From: a virus
Length of the DNA stretch: 64,000 nt
Virus record (IMG/VR): IMGVR_UViG_3300009093_000036
Location: 131,356 to 195,355 of that record
Reading direction: 5' to 3' (one strand)
The translations under genes were made by a program, and so were the position numbers. The notes beneath the pieces are model-generated. The model worked only from the letters and a program-made list of their open reading frames with translations. It was not told the origin of the DNA and made no database searches. Shown piece by piece: positions 1-64,000 of the stretch. Position 1 is the first letter of the stretch. The number at the start of each line of letters is the position of its first letter.

Positions 1-283
1 GAGTACTCGCCTCCTGACCCGAGTACATCGGATTGTCCTGGACGGCCTTGGCCATCAGCATCGAGACGCCCTCGATGAAGAGCGTGGTGGTCCCACAGTC
101 TCCGATCGAGGCGTGCCCGTAGCCGACGTAGTAGTCGTCCATGAACTTGCCGGAACCCTTGGCCTCCACCTTCGGGAGATGGTCCTCGACACTCGCAGGG
201 CTGCGTGAGTACAGCGCCTGAAGCATCGCGTTGTCCTCCGGATGGAGGTTGTCCTTGATGATGATCTTGCGGGTCATGTTCAT
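1..283 (-). CDS. thyX: ThyX/Thy1-like flavin-dependent thymidylate synthase (5' part; runs off window start)
   Basis: Not in ORF track; manual translation MNMTRKIIIKDNLHPEDNAMLQALYSRS...DYYVGYGHASIGDCG...EGVSMLMAKAVQDNPMYSGQEAST; GYGHxSI and QExST motifs are ThyX-like; near dcd. Confidence 0.7.
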   Translation of the reverse strand, partial: MNMTRKIIIKDNLHPEDNAMLQALYSRSPASVEDHLPKVEAKGSGKFMDDYYVGYGHASIGDCGTTTLFIEGVSMLMAKAVQDNPMYSGQEAST

Positions 284-307
284 GTTCCTAGTGAGTGACC
301 GCGAGGG

Positions 308-1039
308 TCAGGTGGGGATGCCATCCATGTCACGGATGGCCTTCACCCACTCCGGATCGGTGATGACGATGTCGAAGACGACCCTGTACGGGTCGTCGCT
401 GCTCTCGACTGGACGCACATCGTAGCCGGGCAGCACCTTCGCCCGCGGGAGCAGCAGCAAGAACTCCTCGATCGTCCGCCGCACCTGCTCGCGCTGCTCG
501 GGAGTGTTGGTGAGCGAACGGAAGCGCTTGTTCAGGCTGCGCTGAAGGAAGGTCCCCATGCGTGCCAAGTTCTGGGTCTTCGCAGAGCTCCTCTTCTCTC
601 CGAGCACCTTCCGCTCCGCTTCCGCGAAGCACTGCTCGAAGAAGTCCCACTGCCCGAGCTCCGGCCACGACGTGATGCGCGTCACCGATTCGAGAGCGGC
701 ATGGAACAGCGAGATGACCTTCTTCAGGTCCGTCGGCTTGATGTCGTTGCGCCCACTGAGGTAGGTGAGCTTCTCGTAGAGCGTGGCGGCCAGCTTCTTC
801 GCGACCTCACGCTCCTCGACAACAGCAAGAGCGTCGTCGTTCGAGATCTTCAGCCGCTTCTTCAGCGCCTCGACATCACCTTCGCTCTTGGCGAGGTCCT
901 TCTCCAGACGGCGATTCTGCGTCACGAGGTTCTGGTTGTCGCGGAGGACTTGGTTGAACGCCGCCTCCTTCCTCGCCAGCAGCTCGCGCAGCTCGTCCGT
1001 GGTCATCGTCTCGATGTTGTCAGCCTCAAGTCTGCTCAC
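308..1039 (-). CDS. hypothetical protein with N-terminal coiled coil
   Basis: 243-aa ORF with high-GC3 codons, overlaps dcd stop; heptad-like E/K/L-rich N-terminus. Confidence 0.7.
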   Translation of the reverse strand: MSRLEADNIETMTTDELRELLARKEAAFNQVLRDNQNLVTQNRRLEKDLAKSEGDVEALKKRLKISNDDALAVVEEREVAKKLAATLYEKLTYLSGRNDIKPTDLKKVISLFHAALESVTRITSWPELGQWDFFEQCFAEAERKVLGEKRSSAKTQNLARMGTFLQRSLNKRFRSLTNTPEQREQVRRTIEEFLLLLPRAKVLPGYDVRPVESSDDPYRVVFDIVITDPEWVKAIRDMDGIPT

Positions 1040-1614
1040 TTCTCGCTCCGATCGTTGTGGGCCATGGATGCCGTAGGACCAACCTGGCCCTGGTACTTCG
1101 AGTTGGGCTTCACGCCGTAGGGCTTCTCAGCCGCATGATCGAGCAGCTCGAAGCTGAGCTGTCCGATGCGCCATCCGATCGGAATCTCCAGGGTGTGAGG
1201 CCCGACGTTCGCGAGCTCCAGCGTGATGGTTCCGCTGAACCCCGGGTCGATGTAGCCCGCGCTGTGGATGATGAGACCCAACCGGGCCAACGAGCTTCGT
1301 CCATGGAGCGTACCGAGGAGATCTGGTGGCAACGTCACTTTCTCGACGGTCGAGGCCAGCCAAAACTCGTTCGGCTTGATGCGGAAGTAGTCGCCCTCCT
1401 CGACCACGACGTCCTTCATTCCTGTCGCCGCATCCCATGTGCTGAGGTTGACGACGTACGAGTGGGCGGAGAGCTCGCGGCTGAACCGCTTGAAGTGCCC
1501 GCTGAGACGAAGGTCCAGGCTCGCCGGCTGGATCTGCTCGTCGCTCGGAGCCGGGTCGCACTTCAGCCAACCGGAGTCCAGCGCTTTTCGGATGGAAGAG
1601 TCACACAAGATCAT
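1036..1614 (-). CDS. dcd: dCTP deaminase
   Basis: QIQPASLDLRL, GRSSLARLGL, AGYIDPGFSGTITLEL, IGQLSF, YxGQ motifs. Confidence 0.95.
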   Translation of the reverse strand: MILCDSSIRKALDSGWLKCDPAPSDEQIQPASLDLRLSGHFKRFSRELSAHSYVVNLSTWDAATGMKDVVVEEGDYFRIKPNEFWLASTVEKVTLPPDLLGTLHGRSSLARLGLIIHSAGYIDPGFSGTITLELANVGPHTLEIPIGWRIGQLSFELLDHAAEKPYGVKPNSKYQGQVGPTASMAHNDRSEK

Positions 1615-1622
1615 GTTGATTC

Positions 1623-2105
1623 CTACGCGTCGGAGATGGTCGGTCCGTAGACCTCGACCGGGATGAGGGAGGGGAGAAAGCTCGTAGCTGGGTGCGCAAC
1701 CCCGAGGTCGCGGAAGAGGAGGTGCTCTCCCGTCTTCGGTGCGATGTAGACTCGCATGCCCCCGTACTTCTGGTCCATGTAGAGGACGACCGACCTCTCC
1801 GGAGGGGCATCGTTCAGTGCGATGTCGAGCTCACAGAGGATGCCGGCGACGGTACCCTCCGACAACTTGACCCCAGCTCGAACCGCCACGGCGAACCTTC
1901 GCAGGTCGTCGAGCGAGTCGATCGGATTCGCGGCGTTGATGATGCCGCAGCTCGACCGCGGCTCCTCCGAGCTGTCCTCGGTCGCCGTCATCTTCTTCGT
2001 GCCGACCACGAACCCCGTACCGAGCATCTTGACCTGCTCTCGGTAGTTCTTGTCTGCACCTTGCATGAGCTGCTGAAGCAGCTCTTCGACTGTGAACTTG
2101 GCCAT
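1623..2105 (-). CDS. hypothetical protein
   Basis: Start MAKFTVEELL chosen within the 218-aa track ORF; phage-like codon usage. Confidence 0.6.
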   Translation of the reverse strand: MAKFTVEELLQQLMQGADKNYREQVKMLGTGFVVGTKKMTATEDSSEEPRSSCGIINAANPIDSLDDLRRFAVAVRAGVKLSEGTVAGILCELDIALNDAPPERSVVLYMDQKYGGMRVYIAPKTGEHLLFRDLGVAHPATSFLPSLIPVEVYGPTISDA

Positions 2106-2160
2106 GTGTACATCCTGGCAAAGAGAAGGGAGAGGCGCGTGGCCCCTCCCTTCTTCTACC

Positions 2161-2760
2161 TCAGCCGATCGCGAGCAGCAGGAGCGACCGATGGTCACCC
2201 TGACGACCGCGCCGGTTCTTCTGCTTCCTCTGGTTCTGCTGCTGTTGCTCGTGCTGACGCTGCTGCTCCTGACGTCCACGATGGACTTCCGCCGACAGCT
2301 TGTTGGCGAAGGGGCGCTGCGTCAGTGGCTTCTTGCTCGGGGGAGGCAGGGCGGCCTGCTTCTTCGCGTACTCGTCGAGATGCACCAGCAGCTCTTCGAG
2401 CACCTTGCCGTGGTTGAACAGGTCGGCCGGAAGTGCGGTCTCGACGATGTTGTTGGGGAGGATGTCCATGTCGTCGACGACCTCGACATCTCCTGCTTCG
2501 GTCTGCATCCGCTTCGCGATGCGAACCGTGAGGAACATGAGGAGGCGGAACCCCTTGTCCGGATGCTCCAGGACCATGACCCGCAGACGGGTGCGTCGGT
2601 CCTTCGTCCCTTCCGCGTCAGGCTCGATGACCTTGGCGGTCCAGCCCATCGGCAGATGCTGCATCACCTCGATCGCGCTGCGATTGAGCCGGTTCTCCTG
2701 ACGCGGTCGCTGCTGCTGGTGATGGGGACGTTGGTTGTTGGGGTTCGTGTTCGTGTTCAT
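2161..2760 (-). CDS. hypothetical protein with N/Q/R-rich low-complexity termini
   Basis: Start MNTNTNPNN preceded by GGAGG and a CTATCAG motif. Confidence 0.7.
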   Translation of the reverse strand: MNTNTNPNNQRPHHQQQRPRQENRLNRSAIEVMQHLPMGWTAKVIEPDAEGTKDRRTRLRVMVLEHPDKGFRLLMFLTVRIAKRMQTEAGDVEVVDDMDILPNNIVETALPADLFNHGKVLEELLVHLDEYAKKQAALPPPSKKPLTQRPFANKLSAEVHRGRQEQQRQHEQQQQNQRKQKNRRGRQGDHRSLLLLAIG

Positions 2761-2770
2761 GAAAGACCTC

Positions 2771-2786
2771 CTCATCTCTCTGATAG
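2771..2786 (-). promoter_or_regulatory. CTATNAG-class putative phage promoter (CTATCAGAGAGATGAG)
   Basis: Matches the motif repeated upstream of several non-structural genes; 26 nt before ATG 2760. Confidence 0.55.
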
Positions 2787-2803
2787 GCGATTCATGAAGC
2801 GAA

Positions 2804-3289
2804 CTACGCGAGGAACGTACCTCGCACACCCCAGAAATCTTCGAGAGCTCGGACGTGCGAAGCAAGCAACTCGGAGATGAAGAGCGTGGGCATCGGTCCT
2901 GCACCACGAGCTCCACGCATCCTGCGCTGCAACTCCGCCGCGCTGTACTCCTTGTCGGGCTTGATGTGCTTGCGCCAGGGTCCCGTGATGGTGGAAGCAA
3001 GTCGTGTCGAGAAGAGCTGCGTCGTCTTGAAGGTTCCACGGTCTTCGTCGATCGCAGCAGCGTTCGCTGGAGGAGCGAGTTGGCTATCCGCCAGCAACAC
3101 CATGATGTTCGCCAAGCAGTGCTTCTGTCGAACCTCCTCGCTCAGACCAGAGAGCCCGCTGACGAGCTTCGCGTTACGACGCACCTCTTCGTCTGTCGTG
3201 ATCGTGGTGAGGAAGTTGCGCAGGTCTTTCTGTCGGACGTCGTCGTCTTGGAGCTTCATCACAAGAAGCCCGAGCTCGTCCGGGCTCAT
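2804..3289 (-). CDS. hypothetical protein
   Basis: Start MSPDELGLL overlaps the upstream stop; coding-like codon usage. Confidence 0.6.
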   Translation of the reverse strand: MSPDELGLLVMKLQDDDVRQKDLRNFLTTITTDEEVRRNAKLVSGLSGLSEEVRQKHCLANIMVLLADSQLAPPANAAAIDEDRGTFKTTQLFSTRLASTITGPWRKHIKPDKEYSAAELQRRMRGARGAGPMPTLFISELLASHVRALEDFWGVRGTFLA

Positions 3290-3576
3290 GCTGCCCTGAG
3301 CTGCGACATCAGCACGAGGTCCCGAACCTGAACCTCCAGAACATCCTTCAGCTCCAGCGTGAAGGCGATGTCGGCGAGCTTGTGGCGCCGACCGTACTCC
3401 GCCCACGCGATGGTGACGGCGGACTTGTTCTTGAGGTCTTCCATCAGGTGCAGCAGCTCGACGTCGCGGAGCTGCGCGAGGATGGTGTTCAGGTTGAAGA
3501 GGGTGGTCGGTCGATAGAGCCAGGTGAAGAAACGGTAGAGCCGAGCGCGGTCCGGCACGTTGTTGTTCATGTTCAC
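3286..3576 (-). CDS. hypothetical protein
   Basis: Small ORF coupled at both ends (GTGA/ATGA overlaps). Confidence 0.55.
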   Translation of the reverse strand: MNMNNNVPDRARLYRFFTWLYRPTTLFNLNTILAQLRDVELLHLMEDLKNKSAVTIAWAEYGRRHKLADIAFTLELKDVLEVQVRDLVLMSQLRAA

Positions 3577-3944
3577 ACGTTCGCGTTGAAGTCCCATTGG
3601 TCGAGCTCGGTCCAGCCTACTTCGCCGAGCTCATCGTTCGTGACCGTCGGATAGACGGCGTCCTTAGCCTGCGTGCGCAGGACGTCATCGACATCCGAGC
3701 GCGTGATAGGCCGATCGAGCTGAAGGGTGAATGTCTGCGTCGGAGGCCACCCCAGACCGATGTCGATCCTCGAAGGCGCCTTGCCGCCGCGTTCCATCCA
3801 CCTGATGAGGAGGAAGAAGCGGCGCACGCCGTTGGAGGAGTCGATGCTCTTCTGGAGGGCAACGAGGCCGTCCCTGTCGGTGCGGCGCCCGAAGGCATAG
3901 TCGAGAAGAGCTTCGTACTGATCGCGGTTGATCGAGATGGCCAT
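3573..3944 (-). CDS. hypothetical protein
   Basis: 123-aa ORF; TAGACT lies 6 nt upstream of ATG. Confidence 0.7.
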   Translation of the reverse strand: MAISINRDQYEALLDYAFGRRTDRDGLVALQKSIDSSNGVRRFFLLIRWMERGGKAPSRIDIGLGWPPTQTFTLQLDRPITRSDVDDVLRTQAKDAVYPTVTNDELGEVGWTELDQWDFNANV

Positions 3945-3953
3945 GCGCGGAGT

Positions 3954-4304
3954 CTACTCCGTTCCCTCGTCCCTTTCATTCTCGGTGCTGGGCGTCGATT
4001 CCGCGGCGAACGCTTCGTAGCCCTTCAGCAGAGCATCGGCGTACGTCATCTTCCGCAGCGAGGGGTTCAGCCCCTTCAGGTAGACGTGCTCCTCCAAGCA
4101 GTCACCGCAGACGATGGGGCCACGAATCATGCGCTCCTCGCGCTCGGGGTTCCCGCCCTCGTTGTCCCACCACGCCTTCAGGTCGGTCTGCTTCACGACG
4201 ACGCCCTTGAGGTTGATCGTCCCGCCCTTCTTCGAGAGCGGCAGCGCGAGGCTGGCCTGGACGTGGCAGAGGAGGTTTTCAGACTTGCATCCTTGGCAGC
4301 GCAT
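3954..4304 (-). CDS. putative zinc-ribbon protein
   Basis: CQGC...CGDC pairs; AAGGA SD before MRCQGC. Confidence 0.65.
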   Translation of the reverse strand: MRCQGCKSENLLCHVQASLALPLSKKGGTINLKGVVVKQTDLKAWWDNEGGNPEREERMIRGPIVCGDCLEEHVYLKGLNPSLRKMTYADALLKGYEAFAAESTPSTENERDEGTE

Positions 4305-4339
4305 ATCGATTCCTTCGGAAATACAGAGAGGTTTGGTCA

Positions 4340-4355
4340 CTATAAGGAAGATGAA
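4340..4355 (+). promoter_or_regulatory. CTATNAG-class putative promoter (CTATAAGGAAGATGAA)
   Basis: Near-identical to copies at 35387, 37388 and 61662. Confidence 0.6.
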
Positions 4356-4363
4356 AGGACAAC

Positions 4364-5092
4364 TTGATGTTCACGAAACTCAAGGAAGAGAACCGAATCA
4401 AGCCGGTGAAGAGAATGCCGGCGGAGCACGAGCTCCGGGTGCAGCTCATCAACCCGGCAGGCATGACCCCCGACGACGAGGCCTTCCTCAGCCTGCTCGC
4501 CGAGCACCCGCCGAGGACGAACATGAAGGTGGGGGATCTCGCTCGACTGCTGGAGGTGCCGAGGCATCTCGCAGGTCAGGGCCCGTACCCGAACATCTGG
4601 GAGGTGCGGCTGGTCATCAGTCGGTACCAGTTCGAGCTGCATCGGATCGTGCATCAGACCGGAGGCATGTTCGACTTCGCGGTCGCACAGATCGAAGCGA
4701 GTCGTCGACTTCCGCCGTACAGGTACCACGACCCCGTGTTCTACGCGCACGCCTTCCCGCACGGCCAGTGGCCGTCGAGCGCGGAGTGGTTCCCAGGCTG
4801 GTGCCTGAAGAAGCTGGTGCTGCGAGCTCCGACCCAGGACTGGGAGCCCATCCTCGACGAGTTCAGTACGCCGTACATGGGGTACGACCCTCGCGACTTC
4901 GGCGCCGGCGTCGTCTTCGACCTCGCCCCCGACATCTACGCCGACCAGAGGCAGAAGGCACGCCCCCTCGGCTTCGAGGAAGACAGCTTCCACCGAGCCT
5001 GTCTCCTCGGCCTCGAAGAGACGTGCATGGTGCCCTCCGTCGACGGCGACATCGACGTCACGGCGTCGGACATCATGGACATCTGGGGCTGA
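4364..5092 (+). CDS. hypothetical protein
   Basis: 242-aa ORF, AAAGGA SD, high GC3. Confidence 0.7.
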   Translation: MMFTKLKEENRIKPVKRMPAEHELRVQLINPAGMTPDDEAFLSLLAEHPPRTNMKVGDLARLLEVPRHLAGQGPYPNIWEVRLVISRYQFELHRIVHQTGGMFDFAVAQIEASRRLPPYRYHDPVFYAHAFPHGQWPSSAEWFPGWCLKKLVLRAPTQDWEPILDEFSTPYMGYDPRDFGAGVVFDLAPDIYADQRQKARPLGFEEDSFHRACLLGLEETCMVPSVDGDIDVTASDIMDIWG

Positions 5093-5111
5093 CATAAGAC
5101 AAGGAGTTCTG

Positions 5112-5369
5112 ATGGATCTCGTCAACAAGTTCTTCCGGCACTACAAGGGCGGCCTCTATTTCGTGATCGCTGTGGCCACGGACTCAGACAGAAAGAAAGA
5201 CGGAGATGACCTCGTCATCTATCGCGGAACCGACGGCCGAGTCTGGTATCGCCCTCTCACCGAGTTCACCGAGACCGTGTCTTATGGTCGGAACATCCAG
5301 AGCATCGGAGGACAGGACTTCGACCTCGGAGAGATGAAGGGCCCTCGCTTCACTCCCGAGCTCACTTGA
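5112..5369 (+). CDS. DUF1653-family protein
   Basis: FRHYKGGLYFV...LVIYRG...VWYRPLTEF signature; AAGGAG SD. Confidence 0.8.
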   Translation: MDLVNKFFRHYKGGLYFVIAVATDSDRKKDGDDLVIYRGTDGRVWYRPLTEFTETVSYGRNIQSIGGQDFDLGEMKGPRFTPELT

Positions 5370-5958
5370 TGTAGCTGTCCGCCCACTCACCTGTGGTCTT
5401 CGTGTAGTAGTTGGAGACGATCTGAGCACCGGCGAATCGACGAGCCAACCGTCCCGTGACGATGGCATCGTCGAGCGCCGCGTGCTCGGTCTCGTACTCC
5501 AAGTTGTAGTGCTCGGCGAGCTCGGTAAGCTTTGCCCTTCCCTTGTGCCCCATCTTCCGCGCCTCCACCATCGTGCAGAGGGTGAAGATATTGCGCGGCC
5601 ACTGACGAGGGTCGACCTGCTGGGCGAGCATGCGCGAGTCGAAGCCGAAGTTGTGGGCGACGATGGGGTAGCCACGAAAGAGAAAGTTGTAGCACTCGCG
5701 AGCGACATCTCTCCAGCGCGGGGCGCTGGCGACCATGGAGTCGGTGATGTTGTGCACCTTCGTCGTCTCGGGAGGGATGGGCCGTCCGGGATTGATGATG
5801 TGGTGCATCGTGTCGACGACGCGGTTCCCCTCCATCAGCACTGCCCCGAACTCCACGATCTTGTCCTCCTTGCTGAAGCCCGTCGTCTCCAGGTCGTAGA
5901 TGATGATGGGGACGCTCATCCACGTCATGGAGGCGATCTTCGTGATGTCGATGTTCAT
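5362..5958 (-). CDS. DEDDh 3'-5' exonuclease (DnaQ/epsilon-like)
   Basis: YDLETTG, VAHNFGFD, HAALDDA motifs. Confidence 0.9.
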   Translation of the reverse strand: MNIDITKIASMTWMSVPIIIYDLETTGFSKEDKIVEFGAVLMEGNRVVDTMHHIINPGRPIPPETTKVHNITDSMVASAPRWRDVARECYNFLFRGYPIVAHNFGFDSRMLAQQVDPRQWPRNIFTLCTMVEARKMGHKGRAKLTELAEHYNLEYETEHAALDDAIVTGRLARRFAGAQIVSNYYTKTTGEWADSYIK

Positions 5959-6566
5959 TCGTTCTCCTTGGGTACCTCACCATGCAACGTCTTGTGCACG
6001 GCAGCGTCCGGGTTGATGAAGGCTGCGTGCATCGCCTTCACAGCGATCACGCAAAAGCCCTCTACCTCCTTCATAGGGAGGATGAGGCCCTCACCATCAC
6101 TCGTCGTGGGGAGGCGTGCGAGGAGATCACGAACTGCCTGCGCAGCAACGGCTTGCCGTGCAATGAAGTCGGGGGAGACGTCCTCGACAAGATCATGATG
6201 TTCTTCGGGGTTGCGAAGCACCGACGAGAACTGATCCTCCCACATCCGCAGGATGATCAGCATGAGCTGACCAGCGGGGAGGAACCCCTTCGCGACGAGG
6301 ACACCACGCCTCGCATACTCTTCGGCGAGATGCTTCGCCGCATCAGCAGCACGAGCGTGGAGCTCTGCGGTCTTGACTCCCTGCGGCTCTGGCATCGTGT
6401 GCTCGACGAGAGCCTGATCGAAGAGGACCTTCGCCACTACCTCCGCTACTTCGAGGATCATCCCGATCTCGCAGTGGTGCTGAAGGATCTTCTGGACCTT
6501 CGGGTTGAGGAGACCAGCTCCCTTGACCGTACCGAGCAGATGCTGGAGGGACATGGCGGCGAGCAT
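5955..6566 (-). CDS. hypothetical helical protein
   Basis: ORF coupled to the exonuclease; start uncertain (6566 or 6554; track extends to 6620). Confidence 0.6.
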   Translation of the reverse strand: MLAAMSLQHLLGTVKGAGLLNPKVQKILQHHCEIGMILEVAEVVAKVLFDQALVEHTMPEPQGVKTAELHARAADAAKHLAEEYARRGVLVAKGFLPAGQLMLIILRMWEDQFSSVLRNPEEHHDLVEDVSPDFIARQAVAAQAVRDLLARLPTTSDGEGLILPMKEVEGFCVIAVKAMHAAFINPDAAVHKTLHGEVPKENE

Positions 6567-6591
6567 ACGCTCGTCTGCTGTCGGTAGCAAG

Positions 6592-6847
6592 AAGGAGTGA
6601 AAGGAGTGATTTTCGACCAACTTCGAGGTCGATGGTCTTCAGCCTTTCCTCCTATGGCTGAATCGAGTAAAAGGAGTGATCTTTGACACGACCCACCAAC
6701 ACTAACCCTTTTGACACCACAATACCATTACCCCTCACTCTACCCTTACACTACTTACTCTCTTTACTACTTTAATACTCTTCTGAGAATCAGAGGAAGG
6801 TGTGGAGAAGGGGAGGTGGTGATCCAAAATCACTCTCTTTACTCTTT
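6592..6847. repeat. Divergent intergenic region with GAGT[G/A]A repeats, two TTTGACAC copies and a 71-nt G-free tract (candidate origin/control region)
   Basis: AAGGAGTGA at 6592, 6601, 6671; inverted TCACTC/TTACTC at 6735, 6755, 6830, 6839; no G from 6714 to 6784. Confidence 0.55.
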
Positions 6848-6851
6848 CCAG

Positions 6852-6867
6852 CTATGAGGTAGAAGAG
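6852..6867 (+). promoter_or_regulatory. CTATNAG-class putative promoter (CTATGAGGTAGAAGAG)
   Basis: Degenerate motif copy 24 nt before ATG 6876. Confidence 0.45.
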
Positions 6868-6875
6868 GAGACGCG

Positions 6876-7433
6876 ATGCCCCAAGACAAGCGAACCCACT
6901 TCACGGACAAGGAGAAGGATGAACTCCTCGACCCTCTCCGCATGGACATGGCGAACGGCATGACCGACGATCAAGCTGCGACGCTGACCGGCATACCTCT
7001 TCGTTCGGTGCAGCGCTGGAGGTTGCAGCATGGTCTGAAGAGACCGAGAGGCTTCGAGTCGAAGGAGCTCGCCGACATCTACGCGATCAGCACTCTCGGA
7101 GAAGCTCTCGGTGATGTCCGGCATCGTGTTCAACACAGTCCGGTCTCGGGGACATGGGAGCCTCCGATGTTCGTGGTGCGCGAGCACCTCGACTACTCGC
7201 TCTTCCTTCGGCTCATCGATGCAGCGCATCGTGTCCTCGGCCTCTCCCCCTCCGACATCAGCTCCGCCATGGGCGTCAGCCCTCGCAGCGTTGAGCAAGG
7301 TCTTGAGATCTACACCCGGCACCTCAACACCACCACGAAGAAGTGCCTGATGTGCGAGTCGTTGGTGGACCCGAATGTCAACTCGAACTTCTGCACCCAG
7401 CTCTGTGAGGAACTCTATGTCCGGTCTCGCTGA
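6876..7433 (+). CDS. HTH DNA-binding protein with C-terminal Cys4 finger
   Basis: MTDDQAATLTGIPLRSVQRWR HTH; second HTH-like SPSDISSAMGVSPRSVEQ; CLMC...CTQLC. Confidence 0.7.
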   Translation: MPQDKRTHFTDKEKDELLDPLRMDMANGMTDDQAATLTGIPLRSVQRWRLQHGLKRPRGFESKELADIYAISTLGEALGDVRHRVQHSPVSGTWEPPMFVVREHLDYSLFLRLIDAAHRVLGLSPSDISSAMGVSPRSVEQGLEIYTRHLNTTTKKCLMCESLVDPNVNSNFCTQLCEELYVRSR

Positions 7434-7992
7434 TACCCTCGAACATCAACTTCTGCTCCTCACCCGTCCGGTGCGTGCACTGAAGCGCTTCGGAGTGAAG
7501 GATGCATTGAAGGAACGCTTCGAGCACACCTGGCACCAGCGTCCGCTCTCCTCACACTGGGCGGCAACGATCGGTATGTGGGGAGGTGTCCACAGCCACA
7601 CCGAGATCATGCAGCGCTCGAACACGGACTATGTAGCCCTGAAGAACTTCAAGGCGCAGAACGCCCTCATCACGAGGGTCGGCAACATGGCTGCGCGCAA
7701 GCCACAGTGGACGCTCGCCGTCGACGTCTTCGTGAAGTGGCAGGCGGAGAAGGAGCGCAAGGTCCCGCTGGAGGAGAAGGTCTTTTCGATCTCCAGTCAC
7801 TTCGGCATCCTTCCGATCGAGGCACGCATCTACATCGACCACGTCACGGACATCTGCAAGGACGTCGGCTTCACGCCCGTCGAGCTCCTCGACAACTATG
7901 ACGTCATCGAGTTGGTGTGGGATCAGCACCTCGCGATGATCGACGCGGCTGTCGTTTCGTCGTACCGTCCAACAAGCCATGCCGACACCTAA
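7417..7992 (+). CDS. hypothetical protein
   Basis: Coding-like ORF overlapping both neighbours; start MSGLADT. Confidence 0.6.
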   Translation: MSGLADTLEHQLLLLTRPVRALKRFGVKDALKERFEHTWHQRPLSSHWAATIGMWGGVHSHTEIMQRSNTDYVALKNFKAQNALITRVGNMAARKPQWTLAVDVFVKWQAEKERKVPLEEKVFSISSHFGILPIEARIYIDHVTDICKDVGFTPVELLDNYDVIELVWDQHLAMIDAAVVSSYRPTSHADT

Positions 7993-8479
7993 GAAGCCGT
8001 ACGAGGACTTCCTCAAGGCGCATCTTCCGAAGCTGCCGGACTTCATCGAGACGAACAAGCCTCGGCTGACCCCGACGTTCGAGCTCGGCCCGCCGGTCAC
8101 AGCGATCCACGACAAGTCCCTGATCGAGGTGTACTTCCCCGACCTCCGCCCGCTCGTCGCAGATGTGTTCGGTCGCCCCGAGCACTACAGCGACGCCCAG
8201 AAGGCGATCGTGAGTGCGCTCGAACAGAAGAAGCCTCTCCCTCACGGGACGACGAAGCAGGACCTCGCCGACATCGTGTTCCGCTTCACGGAGAAGACGG
8301 AGCATCGGAAGAAGCGGGAAGCTCTCATCCAGACCGCCCAGAAGAAGATCGAGAAGGCGATCGCGGAAGAGGAAGACCCCACCATCAAGAAGATCTTGGA
8401 GCGTGACCTCCCGACGTTCGAGAAGCAGGACTTCCCGGCGATGATCGGGACGTCCGGCAAGGACATCAAGATCATCTAA
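7979..8479 (+). CDS. hypothetical charged protein
   Basis: 166-aa K/E-rich ORF with high GC3. Confidence 0.7.
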   Translation: MPTPKKPYEDFLKAHLPKLPDFIETNKPRLTPTFELGPPVTAIHDKSLIEVYFPDLRPLVADVFGRPEHYSDAQKAIVSALEQKKPLPHGTTKQDLADIVFRFTEKTEHRKKREALIQTAQKKIEKAIAEEEDPTIKKILERDLPTFEKQDFPAMIGTSGKDIKII

Positions 8480-8511
8480 AACAAAAGGCTCCGAGGTTCA
8501 TCCTCGGAGCC
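8478..8511 (-). terminator. intrinsic terminator
   Basis: GGCTCCGAGG-5nt-CCTCGGAGCC 10-bp stem followed by a T-run on the minus strand, between convergent genes. Confidence 0.8.
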
Positions 8512-8536
8512 CCCTGCCCCCGCGCCTCTTCCGGAA

Positions 8537-10705
8537 CTACATGCCCGCCGGCGACGGCGGACGCATACCCGGCTGGACGCCAGCGTACCGAAGGGGAGTG
8601 GGTGTGGCGGTCGCCAGATGCTGGACGGCATCCACCCCTTTCTTTGCCCCCACGAGACCAGCACCGACAGCACCGACGGCACCAAGACCCAGCGCGAGAC
8701 GGCCGTAGCCGCTGTGCTTGACCTGGTAGTCAGGATTCGCGAGAGCTCGGCCGAGCTCGGCGGCGGCCTTCAGGCTGCCCTGGTTGCCGATCATGTCACT
8801 CTGCCCTGCGACGATCGGCTCCTGAACCTTCGGCGCCGTCACACGTGCGATCGGCTTCGCGAGGGCGTGCGTGATGCCGGGGGCGACCAGACCCAGACCA
8901 CCGATCTCGACGGCCGGATGATGCAGGGCGTGAGCGAGACCTTCGGCGACGGTGTGGCCCTCAGCAGCAAGAGCACCCATCCGCCCACCACGCAGCATCA
9001 GACGCTTCAGTCCGCCGGCGGCAGCATCGGCGAGGTACGGTGACGCGAGCGTCGCGATGCCGACGTCGTCAATGCGATCGGCGATGCGTCCAGTGCGGGG
9101 GTCCTCCGAGGCCGTCTTGCCCGGCATCGGACCGACGCCGCCGTACTGGTGCGGCACCGCCATGTACCCCATCAAGCCCGTGCCGGCAGCCGCACCGACG
9201 AGACCGGCACGGTTCAGCCCCTGGTTCATCACGTTGTGCTGCTGTTCGAGACGGCCTGCTGCCTGCCGGAGCGCCTCTGCCTGCCCACCACGCGATGCCG
9301 CCACCGATTGAGCGAGCTCGGGCTTCATGGTCGCTGCCGGCGTCGAGGAGCCACCCCAGGCCGTCGGGGACATGACCTGCTTCTGCTGGGTGTTGAGGGC
9401 GATGCCTCCCGCCCCGCCTGCCCCGCCCGCGGCCCCGGGCTTGGCGGCGAGGGTGCCACGACCCAGCGCCGGCGGAGCTCCGGCGTGCATCGTCCCAGCG
9501 AGAGCGGGATCCGCGATCGTCTTGCCGGCGATCTGGTGAGCCTCCCGAGCCGCGATCTCCGCCTGACCCGCCTGAGCTCGCAGCGTGTTGAGCTGATGAG
9601 CCCCCTGCGTCTTGAGCGCCGAGATGCCAGCGCCGCCGGCGGCACCAAGCCCAGCCCCAACGAGAGCTCCGCGAAGAGCTCCCTGTTGCCGCTGGCCTGG
9701 ATCGGCGTGCATCAGACCGCCGAGACCGCCGGCGACGGCGCCGATGCCTGCACCCACCCCAGCATGACCGAGGTGACTGATCGCTGTTGGCGAGACCGCG
9801 AGCGCGATCTTCTGGCCATGGTTGTCCTTGTCGAGCACCTTCATCTTGAACTCCTCGAAGGGCATCTCCTTCATCGAACCGAAGAAGCGGGGGTCGTTGT
9901 ACTGCTTGAGGTAGGCAGCCTTCGCCTCCTCTGCGGAGTCGAACCCGAGCATCACCTTCTGCTCGTCGAACTTCGTCCAGGCGACACCGTCCTTCTTGAT
10001 CTCACCCTCGGGCTTCTTCATCTGGTCGACCAAGAAGACCTTGTCCGACTCCTCGTTGGGGCCGAGGTAGACATCGACGTGGTCGCCATCGGTGCCCTTC
10101 GTCATACGGATGTAGCCGTAGTCGAAGTGCATGAAGGTGGAGCCCTTCTCCTTGCCGTGCGGGTCGTACCAGGAGCGCTTGCTGCCCTTGCGGTTCTCGA
10201 TCGCGATGTCGAGGCCCTTGAACATCCGCTCGCCGTGGAGCTTGAAGTTCGAGAGCTTCGCCCCATCAGCGAAGCGGATGTCGTCCGTCGCTGACTTCTT
10301 CTCGGCGCGGTCCCGCTCCTGCTTCTCCTTGAGCTTCTTGGGGTTGTCCATGAAGTACTGGATCATGTCCCCGCACGACTTCTTCTCGCTCTCACCTTCG
10401 ACCTTCTTCAGGCGGATGTAGTAGTCGGGCCGCTCGCGCAGATGATCGATCGCGATCTGCTTGGCGACGGCGGGATGATCGGTGTGCTCCATCTCCACCT
10501 TCTCGCCGGCGTGGAGCTGAACCTTCGGTACCCCAGAGCCACTGTCGTGGGCGTGAGCGAGCAGGCCGCTCTTCTTGACGTGCTCGGGCAACGCCTTGAT
10601 GTCCTTCGTCTCGTGAGCCCAGGCGATCGCAGTTCCCTTGGGGAGCTTCCCCTCCGCTTCCATCGCGAAGAACTTGCGCTGCTGTGCCTTGCTCTTGAAG
10701 GGCAT
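8537..10705 (-). CDS. multidomain putative virion protein: MPFKSKAQ N-terminal motif + DUF5661-like + InPase (inorganic pyrophosphatase-like) + Gly/Ala-rich hydrophobic segments
   Basis: GEKVEMEHT...AIDHLRERPDYYIRL; IAIENRKGSKR...DYGYIRMTKGTDGDHVDVYLG...DQ...DEQKVMLGFDSAEEAKAAYL; KxA/KxS motifs at domain borders. Confidence 0.75.
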   Translation of the reverse strand: MPFKSKAQQRKFFAMEAEGKLPKGTAIAWAHETKDIKALPEHVKKSGLLAHAHDSGSGVPKVQLHAGEKVEMEHTDHPAVAKQIAIDHLRERPDYYIRLKKVEGESEKKSCGDMIQYFMDNPKKLKEKQERDRAEKKSATDDIRFADGAKLSNFKLHGERMFKGLDIAIENRKGSKRSWYDPHGKEKGSTFMHFDYGYIRMTKGTDGDHVDVYLGPNEESDKVFLVDQMKKPEGEIKKDGVAWTKFDEQKVMLGFDSAEEAKAAYLKQYNDPRFFGSMKEMPFEEFKMKVLDKDNHGQKIALAVSPTAISHLGHAGVGAGIGAVAGGLGGLMHADPGQRQQGALRGALVGAGLGAAGGAGISALKTQGAHQLNTLRAQAGQAEIAAREAHQIAGKTIADPALAGTMHAGAPPALGRGTLAAKPGAAGGAGGAGGIALNTQQKQVMSPTAWGGSSTPAATMKPELAQSVAASRGGQAEALRQAAGRLEQQHNVMNQGLNRAGLVGAAAGTGLMGYMAVPHQYGGVGPMPGKTASEDPRTGRIADRIDDVGIATLASPYLADAAAGGLKRLMLRGGRMGALAAEGHTVAEGLAHALHHPAVEIGGLGLVAPGITHALAKPIARVTAPKVQEPIVAGQSDMIGNQGSLKAAAELGRALANPDYQVKHSGYGRLALGLGAVGAVGAGLVGAKKGVDAVQHLATATPTPLRYAGVQPGMRPPSPAGM

Positions 10706-10711
10706 GCCGCG

Positions 10712-10717
10712 ATCCTA
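10712..10717 (-). promoter_or_regulatory. -10-like TAGGAT 6 nt upstream of ATG (leaderless class)
   Basis: TAGGAT-CGCGGC-ATG with no SD. Confidence 0.55.
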
Positions 10718-10729
10718 GCGCATTTCGCC

Positions 10730-10745
10730 CTATCAGCGAAGAGAA
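10730..10745 (+). promoter_or_regulatory. CTATNAG-class putative promoter (CTATCAGCGAAGAGAA)
   Basis: 27 nt before ATG 10757, followed by AAGGAG SD. Confidence 0.5.
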
Positions 10746-10756
10746 GGAGACACATC

Positions 10757-11290
10757 ATGGGCGAGAGCATTCACTGCCGACAAGACGACGACGGCACCTA
10801 CCGTTTCCGCATCTGGGGAAGCACCGTCGATAGCTACCTCACCACCGACCTCACGGAAGAGGAAGTTCATCGCTACGTCCGGCAACGTGGCATGGAGTCA
10901 GCACTGTCGACGTTCGAGATCGATCGGGGCATCGAGCGAGCGAAGAGCGTGGGCTCCTCCGACTACTACACGACGAAGCCGGCATCCCCACTTAGTCAGC
11001 CGTGGAGGAAGGAACGGATCACCCACGAGGAAGCCACCAACGCCACCGATCTCAGCGACATGTTCTTCTTGCTGGCTCACGAGAAGTACATCGACAACGA
11101 CGAGGAGGACACCATCTTCGAGGGTCCGTTCCTGCTGGAGAGGATGAAGACCGATACAGTCGAGCCCAACCAGCGCATCTTCTCTCCGAAGACTGTCGAG
11201 AGCTTCGAGGCGTGGGCGGACCTCTCGTGCTTCGGGGAGGTCTTCCGTGGTGAGGGCTTTCAGATCGTGCGGGTCCTCCCGCCGAAGTGA
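10757..11290 (+). CDS. hypothetical protein (stand-alone cassette)
   Basis: Start MGESIHC with AAGGAG SD; own promoter motif and terminator. Confidence 0.7.
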   Translation: MGESIHCRQDDDGTYRFRIWGSTVDSYLTTDLTEEEVHRYVRQRGMESALSTFEIDRGIERAKSVGSSDYYTTKPASPLSQPWRKERITHEEATNATDLSDMFFLLAHEKYIDNDEEDTIFEGPFLLERMKTDTVEPNQRIFSPKTVESFEAWADLSCFGEVFRGEGFQIVRVLPPK

Positions 11291-11291
11291 G

Positions 11292-11319
11292 GAGAGGGGC
11301 TGCGAGGCCCCTCTCTTTT
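11292..11319 (+). terminator. intrinsic terminator
   Basis: GAGAGGGGC-6nt-GCCCCTCTC-TTTT right after the stop codon. Confidence 0.85.
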
Positions 11320-11472
11320 GCTCCCAACACCAACTCCGAATCACCTATCAATACAATAGGAGATGGGGATTTTCCTGAAGGGGATTCCGAAACAACAACA
11401 AGCCAGAGAAATCTGTTGTGTGGCCCCGAAAGGGGCCGCTGCTTTGCTCTGAACTTGATGTCGTTTTGCCTG

Positions 11473-13239
11473 TCAGACCGACGTCATGATCTTGCCGATT
11501 CGGCCAGAGAACGTGGTGTTCGTACCAGTGAACCCATTACCTCCGACGAAGGCGTTGGCGCTGGCGGCACGAGACCATGGCCCACCACTGAGCGGGAAGC
11601 GAGAGATCGACGGGCCTGCGGTGTAGCCACGTACGCGGAGAGCACCGCGATAAGCCTCCTCATCGAACGTGAGCAGCGTTCCACGCGACCAGGCGAACAA
11701 GGGGCTGCGGTGGTTCGGTGCGCCGATGCTTTCGCCCGAGCTGCTAAACGCTCGATAGTTCTGCTGAATGTACATGGACAAGCCTGCACGTTCTGCGGTC
11801 CCCAACCCCAACACCACCTGGAGGGAAGAGAGCGACGCATTGAACGCACCGGTGGCGTTGTAGAGGGACGTCTGCCAAGACACGATTGTCCAGCCAACAA
11901 CCGCTGATCCACCAACGCCAGAGGTCGCGAACTCATCCACGGAGAAGTCCGGCGCCATTTGAATCGAGTAGCCACGTGCTCCGAACGACGCCGGGAATGG
12001 GTTGGCGTTCGTGATCGAAAAGGTTTCTCCGGTCCGTGCCGCAGTCGCGGCGATCGTCTTGATTGGTGACGTGGGAAACGAGCGTCCCGTCTCAAACTGA
12101 GGACGCCAGACCTGGATCGTGCGAGCCGCTGCGTCGCTCGCGTTGATGATTCGGAACTCGAATGCGCCGGAGGTGTTCACGGCTCCGGTGTCGAGCACGA
12201 ACAAGTCGTAGCGTGCCCACGTCGTCGTCAGGTTCAGGTCGGCCGACGTGTAGATGCGGCCATCCTTGGCGAGCACCTGAAGACGGAACTTCTGCGTGCC
12301 GGATGCGCAGCGGGCCCACACGCTCGCTGAGCCGTTCGTCTGTGTTGCGACGCCCGTGAGGCTCTGCTTCACACCATCGGAAGCGGAGGCCGTCATCGTG
12401 ATCGAACAGACGGTCGCGTCGCCCTTGGGTGATCCACCCAACACACCGAGCCCGGTGGCGCTGCCCATCGCAACCCACGGCGACGTGATGACACCGACGT
12501 TGCTGAACAGGGTCTCGTTCTGGAGCACCTGGTTCGTTGCGGCCACCTCGAACAGGATCATCGGACCGTTGCCATCACCGCGATCTTCGATCGTGACCGT
12601 GTTGTTGACACGATCGGCCATGAACGCTGCGCCGTCGGAGCGAGGAGCCCCCGTGAAGTATGCGCTCACGCCAGCATTGCCGGAGTAGCCGGTGGCTCCA
12701 GCCACGCTCAGGTCGTACGTGTCGCCTGCACCCGTCGTAGGTGCTGCGATCGTCGGCTCTAGAGCGCCCTTCACTAGAGGCATCACTCGAATGATCTTGT
12801 TCGGACCATCGATGTAGATGCGCCAGCCGACGTTGAGGCCGTCGTACGAGAACGGCAGGATGTAGTCCTGGTTCAGACCTGCGGGAGTCGTCCAGAGGCC
12901 ACCGCCGTTCGTCGTCACATCGAGCTTGATGCCGAAGTACGTCCTGACGTTCTTGTGAACTTCGAGTACTGACGACGTCGTCGTGTCCCAGGCGCTCGAA
13001 CCGCTCCCTGGAACGTCGATGACGACCTCGGCGGACGGCTGGAACCGAAGCAGCCCCAGAGCCGTGAGGCTCCGAGCTGTGACAGTTCCAGTGGTGATCG
13101 GAGTTCCCGGATTCGTCACCTTGTTAGCGAACAAGGAGTCGATCGCATCGGCAACCTGCGAGCGCAGGTAGGAGATCTCTCCTGCAAGTCCTCCTGGGCG
13201 TGTCAGGTGTTCCCGAAGACTCGTACGAGGAAAACCCAT
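11473..13239 (-). CDS. putative head/tail fibre with carbohydrate-binding-like beta domains
   Basis: T/S/G/A-rich beta protein; VWRPQFETG..PTSPIKT..AARTGE motif typical of spike/fibre proteins; downstream of tail tube. Confidence 0.6.
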   Translation of the reverse strand: MGFPRTSLREHLTRPGGLAGEISYLRSQVADAIDSLFANKVTNPGTPITTGTVTARSLTALGLLRFQPSAEVVIDVPGSGSSAWDTTTSSVLEVHKNVRTYFGIKLDVTTNGGGLWTTPAGLNQDYILPFSYDGLNVGWRIYIDGPNKIIRVMPLVKGALEPTIAAPTTGAGDTYDLSVAGATGYSGNAGVSAYFTGAPRSDGAAFMADRVNNTVTIEDRGDGNGPMILFEVAATNQVLQNETLFSNVGVITSPWVAMGSATGLGVLGGSPKGDATVCSITMTASASDGVKQSLTGVATQTNGSASVWARCASGTQKFRLQVLAKDGRIYTSADLNLTTTWARYDLFVLDTGAVNTSGAFEFRIINASDAAARTIQVWRPQFETGRSFPTSPIKTIAATAARTGETFSITNANPFPASFGARGYSIQMAPDFSVDEFATSGVGGSAVVGWTIVSWQTSLYNATGAFNASLSSLQVVLGLGTAERAGLSMYIQQNYRAFSSSGESIGAPNHRSPLFAWSRGTLLTFDEEAYRGALRVRGYTAGPSISRFPLSGGPWSRAASANAFVGGNGFTGTNTTFSGRIGKIMTSV

Positions 13240-13286
13240 GATCGCTCCTTGTGCGGTTCAACATCAACTACGGACGGAGACCTGGA

Positions 13287-13997
13287 TCAGGTCGTGAGTT
13301 CGATGCTCTCCAACGCGATCGGCACCGCCATCTCGAACTGGAGGGCCACCGACTCCTGGATGATGACGCCCTGAGCATCCGTCGCCCACGTGTGATTCGG
13401 CAGGACGCAGCTCTCGAAGTAGCAGGAGCCGTAGGCGTCCTGGTTCACGTCCTGGACGACCATCAGCAGACCGATGGGCTGCGAGAAGAGGTCGGACGCC
13501 AGGTTGATGAAGAAGTTCTCGAAGCCCGGCGGGATGACGACGTCGTGCGGGTTCGGCATCGCCGCAGCACCGACGTTCGGGAACACGGCCGGGACGACGA
13601 CGTCCGGCACGAGGTCCTGGTAGTACGCGTACAGGACGCGCAGGATCGAGGGGCCGTGGTACAGGACGCGAGCGAGTGCGAGCTGACCCATCGTGCGGCC
13701 CGAGATGAAGTACGACCGCTCCGAGCCGAGCTCGAAGATGCGGTTGAACTGCCGGTTGTGGGAGATGTTGATCGACTGCGTGAGGCCGACCGGGTACACG
13801 ATCTGTGAGGCCTCGTCGGGAGCCGCGGAGATCGCAGCACCGAGGCTGAGGGCGCCACCGATCGACGCGAGACGCGGCGGACCGGCGAAGAGCCCGGTGT
13901 AGGCGCCGGTGATGAACCGACCGTCCACCATGCCCGGGCCGACGCCGCCCGACTGCACGTAGTTCTTGTAGGTGTTCCAGTTCGCGAACGATGCCAT
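13287..13997 (-). CDS. tail tube protein (T4 gp19-like fold)
   Basis: VGLTQSINISHNRQFNRIFELGS pattern, size and position downstream of the sheath. Confidence 0.7.
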   Translation of the reverse strand: MASFANWNTYKNYVQSGGVGPGMVDGRFITGAYTGLFAGPPRLASIGGALSLGAAISAAPDEASQIVYPVGLTQSINISHNRQFNRIFELGSERSYFISGRTMGQLALARVLYHGPSILRVLYAYYQDLVPDVVVPAVFPNVGAAAMPNPHDVVIPPGFENFFINLASDLFSQPIGLLMVVQDVNQDAYGSCYFESCVLPNHTWATDAQGVIIQESVALQFEMAVPIALESIELTT

Positions 13998-14019
13998 GGC
14001 GTGTTCCTTCCTTCAGCTC

Positions 14020-14406
14020 TCAGGCGAGAGCCCGACGAGCGGCTTCCTGGGGGTCCACACCCTGACGAATCAGCTCCTGCGCGGTCTTCACGGGGTCGAC
14101 CACCGTGAGCTCGCTGGAAGCCGTCTTCAGCGTGTCGAGGAAGGAGTCGAAGCGTTCCGACTTCTCCTCGATGAGGTGGTCGATGTGCTCGCCGGCCCGC
14201 ACGACGTTGAGGTCGGTCGCGAACTTCGAGTTGTCGATGGCGGCGATCTCCTCGGCGATCGAGGGGCGCTGCACGAAGGCCTGAAGGCCCGACTCCTGCA
14301 CCGCAGGGGTCGAGCTCGTCTTGGCCGTGGGCTGGTGGCTCTCCATCACCTTCTCCAGGCGACTGTCGAGATCCGAGCCCGTGTTGTAGATGTCGCGGTC
14401 GGTCAT
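14020..14406 (-). CDS. hypothetical protein (possible tail assembly factor)
   Basis: 128-aa ORF between sheath/HNH and tube. Confidence 0.55.
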   Translation of the reverse strand: MTDRDIYNTGSDLDSRLEKVMESHQPTAKTSSTPAVQESGLQAFVQRPSIAEEIAAIDNSKFATDLNVVRAGEHIDHLIEEKSERFDSFLDTLKTASSELTVVDPVKTAQELIRQGVDPQEAARRALA

Positions 14407-14846
14407 GTTCCCTTCCTCAGCATGGCGGCTTTCAGGTCGTGGAGGAACAGCTCGAAGTCTTCGAGCTTCGCGTCACGTCGCCCGAGGTTCGCCGCCTGCG
14501 ACGTCAGGACCACGTTGGTCTTGCAGTACCCGACTTCGAGGTCGAGGCGATCAAGTGAGACTTGCCAGGGGCCGGAGCTCCTGGTGGTCCTCATTGGCAC
14601 CCCAAGCCAGAAGCACTTGCCCTCCTGGGCCGTGAACTGCTCGTTGAGCCAAGTCTCGTCGAGATCGAAGATGGTGTGAGGATGGTGCTTCTCGTTTCGG
14701 ATCCTCGCGTGAGTGAGCAGGTACCTCATCCACACGCCCGGCTTGGCCAGGTACTTCTGCATGTACCGATGGTTGCGGGCAGACCGCTCCTCCGCGGTGA
14801 GAGGCACCGAAGAAGGAGCAGTCTTGATGTGATGAAGGCTGCCCAT
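14403..14846 (-). CDS. free-standing HNH/His-Me-finger homing endonuclease-like protein
   Basis: QEGKCFWLGVPM...SLDRLD..VGYCKTNVVL...AN motif. Confidence 0.7.
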   Translation of the reverse strand: MGSLHHIKTAPSSVPLTAEERSARNHRYMQKYLAKPGVWMRYLLTHARIRNEKHHPHTIFDLDETWLNEQFTAQEGKCFWLGVPMRTTRSSGPWQVSLDRLDLEVGYCKTNVVLTSQAANLGRRDAKLEDFELFLHDLKAAMLRKGT

Positions 14847-14847
14847 G

Positions 14848-17800
14848 TCAGACGATCAGCGTGATTTTGATCTCGTTGCAAGGATAGAAAACGCCCACGT
14901 CGATGTCGAGGAGCAGCGAGTCCGGCTGATCCGGGTTCTGCACGAGGCGCGAGACGTGGAAGCTCGCGAGGACCTTCTGGACGGTCAGGAAGCTGCCGAG
15001 CCCGTCGAGCGTCGTGCTGATCGAGCTCTGGAGGTTCTGCGAGATGTTGAACCGGCCGATGTAGTTCCGCAGACCGCCGCGGAGGAACTTCGCCGTGAAG
15101 TCGAGCGCCGTGAGGATCGAGAACTCGCGCTCTTCGATCGTGTCGATGGCGGACGTGAGCTGGTGCCGCGTCTGGATGGACTGGCCTGCGGCTTCCTGGA
15201 ACATGTTCCAGAGGCCACCGCCGTCCATGATGCGGTACTGGATCTCACCGTAGCGATCGCTCGCACCGATGAGGCCCGTGAAGCCCTTGATGCCGACGTT
15301 CGTGAGCGGATCGGACGGGTTCTTCGACGCCGTCTTGCCGGCGAGCGCGGCGCAGACGTAGAAGCCCTCGATCTCCTGCTCTAGCCCATCGACCGTCGCC
15401 TTCGCCTTGTCGGGCGTGACGAAGATCATGCGGCGGTTCTTGTAGCCCTGCGGGATCGCGGCGTACGCGATCGCTTCCTCGGTGAGGTCCGCGAGCACGG
15501 TGCCGCGGATGAAGACCGAGAAGGGACGATCGACGATCGGGTTGGCGAACGCCGGCGAGCTGCCAGCGAAATAGAACCCGTCGGCGTTGTCCTCGCTGGT
15601 GCCGGCCGCGAGAGCGCCCGTGCTGACCGTGACGATCGAACCCGCCACCCCGGTGATGAGGTAGTTGTTCGTGTCGTCTTCGAGCTTGAGCACGATGCGA
15701 TCGTCGATGGTGTACGGCGGGGCCGGGTGACCAGCCGCAGCGAGGAGAGCCGGCAGGTTCGCGAGACCCGTGTCGAACGTCGACACGCCGCCCGTGCTGT
15801 TGCCGAGCGAGCCCGAGCCGATGAGGTTGTTCGCCGTGCGCTCCGGACGGGGCGGGTTGTTGAAGACGACGCGTTCGAGACCGACCTCGGGGTCGCTCAT
15901 CGCCGTGACGTGGGCATCCGCGAGGTCCGAGACCGTCGCGTCGTGCGTGAGCTGCGCGATCGCGTACACGTCCTTCGACTCGATGAACGTGTAGGCCTCC
16001 GCCCACGCCCCGAGCGTGCCGAAGGGCTCCGTCACCGTCGCCTCGCCGATGCCGAGACCGAACGTCTCCAGGCCCGAGGCGTTGAGCATCGCGAAGTACA
16101 TGCCGAGGCCCAGGGGGTTCTCGGGGTTGATGGGCGACAGCTTCGACTCCAGCGTGGTGAGGTCACCGATGCGGAGCAGGTTGCTGTTCGTGCCGGCGGC
16201 GGACACGTCGCGACGAAGCGCCGTGTAGCCGAGGTACAAGCCCAGGTCGACCGCGGCCGTGGGGGTGCCGTCAGGAGCACGGAAGATCTCGTGCTTCACG
16301 ACGACTTCGCCAGAGGTCGCGTCGACCTGGAGATCGGCACTCGGACGAGTCGTCGTCTGCGGACCCGTGAGACCGAGCGCGCGGATGTAGAAGTTGACCC
16401 ACGTGGCGGTCAACTGGTACTCCGTGTCGAGACGAAGCCGCGTCACGACGCCCGCCGGAGCGACCTCCGTGATGAGGCCGAGACGGAGACCGTTGCCGTA
16501 GACCTCGTCGCCCACCATCGGAGCGTACGGGTTGCCGACGTAGCGGTTCGCCGTGAGGCCGAGCGTGGTGAGTGCCGTCGAGAGCGAGTTGATGCGGATC
16601 ACGCTCTCCTCGCCGCCCTCGGTCGTGGGCGAGCGGAGGACGAGCTTGTTCGCCCCGTTCAGCGACGCGACCGCAGCGCCTGCGGGCACCTGCCACTTCG
16701 TGTTGATGGCAGCCACTAGCGCCGCAGCGTTCGCGATCGTCGGACCGATGATGAGCGTCTGCTCCGCCTCGCCGTCGATGCTCATGATGAGCGACTGACC
16801 GGGCGTCGCGAACGGGCCGCCGGCACCGTACGTGATGGTCGTGAGGTCCACGGTGGCCTGGACGCGAGCACGGCTGCGACGGCCTGCCGCGTAGTCGCCG
16901 ACGACCAGGCCGAGGTTGCCGGACGTCGCGGTGCCGCCCGTGCGCTCGAACGACGAGCCCGGGCCGGTCGTGCCGGAGGTGAGGACGAGGTGGTTGCTCG
17001 CCCCGAGCGACGCGACGGTCGTACCGAAGGCCGCGTTGATCTGCGAGATGATGTCCGCCGCCGAGGCTGCCGCCGAGAAGTTGACGGTGACCGGGCCGGC
17101 GCCGTCCTTCGAGAAGATGGCGCTCGTGCTGTTCAGCGCGGAGAACGTCGTCGAGAGGTCGGCGGTACCCGTGAGGACCGCGGCACCATCCGTGAAGTTC
17201 TGGCCGGCGAACGTGAGGTACGGCGAGAGGTTGTCGCCATCACCATCGTTGAAGACGCTGACCGCCGCGGTCGCACCACGCAGGAACGTGGTCGTGCGGC
17301 TGACCTCGACGAAGTTGCCGCCACCGATCGCCGCGAACACGCGCACCGTCGAGAAGTCGAGCGTGAGCTCGTCGAGGTTGCTGCGCGGATCCGGGTAGTT
17401 CTCCAGGCCGACGTCGACCTTGAAGTTGTTGTTGTAGCCGCCACGGCCCGTCTCCGTGTAGCCACCACCACGCAAGTTCAGCACGGTGAGGCCGGTGCCG
17501 CCCATGATCGAGAGCGTCGCGAACGGACCCGTGGCCACCGAGTGGAGAACGATGCGCTGCTGCGCACCGCTCGTCTCGATCGCGACGAGCAATCCGACGA
17601 TGTCGAGCGAGTCGATGTACGCCTTCACCTCTTCGACCGTCGGGTTCGCCGGCGAAGCCGGGAACGTGATGGTCTGGGTGGGGCCGTTGTTCACGCTGAG
17701 CTGGAGGGTGAGGCCCCCGAGCGTCGCGTACTGGAACGGCGTCGAGACGTACGGGAACTCGATCCGTGCCGGCAGCGCGAGCAGCGCCTGGCTGTTCAGC

Positions 17801-17949
17801 ACGCCGGTGTCCAGGACAGCCTGAACGACCTCCTTCGCGACACCCATCACGCAGGCGGGCATCGTGGGAACGAAGATCGTGGGGGTGACCTGACGGAACT
17901 CGGTGAAAACCTTGACGCCCGGCCGGGGAAGCATGTTCGGAGTGGTCAT
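14848..17949 (-). CDS. contractile tail sheath protein with repeated insertion domains
   Basis: Sheath-like N-terminus (RPGVKVFTEF) and C-terminus (RHQLTS...RNYIGRFNI...DIDVGVFYPCNEIKITL); 1033 aa. Confidence 0.85.
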   Translation of the reverse strand: MTTPNMLPRPGVKVFTEFRQVTPTIFVPTMPACVMGVAKEVVQAVLDTGVLNSQALLALPARIEFPYVSTPFQYATLGGLTLQLSVNNGPTQTITFPASPANPTVEEVKAYIDSLDIVGLLVAIETSGAQQRIVLHSVATGPFATLSIMGGTGLTVLNLRGGGYTETGRGGYNNNFKVDVGLENYPDPRSNLDELTLDFSTVRVFAAIGGGNFVEVSRTTTFLRGATAAVSVFNDGDGDNLSPYLTFAGQNFTDGAAVLTGTADLSTTFSALNSTSAIFSKDGAGPVTVNFSAAASAADIISQINAAFGTTVASLGASNHLVLTSGTTGPGSSFERTGGTATSGNLGLVVGDYAAGRRSRARVQATVDLTTITYGAGGPFATPGQSLIMSIDGEAEQTLIIGPTIANAAALVAAINTKWQVPAGAAVASLNGANKLVLRSPTTEGGEESVIRINSLSTALTTLGLTANRYVGNPYAPMVGDEVYGNGLRLGLITEVAPAGVVTRLRLDTEYQLTATWVNFYIRALGLTGPQTTTRPSADLQVDATSGEVVVKHEIFRAPDGTPTAAVDLGLYLGYTALRRDVSAAGTNSNLLRIGDLTTLESKLSPINPENPLGLGMYFAMLNASGLETFGLGIGEATVTEPFGTLGAWAEAYTFIESKDVYAIAQLTHDATVSDLADAHVTAMSDPEVGLERVVFNNPPRPERTANNLIGSGSLGNSTGGVSTFDTGLANLPALLAAAGHPAPPYTIDDRIVLKLEDDTNNYLITGVAGSIVTVSTGALAAGTSEDNADGFYFAGSSPAFANPIVDRPFSVFIRGTVLADLTEEAIAYAAIPQGYKNRRMIFVTPDKAKATVDGLEQEIEGFYVCAALAGKTASKNPSDPLTNVGIKGFTGLIGASDRYGEIQYRIMDGGGLWNMFQEAAGQSIQTRHQLTSAIDTIEEREFSILTALDFTAKFLRGGLRNYIGRFNISQNLQSSISTTLDGLGSFLTVQKVLASFHVSRLVQNPDQPDSLLLDIDVGVFYPCNEIKITLIV

Positions 17950-17965
17950 CGCGAGAATCTCCTTC

Positions 17966-18802
17966 TCAGGTCTTGAAGCGGACCGTCAGAGGCTTCGACG
18001 ATTGTGCCTCGGACAGGTCGTTTTGGGGAAGGGCGGGCGCTTCTTTCGACAGCACCGGCGAAACCGGACGAGTCGGGACCTTCACCGGCTCCTCCGATAG
18101 CACCGTCGTTCCCACCAGGGCGCGACGAGGACGAAGCTTCTGACGAGGCCCTGTTGCCGTCGCAACAGTCACCACTTCACGAAGCACCGGCTTGTTCAAC
18201 GGGCTCGCCACCGTCATGTGCTGAAGGTAGACAGGCATGTTGATGCTGACGCAGATCCAGTTCTCCTCAGAGTCTGGGCCCGAGATCAAAGATCCGGCTG
18301 GCGTCGGTGGGGCCAGCGATGGACGCTGACCCAAGTACAAGATGAAGGTGTTCCCGCGCATGAGCTCGTTGCGCAGGTTCCAGATGTTCTCGGTGACGAA
18401 CCAAGCCAGCTCCTCCGCCTCGAACTTGTTCCGAGACAAGACGTTGATGCTGCTGGTCGTGGGGATCATGTCCATCTTGACGTGAGCCCCCGTCTTCACA
18501 TCGACGTAGGCTTGATCACCAAGACCGACTCCGTGGAAGGCCGCAGGGCCTCGACCGACGGTGATGGCTGGACGATTCGCGACGATCTCGGGATCGACCG
18601 GATTCTCCGTACCGATCCAGATCTCGGAACCCTCTTGGTCTTGCGATGTCCCCGAGCTCTGCATCCAGTGGTAGGCGCCCGGAGGACACTGAGCGAACAG
18701 ACCGCGGACGAACCCCACCACAACCCGCTGGAGAGCTACCAGCGGACTGCTCGTCTCATCCGAGGGCTGCCCCTCGGGAGTCTGTGCACCCATGATCGTC
18801 AT
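17966..18802 (-). CDS. putative tail terminator/completion protein
   Basis: RPAITVGRG motif; position between neck genes and sheath. Confidence 0.45.
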   Translation of the reverse strand: MTIMGAQTPEGQPSDETSSPLVALQRVVVGFVRGLFAQCPPGAYHWMQSSGTSQDQEGSEIWIGTENPVDPEIVANRPAITVGRGPAAFHGVGLGDQAYVDVKTGAHVKMDMIPTTSSINVLSRNKFEAEELAWFVTENIWNLRNELMRGNTFILYLGQRPSLAPPTPAGSLISGPDSEENWICVSINMPVYLQHMTVASPLNKPVLREVVTVATATGPRQKLRPRRALVGTTVLSEEPVKVPTRPVSPVLSKEAPALPQNDLSEAQSSKPLTVRFKT

Positions 18803-19317
18803 CGGAAGATCTTGTACCGGCTGTCCTCACGCCAGGGGTCCTGACGACGTGCCTGGATCATCGGAGTCGGAGCTCCGCCCAGCTTCGGCGGAGGAGAGTT
18901 CACCGGAGTCTGAGGCTCCTGCTCGCGCTCAGCCGTCATCGTGCCACCAGCTTCGCGGTCCACCTTCTTGTCGTTCAGTGAAGCAGTGTCACGACGCTCC
19001 TTCATCTTGTTCCGCTGAACGGACAGCAGGTACGTGCCGAGACCGCCGGTTGCGGCAACAGCCGCCGGCAACATCCTCTTGAGCCCCTCCTGTGAAGAGG
19101 GGGTGTTGAAGATCTTGGGCGCCAGGTACTCCGCCCCAGTGCGTCCGAGAGCGTAGCCCCCGGCAGTGCCGAGGACAGCGAGGGGCAAGTCCTTCAGGAC
19201 CTGCTTCCACTTCGCCTTGTCCATCTCCTCGTACGTGTGCGGTGAAGACCCGTAGCCCTCGGTGCTGAGCTTCATGAGCTCCGCGTGCATCGCACGCAGC
19301 GAGAGCGGGGTCGTCAT
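18799..19317 (-). CDS. putative internal head protein (KxA family, two hydrophobic helices)
   Basis: Start MTTPLSLRAMHAELMKLST; Gly-rich hydrophobic segments. Confidence 0.55.
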   Translation of the reverse strand: MTTPLSLRAMHAELMKLSTEGYGSSPHTYEEMDKAKWKQVLKDLPLAVLGTAGGYALGRTGAEYLAPKIFNTPSSQEGLKRMLPAAVAATGGLGTYLLSVQRNKMKERRDTASLNDKKVDREAGGTMTAEREQEPQTPVNSPPPKLGGAPTPMIQARRQDPWREDSRYKIFR

Positions 19318-19318
19318 C

Positions 19319-19639
19319 TCAGTACCTCCGCCCGCCGCCGGTGAGGGCCGAGCCCGCAGCGAGAGCTCCTGCGCCGGCGAGACCGCCGCCCACGAGCTTC
19401 GAGAGGTTGGCACCCCCACCGACAGCCTGGCCAGCACGGAGGAGACCCCCGCTGACAGCCTGACCGATCGCCGGCGACGCCCGACCGGCAAGCGTCGTCG
19501 CGCCCGTGAGTGCCTTCGATCCGAGCTGCCCGAGCATGTTGCCCACGGGAGCCAGGTTGATGGCGGTCTTGATGTGAGCGAGCTCGTCGCCCATGGCCGC
19601 CAGAACGGCGCCGTCGAAGGTGGATGCCTGCTTCTTCAT
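19319..19639 (-). CDS. small Gly/Ala-rich putative internal head protein
   Basis: KQAS, GDELAHIKTA, glycine-zipper C-terminus. Confidence 0.6.
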   Translation of the reverse strand: MKKQASTFDGAVLAAMGDELAHIKTAINLAPVGNMLGQLGSKALTGATTLAGRASPAIGQAVSGGLLRAGQAVGGGANLSKLVGGGLAGAGALAAGSALTGGGRRY

Positions 19640-19646
19640 CGTGTCC

Positions 19647-20558
19647 TCAGCTCTCGTTCGGGTCGTAGGGCGTGGTGCCGTAGTACGCGAACACGTTCGG
19701 CGTCTTCTCGTCGACCGTGTTGTTGAAGTTGTGCGGGTTCGTGTACATGCGACCCGGACTTGCTTGGATGTCCTTCAGTGGCGACTGAAGATTGAGTGGC
19801 AACTTGTATTCTACGTCGGTCGGCATGATTGCGCGAAGCGTGAGCTCCTGCTTGATCGGGGCTCGAAGGCGCTCCGATGTCACGACATTCACGACTCGCC
19901 AGCGCTGGTTCTCCAGCTCGGTGAGGACGTCCCCTACCTTCACCACGGGGTAGAAGGTGAGACGACCCGTCGTCATCTGGTCCTGGTTCTTCTGCAACGA
20001 CTGGAGCTGAACGGCCTTGCCCACCGGGTCGATCTGCGCCCACACCTCGATCGGGTTGAGGTAGCCACGCACGAAGCTGGTGTCGTAGCAAGAGATGCAG
20101 TTCGAGCGCTTCTTCGCCGAGAGCTTGGAGTCCCAGCAGTTCTTGCAGCGCATCCCGAAGGTGCGTCGCGGGAACAGCCAGCACATGCGGCCGATGACCT
20201 GTGTGAAGGCGGTCTGCTCCAGACGACGAATCGCCGAAGCGATGAGGTCAGGTTCCGCTTCCTGGATGACCGGGCCGAAGATCGCGGTCTCGTTGCTCGC
20301 CTTGTGACGAACACGAAGTTGGTACCAGAACTGCCGGAACTTGTACGACGTCGGGACACGACGGTCGACGAAGATGAAGCGGTCCTCGAACTCCTCGGTG
20401 ATCGGATCGAAGGGACCTTCGCCGCTCTCGGAGCGGAACACCTGGAAGGTGTAGTCCAGCACCTCGACGTCGGTGACACTCGTCTCCCACGTCACTTCCT
20501 GGACCGCGATGTCCAGAGACCGCACACGAAGCCGATCGATTTTCAGCGCGACAGGCAT
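19647..20558 (-). CDS. putative head-closure/neck protein (Fn3-like N-terminus, Zn finger)
   Basis: YTFQVFRSES Fn3-like segment; CKNC...CISC; PVVKVGDVL...RWRV stopper-like beta barrel; position. Confidence 0.5.
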   Translation of the reverse strand: MPVALKIDRLRVRSLDIAVQEVTWETSVTDVEVLDYTFQVFRSESGEGPFDPITEEFEDRFIFVDRRVPTSYKFRQFWYQLRVRHKASNETAIFGPVIQEAEPDLIASAIRRLEQTAFTQVIGRMCWLFPRRTFGMRCKNCWDSKLSAKKRSNCISCYDTSFVRGYLNPIEVWAQIDPVGKAVQLQSLQKNQDQMTTGRLTFYPVVKVGDVLTELENQRWRVVNVVTSERLRAPIKQELTLRAIMPTDVEYKLPLNLQSPLKDIQASPGRMYTNPHNFNNTVDEKTPNVFAYYGTTPYDPNES

Positions 20559-21457
20559 CAGCGAGAAGATCCCACGGCAGCGCCCATCTGTCGTGCGTCA
20601 TACCGGGCCTTCTGCACTGCGGACTCCCCGGCCTTTGCCAGGCGCTTGGCTGCCGAGCTCTGGCGAAGCGCTTCGAGGGTCTCCGTGACGCTCTTCGGCG
20701 TCAGCGTGTTCGGCGGGTTGAACGCCGCCGTCTTCTTGGGGAGCAGCCCCGCTTGCTGGGCGAGCTGTTCGAGGAGCTCGGGAACGGTGACTCCGTTCAC
20801 CTTGAGCTTCTTGGTCTTCTTCACCGGATCGGCAGCACCGAACACGTTGGGCGTGCCGTAGCCGACCTCGTTCCGGGGCTGGTTCTTCATCCGCCCCATC
20901 GAGACTTCGACTTCCTTCGGCAAGGACTGCGAGTACTCACGCTCGATCGCAGCAGCCAGCTTGCCGAACGGCATCTGGGAGAGGTGATCGAGGACGCTTG
21001 CACTTCCGATGACCGGAGCTCCGTGCTGGACGGCGCCCTGGATGACCTTCTGTGGGCCGAGCTGCTGAGCAGCATGCTGGAGCACTGACCCTTGAGAGAA
21101 CGCCATCGTGGGCGTCTTCTTGGCGACGACTCCTGCCACCTGCGAGGCCGCAGCTTGGGCCTTCTGAGCGGAGAGCGTCAGCGCATGCTGAGCGGCCTGC
21201 GTCCCTGCCGACGACCCCAAGTTCTTGTAGTAGCCGGCGAGCTCGGCGACTGCGGCACGACGAGCAGGATCGACACCCTGCTGTGCGATGCGAGCAGCCT
21301 GGTTGACGTGCTTGCCGACCTGACCCGCTTCGAGCCCGATGGTGCTCATCAGGTTCGACTTCTTGACCTTGCCGAGGGCAGTCCACGGCGCACGCCGTAC
21401 GTGAGGACGTACGGCCACCGCGGCTGCCTTCGTGATGAGGTCGAGGTCGAACATCAC
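20558..21457 (-). CDS. putative internal head protein (KxA family)
   Basis: KAAA, KLAA, KTAA motifs; Q/A-rich. Confidence 0.6.
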   Translation of the reverse strand: MMFDLDLITKAAAVAVRPHVRRAPWTALGKVKKSNLMSTIGLEAGQVGKHVNQAARIAQQGVDPARRAAVAELAGYYKNLGSSAGTQAAQHALTLSAQKAQAAASQVAGVVAKKTPTMAFSQGSVLQHAAQQLGPQKVIQGAVQHGAPVIGSASVLDHLSQMPFGKLAAAIEREYSQSLPKEVEVSMGRMKNQPRNEVGYGTPNVFGAADPVKKTKKLKVNGVTVPELLEQLAQQAGLLPKKTAAFNPPNTLTPKSVTETLEALRQSSAAKRLAKAGESAVQKARYDARQMGAAVGSSR

Positions 21458-22395
21458 TTCCTCAGCGAGGACTGGATGAGCTCGGCGAGGCTGGCGGTCT
21501 TCCCGTCCTGCACCTGCCGAAGGGCACGACCACCCTCGACTGCGATCGGAGCGCCGTACGCGGCACCGATCATCGAGCCGATGCCACGAGCGAAGCCGGG
21601 GTCGTGCATCTTGAGCACCTTCGCGGCGCCGTGTCCGACGAGAGCACCCATCGCGGCACCGCCGCCGGCACCCGCGGCGCCCATGAGAGCGCCCTGGCCA
21701 CCGTCAGCCAGCGAACCACCGAGACCGCCACCGATCGCGGAGCCGATCATCGACTTGGGGGTGAAGTCCAGCGAGTGACCGAAGCCGGGGGAGCCGAGGA
21801 AGTGACCGGCGGTCGCGCCGATGCTCGCCCTGTCGAAGCGCTTCTTCTGATCCGTCTGCTCCTTGGTCTTCTCCTTGGCCGCGAACTTCGTGATGAGCGA
21901 AGCGAGCTTGCCAGCGGCCGGCTCCTGCACCGGAGCACCGCCCGCAGCGCCGCCACCGATCTCCGCACCGAGCTGACCGCCGGCTGCGGGATCGGGGGTA
22001 CCGATCACGGCCTGCCCCGGAGGAGTCGGCTGACCGACACCCATCACCTTCATCTTGTGAAGCTGGATGGTGAGCCCGAGCTTCTGGAGACGCATCGCCT
22101 CGCGCTCGTCGCACTCCTTCGAGTAGTCGTACATCGGCTGCTGAGCAGACCGAGCCATGCGCTCCTGGAGATGGCGCTGCTCCATCGCGAGCTCCTGCTC
22201 GCAGAGAGCGATCGCCTGCGGAGCGAGGGGCGAGCCATCGAAGGCTTGGAGGAACTTCTCGTCCATGGCGCCCTCGTGGAAGGCACGCTTGAACGCGAAG
22301 CGGTCGTACGCGTTCGGTTCGACCACCTCGATCGGAGTGGCCGAGGCCGTCTTCGCGCCGAAGGTGCTGATCAAGAATGCGTTGAGCTCGTCCAT
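21454..22395 (-). CDS. putative internal head protein with glycine zipper
   Basis: Start MDELNAFL with GGAG SD; KTAS x2, KLAS, KFAA; GxxxG-rich C-terminal half. Confidence 0.65.
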   Translation of the reverse strand: MDELNAFLISTFGAKTASATPIEVVEPNAYDRFAFKRAFHEGAMDEKFLQAFDGSPLAPQAIALCEQELAMEQRHLQERMARSAQQPMYDYSKECDEREAMRLQKLGLTIQLHKMKVMGVGQPTPPGQAVIGTPDPAAGGQLGAEIGGGAAGGAPVQEPAAGKLASLITKFAAKEKTKEQTDQKKRFDRASIGATAGHFLGSPGFGHSLDFTPKSMIGSAIGGGLGGSLADGGQGALMGAAGAGGGAAMGALVGHGAAKVLKMHDPGFARGIGSMIGAAYGAPIAVEGGRALRQVQDGKTASLAELIQSSLRK

Positions 22396-22405
22396 GGTTG
22401 CTCCT

Positions 22406-24934
22406 TCAGTATTGCGACGGATCGTTGGGGGAAGCGGTGAGCGCCTTCGTACCGAGGATGCCGGTACCGAGGCCAGCGACGAACGCCGGCAGGTGCTCGC
22501 GAAGATGCGGGCCGAGAGCCTGAACACCGCGATGTGCAGAGGCGACGCCGTGGTTGACGGCGGCGTTCACCGCAGCTTCGACAGTGTCGCCGGCACGATG
22601 CGAGCTCGTCTTCGCACGACGGATCCCCTCGGCCACGGACTCCGCCATGTCGGACTTGCGCTGAGCGCGATCGTGCATGCCCTTGGCGGCGAGGAGGCCT
22701 CCGCCGGCGAGAGCCGCGGCGCCCGCGTTCGGAGCGTGCTTCGCAAAAGCCTCGGTCGCCGCCTCGCCCATGCCGTGAGCGATGCTGCGTCCGGTCGCAC
22801 GACCCACGGAGTCGACGACTCCCGCGCTCTTGTCGCGGTTCGCCATCGCACCGCCGGCGAGAGCGAGGCCACCAGCCGCCGCACCCGCCGCCGGCAGGTA
22901 CGGACGAGCCTTCTGGATGAGAGCTCCGAGGCCGCTCGCAGCAGGCGCAGCAGCCGCACCGACGGCGCCACGCACACCACGCTTGCCCACGATCGTCGCG
23001 ACGTCGACCGAGGTTTTCACCGTGACGTGCGTGCCGGGCTTGCCGCCCTTGTCGTCGCCCTTGGCCTCACCACCGCCGGAGTCACCCGACGGCTGCTGTT
23101 CCTGGCCTCCTGCGGCCTGCTCCTGACCCCCCGGTGCAGAACCCTGGGAATCCTGCCCCGGGGTTCCTTCTTGACCGGGAGCGACGCCCGTCTGTGCAGC
23201 GAGCTCGGCCTCCGCCTGCTGCTGCGGAGTGGCCGGCATCCCCTGAGCGGCGAGGTCGCTGACCGTGGCTGCGGACTCGGCGACCGGGTCCTGCATCACG
23301 AAGTTGGCGAGCTCCTGACGCATCTGATTGACGCGCATGCCGAGCTGCATCTTCTGGATGGAGTGATCCGCCGCACGGCCTTCCGCTTCCGCGGCCTGCT
23401 GCGTCGCCATCATCGCCTGCTGCGAGTCCATCTGGGACTGCTGCGTGAGCTGCTCGACCTGCTGCTGGGCCTGCATGAGCTGCTGCTGGGCAGCCTGGGC
23501 TTCCGCCTGCGCCTGCTGAGCTGCCTGCGAGGCCTGCATCGCGACGGTCTTGGCGTGCGAAGCCTCGGCCATCGCCTGCGCCGCACCGAGCTGCTGCTCA
23601 CGCTCGATGTACGCCTCGGGGGAGTCGGCGTTCGGCATCACCATATCCGACTTCTTCTCCTGCTCCTTGTGCTTCTTGAAGAAGTCGGTGCCGTTCGACA
23701 GCACGGCACCTCCGACGTAGGCCGCGGACTTCGCCTTCTCGATGAGGTCGACCAGCGACACCGGAGCCTCGACCGGCTTGACCGAGACGTCCTTCGGCGA
23801 CTTCGTGTTGGGCGACGTCTTCTGGACGTCCGGCTTCTCGGAGCGCAGAGCCGCGGGCGACAGAGGCGTCAGCTCCACACGGACCTGGTCCTTGTGGTGG
23901 ATGACGTCCATGTCCTTGTTGAGGTCGGCGATGCGCTTCTGGAGGAAGCCCTTCATCGCCGCCTTCTTCTCGTGCTCGGCGTGGATGCCGGGGAACTTCT
24001 TCTCCACGGCGGCACGCACCTTCGCCTTCTCGTCGGAGGTGCCGTGCATGCCCACCATCCCGAGAGCAGCGAGAGCGTGATCCTTGTCATGGATGGGGTA
24101 CTTGCGTTCCGCGGGGAACACGAAGTTGCTGTCCTTGATCTCGGACCGGGCGCCGGCGGTGAGGTCGGCGGCCTTCTTGTCCTTCTCCTTGCCGGAGTAG
24201 GAGGGGTCCATGCCGGCACGACGGAGCTGCTCGTACGTCGCGACCGCAGCGGCCTTCGGCTGCTCGGGCGTCGTCTCGACCTGCACCTTCGTCGACGCCG
24301 GCTGCGCCTGAGCGGGCTGCTCGGTCTCGGCCGGAGCTTCGGCCGTGGGCATGGCAGGCAGAGCCGTGGGCTCGACGAGCTGCCAGAGCTCGTCCTGGTG
24401 CTCCTCCTCGCGCTGGAGGAACTGCTCGATCGTGAACTTCATGGGCGTGTCGCCGCAGATGCTGTGGAGCTGCTTCCACAGCGTGAGCCCCATCTGCTCG
24501 ACGACGATCATCGCCTGCACGATCTCGTTCGGATCGTGAAGCGGCTCCGGCGGCGGGTACGGCGGGATCGAGACACCACCGGGCGACAGCACGCTCATGC
24601 GGCGCAGCAGGTAGTCGGCATGCTCCAGCTCGTGGCTGGCGTGCTCCATGAACTCCTCCGCGATCCCCTCGTGCGAGAGACCACGCATCATGTTCGCGTA
24701 GTAGACGTAGTACGTCTGCGTCTTGAACTCGTTCGAGACCATCTGCGCGATGAGCTCGACGGCCTGCGGAAGCGGAACGAGGAACGGGCCCTCGACCTCG
24801 CCGCCAGGTGCCGGCATCTCGCCCTCTGCCATCTTCCGGATCCCGGCGATGAACAGCGAGCCGTCGACGAGCCCGATGGGGTTCGTCGGCTTGAAGGACA
24901 TGATCAGGGTCTTGTCGAGGTCCATGATGCTCAC
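22406..24934 (-). CDS. ferritin-like domain + DUF6582-like + Q-rich coiled coil + glycine-zipper polyprotein (putative virion protein)
   Basis: SNE...AEEFMEHASHELEHADYLLRR...EQ...EEEHQDEL diiron four-helix pattern; FVFPAERKYPIHDKDHA...EKAKVRAAVEKKFP. Confidence 0.75.
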   Translation of the reverse strand: MSIMDLDKTLIMSFKPTNPIGLVDGSLFIAGIRKMAEGEMPAPGGEVEGPFLVPLPQAVELIAQMVSNEFKTQTYYVYYANMMRGLSHEGIAEEFMEHASHELEHADYLLRRMSVLSPGGVSIPPYPPPEPLHDPNEIVQAMIVVEQMGLTLWKQLHSICGDTPMKFTIEQFLQREEEHQDELWQLVEPTALPAMPTAEAPAETEQPAQAQPASTKVQVETTPEQPKAAAVATYEQLRRAGMDPSYSGKEKDKKAADLTAGARSEIKDSNFVFPAERKYPIHDKDHALAALGMVGMHGTSDEKAKVRAAVEKKFPGIHAEHEKKAAMKGFLQKRIADLNKDMDVIHHKDQVRVELTPLSPAALRSEKPDVQKTSPNTKSPKDVSVKPVEAPVSLVDLIEKAKSAAYVGGAVLSNGTDFFKKHKEQEKKSDMVMPNADSPEAYIEREQQLGAAQAMAEASHAKTVAMQASQAAQQAQAEAQAAQQQLMQAQQQVEQLTQQSQMDSQQAMMATQQAAEAEGRAADHSIQKMQLGMRVNQMRQELANFVMQDPVAESAATVSDLAAQGMPATPQQQAEAELAAQTGVAPGQEGTPGQDSQGSAPGGQEQAAGGQEQQPSGDSGGGEAKGDDKGGKPGTHVTVKTSVDVATIVGKRGVRGAVGAAAAPAASGLGALIQKARPYLPAAGAAAGGLALAGGAMANRDKSAGVVDSVGRATGRSIAHGMGEAATEAFAKHAPNAGAAALAGGGLLAAKGMHDRAQRKSDMAESVAEGIRRAKTSSHRAGDTVEAAVNAAVNHGVASAHRGVQALGPHLREHLPAFVAGLGTGILGTKALTASPNDPSQY

Positions 24935-25410
24935 CCCTGGATGAAGGCGACGTACTGACGGCTGAGAGGCTCGATGAGGATCTCGATGATGTCGGTCGGG
25001 TTGGTGGGCGACTGCGTCAGCTTTGGGTCCGCCGTCGTCGTCGAGAACCCGAAGTACGAGTTGGCCGTCCCCGTTTCGAGCAGAACGACGGGTGTCGTGT
25101 CGTTCCAGAGAACGAGGACCTGCCCACCGTTGTCGTCGGACTTCATGAGATGGGCGACCACGGAACCCACCGCAGCGTTGATCTCTGAGACGATGTGGTG
25201 GAGATCGAGGTTGGCGGAGAACGTGACCGTCCCCGCCGGAGTAGCGAAGTTCAGGGTGAGGCCGCCGACCGGGTGCTTGTAGAGGTCACCCGTCACAGCG
25301 AGCGGACCTTGGTCACGCCCCACCGAGAGGTTCGTCTTGCTGGACACCAGCCCGTTCAGGAGACGGGAGAGCTGCTCCGGATCCTTGGCCTTGATGAAAG
25401 AGATCGTCAT
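24931..25410 (-). CDS. small structural protein sharing a domain with the sheath insertions
   Basis: TVTFSANLDLHHIVSEINAAVGSVVAHL versus sheath TVNFSAAASAADIISQINAAFGTTVASL. Confidence 0.6.
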   Translation of the reverse strand: MTISFIKAKDPEQLSRLLNGLVSSKTNLSVGRDQGPLAVTGDLYKHPVGGLTLNFATPAGTVTFSANLDLHHIVSEINAAVGSVVAHLMKSDDNGGQVLVLWNDTTPVVLLETGTANSYFGFSTTTADPKLTQSPTNPTDIIEILIEPLSRQYVAFIQG

Positions 25411-25437
25411 GAGGTCATCCTCTCACGGAAGGGGCTG

Positions 25438-25947
25438 TCACCAGAACCCGAGGGCGTAGAGCCCGAAGTAGTCGGAGTGGACTCCGCTCGGACCAAGGTC
25501 GAGGAGTTGTTCGATGTTCAGCGCGGTCTTCACCTGGCGCTTGTTCTGCTCGTACCCGGCTTGGAAGAGCTGGAGCATGGACTGGATGATCGGAGCCTTG
25601 TCGTTGATCGCCACCGACATGCCGCCATCCGAGAACGGCAAGTAGTTGCGGGCGTGGAGGATCATCACGCTCTGTAGAAGCGTGATGACCGTCCCACGGA
25701 CCATCAGGTTCTGGAGGCTCCTCGATGCGAGCTCGTTCAGGGCGTACCCGGTGAAGGGCGGCGTCCCGTTGAAGTCGGACAGGAAGTCCTGCGTCGCCCA
25801 GACGATCATGCGATCCGAGCTCTCCTCCCCACGGATGAGGAGGTTGAGCTCGGCGAAGTCGCGCATGAAGAGCCGGACCGACTCGATGTGACCTCGAAGC
25901 ACCGATCGCGGATCGAAAGGCTGTCCGAGTCCCTGAACGAACGGCAT
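25438..25947 (-). CDS. putative head-tail adaptor
   Basis: Helical 169-aa protein, VRLFMRD...FSDGGMSV pattern, position after the MCP block. Confidence 0.5.
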   Translation of the reverse strand: MPFVQGLGQPFDPRSVLRGHIESVRLFMRDFAELNLLIRGEESSDRMIVWATQDFLSDFNGTPPFTGYALNELASRSLQNLMVRGTVITLLQSVMILHARNYLPFSDGGMSVAINDKAPIIQSMLQLFQAGYEQNKRQVKTALNIEQLLDLGPSGVHSDYFGLYALGFW

Positions 25948-27029
25948 CAGTTACCTCCCAGCCACGCCTCCAGCGCCGAGATGAGGTTCGCCTTGCTGAC
26001 CTGGTCGGGCATCTTGGCGCCCGACGTGGTGATGAGCTCCTTGAGCTTCGGGTTGGAGAGGCCACGCCAGCCCTCGGGCAGCGTGCGGCCCGTGGACGGC
26101 TTCGCCTCGGCGACGTCGTCACTCTTCGCTTCCTCGACCTTCGCTTCCTCGACCTTCGTCTCTTCGACGACGGGTGTGGTCTCCTCGGGCTTCGAGAAGT
26201 CCATCTGCTCGGGGCTCGTCTTCGACGGGATGCCGGCTTCGGCCTCGACGTGCGGGGGAGCATCGGCATCCGACGGGGGCGGAGCGTCGTCGTGCGGAGG
26301 CTCGTTGGTCTCCTCGACCTTCGGAGCTTCCTGCGTCTCCTCGACGACCGGCTTCTTCGCATCTTCGGCCTTCTGGGCTTCGATGCGAGCTGCCTCTTCG
26401 TCGGCCTTCTGCTTCTCCAGCTCGGCCTGAGCACGAGCCTGCTCTTCCTCTTGCGCCTTGACGGCTTCGCGAGCTGCCTTCACCACCAGCTCCTCGGCCT
26501 CGATGTCGGCCTTCACCTTGGCGAGGGCTTCCGAGAGGACGAGATCCGTTGCGCTCGTGTCGAGCCCGAGCTGGGCGACGCGGGGCGAGTAGTCCATGAG
26601 GTGATGAACGCGGGTCTCGATGCTCGGCAGATCCGAGTCCGTCGACGAGAGCGAGCGAGAGACGAACGCCTCCCAGACCTCTTGTGTCGGACGCTCGGTG
26701 CGCATCAGCTCCATGAGCTGAGCGAGCGGCATCGTGGTGTAGTCCGGGGCGTCGGGGGTGCCGACGAGCGCCGCGAACGCTTCGTTGATCTCCACGACCG
26801 TGTAGACGTTGTCGTCTCCACTGCGGAGCTGGAGGATCCCCTGCGAGATCTTGTGGAGCAGCTCGTCCTTGTGGGGCGCGAGCCGCGGGAACTCGACGGG
26901 CACGCTGCGAGCGGGACGCACCGTCCACGGCCCGAGGCGGAACACCATCTGGCGGGGCTTGGCGGCATGCCGGAGCGTCCTCGTTTCCGAGTCGCGACCC
27001 GAGCCGTACAGATACACGATCTTGTCCAT
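25947..27029 (-). CDS. hypothetical protein with acidic linker and C-terminal SAP/Rho-N/HeH-like domain
   Basis: E/P/A-rich linker; WRGLSNPKLKELI...VSKANLISALE at the C-terminus; typical post-MCP position. Confidence 0.65.
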   Translation of the reverse strand: MDKIVYLYGSGRDSETRTLRHAAKPRQMVFRLGPWTVRPARSVPVEFPRLAPHKDELLHKISQGILQLRSGDDNVYTVVEINEAFAALVGTPDAPDYTTMPLAQLMELMRTERPTQEVWEAFVSRSLSSTDSDLPSIETRVHHLMDYSPRVAQLGLDTSATDLVLSEALAKVKADIEAEELVVKAAREAVKAQEEEQARAQAELEKQKADEEAARIEAQKAEDAKKPVVEETQEAPKVEETNEPPHDDAPPPSDADAPPHVEAEAGIPSKTSPEQMDFSKPEETTPVVEETKVEEAKVEEAKSDDVAEAKPSTGRTLPEGWRGLSNPKLKELITTSGAKMPDQVSKANLISALEAWLGGN

Positions 27030-27064
27030 GTCTCTCCTCGTTCGTTTTCAGGTTCATCAACACA

Positions 27065-27100
27065 ATGGGCCGGAAGGCCGTCTCCAGCCAACCGGCCCAT
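27065..27100 (-). terminator. hairpin downstream of MCP (possible read-through terminator/stabiliser)
   Basis: ATGGGCCGG...CCGGCCCAT 9-bp inverted repeat; weak U-tract. Confidence 0.5.
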
Positions 27101-27134
27101 CGTAGCTGGTCCCAGCCCGAGCCGGGCTCCTCGA

Positions 27135-28247
27135 TCAGAAGGAGACGACGCCCGGGAAGAACGTGCGATCCGCGGCGCGGTTGTTCGGCGCCCCGAGATC
27201 CTCCTCCACCTTCGGCGAGACCGAGGAGAGGATCGAGTCCGTGTTCAGCGACGTCGCGTCACCGGAGTAGAGCTCCAGCTTGCGGACCGACGCCACGTTG
27301 ACGATCGACATGCCGACGTCCTTCCACGCGACGAACTTGATCAGGTTGATCACCTTGTCGATGTAGAACTTGACGTTGTTCAGGATGTAGAAGCGACCCA
27401 GGAACTCCGGCGACGTGTACGCGTACACGTTGCCCGGACGGAGGATGTCCGTCTTGATGGTCCGGATCAGCTTCTTGCCGAGCAGGGTGTTGAACTGCCA
27501 GCCCTGAACGGTGGTCTCGCTCTGCACCTTCGAGCCCTGGTCCTCGATCGTCCACTGGAGGACGTCGTCGAGATCCTTGCTCGTGATGAGGATGAGCTCG
27601 CACTCCAAGCGGTTGCCGTCGAGTAGCTTCATCAGGTTGACGATGTCCGGGCGCTGGATCGGACGAACGATCGCGTCGTTCGTCGAAGCCGCACGCGCGA
27701 GCTCGCCCTTGATGACCGAGAACTCCACCGGCGGCGTGCCGCTCTGGAGACCCGTCGCGTTGAGCGCCGTCGTCGAGCCGTTGGCCTCGGTCTGGAGCGC
27801 CTGCACCGCGGCCTCGGAGTAGATCAGGAACTGACGGTCCTGGATCTCGCCGATGTCGCGGATCGAGTTCTGCTCGACCACCTTCCCGAGCGGGTACGGG
27901 TAAGCCAGGAACTCCTGCTCCGGCTTCTGGTACATCTCGCTCATGATGGTGATGAACGGCACCTCGACGCGCTCGCCGCGGAGCAGCCGAGCCGAGGGCT
28001 CGCCACGGAAGGTGACCACCATGGCGCGCGAACGCGGCTCCAGGTGCTCGATCTTCACGAGCGAGTCGTGGTTGACCGAGATCTGGCAGTCGCTGCGCGT
28101 GACGGTCTGGGGCGGGAGGACCCGCTCCAGGAACGACGCCTCGCGCAGGCGATCTCGGATGTAGCCCCCGACCTCCGCCGCGAGCTTCGTCTTCGCGTCG
28201 GGGTTCGAGAGGTGCTGAATGGTCAGCTCCTTTGCATCGTGCAGCAT
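27135..28247 (-). CDS. major capsid protein (HK97 fold inferred)
   Basis: 370 aa, strong SD (AAAAGGAGATAGGAG), follows protease/scaffold/decoration genes; KLAA near the N-terminus. Confidence 0.75.
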   Translation of the reverse strand: MLHDAKELTIQHLSNPDAKTKLAAEVGGYIRDRLREASFLERVLPPQTVTRSDCQISVNHDSLVKIEHLEPRSRAMVVTFRGEPSARLLRGERVEVPFITIMSEMYQKPEQEFLAYPYPLGKVVEQNSIRDIGEIQDRQFLIYSEAAVQALQTEANGSTTALNATGLQSGTPPVEFSVIKGELARAASTNDAIVRPIQRPDIVNLMKLLDGNRLECELILITSKDLDDVLQWTIEDQGSKVQSETTVQGWQFNTLLGKKLIRTIKTDILRPGNVYAYTSPEFLGRFYILNNVKFYIDKVINLIKFVAWKDVGMSIVNVASVRKLELYSGDATSLNTDSILSSVSPKVEEDLGAPNNRAADRTFFPGVVSF

Positions 28248-28302
28248 GATGTTCTCCTATCTCCTTTTCTGTCTGTCCGTCCGTCCCGACTTGCCGTCCG
28301 GA

Positions 28303-28785
28303 TCAGACCGCCGTCTGAAGGAAGCGGAGACGACCACCGTTGGTGATCGCCAGCCGCGTCACGTAGCCGATGATGAGGTTGGAGCCCGTGCGGAGGATGA
28401 GCCCCGAACGCGTCTGCCCACCGACCGTGCACGCGCCCGTCATGAGCGGGCTGTGGAGGACGAGCGACGTCGTGTCGTACACGATCGTGTCCGCCTCGTA
28501 CGTGCCGCCCTTGAGGATGGCCGCCTTGCCGGTCGCCTGCATCCCGAGGTCACCGCGCCACTCCAGGAAGGCGTAGGCGGGGACGAGCGGGCCCTGGTCC
28601 GTCGCGCGGACGAGCTTGTACGTGCTGTCCTCCGTGACGAACTCACCGTCCATCAGCGGGACCTTGCCCGAGATGTTGGGGTTGAGAAGGTCCTTGTCCG
28701 CGACCTCCATCGCCGGGCGCATCAGGCGATCCCAGGACGTCGGGAACACCACCTCGAACTTCCGATCGTTCGTGCTCATGATCAT
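28303..28785 (-). CDS. putative capsid decoration/cement protein
   Basis: 160-aa beta-rich protein immediately upstream of MCP. Confidence 0.55.
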   Translation of the reverse strand: MIMSTNDRKFEVVFPTSWDRLMRPAMEVADKDLLNPNISGKVPLMDGEFVTEDSTYKLVRATDQGPLVPAYAFLEWRGDLGMQATGKAAILKGGTYEADTIVYDTTSLVLHSPLMTGACTVGGQTRSGLILRTGSNLIIGYVTRLAITNGGRLRFLQTAV

Positions 28786-28812
28786 CTCTCCTGTCTGGTT
28801 CCTCGGTGTGGA

Positions 28813-29217
28813 TCAGCCAATCGCCTGAACGAGCGCGTCCAGGTGATTGTAGTTCGCCGAGGAACCGAGCTCCCCGGACAACGTCGTCGACCCCGCACCG
28901 TGCGAAGACGAGGTCTCCTCGTCGGTGCGGAGCGTCGCCAGCTTGAAGCCGCCTGCGCTCATCTCGACGGCGGCTTCGATGCCGTCGAGCTTCGAGGGAT
29001 CGACGGCGCTGAGCATCGCGACCTTCTCGGTCAGCGACAGAGCGGGCTCCAGGCCGCGCTCGTGCATCCGCATCGCGAGCTTGTGCACGTGAAGCTCACG
29101 CTCCACGGCCGTGTTGGTGGCCTGGAGCTCCAGGTTGTCGGACGCGAGCTTCCGGATCGTCTTGGCGCCCTCCAGGAGGACGGCCGGCGAATCGGAAGCG
29201 AGCTTCGTGAGGTCCAT
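28813..29217 (-). CDS. scaffold-like helical protein (KxA family)
   Basis: KLAS x2, KLAT; coiled coil. Confidence 0.55.
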   Translation of the reverse strand: MDLTKLASDSPAVLLEGAKTIRKLASDNLELQATNTAVERELHVHKLAMRMHERGLEPALSLTEKVAMLSAVDPSKLDGIEAAVEMSAGGFKLATLRTDEETSSSHGAGSTTLSGELGSSANYNHLDALVQAIG

Positions 29218-29229
29218 GTTCGTCTCCCT

Positions 29230-30135
29230 TCAGGCGGCCGTGCTGGCCGCCGCCTTGCGTGCTGCCGCGGTGTTGAGGATGGAGGCGATCTTCGCCCCTT
29301 CGATGTGGTCGAGGTTGTCGGAGAGGCCCTTGTCGGTCTTCGCCGAGAGGGCGGTCTCCGAGACGTGCTTGCCGGCCTCGGTGCGGACGTCCTTCGTCTT
29401 GGCGTCGCGCTTGGTCATCGAGATCATACCCGCGTTGTCGCGGACCGGACCCGTGGGGACCGGGAGGTCGCCCTGGTTGCGGTTCGTCGGCAGCGTCTTG
29501 GGGTTGCCGTGGACGAGCTTCGTGGAGGCGTCCTCCTCCTCGTACGCCTTCTTGGCGCGATCGAAGTCGGCGCGAGCCGCGTTCGCGAGGTCGGTGGCTT
29601 CCTTCGCACGGCCGACCGCGAGCAGAGCATTGCTCTGAGCGATCTTCGCCATGAGGACTTCCTCGGCCGCGCTCTTGGACTTGCTCCAGTTCGCGTCGTT
29701 CTTGTTCGTCTCGATGTGCATGCCGCTGCCCGGGCCACCGCCCGAGTGCGCACGCTGCGCCGGGATCGACGACGCGGACGTCATCGTGTCCTTCGTCGGG
29801 CCCTTGTCGGGCGAGACGAGGACCTCGGGGCCGCTGCGGTCCTGCACGTTCGTGCTGCCGCCGCCCCGATTCGTGCCCATCTCGGCGAGCTTGGGCATCA
29901 CGAGCGCGAGGTGTTCCATCACCTCGACGACCTTCACGGCCTCGGCCGCCGTCGAGACCACGCTGGCGCGCTTCTCGGCTTCCTTCGTGCGGACCGGAAC
30001 GGCGGCTGCCGCTGCGGCGCGCTTCTCGGCTGCGGCGACCTTCGCGGCCTCCGCTGCCTTCGCATCGACCGTCGAAGCGATCTTCTCGCTTGCCGACTCG
30101 ATGGCGGAACTCACCAATGCACTGAGCTTTCGCAT
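29230..30135 (-). CDS. scaffold/core-like protein (KxA family)
   Basis: Start MRKLSAL; KIAS x2, KVAA, KRAS, KLAE. Confidence 0.6.
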   Translation of the reverse strand: MRKLSALVSSAIESASEKIASTVDAKAAEAAKVAAAEKRAAAAAAVPVRTKEAEKRASVVSTAAEAVKVVEVMEHLALVMPKLAEMGTNRGGGSTNVQDRSGPEVLVSPDKGPTKDTMTSASSIPAQRAHSGGGPGSGMHIETNKNDANWSKSKSAAEEVLMAKIAQSNALLAVGRAKEATDLANAARADFDRAKKAYEEEDASTKLVHGNPKTLPTNRNQGDLPVPTGPVRDNAGMISMTKRDAKTKDVRTEAGKHVSETALSAKTDKGLSDNLDHIEGAKIASILNTAAARKAAASTAA

Positions 30136-30145
30136 GACGTCTTCC

Positions 30146-30379
30146 TCACTGCACCGGCGGAGGCGGTGCGTTCTTCTGCGCCAACGAGCTATCGCTGGGG
30201 GTTGCTTGGGACGGGTTCGGCGACGACCACTGCGACTTGCTGGGTGCGTTGGTCGACTTGAGCTTCTGTGACGCATCACCCATCCCAGACGAGGCGTACG
30301 ACGAGCTCGGCCTGATGGAGGCGGTGGACGCCGTCTTCAGGAAGCTGTCGAACATCAAGTTGGGATGGGTGCTCATCAC
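30146..30379 (-). CDS. small S/P-rich protein with KTAS
   Basis: 77-aa ORF fills the gap in the head operon; FLKTAS motif. Confidence 0.45.
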   Translation of the reverse strand: MMSTHPNLMFDSFLKTASTASIRPSSSYASSGMGDASQKLKSTNAPSKSQWSSPNPSQATPSDSSLAQKNAPPPPVQ

Positions 30380-30400
30380 GGTGTTGCTCAGGTGCCGGGC

Positions 30401-31234
30401 TCAGCCGACCTTGTAGCCCTTCAGGGCGAGGAGGTTGATGGCGGCGGCGTCGACCTGCTCTTCGGCGGAAGCGAACTTCGCGCTCGTGGCCGGGTTGACC
30501 CCGTTCTCGATGAGGATCTGAGCGGCGCGGAGCTCCGCGACCTTGGCGAAGTTGGCCTTCTTCTCGGCCTCTTCCTTCTCCTTCTTCTCGTCCTCGTCCT
30601 TCTTCTCGTTCTTCTCGTCCTTGCCCTTGCCGTGCATGTGCTCGGCGAACTGCGGGGGCATGCCACCGGCGGTCTTCGCGCGGAGCTCACGAACGAGAGC
30701 GGCCTTCTTCTCGTTCTTCTCTTCCTCGCGCTTCTCCTCGTCGGTCTTGCCGGCGGCGACCTTGTTCGCCTCGGCGATCTTCGAGAGCTCGTCGACGTAG
30801 GAGTGCGCCATCACGCGACCGATCGCATCGGCCTCCGCGAGCTTCTCCTGGAACGCGGCCTGCTTCGTCGCGTAGGTGGGGTCGCTCATGAGCTCCGCCA
30901 TCTTCACGACGGCATCGTTGAGCTCCGCCGGCGACGCCTTCGTCAGGTCGTACCCGTTCGCCGCGGCGACCTTCACGACCTCGGCCATCGCCATGCCGTA
31001 GTCGACCTGCGGCTGCTCGCCCGCCACCTTCTCGGGCTGCGCCGCCGGGGCCGCTGCCTGGGGAGCCGTACCCGCCGGGGGCGTGGTCTCGGTCGCGACC
31101 TTGGGCTCGTTCATGAGCATCTCCAGGAGGTCCATCGACTCCTGCTCCGTGAAGTCGCTCAGCGTGAGGCCGCGGTCCGCCGCCAGCTTCACCAGAGCAT
31201 CACCTGCCGCTGCGATCTTCGTCTCGAAATCCAT
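30401..31234 (-). CDS. putative prohead scaffolding protein
   Basis: Highly charged helical protein directly after the protease; more than 10 KxA motifs; EADAIGRVMAHSYVDELSKIA. Confidence 0.6.
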   Translation of the reverse strand: MDFETKIAAAGDALVKLAADRGLTLSDFTEQESMDLLEMLMNEPKVATETTPPAGTAPQAAAPAAQPEKVAGEQPQVDYGMAMAEVVKVAAANGYDLTKASPAELNDAVVKMAELMSDPTYATKQAAFQEKLAEADAIGRVMAHSYVDELSKIAEANKVAAGKTDEEKREEEKNEKKAALVRELRAKTAGGMPPQFAEHMHGKGKDEKNEKKDEDEKKEKEEAEKKANFAKVAELRAAQILIENGVNPATSAKFASAEEQVDAAAINLLALKGYKVG

Positions 31235-31300
31235 GATCTACCTCGTCGTTCGTCGTTGCCCGATCGTCGGTGGCCGCGCGAAGCAGCCTCGGAAGGGGAG

Positions 31301-33106
31301 TTACAGAGCAACCTGCACTGCGTTCCGGAGACCGGAGATGAAGTTGGTGTTCCGATTCATCGTGGAGCAGACCTCGTCACCGAGAGCGCTGAGCTTGCGG
31401 TAATCGGGGCTTGTCATCACGTACTCCACAGCAACACCAAGTTCCTCTTCGACCTCTGCCACCTTTTCGAGGTGAGCCGAAATCCAATGTACCACGGTGG
31501 ATGAAGACAGGAGAAGACCCGCCAGGGAAGATGTCTTCGTCAACTCCCTGAAGTCGGGCGGGCACGCCTCGTGGTACTTGGGCATCAGATGCTCCGCCTG
31601 CTTCAGCAGAGAAGCCCGGTACCCGTTGTAGAGAGCCGCGACATCATGAACGAAGACGGCGTCGAGTAGTTGTGGAACAGGGGCCGAAGCCGTCTTCGAC
31701 ATCATGCCCAGCCGGTAGTGCAGATGCGGGGCAAACGAAGAGCGATGCTCCACGTACGGCATGAGCCTCTCGGCCAGCTTCAACGAGAAGAGCTGGGGGT
31801 CCACGGCATACCCAGTCTCGTACTCCGGCAACGACGTTTTGAACGTCATGTTGTGGTCGGCGGCCATCGACGCGACCTTCGCGTGGAACGGGTGCTCGGT
31901 GCCGACGACGCCATGGAACTCGTTCGGCTTGAGCATGATGCCCAGACCCGCGAGTGTGGACAGCAGAGTGCGAGCACCGACCTCCTTCGAGAAGTCAGCC
32001 AGCTCTCCGAACGGGATGTCCATCTCTCCGTTGGCACAGAGCTCGACCTTGCGAGCGATGCCACCAGGGATCTCCTTCTCCATCGCCGTCTTCTTGATGT
32101 TCCTGATGTGCTCTCGGGTAAGAAGGGTTCCAGGGCCTGCCTTCTCACTGGCCGTCTTCGACATGTCTGAGGCCCCCTTCAAGAGCTCACCGATGCTCTG
32201 CGGACGCTGACGAGCTCCGGCACGACTGCCGCTTGCACTCATGAAGAACATGACTCGTGCAGTACGGTCCGCACCGATCCACACGAAGCTGATGTCGAAG
32301 AAGCGCGGGTAGTCGTTGTAGACGAAGACCTTCTGGCCGTCGTCGAGCACCTGACCGCGCTGCTTGACCATGTGGTCGCAGTAGTCGGCCTTCGTGATCG
32401 CAAGACCACGAATGGGCTTCACGGTCCGGTGGTACACGAGGATGGCGACGCCGGGGCTGGCGTGACGCTTCGGGTCGTACGCCTTCTTCGCCTTCTTGAC
32501 GGTCTCCCAGTCCGTGCAGATCGAGCAGAAGTCGAAAGGCACCTTGCAGCCCATCGAGACATCGACTCGATCACCCCGGCCGATCCTATCAAGAATCGCA
32601 GAGTGACCCCGTTGCATGGCGAGGTCGACATCGACCCGCATCACGAGCTCGATGCGCTTCTGCGCCTCGTTGCGTGCGACGAAAACGACGTCACCGAAGC
32701 CCAGCGACGTGGGGTCCGTGTTCTTGTGGTGGGCGTAGACGGTCGCGCCGTAGTAGCTGGGGTAGCCGAAGGGCCAGCTCTTCGCGATGCGAGCCTGAAC
32801 GACGGGATCCGTCTCCCAGTTCTCGTACTCGCCATGGAGGTGACACGTCTCGGGGGCGTGCAGCAGACCGTTGAAGTCGAGGTGCGGGTTGTACCCGTAG
32901 TAGTCGACGTTCGAGTTCGGCCCGTAGTACTCCGAGTACCCCATCGCGTTCACGTGCGTGAACATGTACTTGGGGTCCGGGCGAAGACGCGAGATGAAGT
33001 CCTCGACGAGCGGCAGAGCGCCGGCCACTTTCGTCATGTGGCCGGCCTCGATGAGATGAACCGGCGGCTCGCCTTCAGCCGACGAGAACGCGCGCTTCAG
33101 CATCAT
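31301..33106 (-). CDS. prohead (maturation) protease with long C-terminal extension
   Basis: YAHHKN, DVSMGCKVPFDFCSIC and FFDISFVWIGADRTA match HK97/assemblin-fold prohead proteases; position upstream of scaffold/MCP. Confidence 0.7.
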   Translation of the reverse strand: MMLKRAFSSAEGEPPVHLIEAGHMTKVAGALPLVEDFISRLRPDPKYMFTHVNAMGYSEYYGPNSNVDYYGYNPHLDFNGLLHAPETCHLHGEYENWETDPVVQARIAKSWPFGYPSYYGATVYAHHKNTDPTSLGFGDVVFVARNEAQKRIELVMRVDVDLAMQRGHSAILDRIGRGDRVDVSMGCKVPFDFCSICTDWETVKKAKKAYDPKRHASPGVAILVYHRTVKPIRGLAITKADYCDHMVKQRGQVLDDGQKVFVYNDYPRFFDISFVWIGADRTARVMFFMSASGSRAGARQRPQSIGELLKGASDMSKTASEKAGPGTLLTREHIRNIKKTAMEKEIPGGIARKVELCANGEMDIPFGELADFSKEVGARTLLSTLAGLGIMLKPNEFHGVVGTEHPFHAKVASMAADHNMTFKTSLPEYETGYAVDPQLFSLKLAERLMPYVEHRSSFAPHLHYRLGMMSKTASAPVPQLLDAVFVHDVAALYNGYRASLLKQAEHLMPKYHEACPPDFRELTKTSSLAGLLLSSSTVVHWISAHLEKVAEVEEELGVAVEYVMTSPDYRKLSALGDEVCSTMNRNTNFISGLRNAVQVAL

Positions 33107-33109
33107 GGA

Positions 33110-33727
33110 TCAGGTCTCGGGAGTGCTGCTGCTGGCGTTTCGGCGCATCCTCTGAACGTGGCTCTTGAGCATGCGGTTGTGCCGCTGCGAGACGTTGAGG
33201 TCGTGGCGCAGGCCTTCCGACTTGTCCTTCTTCGAGGCATCGCCCATGCGGAGGATGACGTCGCTGAGGTCCTTGCCGAAGTGACCCGGCTCCGGACGCT
33301 TGAGGGCGCTGAGCTGACGAGCCTGCTCGAACAACGCGGCGTGGGGGTTCGTCGGGTTGTTCATAGTCGCCATGTTGTTCACGAAGCTGGCCGCGACCGT
33401 GGGGTCGTTGGCGAGCTCCGGGTTCAGGCGATGCAGCGTGTTGAAGTAGCGCTGGACGTCCTCCGCGTTCCTGTCGTGCAGGTGCGGGTTCTGCGCCATC
33501 ATCGTCTTGTAGGCGTCGGCCTTGCGGGTGGCTTCGGTCATCTTCGAGATGACGGCCCCGATGCCCTGAGCTGCGAGCGTGGCGAGCGGAACGGCGATCG
33601 GAGCCACCTCCATCATCGTGCGCCCCAGGCCCTTCAGGTGCTGAAGGTCACCGGGACCGACGAGAGCGGAGGTCTTGGCGACGACACCGACGTACTCGCG
33701 AGCGCTTGCATGCTTGGAGATCAACAT
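33110..33727 (-). CDS. putative head protein (KxA family)
   Basis: KHAS, KTSA; NPHL...FNTLHRLNPELANDP. Confidence 0.6.
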   Translation of the reverse strand: MLISKHASAREYVGVVAKTSALVGPGDLQHLKGLGRTMMEVAPIAVPLATLAAQGIGAVISKMTEATRKADAYKTMMAQNPHLHDRNAEDVQRYFNTLHRLNPELANDPTVAASFVNNMATMNNPTNPHAALFEQARQLSALKRPEPGHFGKDLSDVILRMGDASKKDKSEGLRHDLNVSQRHNRMLKSHVQRMRRNASSSTPET

Positions 33728-34062
33728 CAGTAGTACCCTCCTCCACCGCTACCGAAGTCGCCAGGGCGAGAACCGAAGTCCCTCGGGATGAGGGCGGACC
33801 CGACCGCGTTGCCGGCAGCACCCATCTGCTGACCGAGCCACGCCTTGCCGCGACGGGTGGGAGCGTACTGGTTGGCGGCGTGGTTGGCGACCAGAACGGG
33901 AGCTGCATAGCCCACCGTCTTGCCGATCGCCTCCGAGCCGAGGTTCTTGCCGATGGCTCCCCCCACGCTTCCAGCGGCCTGGAACACCTTGCCGGTAGCC
34001 TTGCCTACGGTCTTCGCAGCCTCGGCAAGGCCGGCCAGCTTCAGAAGCGTGATGGGGTTCAT
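33727..34062 (-). CDS. small Gly/Ala-rich putative head protein
   Basis: KLAG at the N-terminus; translationally coupled. Confidence 0.55.
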   Translation of the reverse strand: MNPITLLKLAGLAEAAKTVGKATGKVFQAAGSVGGAIGKNLGSEAIGKTVGYAAPVLVANHAANQYAPTRRGKAWLGQQMGAAGNAVGSALIPRDFGSRPGDFGSGGGGYY

Positions 34063-34865
34063 CGGTGACTCCGCAGGAAGTCCGACACGCGGACGAGCTC
34101 GCTCTCGACTTCACGAAGCGCCTCGCAGGCGACCTCGTAGTCGTGAGCATGCTTCACGAACGCAGCGAACGTCGAGCGGATCGGGTGACCTTCCGAGATC
34201 ACCCGGCTTGCCGTCTTCACGCCGTGAGGCGCACGAGTGGGGTTGAGCGCCGAGAGGAGCTCGACGGCGTGCTTGGGGGAAACGCTGCCCCAGGCTCGCT
34301 CGAAGTCCTCGAAGAACGCCCCATCGAGACAGGCGCTCTTCACGAGCCCTGCCAGCTTCTGGACGTCCTCGGTGACGTAGTAGCTGCTCACGGTGACCCG
34401 CTCTGCGAGGTCGACGTGCGTAGCCTGGAGCTGCTCGCGCAGCTCGCTGATGTCGGCGAGGGCTGCCCGCTTCTCCGAGACGTCGTGGACGCCCGACTGC
34501 GACGAGACGCTCGCGGTCTTGCGAACGGGCTCCATCGAGTACTCCGACATGCTGCGTGCACGTGCCGGGGCCGAGGCCGCCTTGAGGCGCTCGATGACGG
34601 CGCTCGCATCGGCCGGACCGCCGTCGAGCTCGACCACACGCATGGACGGGTCCATGGAGGCGAACTTCCGGTGGAAGGCCTCGTGATTCGCGGCCTCGAC
34701 GACGCGACGGATCTGCTGCTCGTTGAGCTTCGTCATGCCGATCGAACGCACTGCGGCGTCCGTCAGGGACATGCCCGACGTCTCCGCAGTCTGAGCGGCC
34801 GTCTTGCCGAGCTGCGTGAGCTGCTCTGCCGAAGTCGTGTGCCAGGTGTTTGCTTCGAGGTTCAT
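34059..34865 (-). CDS. putative head protein (KxA family)
   Basis: AGGAG SD; KTAA, KFAS, KTAS x2, KRAA, KLAG. Confidence 0.65.
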   Translation of the reverse strand: MNLEANTWHTTSAEQLTQLGKTAAQTAETSGMSLTDAAVRSIGMTKLNEQQIRRVVEAANHEAFHRKFASMDPSMRVVELDGGPADASAVIERLKAASAPARARSMSEYSMEPVRKTASVSSQSGVHDVSEKRAALADISELREQLQATHVDLAERVTVSSYYVTEDVQKLAGLVKSACLDGAFFEDFERAWGSVSPKHAVELLSALNPTRAPHGVKTASRVISEGHPIRSTFAAFVKHAHDYEVACEALREVESELVRVSDFLRSHR

Positions 34866-34945
34866 CTTCGTGCTCCTGTTGATGCAGGGGCCCAGGTCAG
34901 TGCCTAGGATAGCTCAGGATCCTGCAAGTAGGGAAGGAAACACAC

Positions 34946-35401
34946 ATGAACCATGCCAGGCTCCTCGATCTCGAAGTTGACGTCGTCACTCTGCGGCGTC
35001 GTCTTGATGCTCTGGAGGCCCGTCTCACCGGCTCTGTGCAGGACCTCAACGGGCCGCAGCCGTTGTTCGACTTGTACTCCCACCTGCTGCTGGACGGCCT
35101 AGAACCAAGCCCCGATGCTGTCGCTCTGCTGCGCACCTGTGTGATGTTGATGACGCCTCGTGCGTTGCTCGACCTCGCACGACTGACCGGCGACATGTTC
35201 GCGTGGAGGCCGTTCCTCTCCGCGCTCGACGTCATGCACACCCGTGGCTACGACGTCACAGAAGCGTCAGAGTGGCTCGTGAGCTCTGCGCAGGACCTCC
35301 TGCGAGCCCAAGGCCTCGGGATGCTGCGGCCCGAGGATGTCCTTCGTTCACCCATGGGACCGATCGCTACGATGAAGCGGATCGCCCTATCAGGAAGGTG
35401 A
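34946..35401 (+). CDS. hypothetical protein
   Basis: 151-aa ORF, AAGGA SD. Confidence 0.6.
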   Translation: MNHARLLDLEVDVVTLRRRLDALEARLTGSVQDLNGPQPLFDLYSHLLLDGLEPSPDAVALLRTCVMLMTPRALLDLARLTGDMFAWRPFLSALDVMHTRGYDVTEASEWLVSSAQDLLRAQGLGMLRPEDVLRSPMGPIATMKRIALSGR

Positions 35402-35402
35402 A
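35387..35402 (+). promoter_or_regulatory. CTATNAG-class putative promoter (CTATCAGGAAGGTGAA)
   Basis: 28 nt before the gyrB ATG. Confidence 0.6.
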
Positions 35403-35414
35403 GGGATCACTTCT

Positions 35415-37364
35415 ATGACGAAGACGACCGCCAGCAAGAACAAGTACGACGCCTCCAGCATCCGCCAGCTCAAGGGGCTGGAAGCTGTCCGGGAGCGTCC
35501 CGGCATGTACCTCGGTGACCCTACGAGCGGTGATGCCCTCCACCACTGCGTGTGGGAGGCAGTCGACAACGCCGTCGATGAGCACCTGGGTGGTCATGCC
35601 TCGAACATCGCCGTCTCCCTGATGCCCGACGGCTGGGTCAGCGTGGAGGACGATGGCCGTGGCATCCCCGTGGGGATCCATCCCGAGGAGGGGATCTCCG
35701 CCCTCCAGATGGTGATGACCTCCCTGCACGCCGGCGGGAAGTTCGACCACAACAGCTACGACCAGAGCGCCGGCCTCCACGGCGTCGGCATCTCCGCGGT
35801 GAACGCTGTGAGCTCGGAGATGCAGGTCTTCGTGAACCGCGACGGGCACAGCTACATGCAGAGCTACGCGCGCGGCGTCCCCACGAGCGGAGTCGAGACC
35901 GTGGGGAAGTCGAAGCTGACGGGAACGAAGGTAGCGTTCCAGCGCGACCTCGACATCTTCCACGGCGTCATCGACTACGACTACGACATCATCGACACCC
36001 GGCTCCAGGAGCTCGCGTTCCTGAACCCCGGGCTCGTCATCACGTTCTCCGACACCCGCGGTAAGAAGCCGAAGCAGGTGCGCTACCACTACCAGGGCGG
36101 CATCAAGGAGTATGTCGAGGACTTGGTCTCGAAGAAGAAGCCGCTGATCCCCGTCCTCCACCTCCAGTCGTTCACGAAGAAGGTGGGCGCCGAGGTTGCC
36201 CTGACATGGACGGATGTTGCGAGCGACGACATCCGCTGCTTCGCCAACAACACGAAGAACCGCGACGGAGGGACCCACCTCACCGGGTTCAAGGCCGGCA
36301 TCACGAAGGTCGTCACCGACTACATCAAGACCCACGAGCTCGGGAAGTCGCTCGAAGACGGTGTCACCGGGGAGGACATCCGCACCGGGCTCGTCGCGGT
36401 CGTCAGCATCCGTATCCCCGACATCAGTTTCAGCTCGCAGACGAAGGACAAGCTCGTCACCGCCAGCGCCCGCAAGCTGGTCGAGGACCTCCTCACCGAG
36501 AAGCTCGAAGACTGGATGTCCGGCCACACCGATGCCGCCAAGCGCATCGCCGACCGAGCCGTCCTGAACGCGAAGGCGCGAGAGGCAGCCCGCCGTGCTC
36601 GGGAGGGCGTCTACCGCAAGTCCGAGATGGACATGCTCTCGCTGCCGGGGAAGCTGGCCGACTGCCAGAACAAGAACCCGGCGGAGTGCGAGATCTACAT
36701 CGTCGAGGGCGAGTCCGCCGGCGGGAGTGCGAAGGCGGGCAGAGACCGGAAGTATCAGGCCATCCTGCCGTTGCGCGGCAAGGTCCTGAACGTGGAGCGT
36801 GCTTCGTTGGAGGCGGTGGCAGAGAACGCCGAGCTCGGCACCCTCATCACGGCACTCGGCTGCGGGATGGAGGCGACCCGCAACTTCAACGTGAAGAACC
36901 TCCGCTACCACAAGATCGTCATCATGACCGACGCTGACGTCGATGGGTCGCACATCCGGACCCTCCTGCTGACGTTCTTCTATCGGTACACCCCCAGGCT
37001 CGTGTACGAGGGCTTCCTCTACATCGCGGTCCCGCCACTCTTCAAGTTGAAGAAGGGCTCGGTCGAGCGCTTCTTCACGGACGAGCAAGAGCTGCGGGCG
37101 TACTTCGTCTCGCAGGGGCTGTCCCCGCAGGAAGCTGGCGACCGCGGGTATCGGATCACCCGGTACAAGGGCCTCGGGGAGATGAACCCCGAGACGCTGT
37201 GGGCGACCACGATGAATCCGGAGGTCCGTGTGCTCAAGCAGGTGACGGTCGAGGACGCCCTGGAGAGCGAGCGCATGTTCGACTTGCTCATGGGGGCCGA
37301 CGTCGACAGCCGCCGCAGCTACATCGAGGCCAACGCCCTGGCTGTGCAGAACCTCGACATCTAG
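35415..37364 (+). CDS. gyrB: DNA gyrase subunit B (type IIA topoisomerase B subunit)
   Basis: EAVRERPGMYLG, DNAVDE, DDGRGIP, LHAGGKF, GLHGVG, PGKLADC, VEGESAGG, LPLRGK, MTDADVDGSHI, RYKGLGEMNP; GyrB-like end NALAVQNLDI. Confidence 0.95.
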   Translation: MTKTTASKNKYDASSIRQLKGLEAVRERPGMYLGDPTSGDALHHCVWEAVDNAVDEHLGGHASNIAVSLMPDGWVSVEDDGRGIPVGIHPEEGISALQMVMTSLHAGGKFDHNSYDQSAGLHGVGISAVNAVSSEMQVFVNRDGHSYMQSYARGVPTSGVETVGKSKLTGTKVAFQRDLDIFHGVIDYDYDIIDTRLQELAFLNPGLVITFSDTRGKKPKQVRYHYQGGIKEYVEDLVSKKKPLIPVLHLQSFTKKVGAEVALTWTDVASDDIRCFANNTKNRDGGTHLTGFKAGITKVVTDYIKTHELGKSLEDGVTGEDIRTGLVAVVSIRIPDISFSSQTKDKLVTASARKLVEDLLTEKLEDWMSGHTDAAKRIADRAVLNAKAREAARRAREGVYRKSEMDMLSLPGKLADCQNKNPAECEIYIVEGESAGGSAKAGRDRKYQAILPLRGKVLNVERASLEAVAENAELGTLITALGCGMEATRNFNVKNLRYHKIVIMTDADVDGSHIRTLLLTFFYRYTPRLVYEGFLYIAVPPLFKLKKGSVERFFTDEQELRAYFVSQGLSPQEAGDRGYRITRYKGLGEMNPETLWATTMNPEVRVLKQVTVEDALESERMFDLLMGADVDSRRSYIEANALAVQNLDI

Positions 37365-37387
37365 GTGAGAAAACGGCGCAGAACCCC

Positions 37388-37403
37388 CTATAAGTAAGAT
37401 GAA
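37388..37403 (+). promoter_or_regulatory. CTATNAG-class putative promoter (CTATAAGTAAGATGAA)
   Basis: Near-consensus copy in the intergenic gap after gyrB. Confidence 0.55.
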
Positions 37404-37466
37404 CGAGAAGATGCCGCTCGTTCAGCATGGGCCCAGGCATTGAGTTCGATACGGAGAAACAGGAAC

Positions 37467-37898
37467 ATGAACACCCAGCAGCACGGCGAGACGAACGAGA
37501 ACGAGCGACCCCACGGCGGCACCGAGCACGGCGACCGTGCTTGGGCGGCGCGCATGAGCAAGGAGAAGGAGGACCGGGATATCGAGCGCCACAAGCAGGT
37601 CCTCGGCAGCATCGAGGAGATCGCCTCGGGCATGGCCCGCAGCGCGGTCGAGAACGATGCGAAGCTGAAGGCCATCTTCGACACGGTGGTCCCGCCGGTG
37701 CCGACGTCGGCGTTCGGCCGCGCCATCGTGCAGGCGGACAACCTGCTGAAGCGCGCGCTCCCGGCGCTGCGGGTGACCGCCGCCGCCGCGGTGGTCATCG
37801 GCGGCAGCATGCAGGGCGTGGCGAGCGCGCAGCGGTACTTCGAGCGTCGTGAGGCGGCGAAGAACGCCGCGGCGCATCCGGCGAAGAAGACCCAGTAG
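37467..37898 (+). CDS. hypothetical protein with one hydrophobic helix
   Basis: AGGA SD; charged N-terminus; ALPALRVTAAAAVVIGGSM segment. Confidence 0.6.
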   Translation: MNTQQHGETNENERPHGGTEHGDRAWAARMSKEKEDRDIERHKQVLGSIEEIASGMARSAVENDAKLKAIFDTVVPPVPTSAFGRAIVQADNLLKRALPALRVTAAAAVVIGGSMQGVASAQRYFERREAAKNAAAHPAKKTQ

Positions 37899-37904
37899 GT
37901 CGGG

Positions 37905-37940
37905 AAGGGGATGGTGCGAAAGCACTGTCCCTTTTCTTTT
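37905..37940 (+). terminator. intrinsic terminator (possibly bidirectional)
   Basis: AAGGGGATGGTGC-GAAA-GCACTGTCCCTT stem followed by a T-run, between convergent genes. Confidence 0.8.
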
Positions 37941-37943
37941 GCC

Positions 37944-39734
37944 CTACGTGTTGTTGAAGCCGTCGCCCGGATCGCCGTACGAGACGGGGATGTCCCCGTC
38001 GTAGGCGTCATCGCTGACGAAGCCGGCGAGCCGCGACTCTTCCTCCTCCTTGAACGGAGCGATGATGTCGGGCCGCTTGTGCTCCAGCATCGAGGCGAGG
38101 AGGCAGTACAGCGAGGCGTGGAACGAATCGTCGGTCTTCCCCTTCGGCTTGTCGTACTTGATCATGCGGAGGTTCTCGGAGTCCTCGGCATGGATGTTCA
38201 AGATGTCCTCGCCGTACGGACGCTCGATGGACGACCACTTCGGAAGGCGCACCTTCCGGCGCTTCAGCGCAACGAACATGTCCGACATCAGCGGCGTACG
38301 GAACGCGATGGTTCGGTGCAGGGTGCGGACGTACTTCAGCTTCATGTTCAGACGCGGGGCGTACTCGAACGGGAAGATGCGGTGCATGCCGAACCGAGAG
38401 AGCAGCCGCTTGTTCTGGTAGAAGCCGAAGCCGAAGTCGGTGCCGACGTACTTCGGACGGAACTTCTGGATGAGAGCTTCGATCTCATCCATCTGAGCGA
38501 GCGGGTCGGTCAGCGGGCCCGTGAAGCGCATCATGAAGAAGATCTGGAACGCCGCATCATCACGGCAGTAGGCGCCCATGGTGAGGACGGTGAAGGCCCT
38601 CTCGCCGCTGCCCCAGTCGATGCCGAAGAACGTGGTGTTGTTCTGCGCGATCTTGTACGCGACCTCCAGGTTGTTCTCGATCTTCGGCTCGCAGGCCTGG
38701 ATGAGCTCCAGCTTGGAGATCGGCTTCGAGGCGGAGTCGTACGAGATCGCGAGGACCTCGTTCATGAACTGCGCCGTGGGGTAGCGCTCGCGGGCGGCGA
38801 GAATCTCCTTCCACTTCTTCGGAGACTTCCAGAACCAGGGCACCATCAGACGGCAGACGCGGTAGCCCTCGAAGGTGATGCGCTCGTTGTCGAGCTTCTG
38901 CATCTCCACCCAGCGAGCGTACGGATGCTCGGGGTTGATGGGTTTGCCACAGCGATCACAGATGGGTCCTTCCTTGCCCAGGTTCTTCTCGCTGAGGATG
39001 TTCCAGTGCCACGTCGCCGGCATGTTCGGCAGGCCGTGGTGCTCGCACGGAATGCACCACTCGCTGGCGGTCGAGTTGTCCGCCCAGTAGTGGTGGATGT
39101 TGTTGTCCATGCTCTTGGGCGTGCCCGAGTACACGAACAAGGTGTCCTGGTGGTGGGACGTCGTCTCTTCGATGACGGGCATGGTCGTGGAGACCAAGTC
39201 CTGGATCTCGTCGAGGAAGAGGTCGTTCACGGACAGACCGCGGATACGATCGGCGGTGAGGAAGGCGTACCGGAGGTAGATCTTCGAGCCGTTCGCGAAG
39301 TGCTTCTCGAACAGGTTGTTCGTGAGAGCCTCGTGGGTCTGTGCCTTGATGAGCGGACTGATGTCGATGATCTCGTTCAGGCGGGTCTTCGAGAAGACGG
39401 CCGTCTGCATCGCAGAGGGAGAGACGAACAGCGACGTGTGCCCAGGCCGCATCCCGGCGCGGCCGAAGATGCGGTTGCCGATCGTCGTGCTCTTCTCGGT
39501 CTGACGAGACGTGAAGAGCAGCACCTTGCGGGCCGGCGTGTCGTAGATGCGCTTGAGGTACTTGCGCTCGTCGAACACGAGAGGGACTGCTGTGCCGGTG
39601 TCACCGTCCTTGATGCGGATGAAGGCGGTCACCCACTCGGAGGTCAGGAGCTGGATCCTTCCGGTCTGGGCTTGCTTCGCGGAGCTCAGCTTGTACTCCA
39701 GGTCGTTGACACGTACACCGTACTCCACGGCCAT
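37944..39734 (-). CDS. terL: terminase large subunit
   Basis: TSRQTEKSTT (Walker A variant), RIRGLSVNDLFLDEIQD (Walker B), YSGTPK, GIDWG nuclease motif; start may extend to 39788. Confidence 0.9.
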   Translation of the reverse strand: MAVEYGVRVNDLEYKLSSAKQAQTGRIQLLTSEWVTAFIRIKDGDTGTAVPLVFDERKYLKRIYDTPARKVLLFTSRQTEKSTTIGNRIFGRAGMRPGHTSLFVSPSAMQTAVFSKTRLNEIIDISPLIKAQTHEALTNNLFEKHFANGSKIYLRYAFLTADRIRGLSVNDLFLDEIQDLVSTTMPVIEETTSHHQDTLFVYSGTPKSMDNNIHHYWADNSTASEWCIPCEHHGLPNMPATWHWNILSEKNLGKEGPICDRCGKPINPEHPYARWVEMQKLDNERITFEGYRVCRLMVPWFWKSPKKWKEILAARERYPTAQFMNEVLAISYDSASKPISKLELIQACEPKIENNLEVAYKIAQNNTTFFGIDWGSGERAFTVLTMGAYCRDDAAFQIFFMMRFTGPLTDPLAQMDEIEALIQKFRPKYVGTDFGFGFYQNKRLLSRFGMHRIFPFEYAPRLNMKLKYVRTLHRTIAFRTPLMSDMFVALKRRKVRLPKWSSIERPYGEDILNIHAEDSENLRMIKYDKPKGKTDDSFHASLYCLLASMLEHKRPDIIAPFKEEEESRLAGFVSDDAYDGDIPVSYGDPGDGFNNT

Positions 39735-40059
39735 GTCGCGATCTTCATCTTCCCCGAAGCCAACCCTGACAGCCATCTCTGGAACCATCCTGAAGGCGCT
39801 CGACGCCCTCGTCGTTCAATCTGCCACCACTACCGAAGGCGTGTGGCACCGCGTGTCGCGTTCACACTCTCCTGAGCTCAAGGATGCGCTCAGGAACTAC
39901 GTGAAGGCAAACAACAAGTACTACCACACGCGCTTCGAGGTCCACTTCCCGAAGCCCTTCGTGCTCCGGATCAGTGAGAGACCGGAGCCCCCTCGATCTG
40001 CTCCAGGAACCGCTGGACGAGCAGCCGAAGGTCCGGCGCGATCACGCCCTGCACGATGA
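39733..40059 (+). CDS. possible small antisense-oriented gene
   Basis: Codons 39790-39970 are strongly coding-like (AAG/AAC/TAC/TTC) and the same-register minus frame is closed. Confidence 0.35.
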   Translation: MSRSSSSPKPTLTAISGTILKALDALVVQSATTTEGVWHRVSRSHSPELKDALRNYVKANNKYYHTRFEVHFPKPFVLRISERPEPPRSAPGTAGRAAEGPARSRPAR

Positions 40060-40363
40060 TGAAGAACGAGTTGAACTCGGTCTCGAACCCGGCGTGCACG
40101 TTGCTGACCTCGAACGACTGCGGGATGGCGTAGTCGAGACGCTTGTCCATCGCGAAGGAGTCGTCCCAGCGCTCGGAGACGTTGTCGCCCTCGATGTGCG
40201 GGAAGATGTGGATGACCAGCGCGTTGTCGCGCTCCCGAACACCCCACTCGATGGTGTAGCGGGGGCGGGCGATCGCCTGCATCTCGGGGAGGTCGGGGCG
40301 GATGCGCTCCTCCTCGCTGAGGTTCGTGATGTTCTGGAGCTCGATGCGGTGCGGGGTGGTCAT
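39971..40363 (-). CDS. hypothetical protein
   Basis: 130-aa ORF coupled to the upstream gene. Confidence 0.6.
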   Translation of the reverse strand: MTTPHRIELQNITNLSEEERIRPDLPEMQAIARPRYTIEWGVRERDNALVIHIFPHIEGDNVSERWDDSFAMDKRLDYAIPQSFEVSNVHAGFETEFNSFFIIVQGVIAPDLRLLVQRFLEQIEGAPVSH

Positions 40364-41259
40364 GATGCGTTTCCTTTTTCTGTGTTCTGCGCCTCCAGCA
40401 TGTTGTAGAGGGGCAGCTCCTCGACGCTCGTCAAGCGCTTGGGATCGTACTTGGTGTCCATCTTCCGAAGCTCATCGAGGAGCTCGGCGCTACCACCGCG
40501 ACGCATGTCGACCTGCTCCTGTGCAGCGATGAGGGCGTTCACGAGCGCTTGCATCGCGGTCGCCTTCTGCATGCCGGGGTAGCGGGTGGCGGTCAGCTTG
40601 ATGAACTCCATGAACGTGGTGTCCCGGGCGTACCGGAACATGATCGACTCCTTGGGGATGCCGCCGGCGCCACGTGACGCGACGAACACGCTCATCGCCG
40701 CACCGACCTGGCTGCGTGGAGCGAGGAACACGGTCTGGTAGTCGTGAGACGCCGGGATGCTCTCCAGCAGCGCCGGCCACTTCGTCATCGGGACAGCCTC
40801 GATGTTCCAGAAGAAGTGCGCGTAGTAGCGGACCGTCGAGATGTTCATCACCTCGGGGTCGAGGCCATGGCCGATCGCGAGGCGCTTGGCGATGTCTCGG
40901 TAGTTGAGGGGACCGAGCAACATGATCTCCAGCTCGCGGCGTACCGAAGGCTGGTCGAGGATGTCGATCGCGAACATTGCGTGGGGCTCGCGGGCCCACA
41001 GGTCGTAGATGCGATGCGAGTGAAGGAACAGCGCAGTCGGCTTGTGCTTCAGGTTGGACGGGTCGTAGCCCGCCGGGAACTGAAGCTGGCGTTGCGCGAG
41101 CTGAAGCGTCTCCATGAAGGCGCTGAGCACCTTCTCCTCCTTCGACACCGGCATGTTCTGTCGCATGAGCTGGGCGATCAGCTCATTGACCTTGTACCGG
41201 CGCTGCGAGAGGAGGAAGACGATGTAGTTGCGGGCGGGGTGTTCGATGTTGATGTTCAT
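40360..41259 (-). CDS. hypothetical protein with HTH-like segment (terminase small subunit candidate)
   Basis: YRDIAKRL...ISTVRYY HTH-like segment; two genes upstream of terL; the TerS call is positional only. Confidence 0.45.
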   Translation of the reverse strand: MNINIEHPARNYIVFLLSQRRYKVNELIAQLMRQNMPVSKEEKVLSAFMETLQLAQRQLQFPAGYDPSNLKHKPTALFLHSHRIYDLWAREPHAMFAIDILDQPSVRRELEIMLLGPLNYRDIAKRLAIGHGLDPEVMNISTVRYYAHFFWNIEAVPMTKWPALLESIPASHDYQTVFLAPRSQVGAAMSVFVASRGAGGIPKESIMFRYARDTTFMEFIKLTATRYPGMQKATAMQALVNALIAAQEQVDMRRGGSAELLDELRKMDTKYDPKRLTSVEELPLYNMLEAQNTEKGNAS

Positions 41260-41262
41260 GTT

Positions 41263-43332
41263 TCACGATGCGGCGGCAGCCGACGGAGTCCCGTCGGTCT
41301 CTGCGGTGCGCATCGCGAGGCCCTTGAGGCCCTGGATGACCTCGTCGAGAGCACGAGCCGCACGAGCCGCCGCCGTCTCCGGAACCTCGGTCATGCCGAG
41401 GCGAGAGAACAGCGTGAGCTCGCAGACGGTGTTGAGCGCTCGATCGAGGTACGGCAGCTTGCCGACGTACACCCGCAGGTTCTCGGGGTTCAGGAAGTTC
41501 AGCGAGAGGACGCTGTCGACGGTCTGGATGTCGGGCAGCACCGAAGCCTCCTTGATGAGGTCCTTCCGGAGAGCGCGGACCTGGGCGACCTTCTCGGACG
41601 CCGTCTTCTCGATGTCGCGCATGAACGTCTCGACGGGGCGGACGTCGTGGACACCGATCACGTGCTCGGTGCGCATCGTGTGCGACGCGTGCTTGATGAT
41701 CTCGTGCGCCTTCAGCGGAGCCATGCCTGCCGCACAGAGCACGAAGACCGCATCGTCGATCGACGCGACCTTCGGGGCCGTCGCCTCCAAGCCGGGCAGC
41801 TTGTGGAAGGTGAGGTCGATGATGTCCCCGCCGTGACGCAGAGCGATGAACGGCTGCGCGAAGGCGGACGTCTTGACGGCTTCGAGGTCGTCGACGAGCG
41901 GGACGGCCGTCTCCTTGTTCAGCGCGAGGAAGCGCGCCGAAGCAGGCAGCGAGCACTCCTCGTCGCCCGGCATCATGTGCTGGAGGCCGGGCACGAGGCG
42001 GACGACGTGCGGCTGGCCGGTGAGGGTGGTGACGTGCACGAGGTCTCCGCCGTCCATCGAGGCTTCACGTCCCTCGATCTTGAACGGCACGGTCGCCTCG
42101 ATGCCGCTCGGGGTCACGACGTAGAAGAGACCCGAACCCGCCGGCTTGTCCTCGGGGAGCCCCATCGTGGCGTCGGAGATCTTCGCTCCGACGATCGAGC
42201 CCTGGACCGCAGCCGTCGCGCCGTTCGTGAACACGGCCATGGGGACACGAGTCCCATCGAAGTCGACGAGCGAGGGGAGAACCCAGCCCATCATCTCCTG
42301 GCCGTCGATGTTGCGGACACGATAGACGCCGGGCTTCTCGATGACCTCCCAGCGATCGTTCGTCGTGTCGAGCGGAGCCGTGTCCTTCGCGGGCTCGGAG
42401 ATCGTGACGGTCCCCTCCGTGTCGACCTTCTTCGTGATGTCGGGGCCGGCGAGCTTGAGCATCTGCCCGCGATCGATGTCGTCGCGGTTGATGCCGAAGA
42501 TCGAGCGCGACGCCGTCTTCATCCAGTACGTCCCACGGATCTCGTCCCAGCCGAACTGAGCGACTTCGACCGGAGCGTAGCTGGCCGCCTTGTCCATGAG
42601 GAGGTCGGCATCCCCTTCCGTGAGGAGGCGGCCGTCGAAGCTGGCCAAGTGCGACATGACCGCGAGGAAGGCCGGGTTCTGCTGAAGCTGCGGCTCCAGC
42701 CCCATCGACGAGATCTTCTCGCCGAGCGCATCCAGGTCGAGCTGCGACAGCGTCGGGGCGATGTGGTGGAGCAGCGACTCCTCGACGGCGAGGGAGGCCT
42801 GCTTCATGCCCGGGCCGTAGACGTAGCCGACGTTGTCTCCCGAGCCTGCGGAGAAGCCCGAGGTCGGGGAGTTCGAGGCGCGGCCCGGCGGGTAGAACAT
42901 CGAGTAGAGGCTCTGGTCTCCCGAGTCGTCCGTCATCATGTCGAACGTGTTCGGACGGAACAGCGCCTCACGAAGGCGGATGCCGTTGAGCGGGTACACC
43001 TTCTTGTCCTGCGTCATCACGATGTCGAGCGGGCAGAGCTCGGTGTTCTTGATGATGACGGGGATCAGCGCCTTCTTCGACGTCGGCTGCTCGTTGCCGG
43101 CCATCGAGAGTGCGGAGTCGGTCTGCCCCGAGATGACGATGACACCCAAGGCGAAGCCCTGTTCGTCATCCTGCCGCAGCATCACGACCTGCGGGTTGTA
43201 CTCGGAAGCCTCCGGCACCTGGCGGAAGAGCTCTTGGAGGATCTGCGGCCCCCACTTCGCCGCATCTTCGTCGAGCGGGACGGCAGCGACCTTGTCCTGG
43301 AAGATGGGGGCGACGTTCGTGAAGAGGTCCAT
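41263..43332 (-). CDS. large putative head-associated protein (KxA family)
   Basis: About 10 KxA/KxS motifs (KVAA, KQAS, KAAS, KTAS, KVAS, KHAS, KEAS); TAGGAT 7 nt before MDLF start. Confidence 0.7.
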   Translation of the reverse strand: MDLFTNVAPIFQDKVAAVPLDEDAAKWGPQILQELFRQVPEASEYNPQVVMLRQDDEQGFALGVIVISGQTDSALSMAGNEQPTSKKALIPVIIKNTELCPLDIVMTQDKKVYPLNGIRLREALFRPNTFDMMTDDSGDQSLYSMFYPPGRASNSPTSGFSAGSGDNVGYVYGPGMKQASLAVEESLLHHIAPTLSQLDLDALGEKISSMGLEPQLQQNPAFLAVMSHLASFDGRLLTEGDADLLMDKAASYAPVEVAQFGWDEIRGTYWMKTASRSIFGINRDDIDRGQMLKLAGPDITKKVDTEGTVTISEPAKDTAPLDTTNDRWEVIEKPGVYRVRNIDGQEMMGWVLPSLVDFDGTRVPMAVFTNGATAAVQGSIVGAKISDATMGLPEDKPAGSGLFYVVTPSGIEATVPFKIEGREASMDGGDLVHVTTLTGQPHVVRLVPGLQHMMPGDEECSLPASARFLALNKETAVPLVDDLEAVKTSAFAQPFIALRHGGDIIDLTFHKLPGLEATAPKVASIDDAVFVLCAAGMAPLKAHEIIKHASHTMRTEHVIGVHDVRPVETFMRDIEKTASEKVAQVRALRKDLIKEASVLPDIQTVDSVLSLNFLNPENLRVYVGKLPYLDRALNTVCELTLFSRLGMTEVPETAAARAARALDEVIQGLKGLAMRTAETDGTPSAAAAS

Positions 43333-43377
43333 GGTGTGCATCCTAACATCGAAAACGCGTTCAGGAGGAGAGCTGCT

Positions 43378-44478
43378 TCAGACGAGCTTGAACTTCTGAG
43401 CCAAGATCGAAGGAGGCGGAGGGCCCACACCCGCGGCGGTGCCAAGAGTGGTCAGGTACGTCATGAGCTGGTTGCCACAGACTCCAGGCTCGATCGCCGT
43501 AGCACCGCCAGCCAGGACGCTGCCATCGAGGATGACCTGGGCGCCCTTCACGCGGGCCTCGGAGCCACCCTCGACCTTCGCCTTGCCGTTGGCCTTCATG
43601 CTGAGGTCGCCATCGACCTGGACGTCGTAGTTGCCCTTCACGCGGAGGGAGTAGTTCGAGCCGACCATCTCGGTCTTCGTCCCGTCCATCTTCAAGAGCA
43701 TGCTGTAGGTGGCGTTCGTGACCTCGCCCGTCTCCGTGTTGATGCCCTGAGCGGCAACCATCACCTCCCAGACCTGTGCATCACCGCCGTCGGGTCCACG
43801 CAGCGGGAAGTGACGGACACGGAACGAAGCCTTCGCGTCCTGCGCGTACTCGTTCATGTGGAAGACGTACGAGGACGGGGCATTGCCTCCCGCATCGTTC
43901 TCTTGGCGCTCGGTCGTCCAGCGGATGTTCCCGCCGAACGTGTCCATCGTGTAGTTCTCGGCGAAGTCCCGCACGTAGTTGTTGATGGGGATGTAGATGC
44001 GTTGAGCGAGCTCGGTCGAGCCGAGCTGAAGGACACCACCACGCCGAAGCAAGATGAAGTTCTCGTCTCGCGTCGTCAGGAAGATGTCCCCGGGCTGCAT
44101 GTCGAGACGACGTCCGCGGAACGAGACGTCGGTCGTGCTGCCACCTGCGGACGTGCTGTGGGTGGGGGTGCCATCGTCGCTCTCGACGGACGACGGGATG
44201 GCGATGAAGCCGAGGATGAACGGCGGGGTTGTGTCGTTGCCTCGGAAGATCTGACAGCGAGCTCCTACCTCGGGGAGAAAGGAGATCCCCTCCCCGTTGT
44301 CGTTGTGGAAGTACGGCAGCGCGCACTGAAGGTCCTGGAAGGGCTTCTGCGTGTGACGGGTGACGACGTCCACGGTGAAGTTCGCCTTGTTGACGTTCGT
44401 CACCATCGCTTCCTCGATGACGGCGGGGAAGAACTCGGACGTCGAGGGTCCGCTTGCGCTGTAGTGACCGTCGCCCAT
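43378..44478 (-). CDS. baseplate central spike (gp5/GpV-like OB fold + beta-helix)
   Basis: N-terminal VTNVN...TVDV...GEGISFLPEVGARC OB pattern; C-terminal VKGNYDVQVDGDLSMKANG beta-repeat. Confidence 0.65.
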   Translation of the reverse strand: MGDGHYSASGPSTSEFFPAVIEEAMVTNVNKANFTVDVVTRHTQKPFQDLQCALPYFHNDNGEGISFLPEVGARCQIFRGNDTTPPFILGFIAIPSSVESDDGTPTHSTSAGGSTTDVSFRGRRLDMQPGDIFLTTRDENFILLRRGGVLQLGSTELAQRIYIPINNYVRDFAENYTMDTFGGNIRWTTERQENDAGGNAPSSYVFHMNEYAQDAKASFRVRHFPLRGPDGGDAQVWEVMVAAQGINTETGEVTNATYSMLLKMDGTKTEMVGSNYSLRVKGNYDVQVDGDLSMKANGKAKVEGGSEARVKGAQVILDGSVLAGGATAIEPGVCGNQLMTYLTTLGTAAGVGPPPPSILAQKFKLV

Positions 44479-47400
44479 CAGTACCTGGAGACCCCACGAC
44501 CGTTGCCGAACTCGGCCCCGTGCGCAAGCCCAGGGATCGGATGCAGGCCGTGGATGTCCGACTTCTCGTTGAGCGCCGCCGCCGTCATGATGTGCTCCTG
44601 GAGGCGGTTCGACTGAAGTCGCGCCATCCAGTCGTGCTGCTTCAGCGCCGTCGTGGTCTCCGTGGCCTTCAGCACCGGACGCACCTCGATCGGCTTTTGG
44701 TTCTTGAGCACGGTGCGGTTGATCTCCTCGACCACCGGGAACTGCATGTGGTCCCCGCGGAGGATGGTCGGGTGGTCACCGGGGTCCGAGACCTCGACGG
44801 TGCTCGTTGCGTTGCGCACCGTGAGCTCGACGTGACGACGAAGGACATCCTCCTTCTCGTAGATCTTGCCGATGCGATCGACCATGTGGTCCTGCGTCGC
44901 TTCGAGGCCACGGGTCTTGAGCAGCATGTTGAGGTTCGGGTCTCCCTCGGAGAGCTGCTCGCCACGCTGGAACTTGTAGCCGGCCTTCACGTGCGGAAGG
45001 AGGGGCTGACGAGAGTAGAGATCGACCTTGCTCTCTGCGAAGCGGACCTTGTGACCGCCCTGCGGCTGAGCCTCGACACGAGTGACGACGCCTGCACGCG
45101 GAGCGATGATGGCGTCGACCGGCGACCGCTTCGCGACACCGAACACGCGCTCGACGGTGCTGAACTCGTCGACGGCTCCACGCTGCGTCGGGACGATGCC
45201 CTGGTTGTGGGTCTGCTTCAGCATGAGCTGTGCAGCGCGCTCTCCGATCGCCTGCGCCGCCATGATGCCGACGTTGTCGCCCAAGTCGTAGTTGACGCCG
45301 GACGGGTGCTTGCCCATGCAGGTCGAGCACACCCCGTGCGGCATGCGGCACTTCAGGGGCGAGCGAACGAACAGGTTCGTGACGCCAGCCTTCGAGAAGG
45401 TCTGCTGGAGGCCGGGGGTGATGACGGTGCCCGCAGGGATCGTCTTGCCTCCGGCGGTGACGGGAGAGGCGAGATAGCGGTCGACGAGGTCGCGGTCGTT
45501 GACGCCCAGGCTGATGCCCGAGTGCGTCCCGCAATCCATCGCCGTGATGGGCGAGTCGATGTTGGACTGAATGAGCTCCTTCGTGAGGACGCCCGGGTCT
45601 CGAACTGCGTCGACCTTCTGGATCGTGCCCTTTCGTGCTCCAGCCGCCTGGAGGAAGTAGCCGCCAACGTCGACACCCTCGGAGAACGACCGCGTGATCG
45701 GAACCTTCGAGGCGTGGCCGAGGTGGTTCTCGACGAGCATCGGGGCGATCACGAGGCCCTGGAACTGCTCCTTCTTCGCCTTGATGCCCGAGGACCGCAT
45801 GTCCGAGATGTTCGTCGGATGCTTCTTGAAGTGCTCGTCGTAGGTCTCGTGCAGCTTCTTGGTGGCGTCCACCCAGATCTGCGTGCGCTCTGCGTCGGGC
45901 TTCCCTTCGGCACGGCTCTTCGCCGCCGCGATGATCTTCGCCCGCTCCACGCGCATCGGCTCCAGGTCCGAAAGACGAACGGTGTGTCCGCTCTCGAAAG
46001 CCATCTTGAAGCCGAGCTGGGTGAGGTTGCGGGTGAACGGCTCGAAGATCGCCGGGGCATGCTGTGCGGTCTGCCGAAGCATGTCCGTGACGAACTTCTT
46101 CGAGATGGGGGTATCGATGCCGGTGAGGACCTGCGCCTTGTACTGGTCGGGCACGATGTGAGAGATGCGGACACGGCCGAGCGTCGTGCGGTCCTTACCG
46201 ACCGTGATGACGTCGTCGAGGTTGATCTTGTTGTTGACGAACGCCGCCTCCGCTTCCTTCGCGGAAGCGAACGTCTGGTTGGTCTCCCGCTTCTTCAACG
46301 ACATGCGGTAGAGAGCGAGCATCGATTCGTTCGTCGGCGTGAACAGGACTTCACCCGTGCTCGCCGAGATGGAACGGTTCGACGGCAAGAGCTTGTAGGC
46401 CTCCTGCACCGCGGCATGCTGGATGGGGAGCATGAGCGCGACCGTGTCGCCGTCGATGTCTCCGCCGAGCGGGGGAAGAACGAGAGGACTCACCTTGATG
46501 GCTCGCGAGTCCGTGAGCTTCACCTTCTGACCGATGATGCCGTACTGATGGAGCACGGGGTCGCGCTTCATCAGGACCGGGCGCTCCTCGATCTCACGCC
46601 GCAGAGCAGCCTCGGCGACAGCGGAGCGCTTCGAGATCTCCTGCTGTGCCTGGATCGGGTTGTAGCCCATCTGCGTGAGGCGATGACCCACCATCGGTCG
46701 GAAGAGCTCGAACGCGATCTTCTTCGGTACGCCGATCTCGTCGGCCCCGAGCCCGGGGTCTGCGACGATCGTGGCTCGCGCCGTGTAGTCCTGCTTCTTG
46801 CCGATGACCTTGTCCTGGAAGAAGCCGTCCTTCGGCGAGTCGCCGGCGATCGTGTGCAGGATGCCGGGGAGGAAGCGGCCTCGCACCGGGTTGCCTTGGA
46901 AGTCGATGTCGAGAGCCTTCTTCCCCTTCGGGGTCGTACCGAAGAGGTTCTGGATCTCCTGGTAGAGATCTCCCTGTGCCTGAAGAAGACGGCGATCGGG
47001 GATGCCCTCCTTCTTCGAGGTCTCCAGGGACGAGTTCACCATGCCGAGCCGGCGATAGAGCTGATTCAGCGGATCGATGCGGTCCGTACCTTCCGCGCTC
47101 TCCTGGAAGGGGCGGTAGATCGGAGGCAGCACCGGCAGCAGCTTCATCGTGTACGCCTCGGAGGGCGTCTTGCCGTGCTCCTTCAGCGCACGCAGCGACT
47201 TGTACGCGAAGACCGCGTTGTTGAGCTCGCTGCTCTTCACCTTCGGGTCGTCGATCATCGACTTGTAGTGCTTCAGCCTCTGCTCGACATTGATCTTGGC
47301 GAGTCCGTCACGGATCGCCTCGCCTCCCGTCTTGCCGTTCAGCTTCATCTCACCCGAGACGATCTTCTGGATGTCCTGCTTCTGGATGCCCAGCAGCGAC

Positions 47401-50400
47401 GAGATCGAGTCCGCGAAGATCGGATTCGGCATCGGGGCCGCGAGCTCGATGTAGCCCCAGCGCTGCTTGTCCGGACCGAAGATGTGCGGATCGAAGATGC
47501 CTCCGCTCTTGGGCTTCATGTTCTTGGCGGCAACCGTCAGCGAAGGCTCGGTGACCTTGCCGCTCTTGCCACCCGCCCACTTCAGCGTCTCCTCGTCCGT
47601 CTGCGGGACGAGGCTGAGCATGCTGCCCTTTTTCTCCAGGTTCAGGCCCGTGGCCTGGAGAAGAGCACCGAACTTGTTGTAGACGTACGGAACCTGCGGA
47701 GGAGGGATCATCCGACCGTTCGCAAGAGCTGCCCACAGTGCCTCAGCCTGCGGCCGATCGGACTTGAGGGTCTGCATCTCGCCCAGGTTCTGACGGAGAC
47801 CAGCAGCGAGTGCGCCGTACACACCGAGAGAGCCCAGGCTCTGAGCGCCACTCTCACCACCGCCACGAGGGACGAGGTTCGTGTCGTACTGGATGTGCGG
47901 CATCCCGGTTGACTTGATGTAGGCGCCGCCGTGACGAACGTGCGTCTTCTTGTCGATCTGGTGTTCGAGCTGGAACACGTAGTGCGGGCCGACGGTCACC
48001 TCGCCGAGCTTGCGATCGGTCTTGGGGTCGACGAGGAGCTCAGTCTCCTTGAGGCCGTGGTGCTTCAGCTCGTCCTGGATCTTCTTCAGGTAGTCGGTCT
48101 GCCCGTCGAAGTTCTTGACGATGTAGGGCTGTCCCGTCTTCTCCGCGATCTTGCCCGCTGCCGTCTCCAGGATCTGCCCCGGGTTCATGCGGCCCGGCAC
48201 GGAGACCGGGTTGATCAGCATCTCGACGTGCTCGTGCTTGCCGTTCTTCGTGTAGTACGGCATCTCGTTGTCGGGCAGGATCTGCGTGACGATGCCCTTC
48301 GCGCTGTGGCGGGTCGAGACCTTCGAGCCAACGATCATCGGCTCCTTCGTCTTGACGTGAACGGTGATGTTCTTGCCCGAGCGAACGACACGCACGACCT
48401 CGCCGGTGTGCTCGTGGTCCCACGTCAGAGCCGCGTTCGTGTAGTCGAGGCGGCCCTTCTTGGTGAGCCGGTCGAGCATCTTCGCGTCGATCGTGTCGGG
48501 GTTCTTCTCTTCACGAAGAGCGAGAACGAGCGGGTCGCCGGGATGAACCGTGGCTCCCTCCTTCACAACACCATCATCACCGATGTGGTTGTACTGCGTG
48601 GGCTGGAAGGCCGTGCCCTTGTGCGCGACGAAGCGGTTCTTGTCGATGACGTGGTCATCCGTCACGTAGAACGACGGCTTCAGGAGATGCTCGGTCCCCA
48701 TCTTCTTGGCCGCGGACTCGGAGAGCGCGATGCCATCCTCGTGGTTCGCCCCGTTCGCCAAGTACGCGACGCGGACGTTCGTCCCCAGGGCGAGCGTCCC
48801 GTTCTTCGTGAAGGAGTGATCGGCAAGTACCTGACCTGTGTGAACTCGGTCGCCCACCTTCACGAGGGGCTTCGAGTTCAACATCGTCTTCTTTTCGTTG
48901 AGCGGGTAGTGGTCGTAGATGTGAACGGAGTGTTCATGACCCGCCGGATCTCGCACCACGATCTCGTCCGACAGCACCTTCGTCACGAAGCCCGCCACCG
49001 GGGCCTTGTGGGAGAGGAACGTCTCACCAATCCGCTTCTCGAACGAAGCCCCAGGTGCCGCCTGCACCTGCACGAGAGGAGCTTCGCGCCCCGTCAGTGA
49101 GAGCGCCTGCGCCATGTGACGCGCCGACATCGTCGTGCGTCCTGCTGCGTCGTTGCCCATGAACGGGACGAGGTTAGTCTCGGTGGAGAACACCTGCGTC
49201 GGAGAGATGAGTGCGTACTGCGCTTCCTTCAGCGGACGCTCTTCGATGTCGCCGTGCTGGTTCGAGACACGGACCTTCTCGTTGATGGCGCGCGGAACAC
49301 CGCCATGCCACGTGATCTGGTCGGGCAGCACCACGATCGACTTCGCTGCTTCCGCGGGTGTGAGCTCCTCGACCTTCCCCGTCTTGAGGTTGTAGAGCTT
49401 CGTGTACGGCTTGCGATCACGGACCACGATGCCGGACGTGAGGTGGGTGGTCGTGCCCGGGGAGCCCTCGGGGGTGAAGACGGGGTCGACGAAGCCGAGC
49501 TGAGAGGGATCCACGCTCGTGTTCGAGAGCGTGACCTGATGTTCGGACTTGATGCCTCCCGGGCCCATGATCGTCGTCTGGCTACGGTCGGCCAGCATCG
49601 ACACGGGGTTCGTCTGCTTCGGGGTCGAGGTCAGCCCCGTGATGCCGAAGACGTGGTTGATCGGCTTCTGGATGAGGTCCGGCATCACGATGTCGCGCAG
49701 CACCGACTGCGAGCCCGCAGTGAGCGCTTCCTGCGTCGACTTCTTGCCGAGGGACTTCAGGACACGACCGTGGATGTCGTTCTTCGAGGCATGCAGCCGC
49801 TCGATGAAGTGGTCCGCCGGCGTCCACAGCTCCTTGAACTCCAGGGAGTCGATGGGATCGGGCCGCGTACGCTCCGCGCTGACGTCGATGAGCTTGCCAC
49901 TCGCTCGAAGGAGCGCCTCTCCCGAGACCTGATCGAAGCCCTTCCCCAGCGTCGTCTTCGTGACGGCCGGATCCATCTTCGTCTCGCTGAAGTACTTCAC
50001 GATCGCAGCCGGCAGGTCGGTACCCGTCGGAACGTTCGCATCCTTCATCGCCGTGTAGAACGAGTTGAGGTCCTGCGAGTACCGGGACTTCTTCAAGTTG
50101 GCGTCGAAGTTCTTGTCGCCCCAGGCCTTCTTCATCTCGTCGTCGGTGATGCCCGTGGCCTTGAGGACCGAGTAGAGGGGGATCTTGCGGGCCCCCGTCT
50201 TCACGAAGAGGTAGCCGCTGCCAGGCTCCATCTGCACATCGAAGGGACGGCCCTTCGCGAGCTGGAACTGCGCCTCGAACTCTCCGGCCTTCTCGGTCGC
50301 TTTCACGTAGGCACCCGGACGGAGACGCCACTGGTTCGTGACCGACTTCTCCTGGCCACCGTGGATGAAGGTGTAGTGGCGCGTCAGCTTCGGGATGTCG

Positions 50401-50675
50401 GCGATCTTCATCCGACGACCGACCAAGGTCTTGCCGGCGCGATCGACCACCTCGACGTCAGCGACGACCGGCGCCGTGTACGACCGACCAGAGAGGCGGG
50501 CCTGCATCTGACCCTTGATGTCGTCGGTCCCGAGCGTGGAGTCCGACACCTCCAAGTTCTTCACCCGAACCTCGATCCCCGTCTTCGGGTCCGAGACCGG
50601 GAACGTGGCCTGGATCTCCGCGAGGAACCTCGACTTCAGGTCCTCGTACTGACGGTTCGGGTCGGTGTTCAGCAC
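44478..50675 (-). CDS. rpoBC: single-chain DNA-directed RNA polymerase, beta-beta' fusion
   Basis: beta motifs (QTNP..GPGG, TPEG, LVPFMGND, GSKVSTRHSAKG, NPVSVPGRMNPGQ, EMQTLKSD) then beta' motifs (GIFDPHIFGP, PVLPPIYRP, GKKQDYTAR, RDPVLH, GGDIDGD, RSPLKC..CSTC, AAQAIGE) in one frame. Confidence 0.95.
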   Translation of the reverse strand: MLNTDPNRQYEDLKSRFLAEIQATFPVSDPKTGIEVRVKNLEVSDSTLGTDDIKGQMQARLSGRSYTAPVVADVEVVDRAGKTLVGRRMKIADIPKLTRHYTFIHGGQEKSVTNQWRLRPGAYVKATEKAGEFEAQFQLAKGRPFDVQMEPGSGYLFVKTGARKIPLYSVLKATGITDDEMKKAWGDKNFDANLKKSRYSQDLNSFYTAMKDANVPTGTDLPAAIVKYFSETKMDPAVTKTTLGKGFDQVSGEALLRASGKLIDVSAERTRPDPIDSLEFKELWTPADHFIERLHASKNDIHGRVLKSLGKKSTQEALTAGSQSVLRDIVMPDLIQKPINHVFGITGLTSTPKQTNPVSMLADRSQTTIMGPGGIKSEHQVTLSNTSVDPSQLGFVDPVFTPEGSPGTTTHLTSGIVVRDRKPYTKLYNLKTGKVEELTPAEAAKSIVVLPDQITWHGGVPRAINEKVRVSNQHGDIEERPLKEAQYALISPTQVFSTETNLVPFMGNDAAGRTTMSARHMAQALSLTGREAPLVQVQAAPGASFEKRIGETFLSHKAPVAGFVTKVLSDEIVVRDPAGHEHSVHIYDHYPLNEKKTMLNSKPLVKVGDRVHTGQVLADHSFTKNGTLALGTNVRVAYLANGANHEDGIALSESAAKKMGTEHLLKPSFYVTDDHVIDKNRFVAHKGTAFQPTQYNHIGDDGVVKEGATVHPGDPLVLALREEKNPDTIDAKMLDRLTKKGRLDYTNAALTWDHEHTGEVVRVVRSGKNITVHVKTKEPMIVGSKVSTRHSAKGIVTQILPDNEMPYYTKNGKHEHVEMLINPVSVPGRMNPGQILETAAGKIAEKTGQPYIVKNFDGQTDYLKKIQDELKHHGLKETELLVDPKTDRKLGEVTVGPHYVFQLEHQIDKKTHVRHGGAYIKSTGMPHIQYDTNLVPRGGGESGAQSLGSLGVYGALAAGLRQNLGEMQTLKSDRPQAEALWAALANGRMIPPPQVPYVYNKFGALLQATGLNLEKKGSMLSLVPQTDEETLKWAGGKSGKVTEPSLTVAAKNMKPKSGGIFDPHIFGPDKQRWGYIELAAPMPNPIFADSISSLLGIQKQDIQKIVSGEMKLNGKTGGEAIRDGLAKINVEQRLKHYKSMIDDPKVKSSELNNAVFAYKSLRALKEHGKTPSEAYTMKLLPVLPPIYRPFQESAEGTDRIDPLNQLYRRLGMVNSSLETSKKEGIPDRRLLQAQGDLYQEIQNLFGTTPKGKKALDIDFQGNPVRGRFLPGILHTIAGDSPKDGFFQDKVIGKKQDYTARATIVADPGLGADEIGVPKKIAFELFRPMVGHRLTQMGYNPIQAQQEISKRSAVAEAALRREIEERPVLMKRDPVLHQYGIIGQKVKLTDSRAIKVSPLVLPPLGGDIDGDTVALMLPIQHAAVQEAYKLLPSNRSISASTGEVLFTPTNESMLALYRMSLKKRETNQTFASAKEAEAAFVNNKINLDDVITVGKDRTTLGRVRISHIVPDQYKAQVLTGIDTPISKKFVTDMLRQTAQHAPAIFEPFTRNLTQLGFKMAFESGHTVRLSDLEPMRVERAKIIAAAKSRAEGKPDAERTQIWVDATKKLHETYDEHFKKHPTNISDMRSSGIKAKKEQFQGLVIAPMLVENHLGHASKVPITRSFSEGVDVGGYFLQAAGARKGTIQKVDAVRDPGVLTKELIQSNIDSPITAMDCGTHSGISLGVNDRDLVDRYLASPVTAGGKTIPAGTVITPGLQQTFSKAGVTNLFVRSPLKCRMPHGVCSTCMGKHPSGVNYDLGDNVGIMAAQAIGERAAQLMLKQTHNQGIVPTQRGAVDEFSTVERVFGVAKRSPVDAIIAPRAGVVTRVEAQPQGGHKVRFAESKVDLYSRQPLLPHVKAGYKFQRGEQLSEGDPNLNMLLKTRGLEATQDHMVDRIGKIYEKEDVLRRHVELTVRNATSTVEVSDPGDHPTILRGDHMQFPVVEEINRTVLKNQKPIEVRPVLKATETTTALKQHDWMARLQSNRLQEHIMTAAALNEKSDIHGLHPIPGLAHGAEFGNGRGVSRY

Positions 50676-50681
50676 CGGGGA

Positions 50682-50687
50682 AGTCTA
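50682..50687 (-). promoter_or_regulatory. -10-like TAGACT 6 nt upstream of the RNAP GTG (leaderless class)
   Basis: TAGACT-TCCCCG-GTG with no SD. Confidence 0.55.
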
Positions 50688-50765
50688 CGCGCTGCCCTCG
50701 TAGTGGGTCAACGAACCCCGCGGAAATAGCCTCTCCGCAGACCTATCAACATGAAGGAGAGAGCC

Positions 50766-50888
50766 ATGCCCAACAAAGAAGACGAAGACGCCAGGGACAC
50801 CCTCACGCAGTACGAGGACTTCGTCCAAGAGGCGATCACCGAATCCATTCAGGAGAACGAGACGGATGTGGAGTCTGTTGCTGCTTAG
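50766..50888 (+). CDS. 40-aa highly acidic peptide
   Basis: Not in track; GAAGGAG SD; MPNKEDEDARDTLTQYEDFVQEAITESIQENETDVESVAA. Confidence 0.6.
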   Translation: MPNKEDEDARDTLTQYEDFVQEAITESIQENETDVESVAA

Positions 50889-50976
50889 CGTTGCGACCGG
50901 CTTCGTTCTCGGCCTTCACGCCTATCTGTCGATGCTCCTCGCGCGAGCACAGGCACAGGCGGCGGTGTCCGCATGA
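50866..50976 (+). CDS. 36-aa hydrophobic (single-TM) peptide
   Basis: Not in track; AGGAG upstream; MWSLLLLSVATGFVLGLHAYLSMLLARAQAQAAVSA; ATGA overlap with the next gene. Confidence 0.45.
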   Translation: MWSLLLLSVATGFVLGLHAYLSMLLARAQAQAAVSA

Positions 50977-51452
50977 GAAGAAAGCCCACCTACCATCCCA
51001 GAGTCATCGTGGAGGCACACGTGAGTGAGAACGACGGCGAGACGCCGCTTTGTGCGATCTGTAGCGAGCACGTCGGTGAACACACCGACGGGATGCTCAT
51101 GCTCCGAGGCCAGTTCTTCTACGTGAAGAACGAGGGCTACTCGATGTTCGTGCTCGACCCCGACACGAAGCTCCAGTTCATCGAGCTGCCGGACGCCCTC
51201 GGGCCCGGGCAGCCGCAGTTCGCGTTGGTGATCAACCCGACGACCCCCGAGCCGATTGTCCCGGCGCACGCCGAGTGCGTAACGGATGAGCTTTCGCTCG
51301 ATGACGACGATGACGACGATGTGCTCCCACCAGACGACCACCTCGATGAGCTGAGTGCCGAGATGCACGACGCCATGGAGCGCGACTTCGACCGCGAGCT
51401 CGAAGAAGCCGAAGTCGAGTGGAACAAAGACGACACCCTGACCTTGAGGTAG
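50973..51452 (+). CDS. Zn-finger protein with poly-acidic tail
   Basis: CAIC...HAEC; D-rich C-terminus. Confidence 0.65.
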   Translation: MRRKPTYHPRVIVEAHVSENDGETPLCAICSEHVGEHTDGMLMLRGQFFYVKNEGYSMFVLDPDTKLQFIELPDALGPGQPQFALVINPTTPEPIVPAHAECVTDELSLDDDDDDDVLPPDDHLDELSAEMHDAMERDFDRELEEAEVEWNKDDTLTLR

Positions 51453-51455
51453 ACG

Positions 51456-52604
51456 ATGCCGAAGTTCTCAGAAGCCAGACAGGAAGCTCTTCAAGAGCTG
51501 ACGGTGCAGTACAAGCACCGCTACCTCAGCATCCCGTGCCTGCTTGGAGGCGTCGGCCTCGGCAAGACCGAGATGGCTGCCGAGCTCGCCATCGAGATGG
51601 GTGAGAAGGTCATCGAGGACAGCCTCATCTTCGAGGCGATTCCCACAGGGGAAGCCTCCGACCCCACCGACACCGCCGGCATCCCGTGGGTCATCCCTGT
51701 GGAAGGGACCAACATCTCCAAGAAGGACTTCCGAGTCCTGTGGGCGCTGAACCGAGCCGCGTTCGATGCCTGCCACCGCCCGACGATGTTGCTCTTCGAC
51801 GACATCGACAAGGCCACGCCTATCGTCACGAACTCGCTGCTGCACCTCTTCGTGCACCGGCGGTTCAAGGACTTCGCCCTGCACGAGAAGTCGTTGATGA
51901 TGTGCGCGGGCAACCGCACCACCGATGACATTCATGCCAACGCGATGTCGGAGTCCCTCAAGACGCGTGTCACGGCCATCGAGGTGGAGGCCGACTTCGA
52001 CGACTTCTCGAAGTGGGCACTGAGCGTCGAGGAGGACAAGCCCTCTCGCATCCACCCTGTGCTTCTCGGGTTCTTGAACCACAAGCCCGAGCTCCTGCAC
52101 AAGCACGAGGAGAACGTCATCCGCTTCCCTACGCCTCGTGGCTACAGGGAGACCTCGCTGCACATGATGGAGTTCCCCGACCCGAAGACGTGGCTTCGCA
52201 CGCTGACGCGAAAGATCGGCCAGGGTGCCGCGAACGACTTCTGGGCCTGGTACACCGTCCTCTCGAAGGTGGACGTCGACTACATCCTCGAACACGGGAC
52301 GTTCAAGGAGCCCATCAAGAGCGACAACCCGAAGACTCCTCTGGAGGTCGTGCAGAAGATGGCGGAGTTCGCTGCCGTCTTCGCAGTCACGGACCGCCTC
52401 AACAAGAAGATGTCTCCGAAGTACTCGGGGCTCGAAACCTTCATCGCGTCCCTGGCTCCGGAGCTGCGCGTCGCGTTCCTCCTTCAGATGCGGGATGGGA
52501 CGAAGCGCGAGTTCAGGAACTTCTACCCGAAAGCGTCAGGCAAGATCATGGGCACCATCATCAAGGACGCCAGCTCTTCGCCGGCGAACGGAACTGGGCC
52601 GTGA
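51456..52604 (+). CDS. MoxR-like AAA+ ATPase
   Basis: GGVGLGKT Walker A, LLFDDIDKA Walker B, AGNR sensor, SLKTR. Confidence 0.85.
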   Translation: MPKFSEARQEALQELTVQYKHRYLSIPCLLGGVGLGKTEMAAELAIEMGEKVIEDSLIFEAIPTGEASDPTDTAGIPWVIPVEGTNISKKDFRVLWALNRAAFDACHRPTMLLFDDIDKATPIVTNSLLHLFVHRRFKDFALHEKSLMMCAGNRTTDDIHANAMSESLKTRVTAIEVEADFDDFSKWALSVEEDKPSRIHPVLLGFLNHKPELLHKHEENVIRFPTPRGYRETSLHMMEFPDPKTWLRTLTRKIGQGAANDFWAWYTVLSKVDVDYILEHGTFKEPIKSDNPKTPLEVVQKMAEFAAVFAVTDRLNKKMSPKYSGLETFIASLAPELRVAFLLQMRDGTKREFRNFYPKASGKIMGTIIKDASSSPANGTGP

Positions 52605-53842
52605 TCCTCAGCGACGCGGACCAGGTGTACAACAACCGGATGACGAAAGCGGCCACGTCGCTCGTCATCCGGTTTCCTTTTTTCGGCTACTTGTTGTTCG
52701 GCAGCTCCGTGCGAGTGCAGGCAGACGACTGCGCCACCATGGAGACCGACGGCATCGGCATCTTCTGCGGGAGGAAGTTCGCGGCCACCGAGGACTTCGA
52801 GATCTTGATGTTCGGGTTGCTGCACGAGCTCTTGCATGTCTACTTCAACCACCACGGCCGCAGAGAGAACCGCGACCCGAAGCTCTGGAACATCGCTGCC
52901 GACATCTTCGTCAACGGGCAGTGCGGTGAACTGCTCGGCTCCCTCGACGTCCGTGGTCAGCTCGTTCGTTGGCCGGTACCGAAGCGCTTCATCCAGTACG
53001 TCTTCTGGGCGGACGGGAAGACCGTCGAGGAAATCTACACCGTCCTGAAGAAGGAAGAAGAAGCCAAGGCCGGGTCGACCAAGCAGTACCTCCCCGAGGG
53101 CGGTGAGAACGACGAGGTCGGCAACGGGACCGATATGCGTGAGCCACCGTCAGCCCCCGCTGGCGAAGAGGAAGGCGTCGACAGCGGCCCGCAGCAGATG
53201 AACAAGGACTTCCAGGAAGCCTTTCGTCAGGATGTCGCTCACGCCAAGACGATGTCGGAGCACAGCCCACTGCACAAGGACCTCTCCCAGATCGTTCGAG
53301 AGAGGATGGACAAGGTTCTGCGGCCGACGCTTCCGTGGGGCTCCTTGGTGCGTGGAGGTCTCAGCACGGACTTGGGCTGGGACGAGGCGACGTATGCGCC
53401 ACCCAAGATGAAGTACTACCCGATCATCCTTCCGCAGACGCGGGTGGTGAAGGAGCGTGTTCTTCTTCTCGGCATCGATGTCAGCACGAGCGTCACGGAT
53501 GCCCTCATCCGTATCTTCATCACGAACGTGCAAGCTGCGGCGCATCGAGCCACGAAGGTGATCGTCGTCACCTTCGACGCCATTGTTCGAGAGCAGTACA
53601 CGACTACCCAGCCCCGCCACATCTTCGACCATGTCAAGTTCAAGAGCGGAGCTCACTCATACACGTCGGCCATCGAGCTGTTCGAGATCGCGGCGAAGGA
53701 GAAGCCGAGCGCGATCTGCATCCTGACGGATGGCCACATCAAGTTGCCGGACAAGCCGGTCAAGAAGACGACGTTCGTGATCCCCACAGGAGGCCTGAAG
53801 CCTCCATGGGGGACGACGTACGTCATGGAGTATCCCTGGTGA
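52601..53842 (+). CDS. DUF2201-type metallopeptidase-like + vWA protein
   Basis: GTG start overlapping the upstream stop; PFFGYL, TDG, HELLH, WNIAADIFVN, GIDVSTSV MIDAS-like, ILTDG. Confidence 0.85.
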   Translation: MILSDADQVYNNRMTKAATSLVIRFPFFGYLLFGSSVRVQADDCATMETDGIGIFCGRKFAATEDFEILMFGLLHELLHVYFNHHGRRENRDPKLWNIAADIFVNGQCGELLGSLDVRGQLVRWPVPKRFIQYVFWADGKTVEEIYTVLKKEEEAKAGSTKQYLPEGGENDEVGNGTDMREPPSAPAGEEEGVDSGPQQMNKDFQEAFRQDVAHAKTMSEHSPLHKDLSQIVRERMDKVLRPTLPWGSLVRGGLSTDLGWDEATYAPPKMKYYPIILPQTRVVKERVLLLGIDVSTSVTDALIRIFITNVQAAAHRATKVIVVTFDAIVREQYTTTQPRHIFDHVKFKSGAHSYTSAIELFEIAAKEKPSAICILTDGHIKLPDKPVKKTTFVIPTGGLKPPWGTTYVMEYPW

Positions 53843-55263
53843 TGACGATCTACGAGTCCCTCGCCCACGCCCTCATCAACGAGCACGGGCGAGGACTCTT
53901 CACTGGCTCGAACTTCAGCAGCCTCACCCATGGCTTCGCCCCGAAGGTGTGGAGGTGGCTGCTCATCGCCTACGGAGAAAAGCTCGAAGAGCTGCCGACC
54001 CAGATGGGGCTGCCTCCGATCCCGAAGCGACCGGCCCCCTACAACTTCCCGGCGTACACGATCGGCAAGGTCATGCACCTTGGAATCCCGCTGAAGGAGG
54101 CGATGCAGTTCAAGGCCATCCGCGGATACACGGCCAATCACACCCCCATCCAGCTCGCTACGGCGCTGCTGGAGCACGGGACAGCGATCGAGGCTCTGGA
54201 GGCCGAGGACATCCTTCAGTTCGAGTTCTTGCGGAAGTTCTACGAAGACCACACCCCGCACAAGTTCATCGACTCCATCACCCTCAACCCGTACGCACCG
54301 TCGCGGTACAACCTCAACCCGTATCCGATCGAGTTGTTGTTGGACCACGACCAGAAGCCCATCCCCCTCGACACGCTAGGGAGCGCGATGTGGTTCCCCA
54401 AGGAGTACATCAAGAAGCTCCTTCAGCAGACCGAGCCTCCGATGTGGTACTCCCACCTCTGCCGCCTCAACACCTTCTTCGGAGGGAAGTGGACCGACAT
54501 GGTGGAGTCTGCTTCGTACAAGATGTTGTACGGAGCGAACCCTCCGAAGGAGGTGACCAACGCGGCAAGGTACGTACGGAACCTGTCGTCGGCGCAAGCT
54601 CATGCTTATCTCGCCAGGCTCACCGGAGTGCGTGAAGGGCTTCGTGTTGTGCGTCACGATGCCTCAGCGGAGACGATGGCCTCCGGCCTCAAGGCGATCT
54701 CGGGGTCGGCGAAGAACGACGAGTACTACAGGCTCATTGGTCGAGCCCTGACGATCGAGGACTTCCGAAAGATGTCGCCGAAGGCAGCACTACGGACCCT
54801 CTACTCTGTGAACCATGAGACCGTGAGGGCGGTCATCGAGTCCCACAGCGAAGAGCTCGGGGCACTGTTCTTCACGCTGACGGGCAAGGAGGACCTGCCG
54901 ATGGTGATGAACTCGATGTCGCCTCACACCAGCCGAACGGACAAGTGGCACCCGGACACCACCGAAGGGAACGTGGCAGCCTTCGAGTCCTTCAACAAGA
55001 CCCCCAAGGAGTCCTGGGACGCGCAGATGAAGCCGTTGGTCGAGTCCTACATCCGAGCCCGAGACTGGAGAGACACCGCCATCGAGCTCGGGGAGCCCGC
55101 CGTCATTTTCCTCGCGCTGATGCTGTGGGCCTCCAAGCCCGAGGACCCTGTGCCGCGTCCAGCGATCGAGAGTGTGCTGCGGTCACACCACAGCATCAGC
55201 ATCATCGAAGAGCGCTGCAAGGAGATGCCCGAGTTCTACAAGAACACGGAGTCGTATCTGTGA
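53842..55263 (+). CDS. hypothetical 473-aa protein, third gene of the MoxR-vWA operon
   Basis: TGATG coupling; high GC3; no recognisable motif. Confidence 0.7.
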   Translation: MTIYESLAHALINEHGRGLFTGSNFSSLTHGFAPKVWRWLLIAYGEKLEELPTQMGLPPIPKRPAPYNFPAYTIGKVMHLGIPLKEAMQFKAIRGYTANHTPIQLATALLEHGTAIEALEAEDILQFEFLRKFYEDHTPHKFIDSITLNPYAPSRYNLNPYPIELLLDHDQKPIPLDTLGSAMWFPKEYIKKLLQQTEPPMWYSHLCRLNTFFGGKWTDMVESASYKMLYGANPPKEVTNAARYVRNLSSAQAHAYLARLTGVREGLRVVRHDASAETMASGLKAISGSAKNDEYYRLIGRALTIEDFRKMSPKAALRTLYSVNHETVRAVIESHSEELGALFFTLTGKEDLPMVMNSMSPHTSRTDKWHPDTTEGNVAAFESFNKTPKESWDAQMKPLVESYIRARDWRDTAIELGEPAVIFLALMLWASKPEDPVPRPAIESVLRSHHSISIIEERCKEMPEFYKNTESYL

Positions 55264-55292
55264 GAGGAGGGGCCGCAAGCCCCTCTTCTTTT
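55264..55292 (+). terminator. intrinsic terminator
   Basis: GAGGAGGGGC-5nt-GCCCCTCTTC-TTTT. Confidence 0.85.
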
Positions 55293-57249
55293 ACCCGCCA
55301 GCTCCGCCGAGGGAGAGACGGCGGGGCGGCTTCTGGCTCGGCAGCGGTCGCATGTCCACGCCACCAGTGTCGGGGGATGCCGACTGACCGACGATGTGCT
55401 GCTTCACGAGCTCGGCGAGCTCGGGCTGCGTCTGAGCGAGGTGATCGATCGACTGCGTCTGCATGTCGCGCGGCTGCGCCGAGATCTGATTCGCCAAGCC
55501 CGCGGCCACCTGATCGAGCGGAATGCCCGTCGGAGCGGCCGTCAGTCCCGAGCCCATCTCGTCGGAGAACGGGGTCGAAGGTGCGGCCCCCATCCCACCA
55601 CCGGCAGCTCCAGCCGCTGCACCCGGGTTGTTGGGATCCATGGGCATCGGCATCAGGCCCTTCTGCTGCAACTTCAACTGGGCCTCCGCCATGATCTCCT
55701 GCGCCTGCGCCTGGTAGCGCGCCTGCACGACCATCGCCTCGCCCTGGATCTCGGCCTGGATGAGCTGCTGCTTCTTCAGCGCCTCGGCACGGATCTGCGT
55801 CTCCTTCACCTGGAGGCTCGACTCGTCCTCGACGTTGAAGTCCATCATCGCGAGCAGCGACGTGTCGCTGATCTTCGACTGCTGGTTCATCGACGCCGCG
55901 AGCGCCATGCGCTGAAGGTCGTCCGCCATCTTGAACGGCTTGAAGCGAGCAGTCGGAACGCTCCAGTTCAAGTAGTGGCCGGTGCGACCCATGAACCAGT
56001 GGATGAGCCGGTAGTGGTTCTGCACGTTCGACAAGAAGAAGTTCTCGACCATACGCATCGAGACCGACGTTCCTGCGTACGTCCCCTGACCGAAGACGAG
56101 GTCGGACGGGAAGCCCATGCCGATCGCGATGAGCTCCGCGATCATGCGGATCTCCTGCATCAGCAGCAGAGCCTTGCCGTTCTCTCCGATGATCTGATGG
56201 CCGAGCGGGAACGGCAGGATGCCGTAGTAGCTGGGGTCGACGCGCTGACGAGCGAGCTCGCGCTGGATGTGCCCACGCCAGTCGGCGAGGTTGATCGTGC
56301 TGAACGGATCGGCGCCGGCGGTCGCCGGCTGCGGGTACAAGAAGATCTGCGGGACCATGTGCGTGAGCAACACGGTCTCCTGGGACTTCTTCATCAACTG
56401 CATGTAGAAGGCGTCCTTCATGACCGGCATGAGGAGCGGAACACCCCAGCCCTGGTCCATGCTGGACAGCGCCGGACGGCGCATGTGGAACACCTCGCGC
56501 TTGTCGAAGACGAGGGAGCGCTTCTCCTTGACGGCCTGGAGGAAGAGCTGAGGAGTCGTGGCGATGATGTCCTTGCGACCCATCGCCACGAGGCTGCGGA
56601 ACTTCGCAGAGAGGTCGAGGGAGTAGTCCATCCTCCCGGTCGCCTCGTTGTGGAAGATCGAGACGTTCTCCGGGTTCCAGCGGACCATGTTGATCTCGCT
56701 GGGCTTCGGCTGGTAGTCGTCCGTGGCGTTCGCGAAGTCGCTCTGTCCGCACTTCGGGCACGTCAGGTAGAAGCGATGATCGGTGTACCGCCAGTGCCGG
56801 CGGAAGTTGATCGCATCGATGCGGGCGTTGCACGCCGAGCAGATGATCAACTTGCGGAAAGGGAACGAGGGGGAGATCAGCGCGTTGCCGTACACGTAGT
56901 AGTCGAGGTTCACCTCGAACTGGTGCATGCGGTAGTTGAGGTCTCCCAGCATCAGGTTCCGCCAACGATCGACGACGCCGCGATCCTTGTGCGTGAAGAT
57001 GATGTCGGTGATCGGGTACTCGGCCGCCTTCGTGCAGATGGCGTTGATGACGCCGTGCGTGAGGAAGTAGTAACGGCAGAAGCCGAAGAGGTTGCGGACC
57101 GTCTGCGGCGTGTACGTCGACGCCTGATCGAAGAACGGGTTCGCGAACGACTGATACTGCCGCCCGAGGATGCTGGTCCGGTTAAAGGAACCGCCGAGAG
57201 AAGCTCCGCGGTTCTCCGCCAGCCCCATGGGTCCGCCGAAGAACGTCAT
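55291..57249 (-). CDS. portal protein with Zn-ribbon insertion
   Basis: DYYVYGNA, RWNPENV, VFHMRR...GWGVPLL, ELIAIGMGFP portal-like motifs; Q/M/P-rich tail; CSAC...CPKC insert. Confidence 0.8.
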   Translation of the reverse strand: MTFFGGPMGLAENRGASLGGSFNRTSILGRQYQSFANPFFDQASTYTPQTVRNLFGFCRYYFLTHGVINAICTKAAEYPITDIIFTHKDRGVVDRWRNLMLGDLNYRMHQFEVNLDYYVYGNALISPSFPFRKLIICSACNARIDAINFRRHWRYTDHRFYLTCPKCGQSDFANATDDYQPKPSEINMVRWNPENVSIFHNEATGRMDYSLDLSAKFRSLVAMGRKDIIATTPQLFLQAVKEKRSLVFDKREVFHMRRPALSSMDQGWGVPLLMPVMKDAFYMQLMKKSQETVLLTHMVPQIFLYPQPATAGADPFSTINLADWRGHIQRELARQRVDPSYYGILPFPLGHQIIGENGKALLLMQEIRMIAELIAIGMGFPSDLVFGQGTYAGTSVSMRMVENFFLSNVQNHYRLIHWFMGRTGHYLNWSVPTARFKPFKMADDLQRMALAASMNQQSKISDTSLLAMMDFNVEDESSLQVKETQIRAEALKKQQLIQAEIQGEAMVVQARYQAQAQEIMAEAQLKLQQKGLMPMPMDPNNPGAAAGAAGGGMGAAPSTPFSDEMGSGLTAAPTGIPLDQVAAGLANQISAQPRDMQTQSIDHLAQTQPELAELVKQHIVGQSASPDTGGVDMRPLPSQKPPRRLSLGGAGG

Positions 57250-58199
57250 GGCACGATCCTACCCGATCCCGCTGTTGCGTTCGCGATCGGCTTCTGACCG
57301 ATGCGGCCAAGACGACTCGCTGCGAAGTCCGTGATGCCACCGACGACGTTGCCGGCGGCGATGGGGAGACCTCCGAAGAGGAGACCTCCACCGATGTTCG
57401 CCGCACCTCGCACAGCCTTCTCCTGCATCGAGGGGCCGCCTGTCGCTCGCTCGTCTCCCTTGGCGAGAGAAGCGGCCGTGATAGCCACCGGAGCTCCAAG
57501 ACCGAGAGCGACGCTCGTGCGGCCACCAGAGCGGACCTGGTTCCAGATCGCTTTCGAGGCTTCGCGCGGATTCGTAGCCATCGCCTTCACGGCGCCGGGT
57601 GCGTTCGTCATCCCGAGCTCACGGAAGCGATCGCCGACTGCACCTTCTGCTGTCAGCCCCTTCACCTGCTCGTGCAGGTCCTTGTGGATGGCCTCGGTGC
57701 CCTTCTGCCGGGCGACGTAGTCCTTCATCGACGCCCCTTGCGGGAGGTGCTGAAGGTCGTCTTGAGCTCGCAGGTTCAGCAGACGGGCCTGGCGTGAAGA
57801 TGTGCCGGAGCCTGCGATGCCGATGCGATCGAGGTACGCCGAATCACCTGCACCGCGACCAGTGAGGCCGTGCACCTGACGTTCCGCGAAGTTCGACAAG
57901 CCCTCGCCTGCACGAGCGACCGTCTTCTTCGCGATGTCCATGCCCTGAAGGCGAGGATGCAACAGCATCGTGTCGCGAGCTGCGTGAGCGATGCCTCCTC
58001 CGATGCCACCTAGCGTGCCTCCGATGGCTGCTCCTTGAAGAGCGCCTCCGAGGTAGTTGCGCTCTCCTTCGCCCTTCAGCGCCTCACGCCCTGCACCGAG
58101 AGCGGCACCGACGCCTGCACCGATACCGGCGGTCGCACCGGGATTCTTGGCGATGAGACGACCGACGCTCGCCAGATTGGGCATGGAGACCTTCAGCAT
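57246..58199 (-). CDS. glycine-zipper putative internal virion/membrane-active protein
   Basis: Multiple GxxxG hydrophobic helices. Confidence 0.6.
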   Translation of the reverse strand: MLKVSMPNLASVGRLIAKNPGATAGIGAGVGAALGAGREALKGEGERNYLGGALQGAAIGGTLGGIGGGIAHAARDTMLLHPRLQGMDIAKKTVARAGEGLSNFAERQVHGLTGRGAGDSAYLDRIGIAGSGTSSRQARLLNLRAQDDLQHLPQGASMKDYVARQKGTEAIHKDLHEQVKGLTAEGAVGDRFRELGMTNAPGAVKAMATNPREASKAIWNQVRSGGRTSVALGLGAPVAITAASLAKGDERATGGPSMQEKAVRGAANIGGGLLFGGLPIAAGNVVGGITDFAASRLGRIGQKPIANATAGSGRIVP

Positions 58200-58239
58200 C
58201 GTGTGCCTCTTGTACCACGCCGTGGCCCATCCGTGAGGA

Positions 58240-59205
58240 TCAGCCCTTCAGCATGTGGAGCTGTTCGAGGAGCTGAGCCCGCACTTGGTTGCGGTACTCG
58301 TTGTGCGTGAGGAGCTTGTAAGCGGCCTCGCCAGCTCCATCCGTCCCGAGACCTTCAACTGCTTGTTCGAGGGGAAGTCGGCGGCGCTCGTTGAAGAGCT
58401 TCGAGGTCTGATCGCGCAGAGCCTCGAAGACGCCAGGAAGGTGCTTCAGGTCCTTCGATCCACAGGCGACGCACTTGATGTCGTGGTCGTCCTTGTCCTT
58501 CGTTCCGCAGTTGCCACAGAGGATGTGTCGATCGTCGAGCTCCTCCTGGGCGAACTGGATCGGCGGAGGGGCGTACGCGATGCCGCGGTCACGCAGCACG
58601 GCAGCCGTGAACTTGTCGATGTCCTCCGCAAACGGGCGCTTGCGGTCCATCATCTTCATGGTGTCGACCCCGGCCATGATGAAGCCGATCTCGGGGCGCT
58701 CCATGTACACGAAGCTCGGGGGACGACCGGCGAGGCCCGTCACCACCCAGTGGAACTGCTCCCACTGACGCCACGGAGCCGGACTCATCAGCACGACGCG
58801 AGCTGCGAGCATCTTCGTCCAGACCGAGTCCGAGATGAGGATGTTGTCGCGCTTCAGCATGCCGCGTAGAGTTTCGGGCTCCCACGTCGCGAACTCGGTG
58901 CCGTACCGATCCACGAGCATGAGGGTGAGGATCATCGGGTGCGCATTCGGATGGCGCCAGATGTTCTTCTCCGTCACCGACGGGAGGGCTTCCTCCGTAC
59001 CGAGACGAGCAGAGGCGAACTTCGAGATGCCTGGCGGGAGGTCAGCCTGCATCTCGGGAAGCTCCGCGACCACACCCTGAAGGAGTTCCTCCGGGGTGTG
59101 GTCCTCGTAGCTGATCTCCGCACGCTTCTCGATGTCCCCGAGCTGCGGGTCAGCGACGGCCGTGGGGTGCGGCCATCGCGACATGCTCATGCGCTCAAGG
59201 GACAT
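58240..59205 (-). CDS. hypothetical protein with Zn ribbon (KxA family)
   Basis: KRAE, KFAS; WEPETL; CGNC...CVAC; start could be 59190. Confidence 0.65.
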   Translation of the reverse strand: MSLERMSMSRWPHPTAVADPQLGDIEKRAEISYEDHTPEELLQGVVAELPEMQADLPPGISKFASARLGTEEALPSVTEKNIWRHPNAHPMILTLMLVDRYGTEFATWEPETLRGMLKRDNILISDSVWTKMLAARVVLMSPAPWRQWEQFHWVVTGLAGRPPSFVYMERPEIGFIMAGVDTMKMMDRKRPFAEDIDKFTAAVLRDRGIAYAPPPIQFAQEELDDRHILCGNCGTKDKDDHDIKCVACGSKDLKHLPGVFEALRDQTSKLFNERRRLPLEQAVEGLGTDGAGEAAYKLLTHNEYRNQVRAQLLEQLHMLKG

Positions 59206-59211
59206 CTACGA

Positions 59212-60294
59212 TCACGCCGACTTCGGGATGTAGACCAGGACGTACTCGCGCACGCCGTTGATCGGGATCGAGCTGTCGGGGATGTAGCGGCCGTAGGGCC
59301 CCGCGTTCGCGATCGACGAGTCGTCGACCACACCCGCCGTGGGAACCGACCAGGCGCTGTTCGCGTCCGCACGGCTCGCCTCGCGGAGAACCGCCACCGC
59401 CTCGACGTCGCTGATCGGGTCCATCGCCAGACCGAGCTCGGTCTCCAGCGGAGCGACCGCGCACGTGCCCGTCGTGTTGCCCTGCGCGGGGATCGTGATG
59501 CGCTCGACCGTCAGGAAGAACTTGTCGGTGGAGACCGTCGAGCCGCCGCCGTTCGGAACGGCGATGTTCGAGGTGATGGTCTTGCCGCGCACGTCACGAC
59601 CACGCACGACGATCGTCGTCGAGATCCAGCTCGCGTCGCTGTTGAAGATGAACGAGATGCGGCGTGCATACTTCGCCGGACGGTTGCCCCGACGCGAGCG
59701 GTTCCACTTCGTGTTGTCCGTGCCGTCGATGACCTGCGCGACCGTGTTCGAGGTGAGCGACGCGATCGATGCCGTGTCCGCCGCCACGCCGAGCGTGAGC
59801 TGCGCCGCCGTGCCGCTGGCCGCCGGGAGGGTGACCTGCGTCACCGTCGCGAAGTAGTTGAGCGTGGTCGTCGTGCCCGCGCCCGCCGCCGTCGTGATGT
59901 CCTCGACCAGGGCGTGACCGTCGGCGTCCGTGCCCGTGATCTCGACGACGCCGCCGAGCCAGTTCGCCGGCGTGCCACCACCACCGACGGTGAAGGTGAC
60001 CTTCTTCGGGGTGTTGATGATCGCCGGGCCCGTGCCGGGAGCGAGAACGCCATCGAAGTCCGTGTTCACGAGCGTGGTCGGCGACGCCGTCGACGCGAAC
60101 TGGAGCTTGATGCCGTTCGCCAGCACGAGGCCGGTGGACGGGCCGACCCGACGCATGACGTGGGGCGTCGCCTGCTCGATGACGTCGAACGCGTCCGAGA
60201 CGTCCTTGCGGACCTTGCCGACTTCGCCGGCGACGCCGCTCTGCCCGCGAGTGATGTGCTCGACGCGCGGACCCTTGGTGAATGCCAGACTCAT
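59212..60294 (-). CDS. putative head fibre/decoration protein with tandem beta domains
   Basis: Internal duplication (GTDADG..EDI..YFATV / GRDVRG..SNI..FFLTV); N-terminus shared with the 11473 gene. Confidence 0.6.
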   Translation of the reverse strand: MSLAFTKGPRVEHITRGQSGVAGEVGKVRKDVSDAFDVIEQATPHVMRRVGPSTGLVLANGIKLQFASTASPTTLVNTDFDGVLAPGTGPAIINTPKKVTFTVGGGGTPANWLGGVVEITGTDADGHALVEDITTAAGAGTTTTLNYFATVTQVTLPAASGTAAQLTLGVAADTASIASLTSNTVAQVIDGTDNTKWNRSRRGNRPAKYARRISFIFNSDASWISTTIVVRGRDVRGKTITSNIAVPNGGGSTVSTDKFFLTVERITIPAQGNTTGTCAVAPLETELGLAMDPISDVEAVAVLREASRADANSAWSVPTAGVVDDSSIANAGPYGRYIPDSSIPINGVREYVLVYIPKSA

Positions 60295-60315
60295 GGTGCT
60301 CTCTCCTCGACTCGC

Positions 60316-61620
60316 TCAGCTCTTGGAATCGTCGGCGGCGAGTCGCGCGATGACGATTTTCTGCGGGTCCGGCATCGAGACGAAGGTCCCGATTGGGTCT
60401 TTTTGGAAGTCCTTCCGGAAATCCATTCCGAAAGCTCGATCGAGGCTCTGGTAGCGGTTGGTGGCGAGGTCGGTCAACTGCATGTCGTTGACGTACTCGT
60501 TCCCTTCCGACCAGGACCACATCGTCTTGTTCTCCGCGACCTTTCCGAAGACGGCTTGGAAAGGGTCACGGAAGCCAAGGGGTGCATCGTACTTCGTCGC
60601 AGCCCCGGTGGCGAGGTCTGCCTCGTGCAGGATCTCGACCATCACGTGAGCGGGCGTGGAAGCACGCTTCTCCAGCAGGACTTCGTAGACGGCCTCGTGG
60701 CCGGTCCCCTCGAAGTCGCGGATGCGAGCCATGAGCTCGACGTCGATGTTCACGCCGTACTCGTGCCCGGCGTACTTCGCGACGAAGCCGGTGACGGGGA
60801 GCCCGAGCTCCTCCAGGCGGTTCGAGAGGTTGACGGCGAACTCGCGCCGATCGTTGAGCTCGAACTTCTCCCAGTGCTCGTCGAAGTACGCCGAGGCGGT
60901 CTTCACGTTCTCGTACGAGTCGATGGGGTAGCGCTGCGTGGTCGGCATCGCGTACTTCGAGACGGCCTTCGCGGTCTTGTCGACCGGCCGGTGAGAAGTG
61001 AGATCACCGCCGTGCTCCCACGCCCCCTGCTTCGAGCTCGGGGAACTGGAAGTCCCCTTCGCCGTGTTCCGGGGAGAAGGCAGCGTTGCGATCGAGCCGG
61101 ACATCGGCATCATCTCGGTGCCGTTCAGGTCCGCACGCTTCTGCATGTCCGAGGACATGCCTGCCTGCGCAGCGCGGAAGCCGTCCATGTTCGACTTGGA
61201 CTGCGCGTGTGCGTTCTCCATGCGGCTTTTCACGTCGAGAGCCCCGACTGCGGCATCGAGCACGCTCGCTCGCTTCACGAGCTCGTCCGGAGGCTGAAGG
61301 TCGTACCACTGGCAGGCCGCGATGAGGTTTCGGGCTGCGGACTTCTGCATCGTCGGCGGGAGGAGGTGACCCTTCTCCAGGAAGTAGACGATCGACGTCG
61401 TGACGTGGGAGTCGTCGTGCATCGCGTACTTGCGCACGATGCCATCCCCGTTCGTGGCGACGAGGGCGAAGAGACGATCCGGGAGCAGCGCGAGCTCCGC
61501 CGGATCGAGCAGCGTCGAGTCGCCGAGCGCCTCCGGAAGCGCCTGCCCGGCGAGCTTGTCCCGCAGGACCGTAGCCGTCGGATCGTCGTAGATGTCGAGG
61601 ACCACGTCAGACAGGTGCAT
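60316..61620 (-). CDS. tandem DUF6582-like domain protein (KxA family)
   Basis: LPDRLFAL...RKYAMHD and YAMPTTQRYPIDSYENV; KRAS x2, KRAD, KTAS. Confidence 0.65.
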   Translation of the reverse strand: MHLSDVVLDIYDDPTATVLRDKLAGQALPEALGDSTLLDPAELALLPDRLFALVATNGDGIVRKYAMHDDSHVTTSIVYFLEKGHLLPPTMQKSAARNLIAACQWYDLQPPDELVKRASVLDAAVGALDVKSRMENAHAQSKSNMDGFRAAQAGMSSDMQKRADLNGTEMMPMSGSIATLPSPRNTAKGTSSSPSSKQGAWEHGGDLTSHRPVDKTAKAVSKYAMPTTQRYPIDSYENVKTASAYFDEHWEKFELNDRREFAVNLSNRLEELGLPVTGFVAKYAGHEYGVNIDVELMARIRDFEGTGHEAVYEVLLEKRASTPAHVMVEILHEADLATGAATKYDAPLGFRDPFQAVFGKVAENKTMWSWSEGNEYVNDMQLTDLATNRYQSLDRAFGMDFRKDFQKDPIGTFVSMPDPQKIVIARLAADDSKS

Positions 61621-61627
61621 GGGGTCA

Positions 61628-61633
61628 AGAATA
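61628..61633 (-). promoter_or_regulatory. -10-like TATTCT 7 nt upstream of ATG (leaderless class)
   Basis: First gene of the minus block; no SD. Confidence 0.45.
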
Positions 61634-61661
61634 CGGCGGCAAAGCCGGGGCGGTCAATCCG

Positions 61662-61677
61662 CTATCAGGAAGATGAA
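61662..61677 (+). promoter_or_regulatory. CTATNAG-class putative promoter (CTATCAGGAAGATGAA)
   Basis: Consensus copy, 30 nt before ATG 61692, followed by AAGGAGG SD. Confidence 0.6.
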
Positions 61678-61691
61678 GAAGAAGGAGGTTT

Positions 61692-62273
61692 ATGTCGAAC
61701 GTAGAAGGTCTGGTTGGCGGTGAAGAAAGCCCGGCGGGCAAGCCGATGAACTGCAATAGCTGGGGCACGTACGAGGCTCCCGGCACTTCCGACACCGCTC
61801 CGCTGTGCAGCGGCGGCATCGTCGACGATGTTCTGTGGGCGCCGTGCCCGTCGAAGGAGGAGTGCCGCAAAGCGAAGAACGATCGAGTCCTCAGCGACGC
61901 TCGACAGCGTGCTGCGCAGACGACGCATCTCCCCGTCATGCCTGCTCGGTCGAGCTTCAACTTCGTCGGAGGAGCACCTCGCCCGATGACCGGGATGACG
62001 GGAGCCGCGACCACTCTGCCTCAGAAGCCGATGGGTGGTCCCGCGACGATCATCACACCCGAGGGGACGAACCCTCATCTCACCACGCCGCGCGTCCTGA
62101 CGCCGACACGCCCGGGCATGCACTCGCCGACGTTCCTCCCCAAGAAGAACGAGAACTGGCTGCTGCGTCTCGGCAAGAACATGTTCCAGGGTGCGCTGAA
62201 CGCGTTCGGGTGGCACACCCACGACTTCACGCAGCACGTGGATCTCTTCCCGCACAAGGATGACGAGGACTGA
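61692..62273 (+). CDS. hypothetical protein with four-Cys cluster and Pro-rich linker
   Basis: C..C..C..C in the N-terminal 60 aa; strong SD. Confidence 0.65.
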   Translation: MSNVEGLVGGEESPAGKPMNCNSWGTYEAPGTSDTAPLCSGGIVDDVLWAPCPSKEECRKAKNDRVLSDARQRAAQTTHLPVMPARSSFNFVGGAPRPMTGMTGAATTLPQKPMGGPATIITPEGTNPHLTTPRVLTPTRPGMHSPTFLPKKNENWLLRLGKNMFQGALNAFGWHTHDFTQHVDLFPHKDDED

Positions 62274-63667
62274 TGGAGTTTCTTCTTCGCGACCCCGAGG
62301 CCGCGTACCTCGACACGCACCTCTGGCTTCCGAAGAAGTACTGGAGCGACGCCCAACTCAAGGCGGCGCTCCAGTACTTCATCCCCCGGACCGGAGAGCT
62401 GATCGAGACGTACGTCGAGATGCCGAGCCACTTCAAGGTGCCTCGCAACTTTTTGTCCTGGGGTGCGTTCGCCAAGCTCCCCTACAAGGTGTACGACGCC
62501 CGCTTCACCAACTTCCCGAAGGTCGAGTTCAAGAGCAGCGTCGTGCTCGACTCCCAGGACCCGACGCAGACCTTCCAGCACGAGGCTGCGGAGGCGCTCT
62601 TCCAGACCTACGATGGCATCCTCACGCTTCGGTGTGGGGCTGGCAAGACAGTCGTCGCACTTCATGTTGCGGCTGCCTTCGGTCACCCCATCCTCGTCAT
62701 CGTTCAGGACAAGGGGCTCGCCAAGCAGTGGGTCGAGGAGATCGAGCAGTTCCTCGGCATCCCCGAGAAGGAGATCGGACGCATCGGTGGCGACCGCTCC
62801 CCATTCACGTGGAAGAACACGAAGATCACGATTGCGATCGTGAACACCCTCGCCCTGCGTGTGCAGGACGGGACTCTGCCTCCGGAGATGACGCGCTACT
62901 TCGGCACCATCATCTGCGACGAGGCTCATCTGATGGCCGCCCCCTTCTTCAACTTGGCGGTGCCTCCCTTCCATGGGCGGCGCATCGGTCTGAGTGCGAC
63001 GCCGACTCGCGAAGACGGCTTCGATTCCTTGCTCAGCTACACGTTCGGCAACGTCGTGTACCGCTACCTGAAGCCGGCGCTCATGCCGTTCGTGTACTTC
63101 AGGAAGCTGCCGACGACGCTCGATCTCTCTGACGAGGACATCGTGCAGAAGACGCACGACTCAACGAGAGCTCTGCACTTCGGGAGGCTGTACGACTACT
63201 TCTCGACGATCGATGCGCGTGTCGAGAAGATCGCACAGGACGTGAAGGCGGCACTGAAGGAGGGTCGACAGATCCTCATCCTCACGCACAGCCGAGCGAT
63301 GTGCGATGCGCTTCACGCGAAACTCCCCACGGCTGGCGTGTGTCATGGAGGGGTCGGGGAAAAGGAACGCCTTCGCCGTATCAAGACAATGAATCCTGTG
63401 ATTGCGATCATGCGCCTCGGAAAGCAGGCGTTGAACAAGCCGAGCCTCGACACGCTCTACGTCGTCGAGCCGTTTCGGAAGACCGCGATCCTCCAGCAGA
63501 CGATGGGTCGCATCTTGCGGATCTACACTGGCAAGAAAGAACCTGTCGTGGTCTTCTACGAGGACTCGCTCATCGAGCCGATGTTCAAGTTGTGTCGGGC
63601 CATCCGTCGCAGCTTGAGTAACTGGCCCGCGCACAAAGGCGGGCGCATCCGTTTCAAGGACAAGTGA
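62273..63667 (+). CDS. superfamily 2 helicase (UvsW/SSL2-like)
   Basis: CGAGKT, IICDEAH, GLSATP, QTMGRILR motifs. Confidence 0.9.
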   Translation: MEFLLRDPEAAYLDTHLWLPKKYWSDAQLKAALQYFIPRTGELIETYVEMPSHFKVPRNFLSWGAFAKLPYKVYDARFTNFPKVEFKSSVVLDSQDPTQTFQHEAAEALFQTYDGILTLRCGAGKTVVALHVAAAFGHPILVIVQDKGLAKQWVEEIEQFLGIPEKEIGRIGGDRSPFTWKNTKITIAIVNTLALRVQDGTLPPEMTRYFGTIICDEAHLMAAPFFNLAVPPFHGRRIGLSATPTREDGFDSLLSYTFGNVVYRYLKPALMPFVYFRKLPTTLDLSDEDIVQKTHDSTRALHFGRLYDYFSTIDARVEKIAQDVKAALKEGRQILILTHSRAMCDALHAKLPTAGVCHGGVGEKERLRRIKTMNPVIAIMRLGKQALNKPSLDTLYVVEPFRKTAILQQTMGRILRIYTGKKEPVVVFYEDSLIEPMFKLCRAIRRSLSNWPAHKGGRIRFKDK

Positions 63668-63669
63668 AC

Positions 63670-64000
63670 ATGAACAACGAAGAGTATCCCTCCGTCACGC
63701 TCGCCTATCCCGGCGCCGAAGACGTCAAGCTCTCCTTCGACCCGCTCGATCGGGACAGTAGCTGGGCGAAGCACATTCTCTTTCTCCCCTGGACGACGCC
63801 TTCGCGCATGCTCGGGTTCATCCATCCCGAGGCCGAGAAGGACATCGGCGTCAAGCCGTTCACGCTCTTCGGCACGTTCATCTACATGGGCTCCGTCGGC
63901 TTCGAGAAGGCGGACGCCGCAGGCCAGACGCGTGTCATGCAAGGCCCGAAGCTCGTCCTGCCCTACGACATGATCACCCCGCTCGACATCCACATCGGAG
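63670..64000 (+). CDS. hypothetical protein (runs off window end)
   Basis: Not in track; open frame MNNEEYPSVTLAYPG... to the end of the window. Confidence 0.6.
   Translation, partial: MNNEEYPSVTLAYPGAEDVKLSFDPLDRDSSWAKHILFLPWTTPSRMLGFIHPEAEKDIGVKPFTLFGTFIYMGSVGFEKADAAGQTRVMQGPKLVLPYDMITPLDIHIG

Follow-up and report, generated by a model that had tools for sequence, protein, structure and literature searches.

A single-chain bacterial-type RNA polymerase among the virion genes of an uncultured phage and its possible packaging for early transcription

The locus described here raises the question of why a phage keeps its RNA polymerase gene among its virion genes and behind a promoter of host type, and at which stage of infection such an enzyme would act. 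The first-pass annotation had answered with an N4-like inverted programme, in which a packaged phage polymerase transcribes the early genes and host-type promoters drive the late genes. The phage is uncultured and its genome (IMG/VR record IMGVR_UViG_3300009093_000036) is 195 kb in size with a CheckV completeness of 100%; the window that we analyzed is the whole stretch of 64,000 nt from record position 131,356 to 195,355, to which all coordinates refer unless genome positions are named. The assembly of a relative with 96% identity is circular, its prefix and suffix overlapping by 127 bp. We rejected the reading of this overlap as direct terminal repeats, as it reflects the assembly circle and not physical ends, and therefore the order in which the genes enter the cell cannot be read from the ends of this relative. 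Homologues of the polymerase, more than 100 in number, are found on contigs of 150–200 kb; the lineage with the fused enzyme is widespread and almost unstudied.

The polymerase and its operon

The polymerase gene (44478–50675, minus strand) is the sole RNA polymerase gene in the complete genome and codes for a single chain of 2065 amino acids, in which a beta part (residues ~1–1014) is joined by a linker of ~25 amino acids to a beta′ part starting at residue ~1039. Both Pfam profiles (Rpb2_6, PF00562, with an E-value of 8e-51 over residues 558–921, and also Rpb1_1, Rpb1_2 and Rpb1_5) and PDB profiles (bacterial beta′ 5e-84, beta 3e-65) match the protein, and judged by its sequence the enzyme is clearly of the bacterial beta/beta′ type. 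The aspartates of the beta′ magnesium motif GGDIDGD (D1406, D1408 and D1410) are invariant in 14 homologues, and according to the alignment the bridge helix, the trigger loop, the clamp helices at full length and the four Zn2 cysteines are retained. Missing are beta SI1, beta SI2, beta′ SI3 and the N-terminal Zn-binding domain of beta′ (four cysteines, E. coli residues 70–88), in whose place there is a gap of 33 residues relative to Salmonella beta′. The catalytic elements are thus all present, and the rifampicin pocket is altered. The protein aligns with beta from residue 1 and stops at the end of beta′, with no obvious extension for capsid targeting or ejection. Searches of the genome for alpha (PF01000) and omega (PF01192) gave no match at E-values up to 1 with positive controls, and the T7-type polymerase domain PF00940 gave none in a run without a positive control. 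With no T7- or N4-type polymerase domain found, the label N4-like describes how the system may work and does not denote membership in that family.

The polymerase had also been described as coupled to a spike gene, and this coupling was borne out, since its stop codon and the ATG of the next gene share one base (TGATG, 44478). The identity of the spike itself is probable. The 366-aa product of this gene (43378–44478, minus strand) matches PHROG baseplate hub families (E-values of 6e-5 and 4e-4) and, at about 0.08, Gp5_C and Phage_base_V; all 15 weak PDB profile matches (0.04–0.5) are central spikes of the gp5 type, and the orthologues of the relatives match Gp5_trimer_C or Phage_base_V. An AlphaFold model based on a 4-sequence alignment was unusable (mean pLDDT 43). 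In 8 of 8 relatives checked the spike orthologue comes next after the polymerase gene or is separated from it by one small ORF.

Three more genes without family match (692, 299 and 130 aa; 39971–43341, minus strand) belong to the polymerase operon, and the large terminase gene (TerL, 37944–39788) lies downstream on the same strand, its product matching PHROG 675 (1e-48), Pfam GpA_ATPase and gp1 of Salmonella phage Arash (1e-42). The order polymerase, spike-like protein, ~690 aa, ~300 aa, ~135 aa and TerL is kept in three relatives (L014–L016) at 37–74% polymerase identity, with two extra small ORFs in L016, and in all three the portal operon adjoins.

Two classes of promoters

Upstream of the polymerase gene (50682–50711, minus strand) there is a −35 box TTGACC (50706–50711), followed after a spacer of 18 nt by a −10 box TAGACT (50682–50687), which is located 6 nt ahead of the GTG start codon at 50675. 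TAGACT contains an in-frame stop codon (TAG) and no Shine–Dalgarno sequence precedes the GTG, so that the polymerase mRNA would be leaderless if this is the promoter. Six of seven relatives (53–80% polymerase identity) keep the −35 box, the 18-nt spacer, the −10 box and the 6-nt distance while the letters of the spacer vary; the start of the seventh (L031) was called upstream of the expected position, which leaves only its −35 box visible. In this point the first-pass annotation, which had assigned a leaderless TAGACT promoter to the polymerase gene, was confirmed. Sites of this kind (class B, TTGACC-N17/18-TAnnCT, 6–7 nt before the start codon and of sigma70 or host type in sequence) head the polymerase–spike operon, the portal operon and units of head and tail proteins including the minor head protein, and the polymerase promoter has the same architecture as that of the portal operon. 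The raw count of TAGACT is not above chance (3 vs. 8.2 expected); sigma70-like promoters 6–7 nt before a long ORF, however, were observed 6 times, whereas Markov nulls gave 0.4 on average.

The portal operon (55291–61657, minus strand) starts with TTGACC (61652–61657) and TATTCT (61628–61633), 7 nt before the ATG at 61620, and comprises five tightly packed genes (434, 360, 321, 317 and 652 aa), the last of which encodes the portal protein (55291–57249; matches to Arash gp204 at 1e-65 and to an ORF of Vibrio phage D69 at 6e-65). In the region of the head operon (~34866–34945) the sequence GAGCTAT[C/T]CTAG is conserved, accompanied in two genomes by a −10-like TATCCT or TATTCT, and could tentatively be its promoter. 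An exception is the class B promoter TTGCTA (6585–6590)/TATGCT (6562–6567) before the ATG at 6554, since the unit behind it (5362–6590, minus strand) encodes a protein of 199 aa and a DnaQ-like exonuclease (5362–5958).

The second class of sites (class A) has the consensus CTAT[C/A]AG-nAAGATGAAGG and comprises ~26–30 sites, the motif being an uninterrupted one of ~18 nt without a −35 box. They are oriented with the genes and lie 4–45 nt before the starts, in many cases just behind a terminator hairpin with its T-run. Here again the raw count of CTATNAG (7 vs. 5.7 expected) is not above chance, and the motifs of both classes are real by position, orientation, extended consensus and conservation and not by raw counts: CCTATCA stands before 10 genes compared to 0.27 expected, a weight matrix built from 23 hand-picked sites finds 36 sites at a score of at least 10 compared to 2–6 in shuffles, and relatives with 56–74% identity have the CTATCAG core in the corresponding intergenic regions. 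Arash and D69 contain no extended motif around CTATNAG, and the class A motif is also absent in a clade with 37% identity. An exact class A 17-mer occurs on seven contigs in IMG/VR, one being the relative with 96% identity; four of the other six were checked and carry no polymerase. We rejected these matches as evidence for co-occurrence with the polymerase because their total is about at chance level.

Class A sites precede the genes for helicase, DnaB, primase, PolA, UvsX, ligase and topoisomerase II. The best-scoring site (61662–61679, plus strand) heads the replication module (61662–64000), which continues over the end of the contig to genome positions 1–14767 with helicase, DnaB, primase, PolA, UvsX and a Cas4-like protein. 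Another site (35387, plus strand) heads the gene for the large subunit of topoisomerase II (35387–37364), and in L014 and L015 a class A site likewise stands before gyrB. Close to the polymerase promoter and divergent from it lies a degenerate core, CTATCAA (50743–50749, plus strand; matrix score 11.7), which heads a plus-strand island (50751–55263) of small ORFs, a MoxR-type AAA+ ATPase and a DUF2201/VWA protein (Pfam, PHROG); at this place the full CTATCAG is found in 5 of 8 relatives checked and variants in two.

The claim that the non-structural genes carry CTATNAG could be upheld with exceptions: the motif is found before genes of replication and DNA metabolism and no recognized virion gene stands directly behind a class A site, but the sigma factor gene has one in front of it and the gene for the small topoisomerase subunit has none directly before it. 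The promoters thus fall into two classes that differ in the function of their genes, and the split is imperfect. Family searches with 90 proteins (Pfam, PHROG) left most virion-side and class A proteins without a match and most genes of the class A and class B units without an assigned function, and therefore the relation of class to function is based on ~20 annotated genes and on cysteine content as a proxy. That the class A genes are early is assumed from their function.

Sites of the two classes can lie back to back (8537–10736): the 722-aa minor head/InPase gene (8537–10705, minus strand) starts 6 nt after the class B-like −10 box TAGGAT (10712–10717, minus strand), and the class A site CTATCAG (10730–10736, plus strand) precedes a 177-aa gene. 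Such pairs, partly overlapping, recur. As regards the abundant processed cargo of the head, a premise of the first-pass annotation, what was observed is that this 722-aa head protein has an InPase domain as known from polyvalent proteins that are injected.

Sigma factor, cysteine content and the particles of a distant relative

The phage also encodes a sigma70-family factor of 262 amino acids (genome positions 34875–35663, outside the window). The single sequence falls short of the Pfam cut-offs, and a profile of 14 homologues matches RpoD, SigA and SigB in the PDB over regions 2–4 (E-value 3e-10, query residues 63–256); the protein is homologous to Arash gp10 (9e-12) and, being of the gp10 type, is the only sigma factor found in the genome. 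The residues that read the −10 and −35 boxes in sigma70 (E. coli W433, W434, Q437 and T440; R584, E585 and R588) are all substituted in the family consensus compared to RpoD, which fits with a non-canonical promoter. The genes of the polymerase and of the sigma factor both lie inside class B units.

Both proteins are cysteine-poor like the virion proteins of this phage and unlike its enzymes. The polymerase has 4 cysteines in 2065 amino acids, exactly the Zn2 ligands, compared to 22 in Salmonella beta and beta′ together; 10 of 13 aligned homologues likewise have exactly 4, two have 5 and one has none, and the sigma factor has no cysteine in 14 of 14 homologues. Pooled over this phage the cysteine content is 1.05% in the annotated enzymes and 0.37% in the virion proteins (Mann–Whitney, p 7e-4), and by promoter class it is 1.28% in class A and 0.51% in class B units (p 1e-5).

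Like the phage studied here, Arash and the Vibrio phages D69, D148 and D181 have a bacterial-type polymerase in a virion module close to the portal gene, which in Arash and D69 directly precedes the polymerase gene. The portal, TerL, the gp10-type sigma factor and gp8-, gp13- and gp6-like structural proteins are held in common. Their polymerases consist, however, of two chains (beta with beta′N, and beta′C) with 29–32% identity to the fused chain. Arash itself is cultured but distant (32% polymerase identity); it has a second sigma factor, gp196, where we found one. The late-type promoters of our phage resemble host primary-sigma promoters and set it apart from this group. Upstream of the Arash portal–polymerase operon we found only weak candidates for a sigma70-like promoter, the total of such sites not exceeding that in shuffles. 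In Arash particles prepared by sucrose gradient and pelleting (OQ632216; PMC10585845), polymerase and sigma factor rank among the most abundant proteins: gp206 (beta with beta′N) gave the most spectra (3516), gp216 gave 1210 and the sigma factor gp10 gave 467, each with about 2 spectra per residue. Of the 272 Arash proteins 116 are on the particle list, ribonucleotide reductase and a kinase among them; carry-over of abundant cytoplasmic proteins is therefore possible, as the authors say themselves (PMC10585845).

When the polymerase would act

We put the probability at about one half that the polymerase travels in the particle and starts infection at the class A sites, class B being served via the host primary sigma factor. 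Polymerase and sigma factor would be made together with the virion proteins, loaded into the particle and ejected with the DNA, whereupon the holoenzyme would start class A transcription without host polymerase or new protein synthesis; the class B units, the polymerase gene among them, would be read through the host primary sigma factor on the host or the phage core. This reading is suggested by the polymerase being the only one of the phage, by its virion-gene context and shared promoter type, by the class A sites before replication genes, the sigma factor, the cysteine content and the injected-type InPase neighbour and by the Arash particle proteome. The lack of a capsid-targeting extension, the imperfect split of the classes, and the distance of Arash together with the possible carry-over in the listed particles speak against packaging. 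The N4-like programme proposed earlier is thus supported in part: the promoter classes, the sigma factor, the cysteine depletion and the Arash particles are consistent with it, but a host-type promoter close to consensus before the polymerase gene is also what one would expect of a T7-like cascade.

In such a cascade nothing is packaged: the host polymerase fires class B and makes the phage polymerase and sigma factor, which then read class A, the virion genes of the shared operons being made from the start or controlled after transcription. The strictly conserved, near-consensus polymerase promoter argues for it, since the host enzyme should fire there upon DNA entry and make packaging unnecessary, and host promoters before gene 1 of T7 are a comparable arrangement. 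The location of the polymerase and sigma genes in class B units, the DnaQ-like exonuclease behind a class B promoter and the lack of a targeting extension point in the same direction. On the other hand, the polymerase is coupled to a spike-like gene and has the promoter type of the portal operon, polymerase and sigma factor are depleted in cysteine like virion proteins, both are found in the Arash particles, and it would be unusual for an early operon to include the spike and portal genes and those adjacent to the terminase. We regard the cascade as a real possibility, if not a probable one.

It is rather unlikely that a single packaged phage core does all the work independently of the host polymerase, as in phiKZ, with the phage sigma factor on class A and later the host primary sigma or an unrecognized phage factor on class B. 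The full-length clamp helices of beta′, the main docking site for sigma, would allow this, and in Arash a single core goes with two sigma factors, only gp10 appearing in the parts of the particle list considered; moreover, the only sigma factor found here is of the gp10 type and class B looks like primary-sigma promoters. The absence of alpha and omega and the deleted Zn-binding domain of beta′ argue against it. Very improbable, finally, is that class A is not the promoter of the phage polymerase and is used by the host core with the phage sigma factor, or is a regulator-binding or RNA-processing site, with the polymerase serving other genes. A contiguous motif without a −35 box would suit this, as would the fact that Arash, D69 and the clade with 37% identity all carry the polymerase and lack the motif, but distant clades should lose it if promoter and sigma factor co-evolve. 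Moreover the sites are oriented and lie shortly before starts and behind terminators, where a new promoter is needed, and a phage encoding a core and a sigma factor most simply uses both together.

A more specific version of the packaging reading seems doubtful to us: a beta–beta′ enzyme with a retargeted sigma factor, without alpha or omega and almost cysteine-free for the journey in the capsid, for which the pairs of class A and class B sites would act as a switch. The injected holoenzyme on class A would block the adjacent leaderless class B promoter until later in infection.

The earlier view that a fused double-psi-barrel polymerase in this role is a distinct system was overstated. N4 uses its virion polymerase for early genes, RNAPII for middle genes and host sigma70 polymerase for late genes, the virion polymerase gene being among the late ones; this polymerase is a T7-like single-subunit enzyme of 3500 amino acids, the early promoters are DNA hairpins and there is a separate middle polymerase. 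The likeness to N4 is one of logic only, with an injected polymerase first and host-type promoters for late genes. The crAss-like phage phi14:2 packages gp66, a single-chain two-barrel polymerase, for early transcription and leaves middle and late genes to the host polymerase; a motif shared by the regions ahead of the early transcripts was not found in that study (bioRxiv 10.1101/2020.03.07.982082). Gp66 is so diverged from cellular polymerases that homology is barely detectable in its sequence. We know of no sigma factor for gp66. The programme proposed here would be the same; the differences are the bacterial-like beta/beta′ enzyme, the sigma factor of the sigma70 family and the sharp motif of the promoters. 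A packaged-early, host-late scheme is thus not new, N4 and phi14:2 both using one. In phiKZ and AR9 the head contains a two-barrel polymerase of beta/beta′ type without alpha and omega, which is injected and transcribes the early genes, but these phages have two polymerase sets of 4–5 chains, far from the bacterial enzyme, no sigma70-family factor and no use of the host polymerase (PMC7598289, PMC13282480), in contrast to the one fused chain and real sigma factor here. The mReC phages, uncultured tailed phages with beta/beta′ related to cellular COG0085 and COG0086, have a T4-type major capsid protein (PF07068) and a Terminase_6 TerL, and their description is silent on fusion, sigma, promoters and packaging (Weinheimer and Aylward 2020; PMC7481178); beta and beta′ of our phage are likewise recognizable with cellular models, but its TerL is of the gpA type and its major capsid protein has no Pfam match.

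What is new here is the phage sigma factor with changed reading residues, the absence of alpha and omega, the cysteine-poor polymerase and sigma factor and the particle evidence from Arash. The split between private class A and leaderless host-type class B promoters gives directly testable predictions, and owing to the altered rifampicin pocket the classic drug experiment would be informative. If the packaging reading is true, this lineage sends a near-cellular polymerase through the tail together with a genuine sigma factor, and the system would sit between the very diverged packaged enzymes (crAss gp66, the phiKZ virion polymerase) and cellular RNA polymerase. It would also show that beta–beta′ can work without alpha or omega, and a single-chain polymerase with one sigma factor and an 18-nt promoter would constitute a compact orthogonal transcription system of bacterial type.

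A single-chain RNA polymerase behind a host-type promoter

The phage record (195,355 bp, 62.5% G+C, rated 100% complete, with the window as its final 64 kb) contains a single beta/beta' gene, which encodes a beta–beta' fusion of 2065 aa on the minus strand (44478-50675). In this ORF the Pfam domains Rpb2_6 (E 8e-51) and Rpb2_3 are followed in order by Rpb1 domains 1, 2 and 5, and comparison with solved structures matched it to bacterial beta' (E 5e-84) and beta (E 3e-65). A search of the genome revealed no T7-type RNAP and no alpha or omega subunit. We aligned the fusion to Salmonella beta and beta', for which a contaminating entry among the phage records served as reference. By this alignment it lacks SI1 and SI2 of beta, SI3 and the N-terminal Zn-binding domain of beta' and part of the clamp; lid, clamp helices, rudder, bridge helix and trigger loop are retained. 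The DxDGD motif is intact (D1406, D1408, D1410), the second Zn site keeps all four cysteines, and a linker of ~25 aa connects beta with residue ~36 of beta'. All five main rifampicin contacts of beta (Q513, D516, H526, R529 and S531 in E. coli) are substituted, by S, K, D, Q and T, respectively (beta residues ~343-370, window 49480-49590). Given these five changes and the established genetics of rpoB resistance, the phage enzyme is predicted to be rifampicin-resistant.

More than 100 homologues are found in uncultured phages, typically of 2040-2150 aa and on contigs of up to ~200 kb, and some contain inteins. Several homologues (coded P0027, P0040, P0067, P0072, P0079, P0088, P0090 and P0101) reach 2400-2980 aa, and the enlarged proteins enclose intein or homing-endonuclease domains (PF14528, PF05204, PF14890, PF03161) within the polymerase.

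The leaderless TAGACT promoter that the first-pass annotation had assigned to the RNAP gene, and had called late-type, was borne out at the sequence level. On the minus strand a -35 box TTGACC (50706-50711) is followed by an 18 nt spacer, the -10 box TAGACT (50682-50687) and a gap of 6 nt to the GTG at 50675. Since the TAG within the -10 box would terminate the RNAP reading frame and residues 2-14 are conserved among homologues, the start codon is fixed. No Shine-Dalgarno sequence fits upstream of the GTG, and the transcript would be leaderless. The same architecture is present in six of seven relatives with 53-80% RNAP identity, with TAGACT, TAAGCT, TAAACT or TACAAT as -10 box, GTG or ATG as start codon and a spacer whose letters vary freely. 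In the seventh relative, L031, whose gene call begins further upstream than expected, the -35 box alone can be seen for that reason. The clade with 37% identity has TTGCAC-N18-TACCCT and a short leader. Judged by sequence, we regard the RNAP promoter as real, selected and of the primary-sigma type. The coupling of the RNAP gene to the probable spike gene was likewise confirmed, the RNAP stop overlapping the start of this spike-like gene at 44478.

Two promoter classes and a phage sigma factor

The proposal that non-structural genes carry the motif CTATNAG stood with a qualification: the bare motif is not enriched in the window (7 sites versus 5.7 expected), and the support comes from the extended consensus, from where and in which orientation the sites lie, and from their conservation. 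All six plus-strand copies in the window lie shortly ahead of plus-strand genes, and genome-wide CCTATCA precedes 10 genes where 0.27 are expected. Alignment of these class A sites gave the 18-nt consensus CTAT[C/A]AG-nAAGATGAAGG, which lacks a -35 element; directly before the site there is often a hairpin followed by a T-run. A PWM for which 23 sites had been chosen as seeds found 36 sites at a score of >=10 (2-6 in shuffles) and 26 at >=20, counts which are partly circular because the seed sites score well by construction. The core occurs at homologous intergenic places in relatives of 74% and 56% identity and was not found in the 37% clade, in the cultured, distantly related Salmonella phage Arash or in Vibrio phage D69.

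Behind class A sites we find the replication module (helicase, DnaB, primase, PolA, UvsX and a Cas4-like protein), DNA ligase, the large subunit of topoisomerase II and many small genes of no known function; no recognised virion gene directly follows such a site. The replication operon spans the record ends (window 61692-64000, then genome 1-14767). In a relative with 96% identity (195,774 bp) a 127-bp prefix-suffix overlap closes the assembly as a circle, and therefore the plus-strand genes at the window end run on into genome position 1. IMG/VR labels this overlap as direct terminal repeats.

For the host-type class B promoters the loose rule TTGACC-N16-19-TAnnnT gave 12 matches genome-wide, compared with 15-37 in first-order Markov nulls and 62-84 in mononucleotide shuffles; six of the 12 lie 6-7 nt before the ATG or GTG of a long ORF (null mean 0.4). 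Sigma70-like promoter sequences are thus about two-fold rarer than in the Markov nulls, and half of them are leaderless and look functional. Stray promoters of host type may have been selected against, or the scarcity may come simply from bias in codon use and TA content. The class B units, listed from the leaderless sites and a few relaxed copies, comprise the RNAP operon, five genes with the portal last (55291-61620; portal versus Arash gp204, E 1e-65), a 722-aa minor head protein with an inorganic pyrophosphatase (InPase) domain (8537-10705, minus strand), a 1182-aa homologue of the Arash structural protein gp8 and a unit including a homologue of the structural protein gp13 of Arash. One class B promoter forms an exception, since behind it lie a 199-aa gene and a DnaQ-like exonuclease (5362-6590).

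Class A and class B sites recur as divergent back-to-back pairs with cores 0-30 bp apart (window 10712-10736, 50682-50749 and 61628-61668; genome 40271-40306). At 10717-10736 the place of the class B -35 box coincides in part with CTATCAG read on the opposite strand, a layout in which use of the two promoters could be mutually exclusive.

The head operon, whose first gene is at 34059-34865 on the minus strand, is preceded by a GAGCTAT[C/T]CTAG block (34866-34945) conserved in a 74%-identity relative; it has a -10-like TATCCT or TATTCT and no good -35 box, is not leaderless and may represent a third type of promoter. A plus-strand island (50751-55263) separates the portal operon from the RNAP gene and is kept in relatives down to 37% RNAP identity. 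It encodes a MoxR-type AAA+ ATPase, a DUF2201 metallopeptidase/VWA protein, an unknown protein of 470-640 aa and small ORFs.

The genome also encodes a sigma70-family protein of 262 aa (genome 34875-35663), homologous to Arash gp10 (E 9e-12), which has Pfam Sigma70_r3 and r2. A 14-member profile of this family matches RpoD, SigA and SigB over regions 2-4 (E 3e-10). Every position that reads the -10 and -35 boxes in E. coli sigma70 differs in the phage protein, which would fit a non-canonical promoter target. The gene is placed behind a class A site within class B units. A gp8-like gene is its neighbour, an arrangement shared with Arash.

Possible packaging and the alternative cascade

The order RNAP, spike-like gene, three genes of no known function and TerL (large terminase), with the adjacent portal operon, is conserved over 37-74% identity; Arash and D69 have their RNAP gene immediately behind that for the portal. 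In the Arash study (PMC10585845), the large RNAP chain has the most spectra of any protein in particles purified by sucrose gradient and pelleted, and the second RNAP chain and sigma gp10 have similar spectra per residue. Its authors propose a role in early transcription and also caution about carry-over.

The 2065 residues of the RNAP include four cysteines, exactly the Zn2 ligands (C1715, C1776, C1783, C1786), whereas Salmonella beta and beta' total 22. Among 13 aligned homologues ten have four, two have five and one has none, and all 14 sigma homologues are free of cysteine. Pooled cysteine content is 1.05% in annotated intracellular enzymes of the phage versus 0.37% in virion proteins (p 7e-4), and genome-wide 1.28% in class A versus 0.51% in class B units (p 1e-5). 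By this depletion RNAP and sigma therefore group with the particle proteins. Several large class B proteins are almost cysteine-free, such as one of 1227 aa (genome 45941-49624) with none.

The underlying sequence observations on the RNAP gene, its promoter, its coupling and the second motif are confirmed. The N4-like programme drawn from it, with a packaged phage RNAP reading early genes and host-type promoters driving late ones, is partly supported: promoter classes, gene context, cysteine content and the Arash proteome speak for it, and the RNAP promoter also fits a T7-like cascade in which the host RNAP first makes the phage enzyme. Such a cascade requires the RNAP gene to have a host-type promoter close to consensus, as is the case here, and for this reason it retains about a quarter of the odds. 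The class B promoters might be read by the host core or by the phage core.

Relation to known systems

The suggestion that a fused double-psi-barrel RNAP in this role would be a distinct system goes too far for the scheme, which is already known: N4 and the crAss-like phage phi14:2 follow the programme proposed here. In phi14:2 early transcripts come from a single-chain two-barrel RNAP carried in the particle, and the host RNAP makes the remainder (bioRxiv 10.1101/2020.03.07.982082). The difference lies in the machinery, here a fully fused RNAP close to the cellular enzyme, accompanied by a true sigma70-family factor, a private promoter with a sharp motif and leaderless promoters of host type that are presumed to be late. 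Reviews of jumbo phage transcription describe no system of this kind, and the paper on RNAP-encoding Caudovirales (mReC, PMC7481178) is silent on fusion, sigma and packaging.

In the 722-aa head protein DUF5661 and the InPase domain are combined with a region similar to minor head families of PHROG. For the premise of processed cargo in the head, the analysis covered this protein. InPase domains are typical of injected polyvalent proteins. A pyrophosphatase co-delivered with the RNAP would, if true, be a neat pairing.
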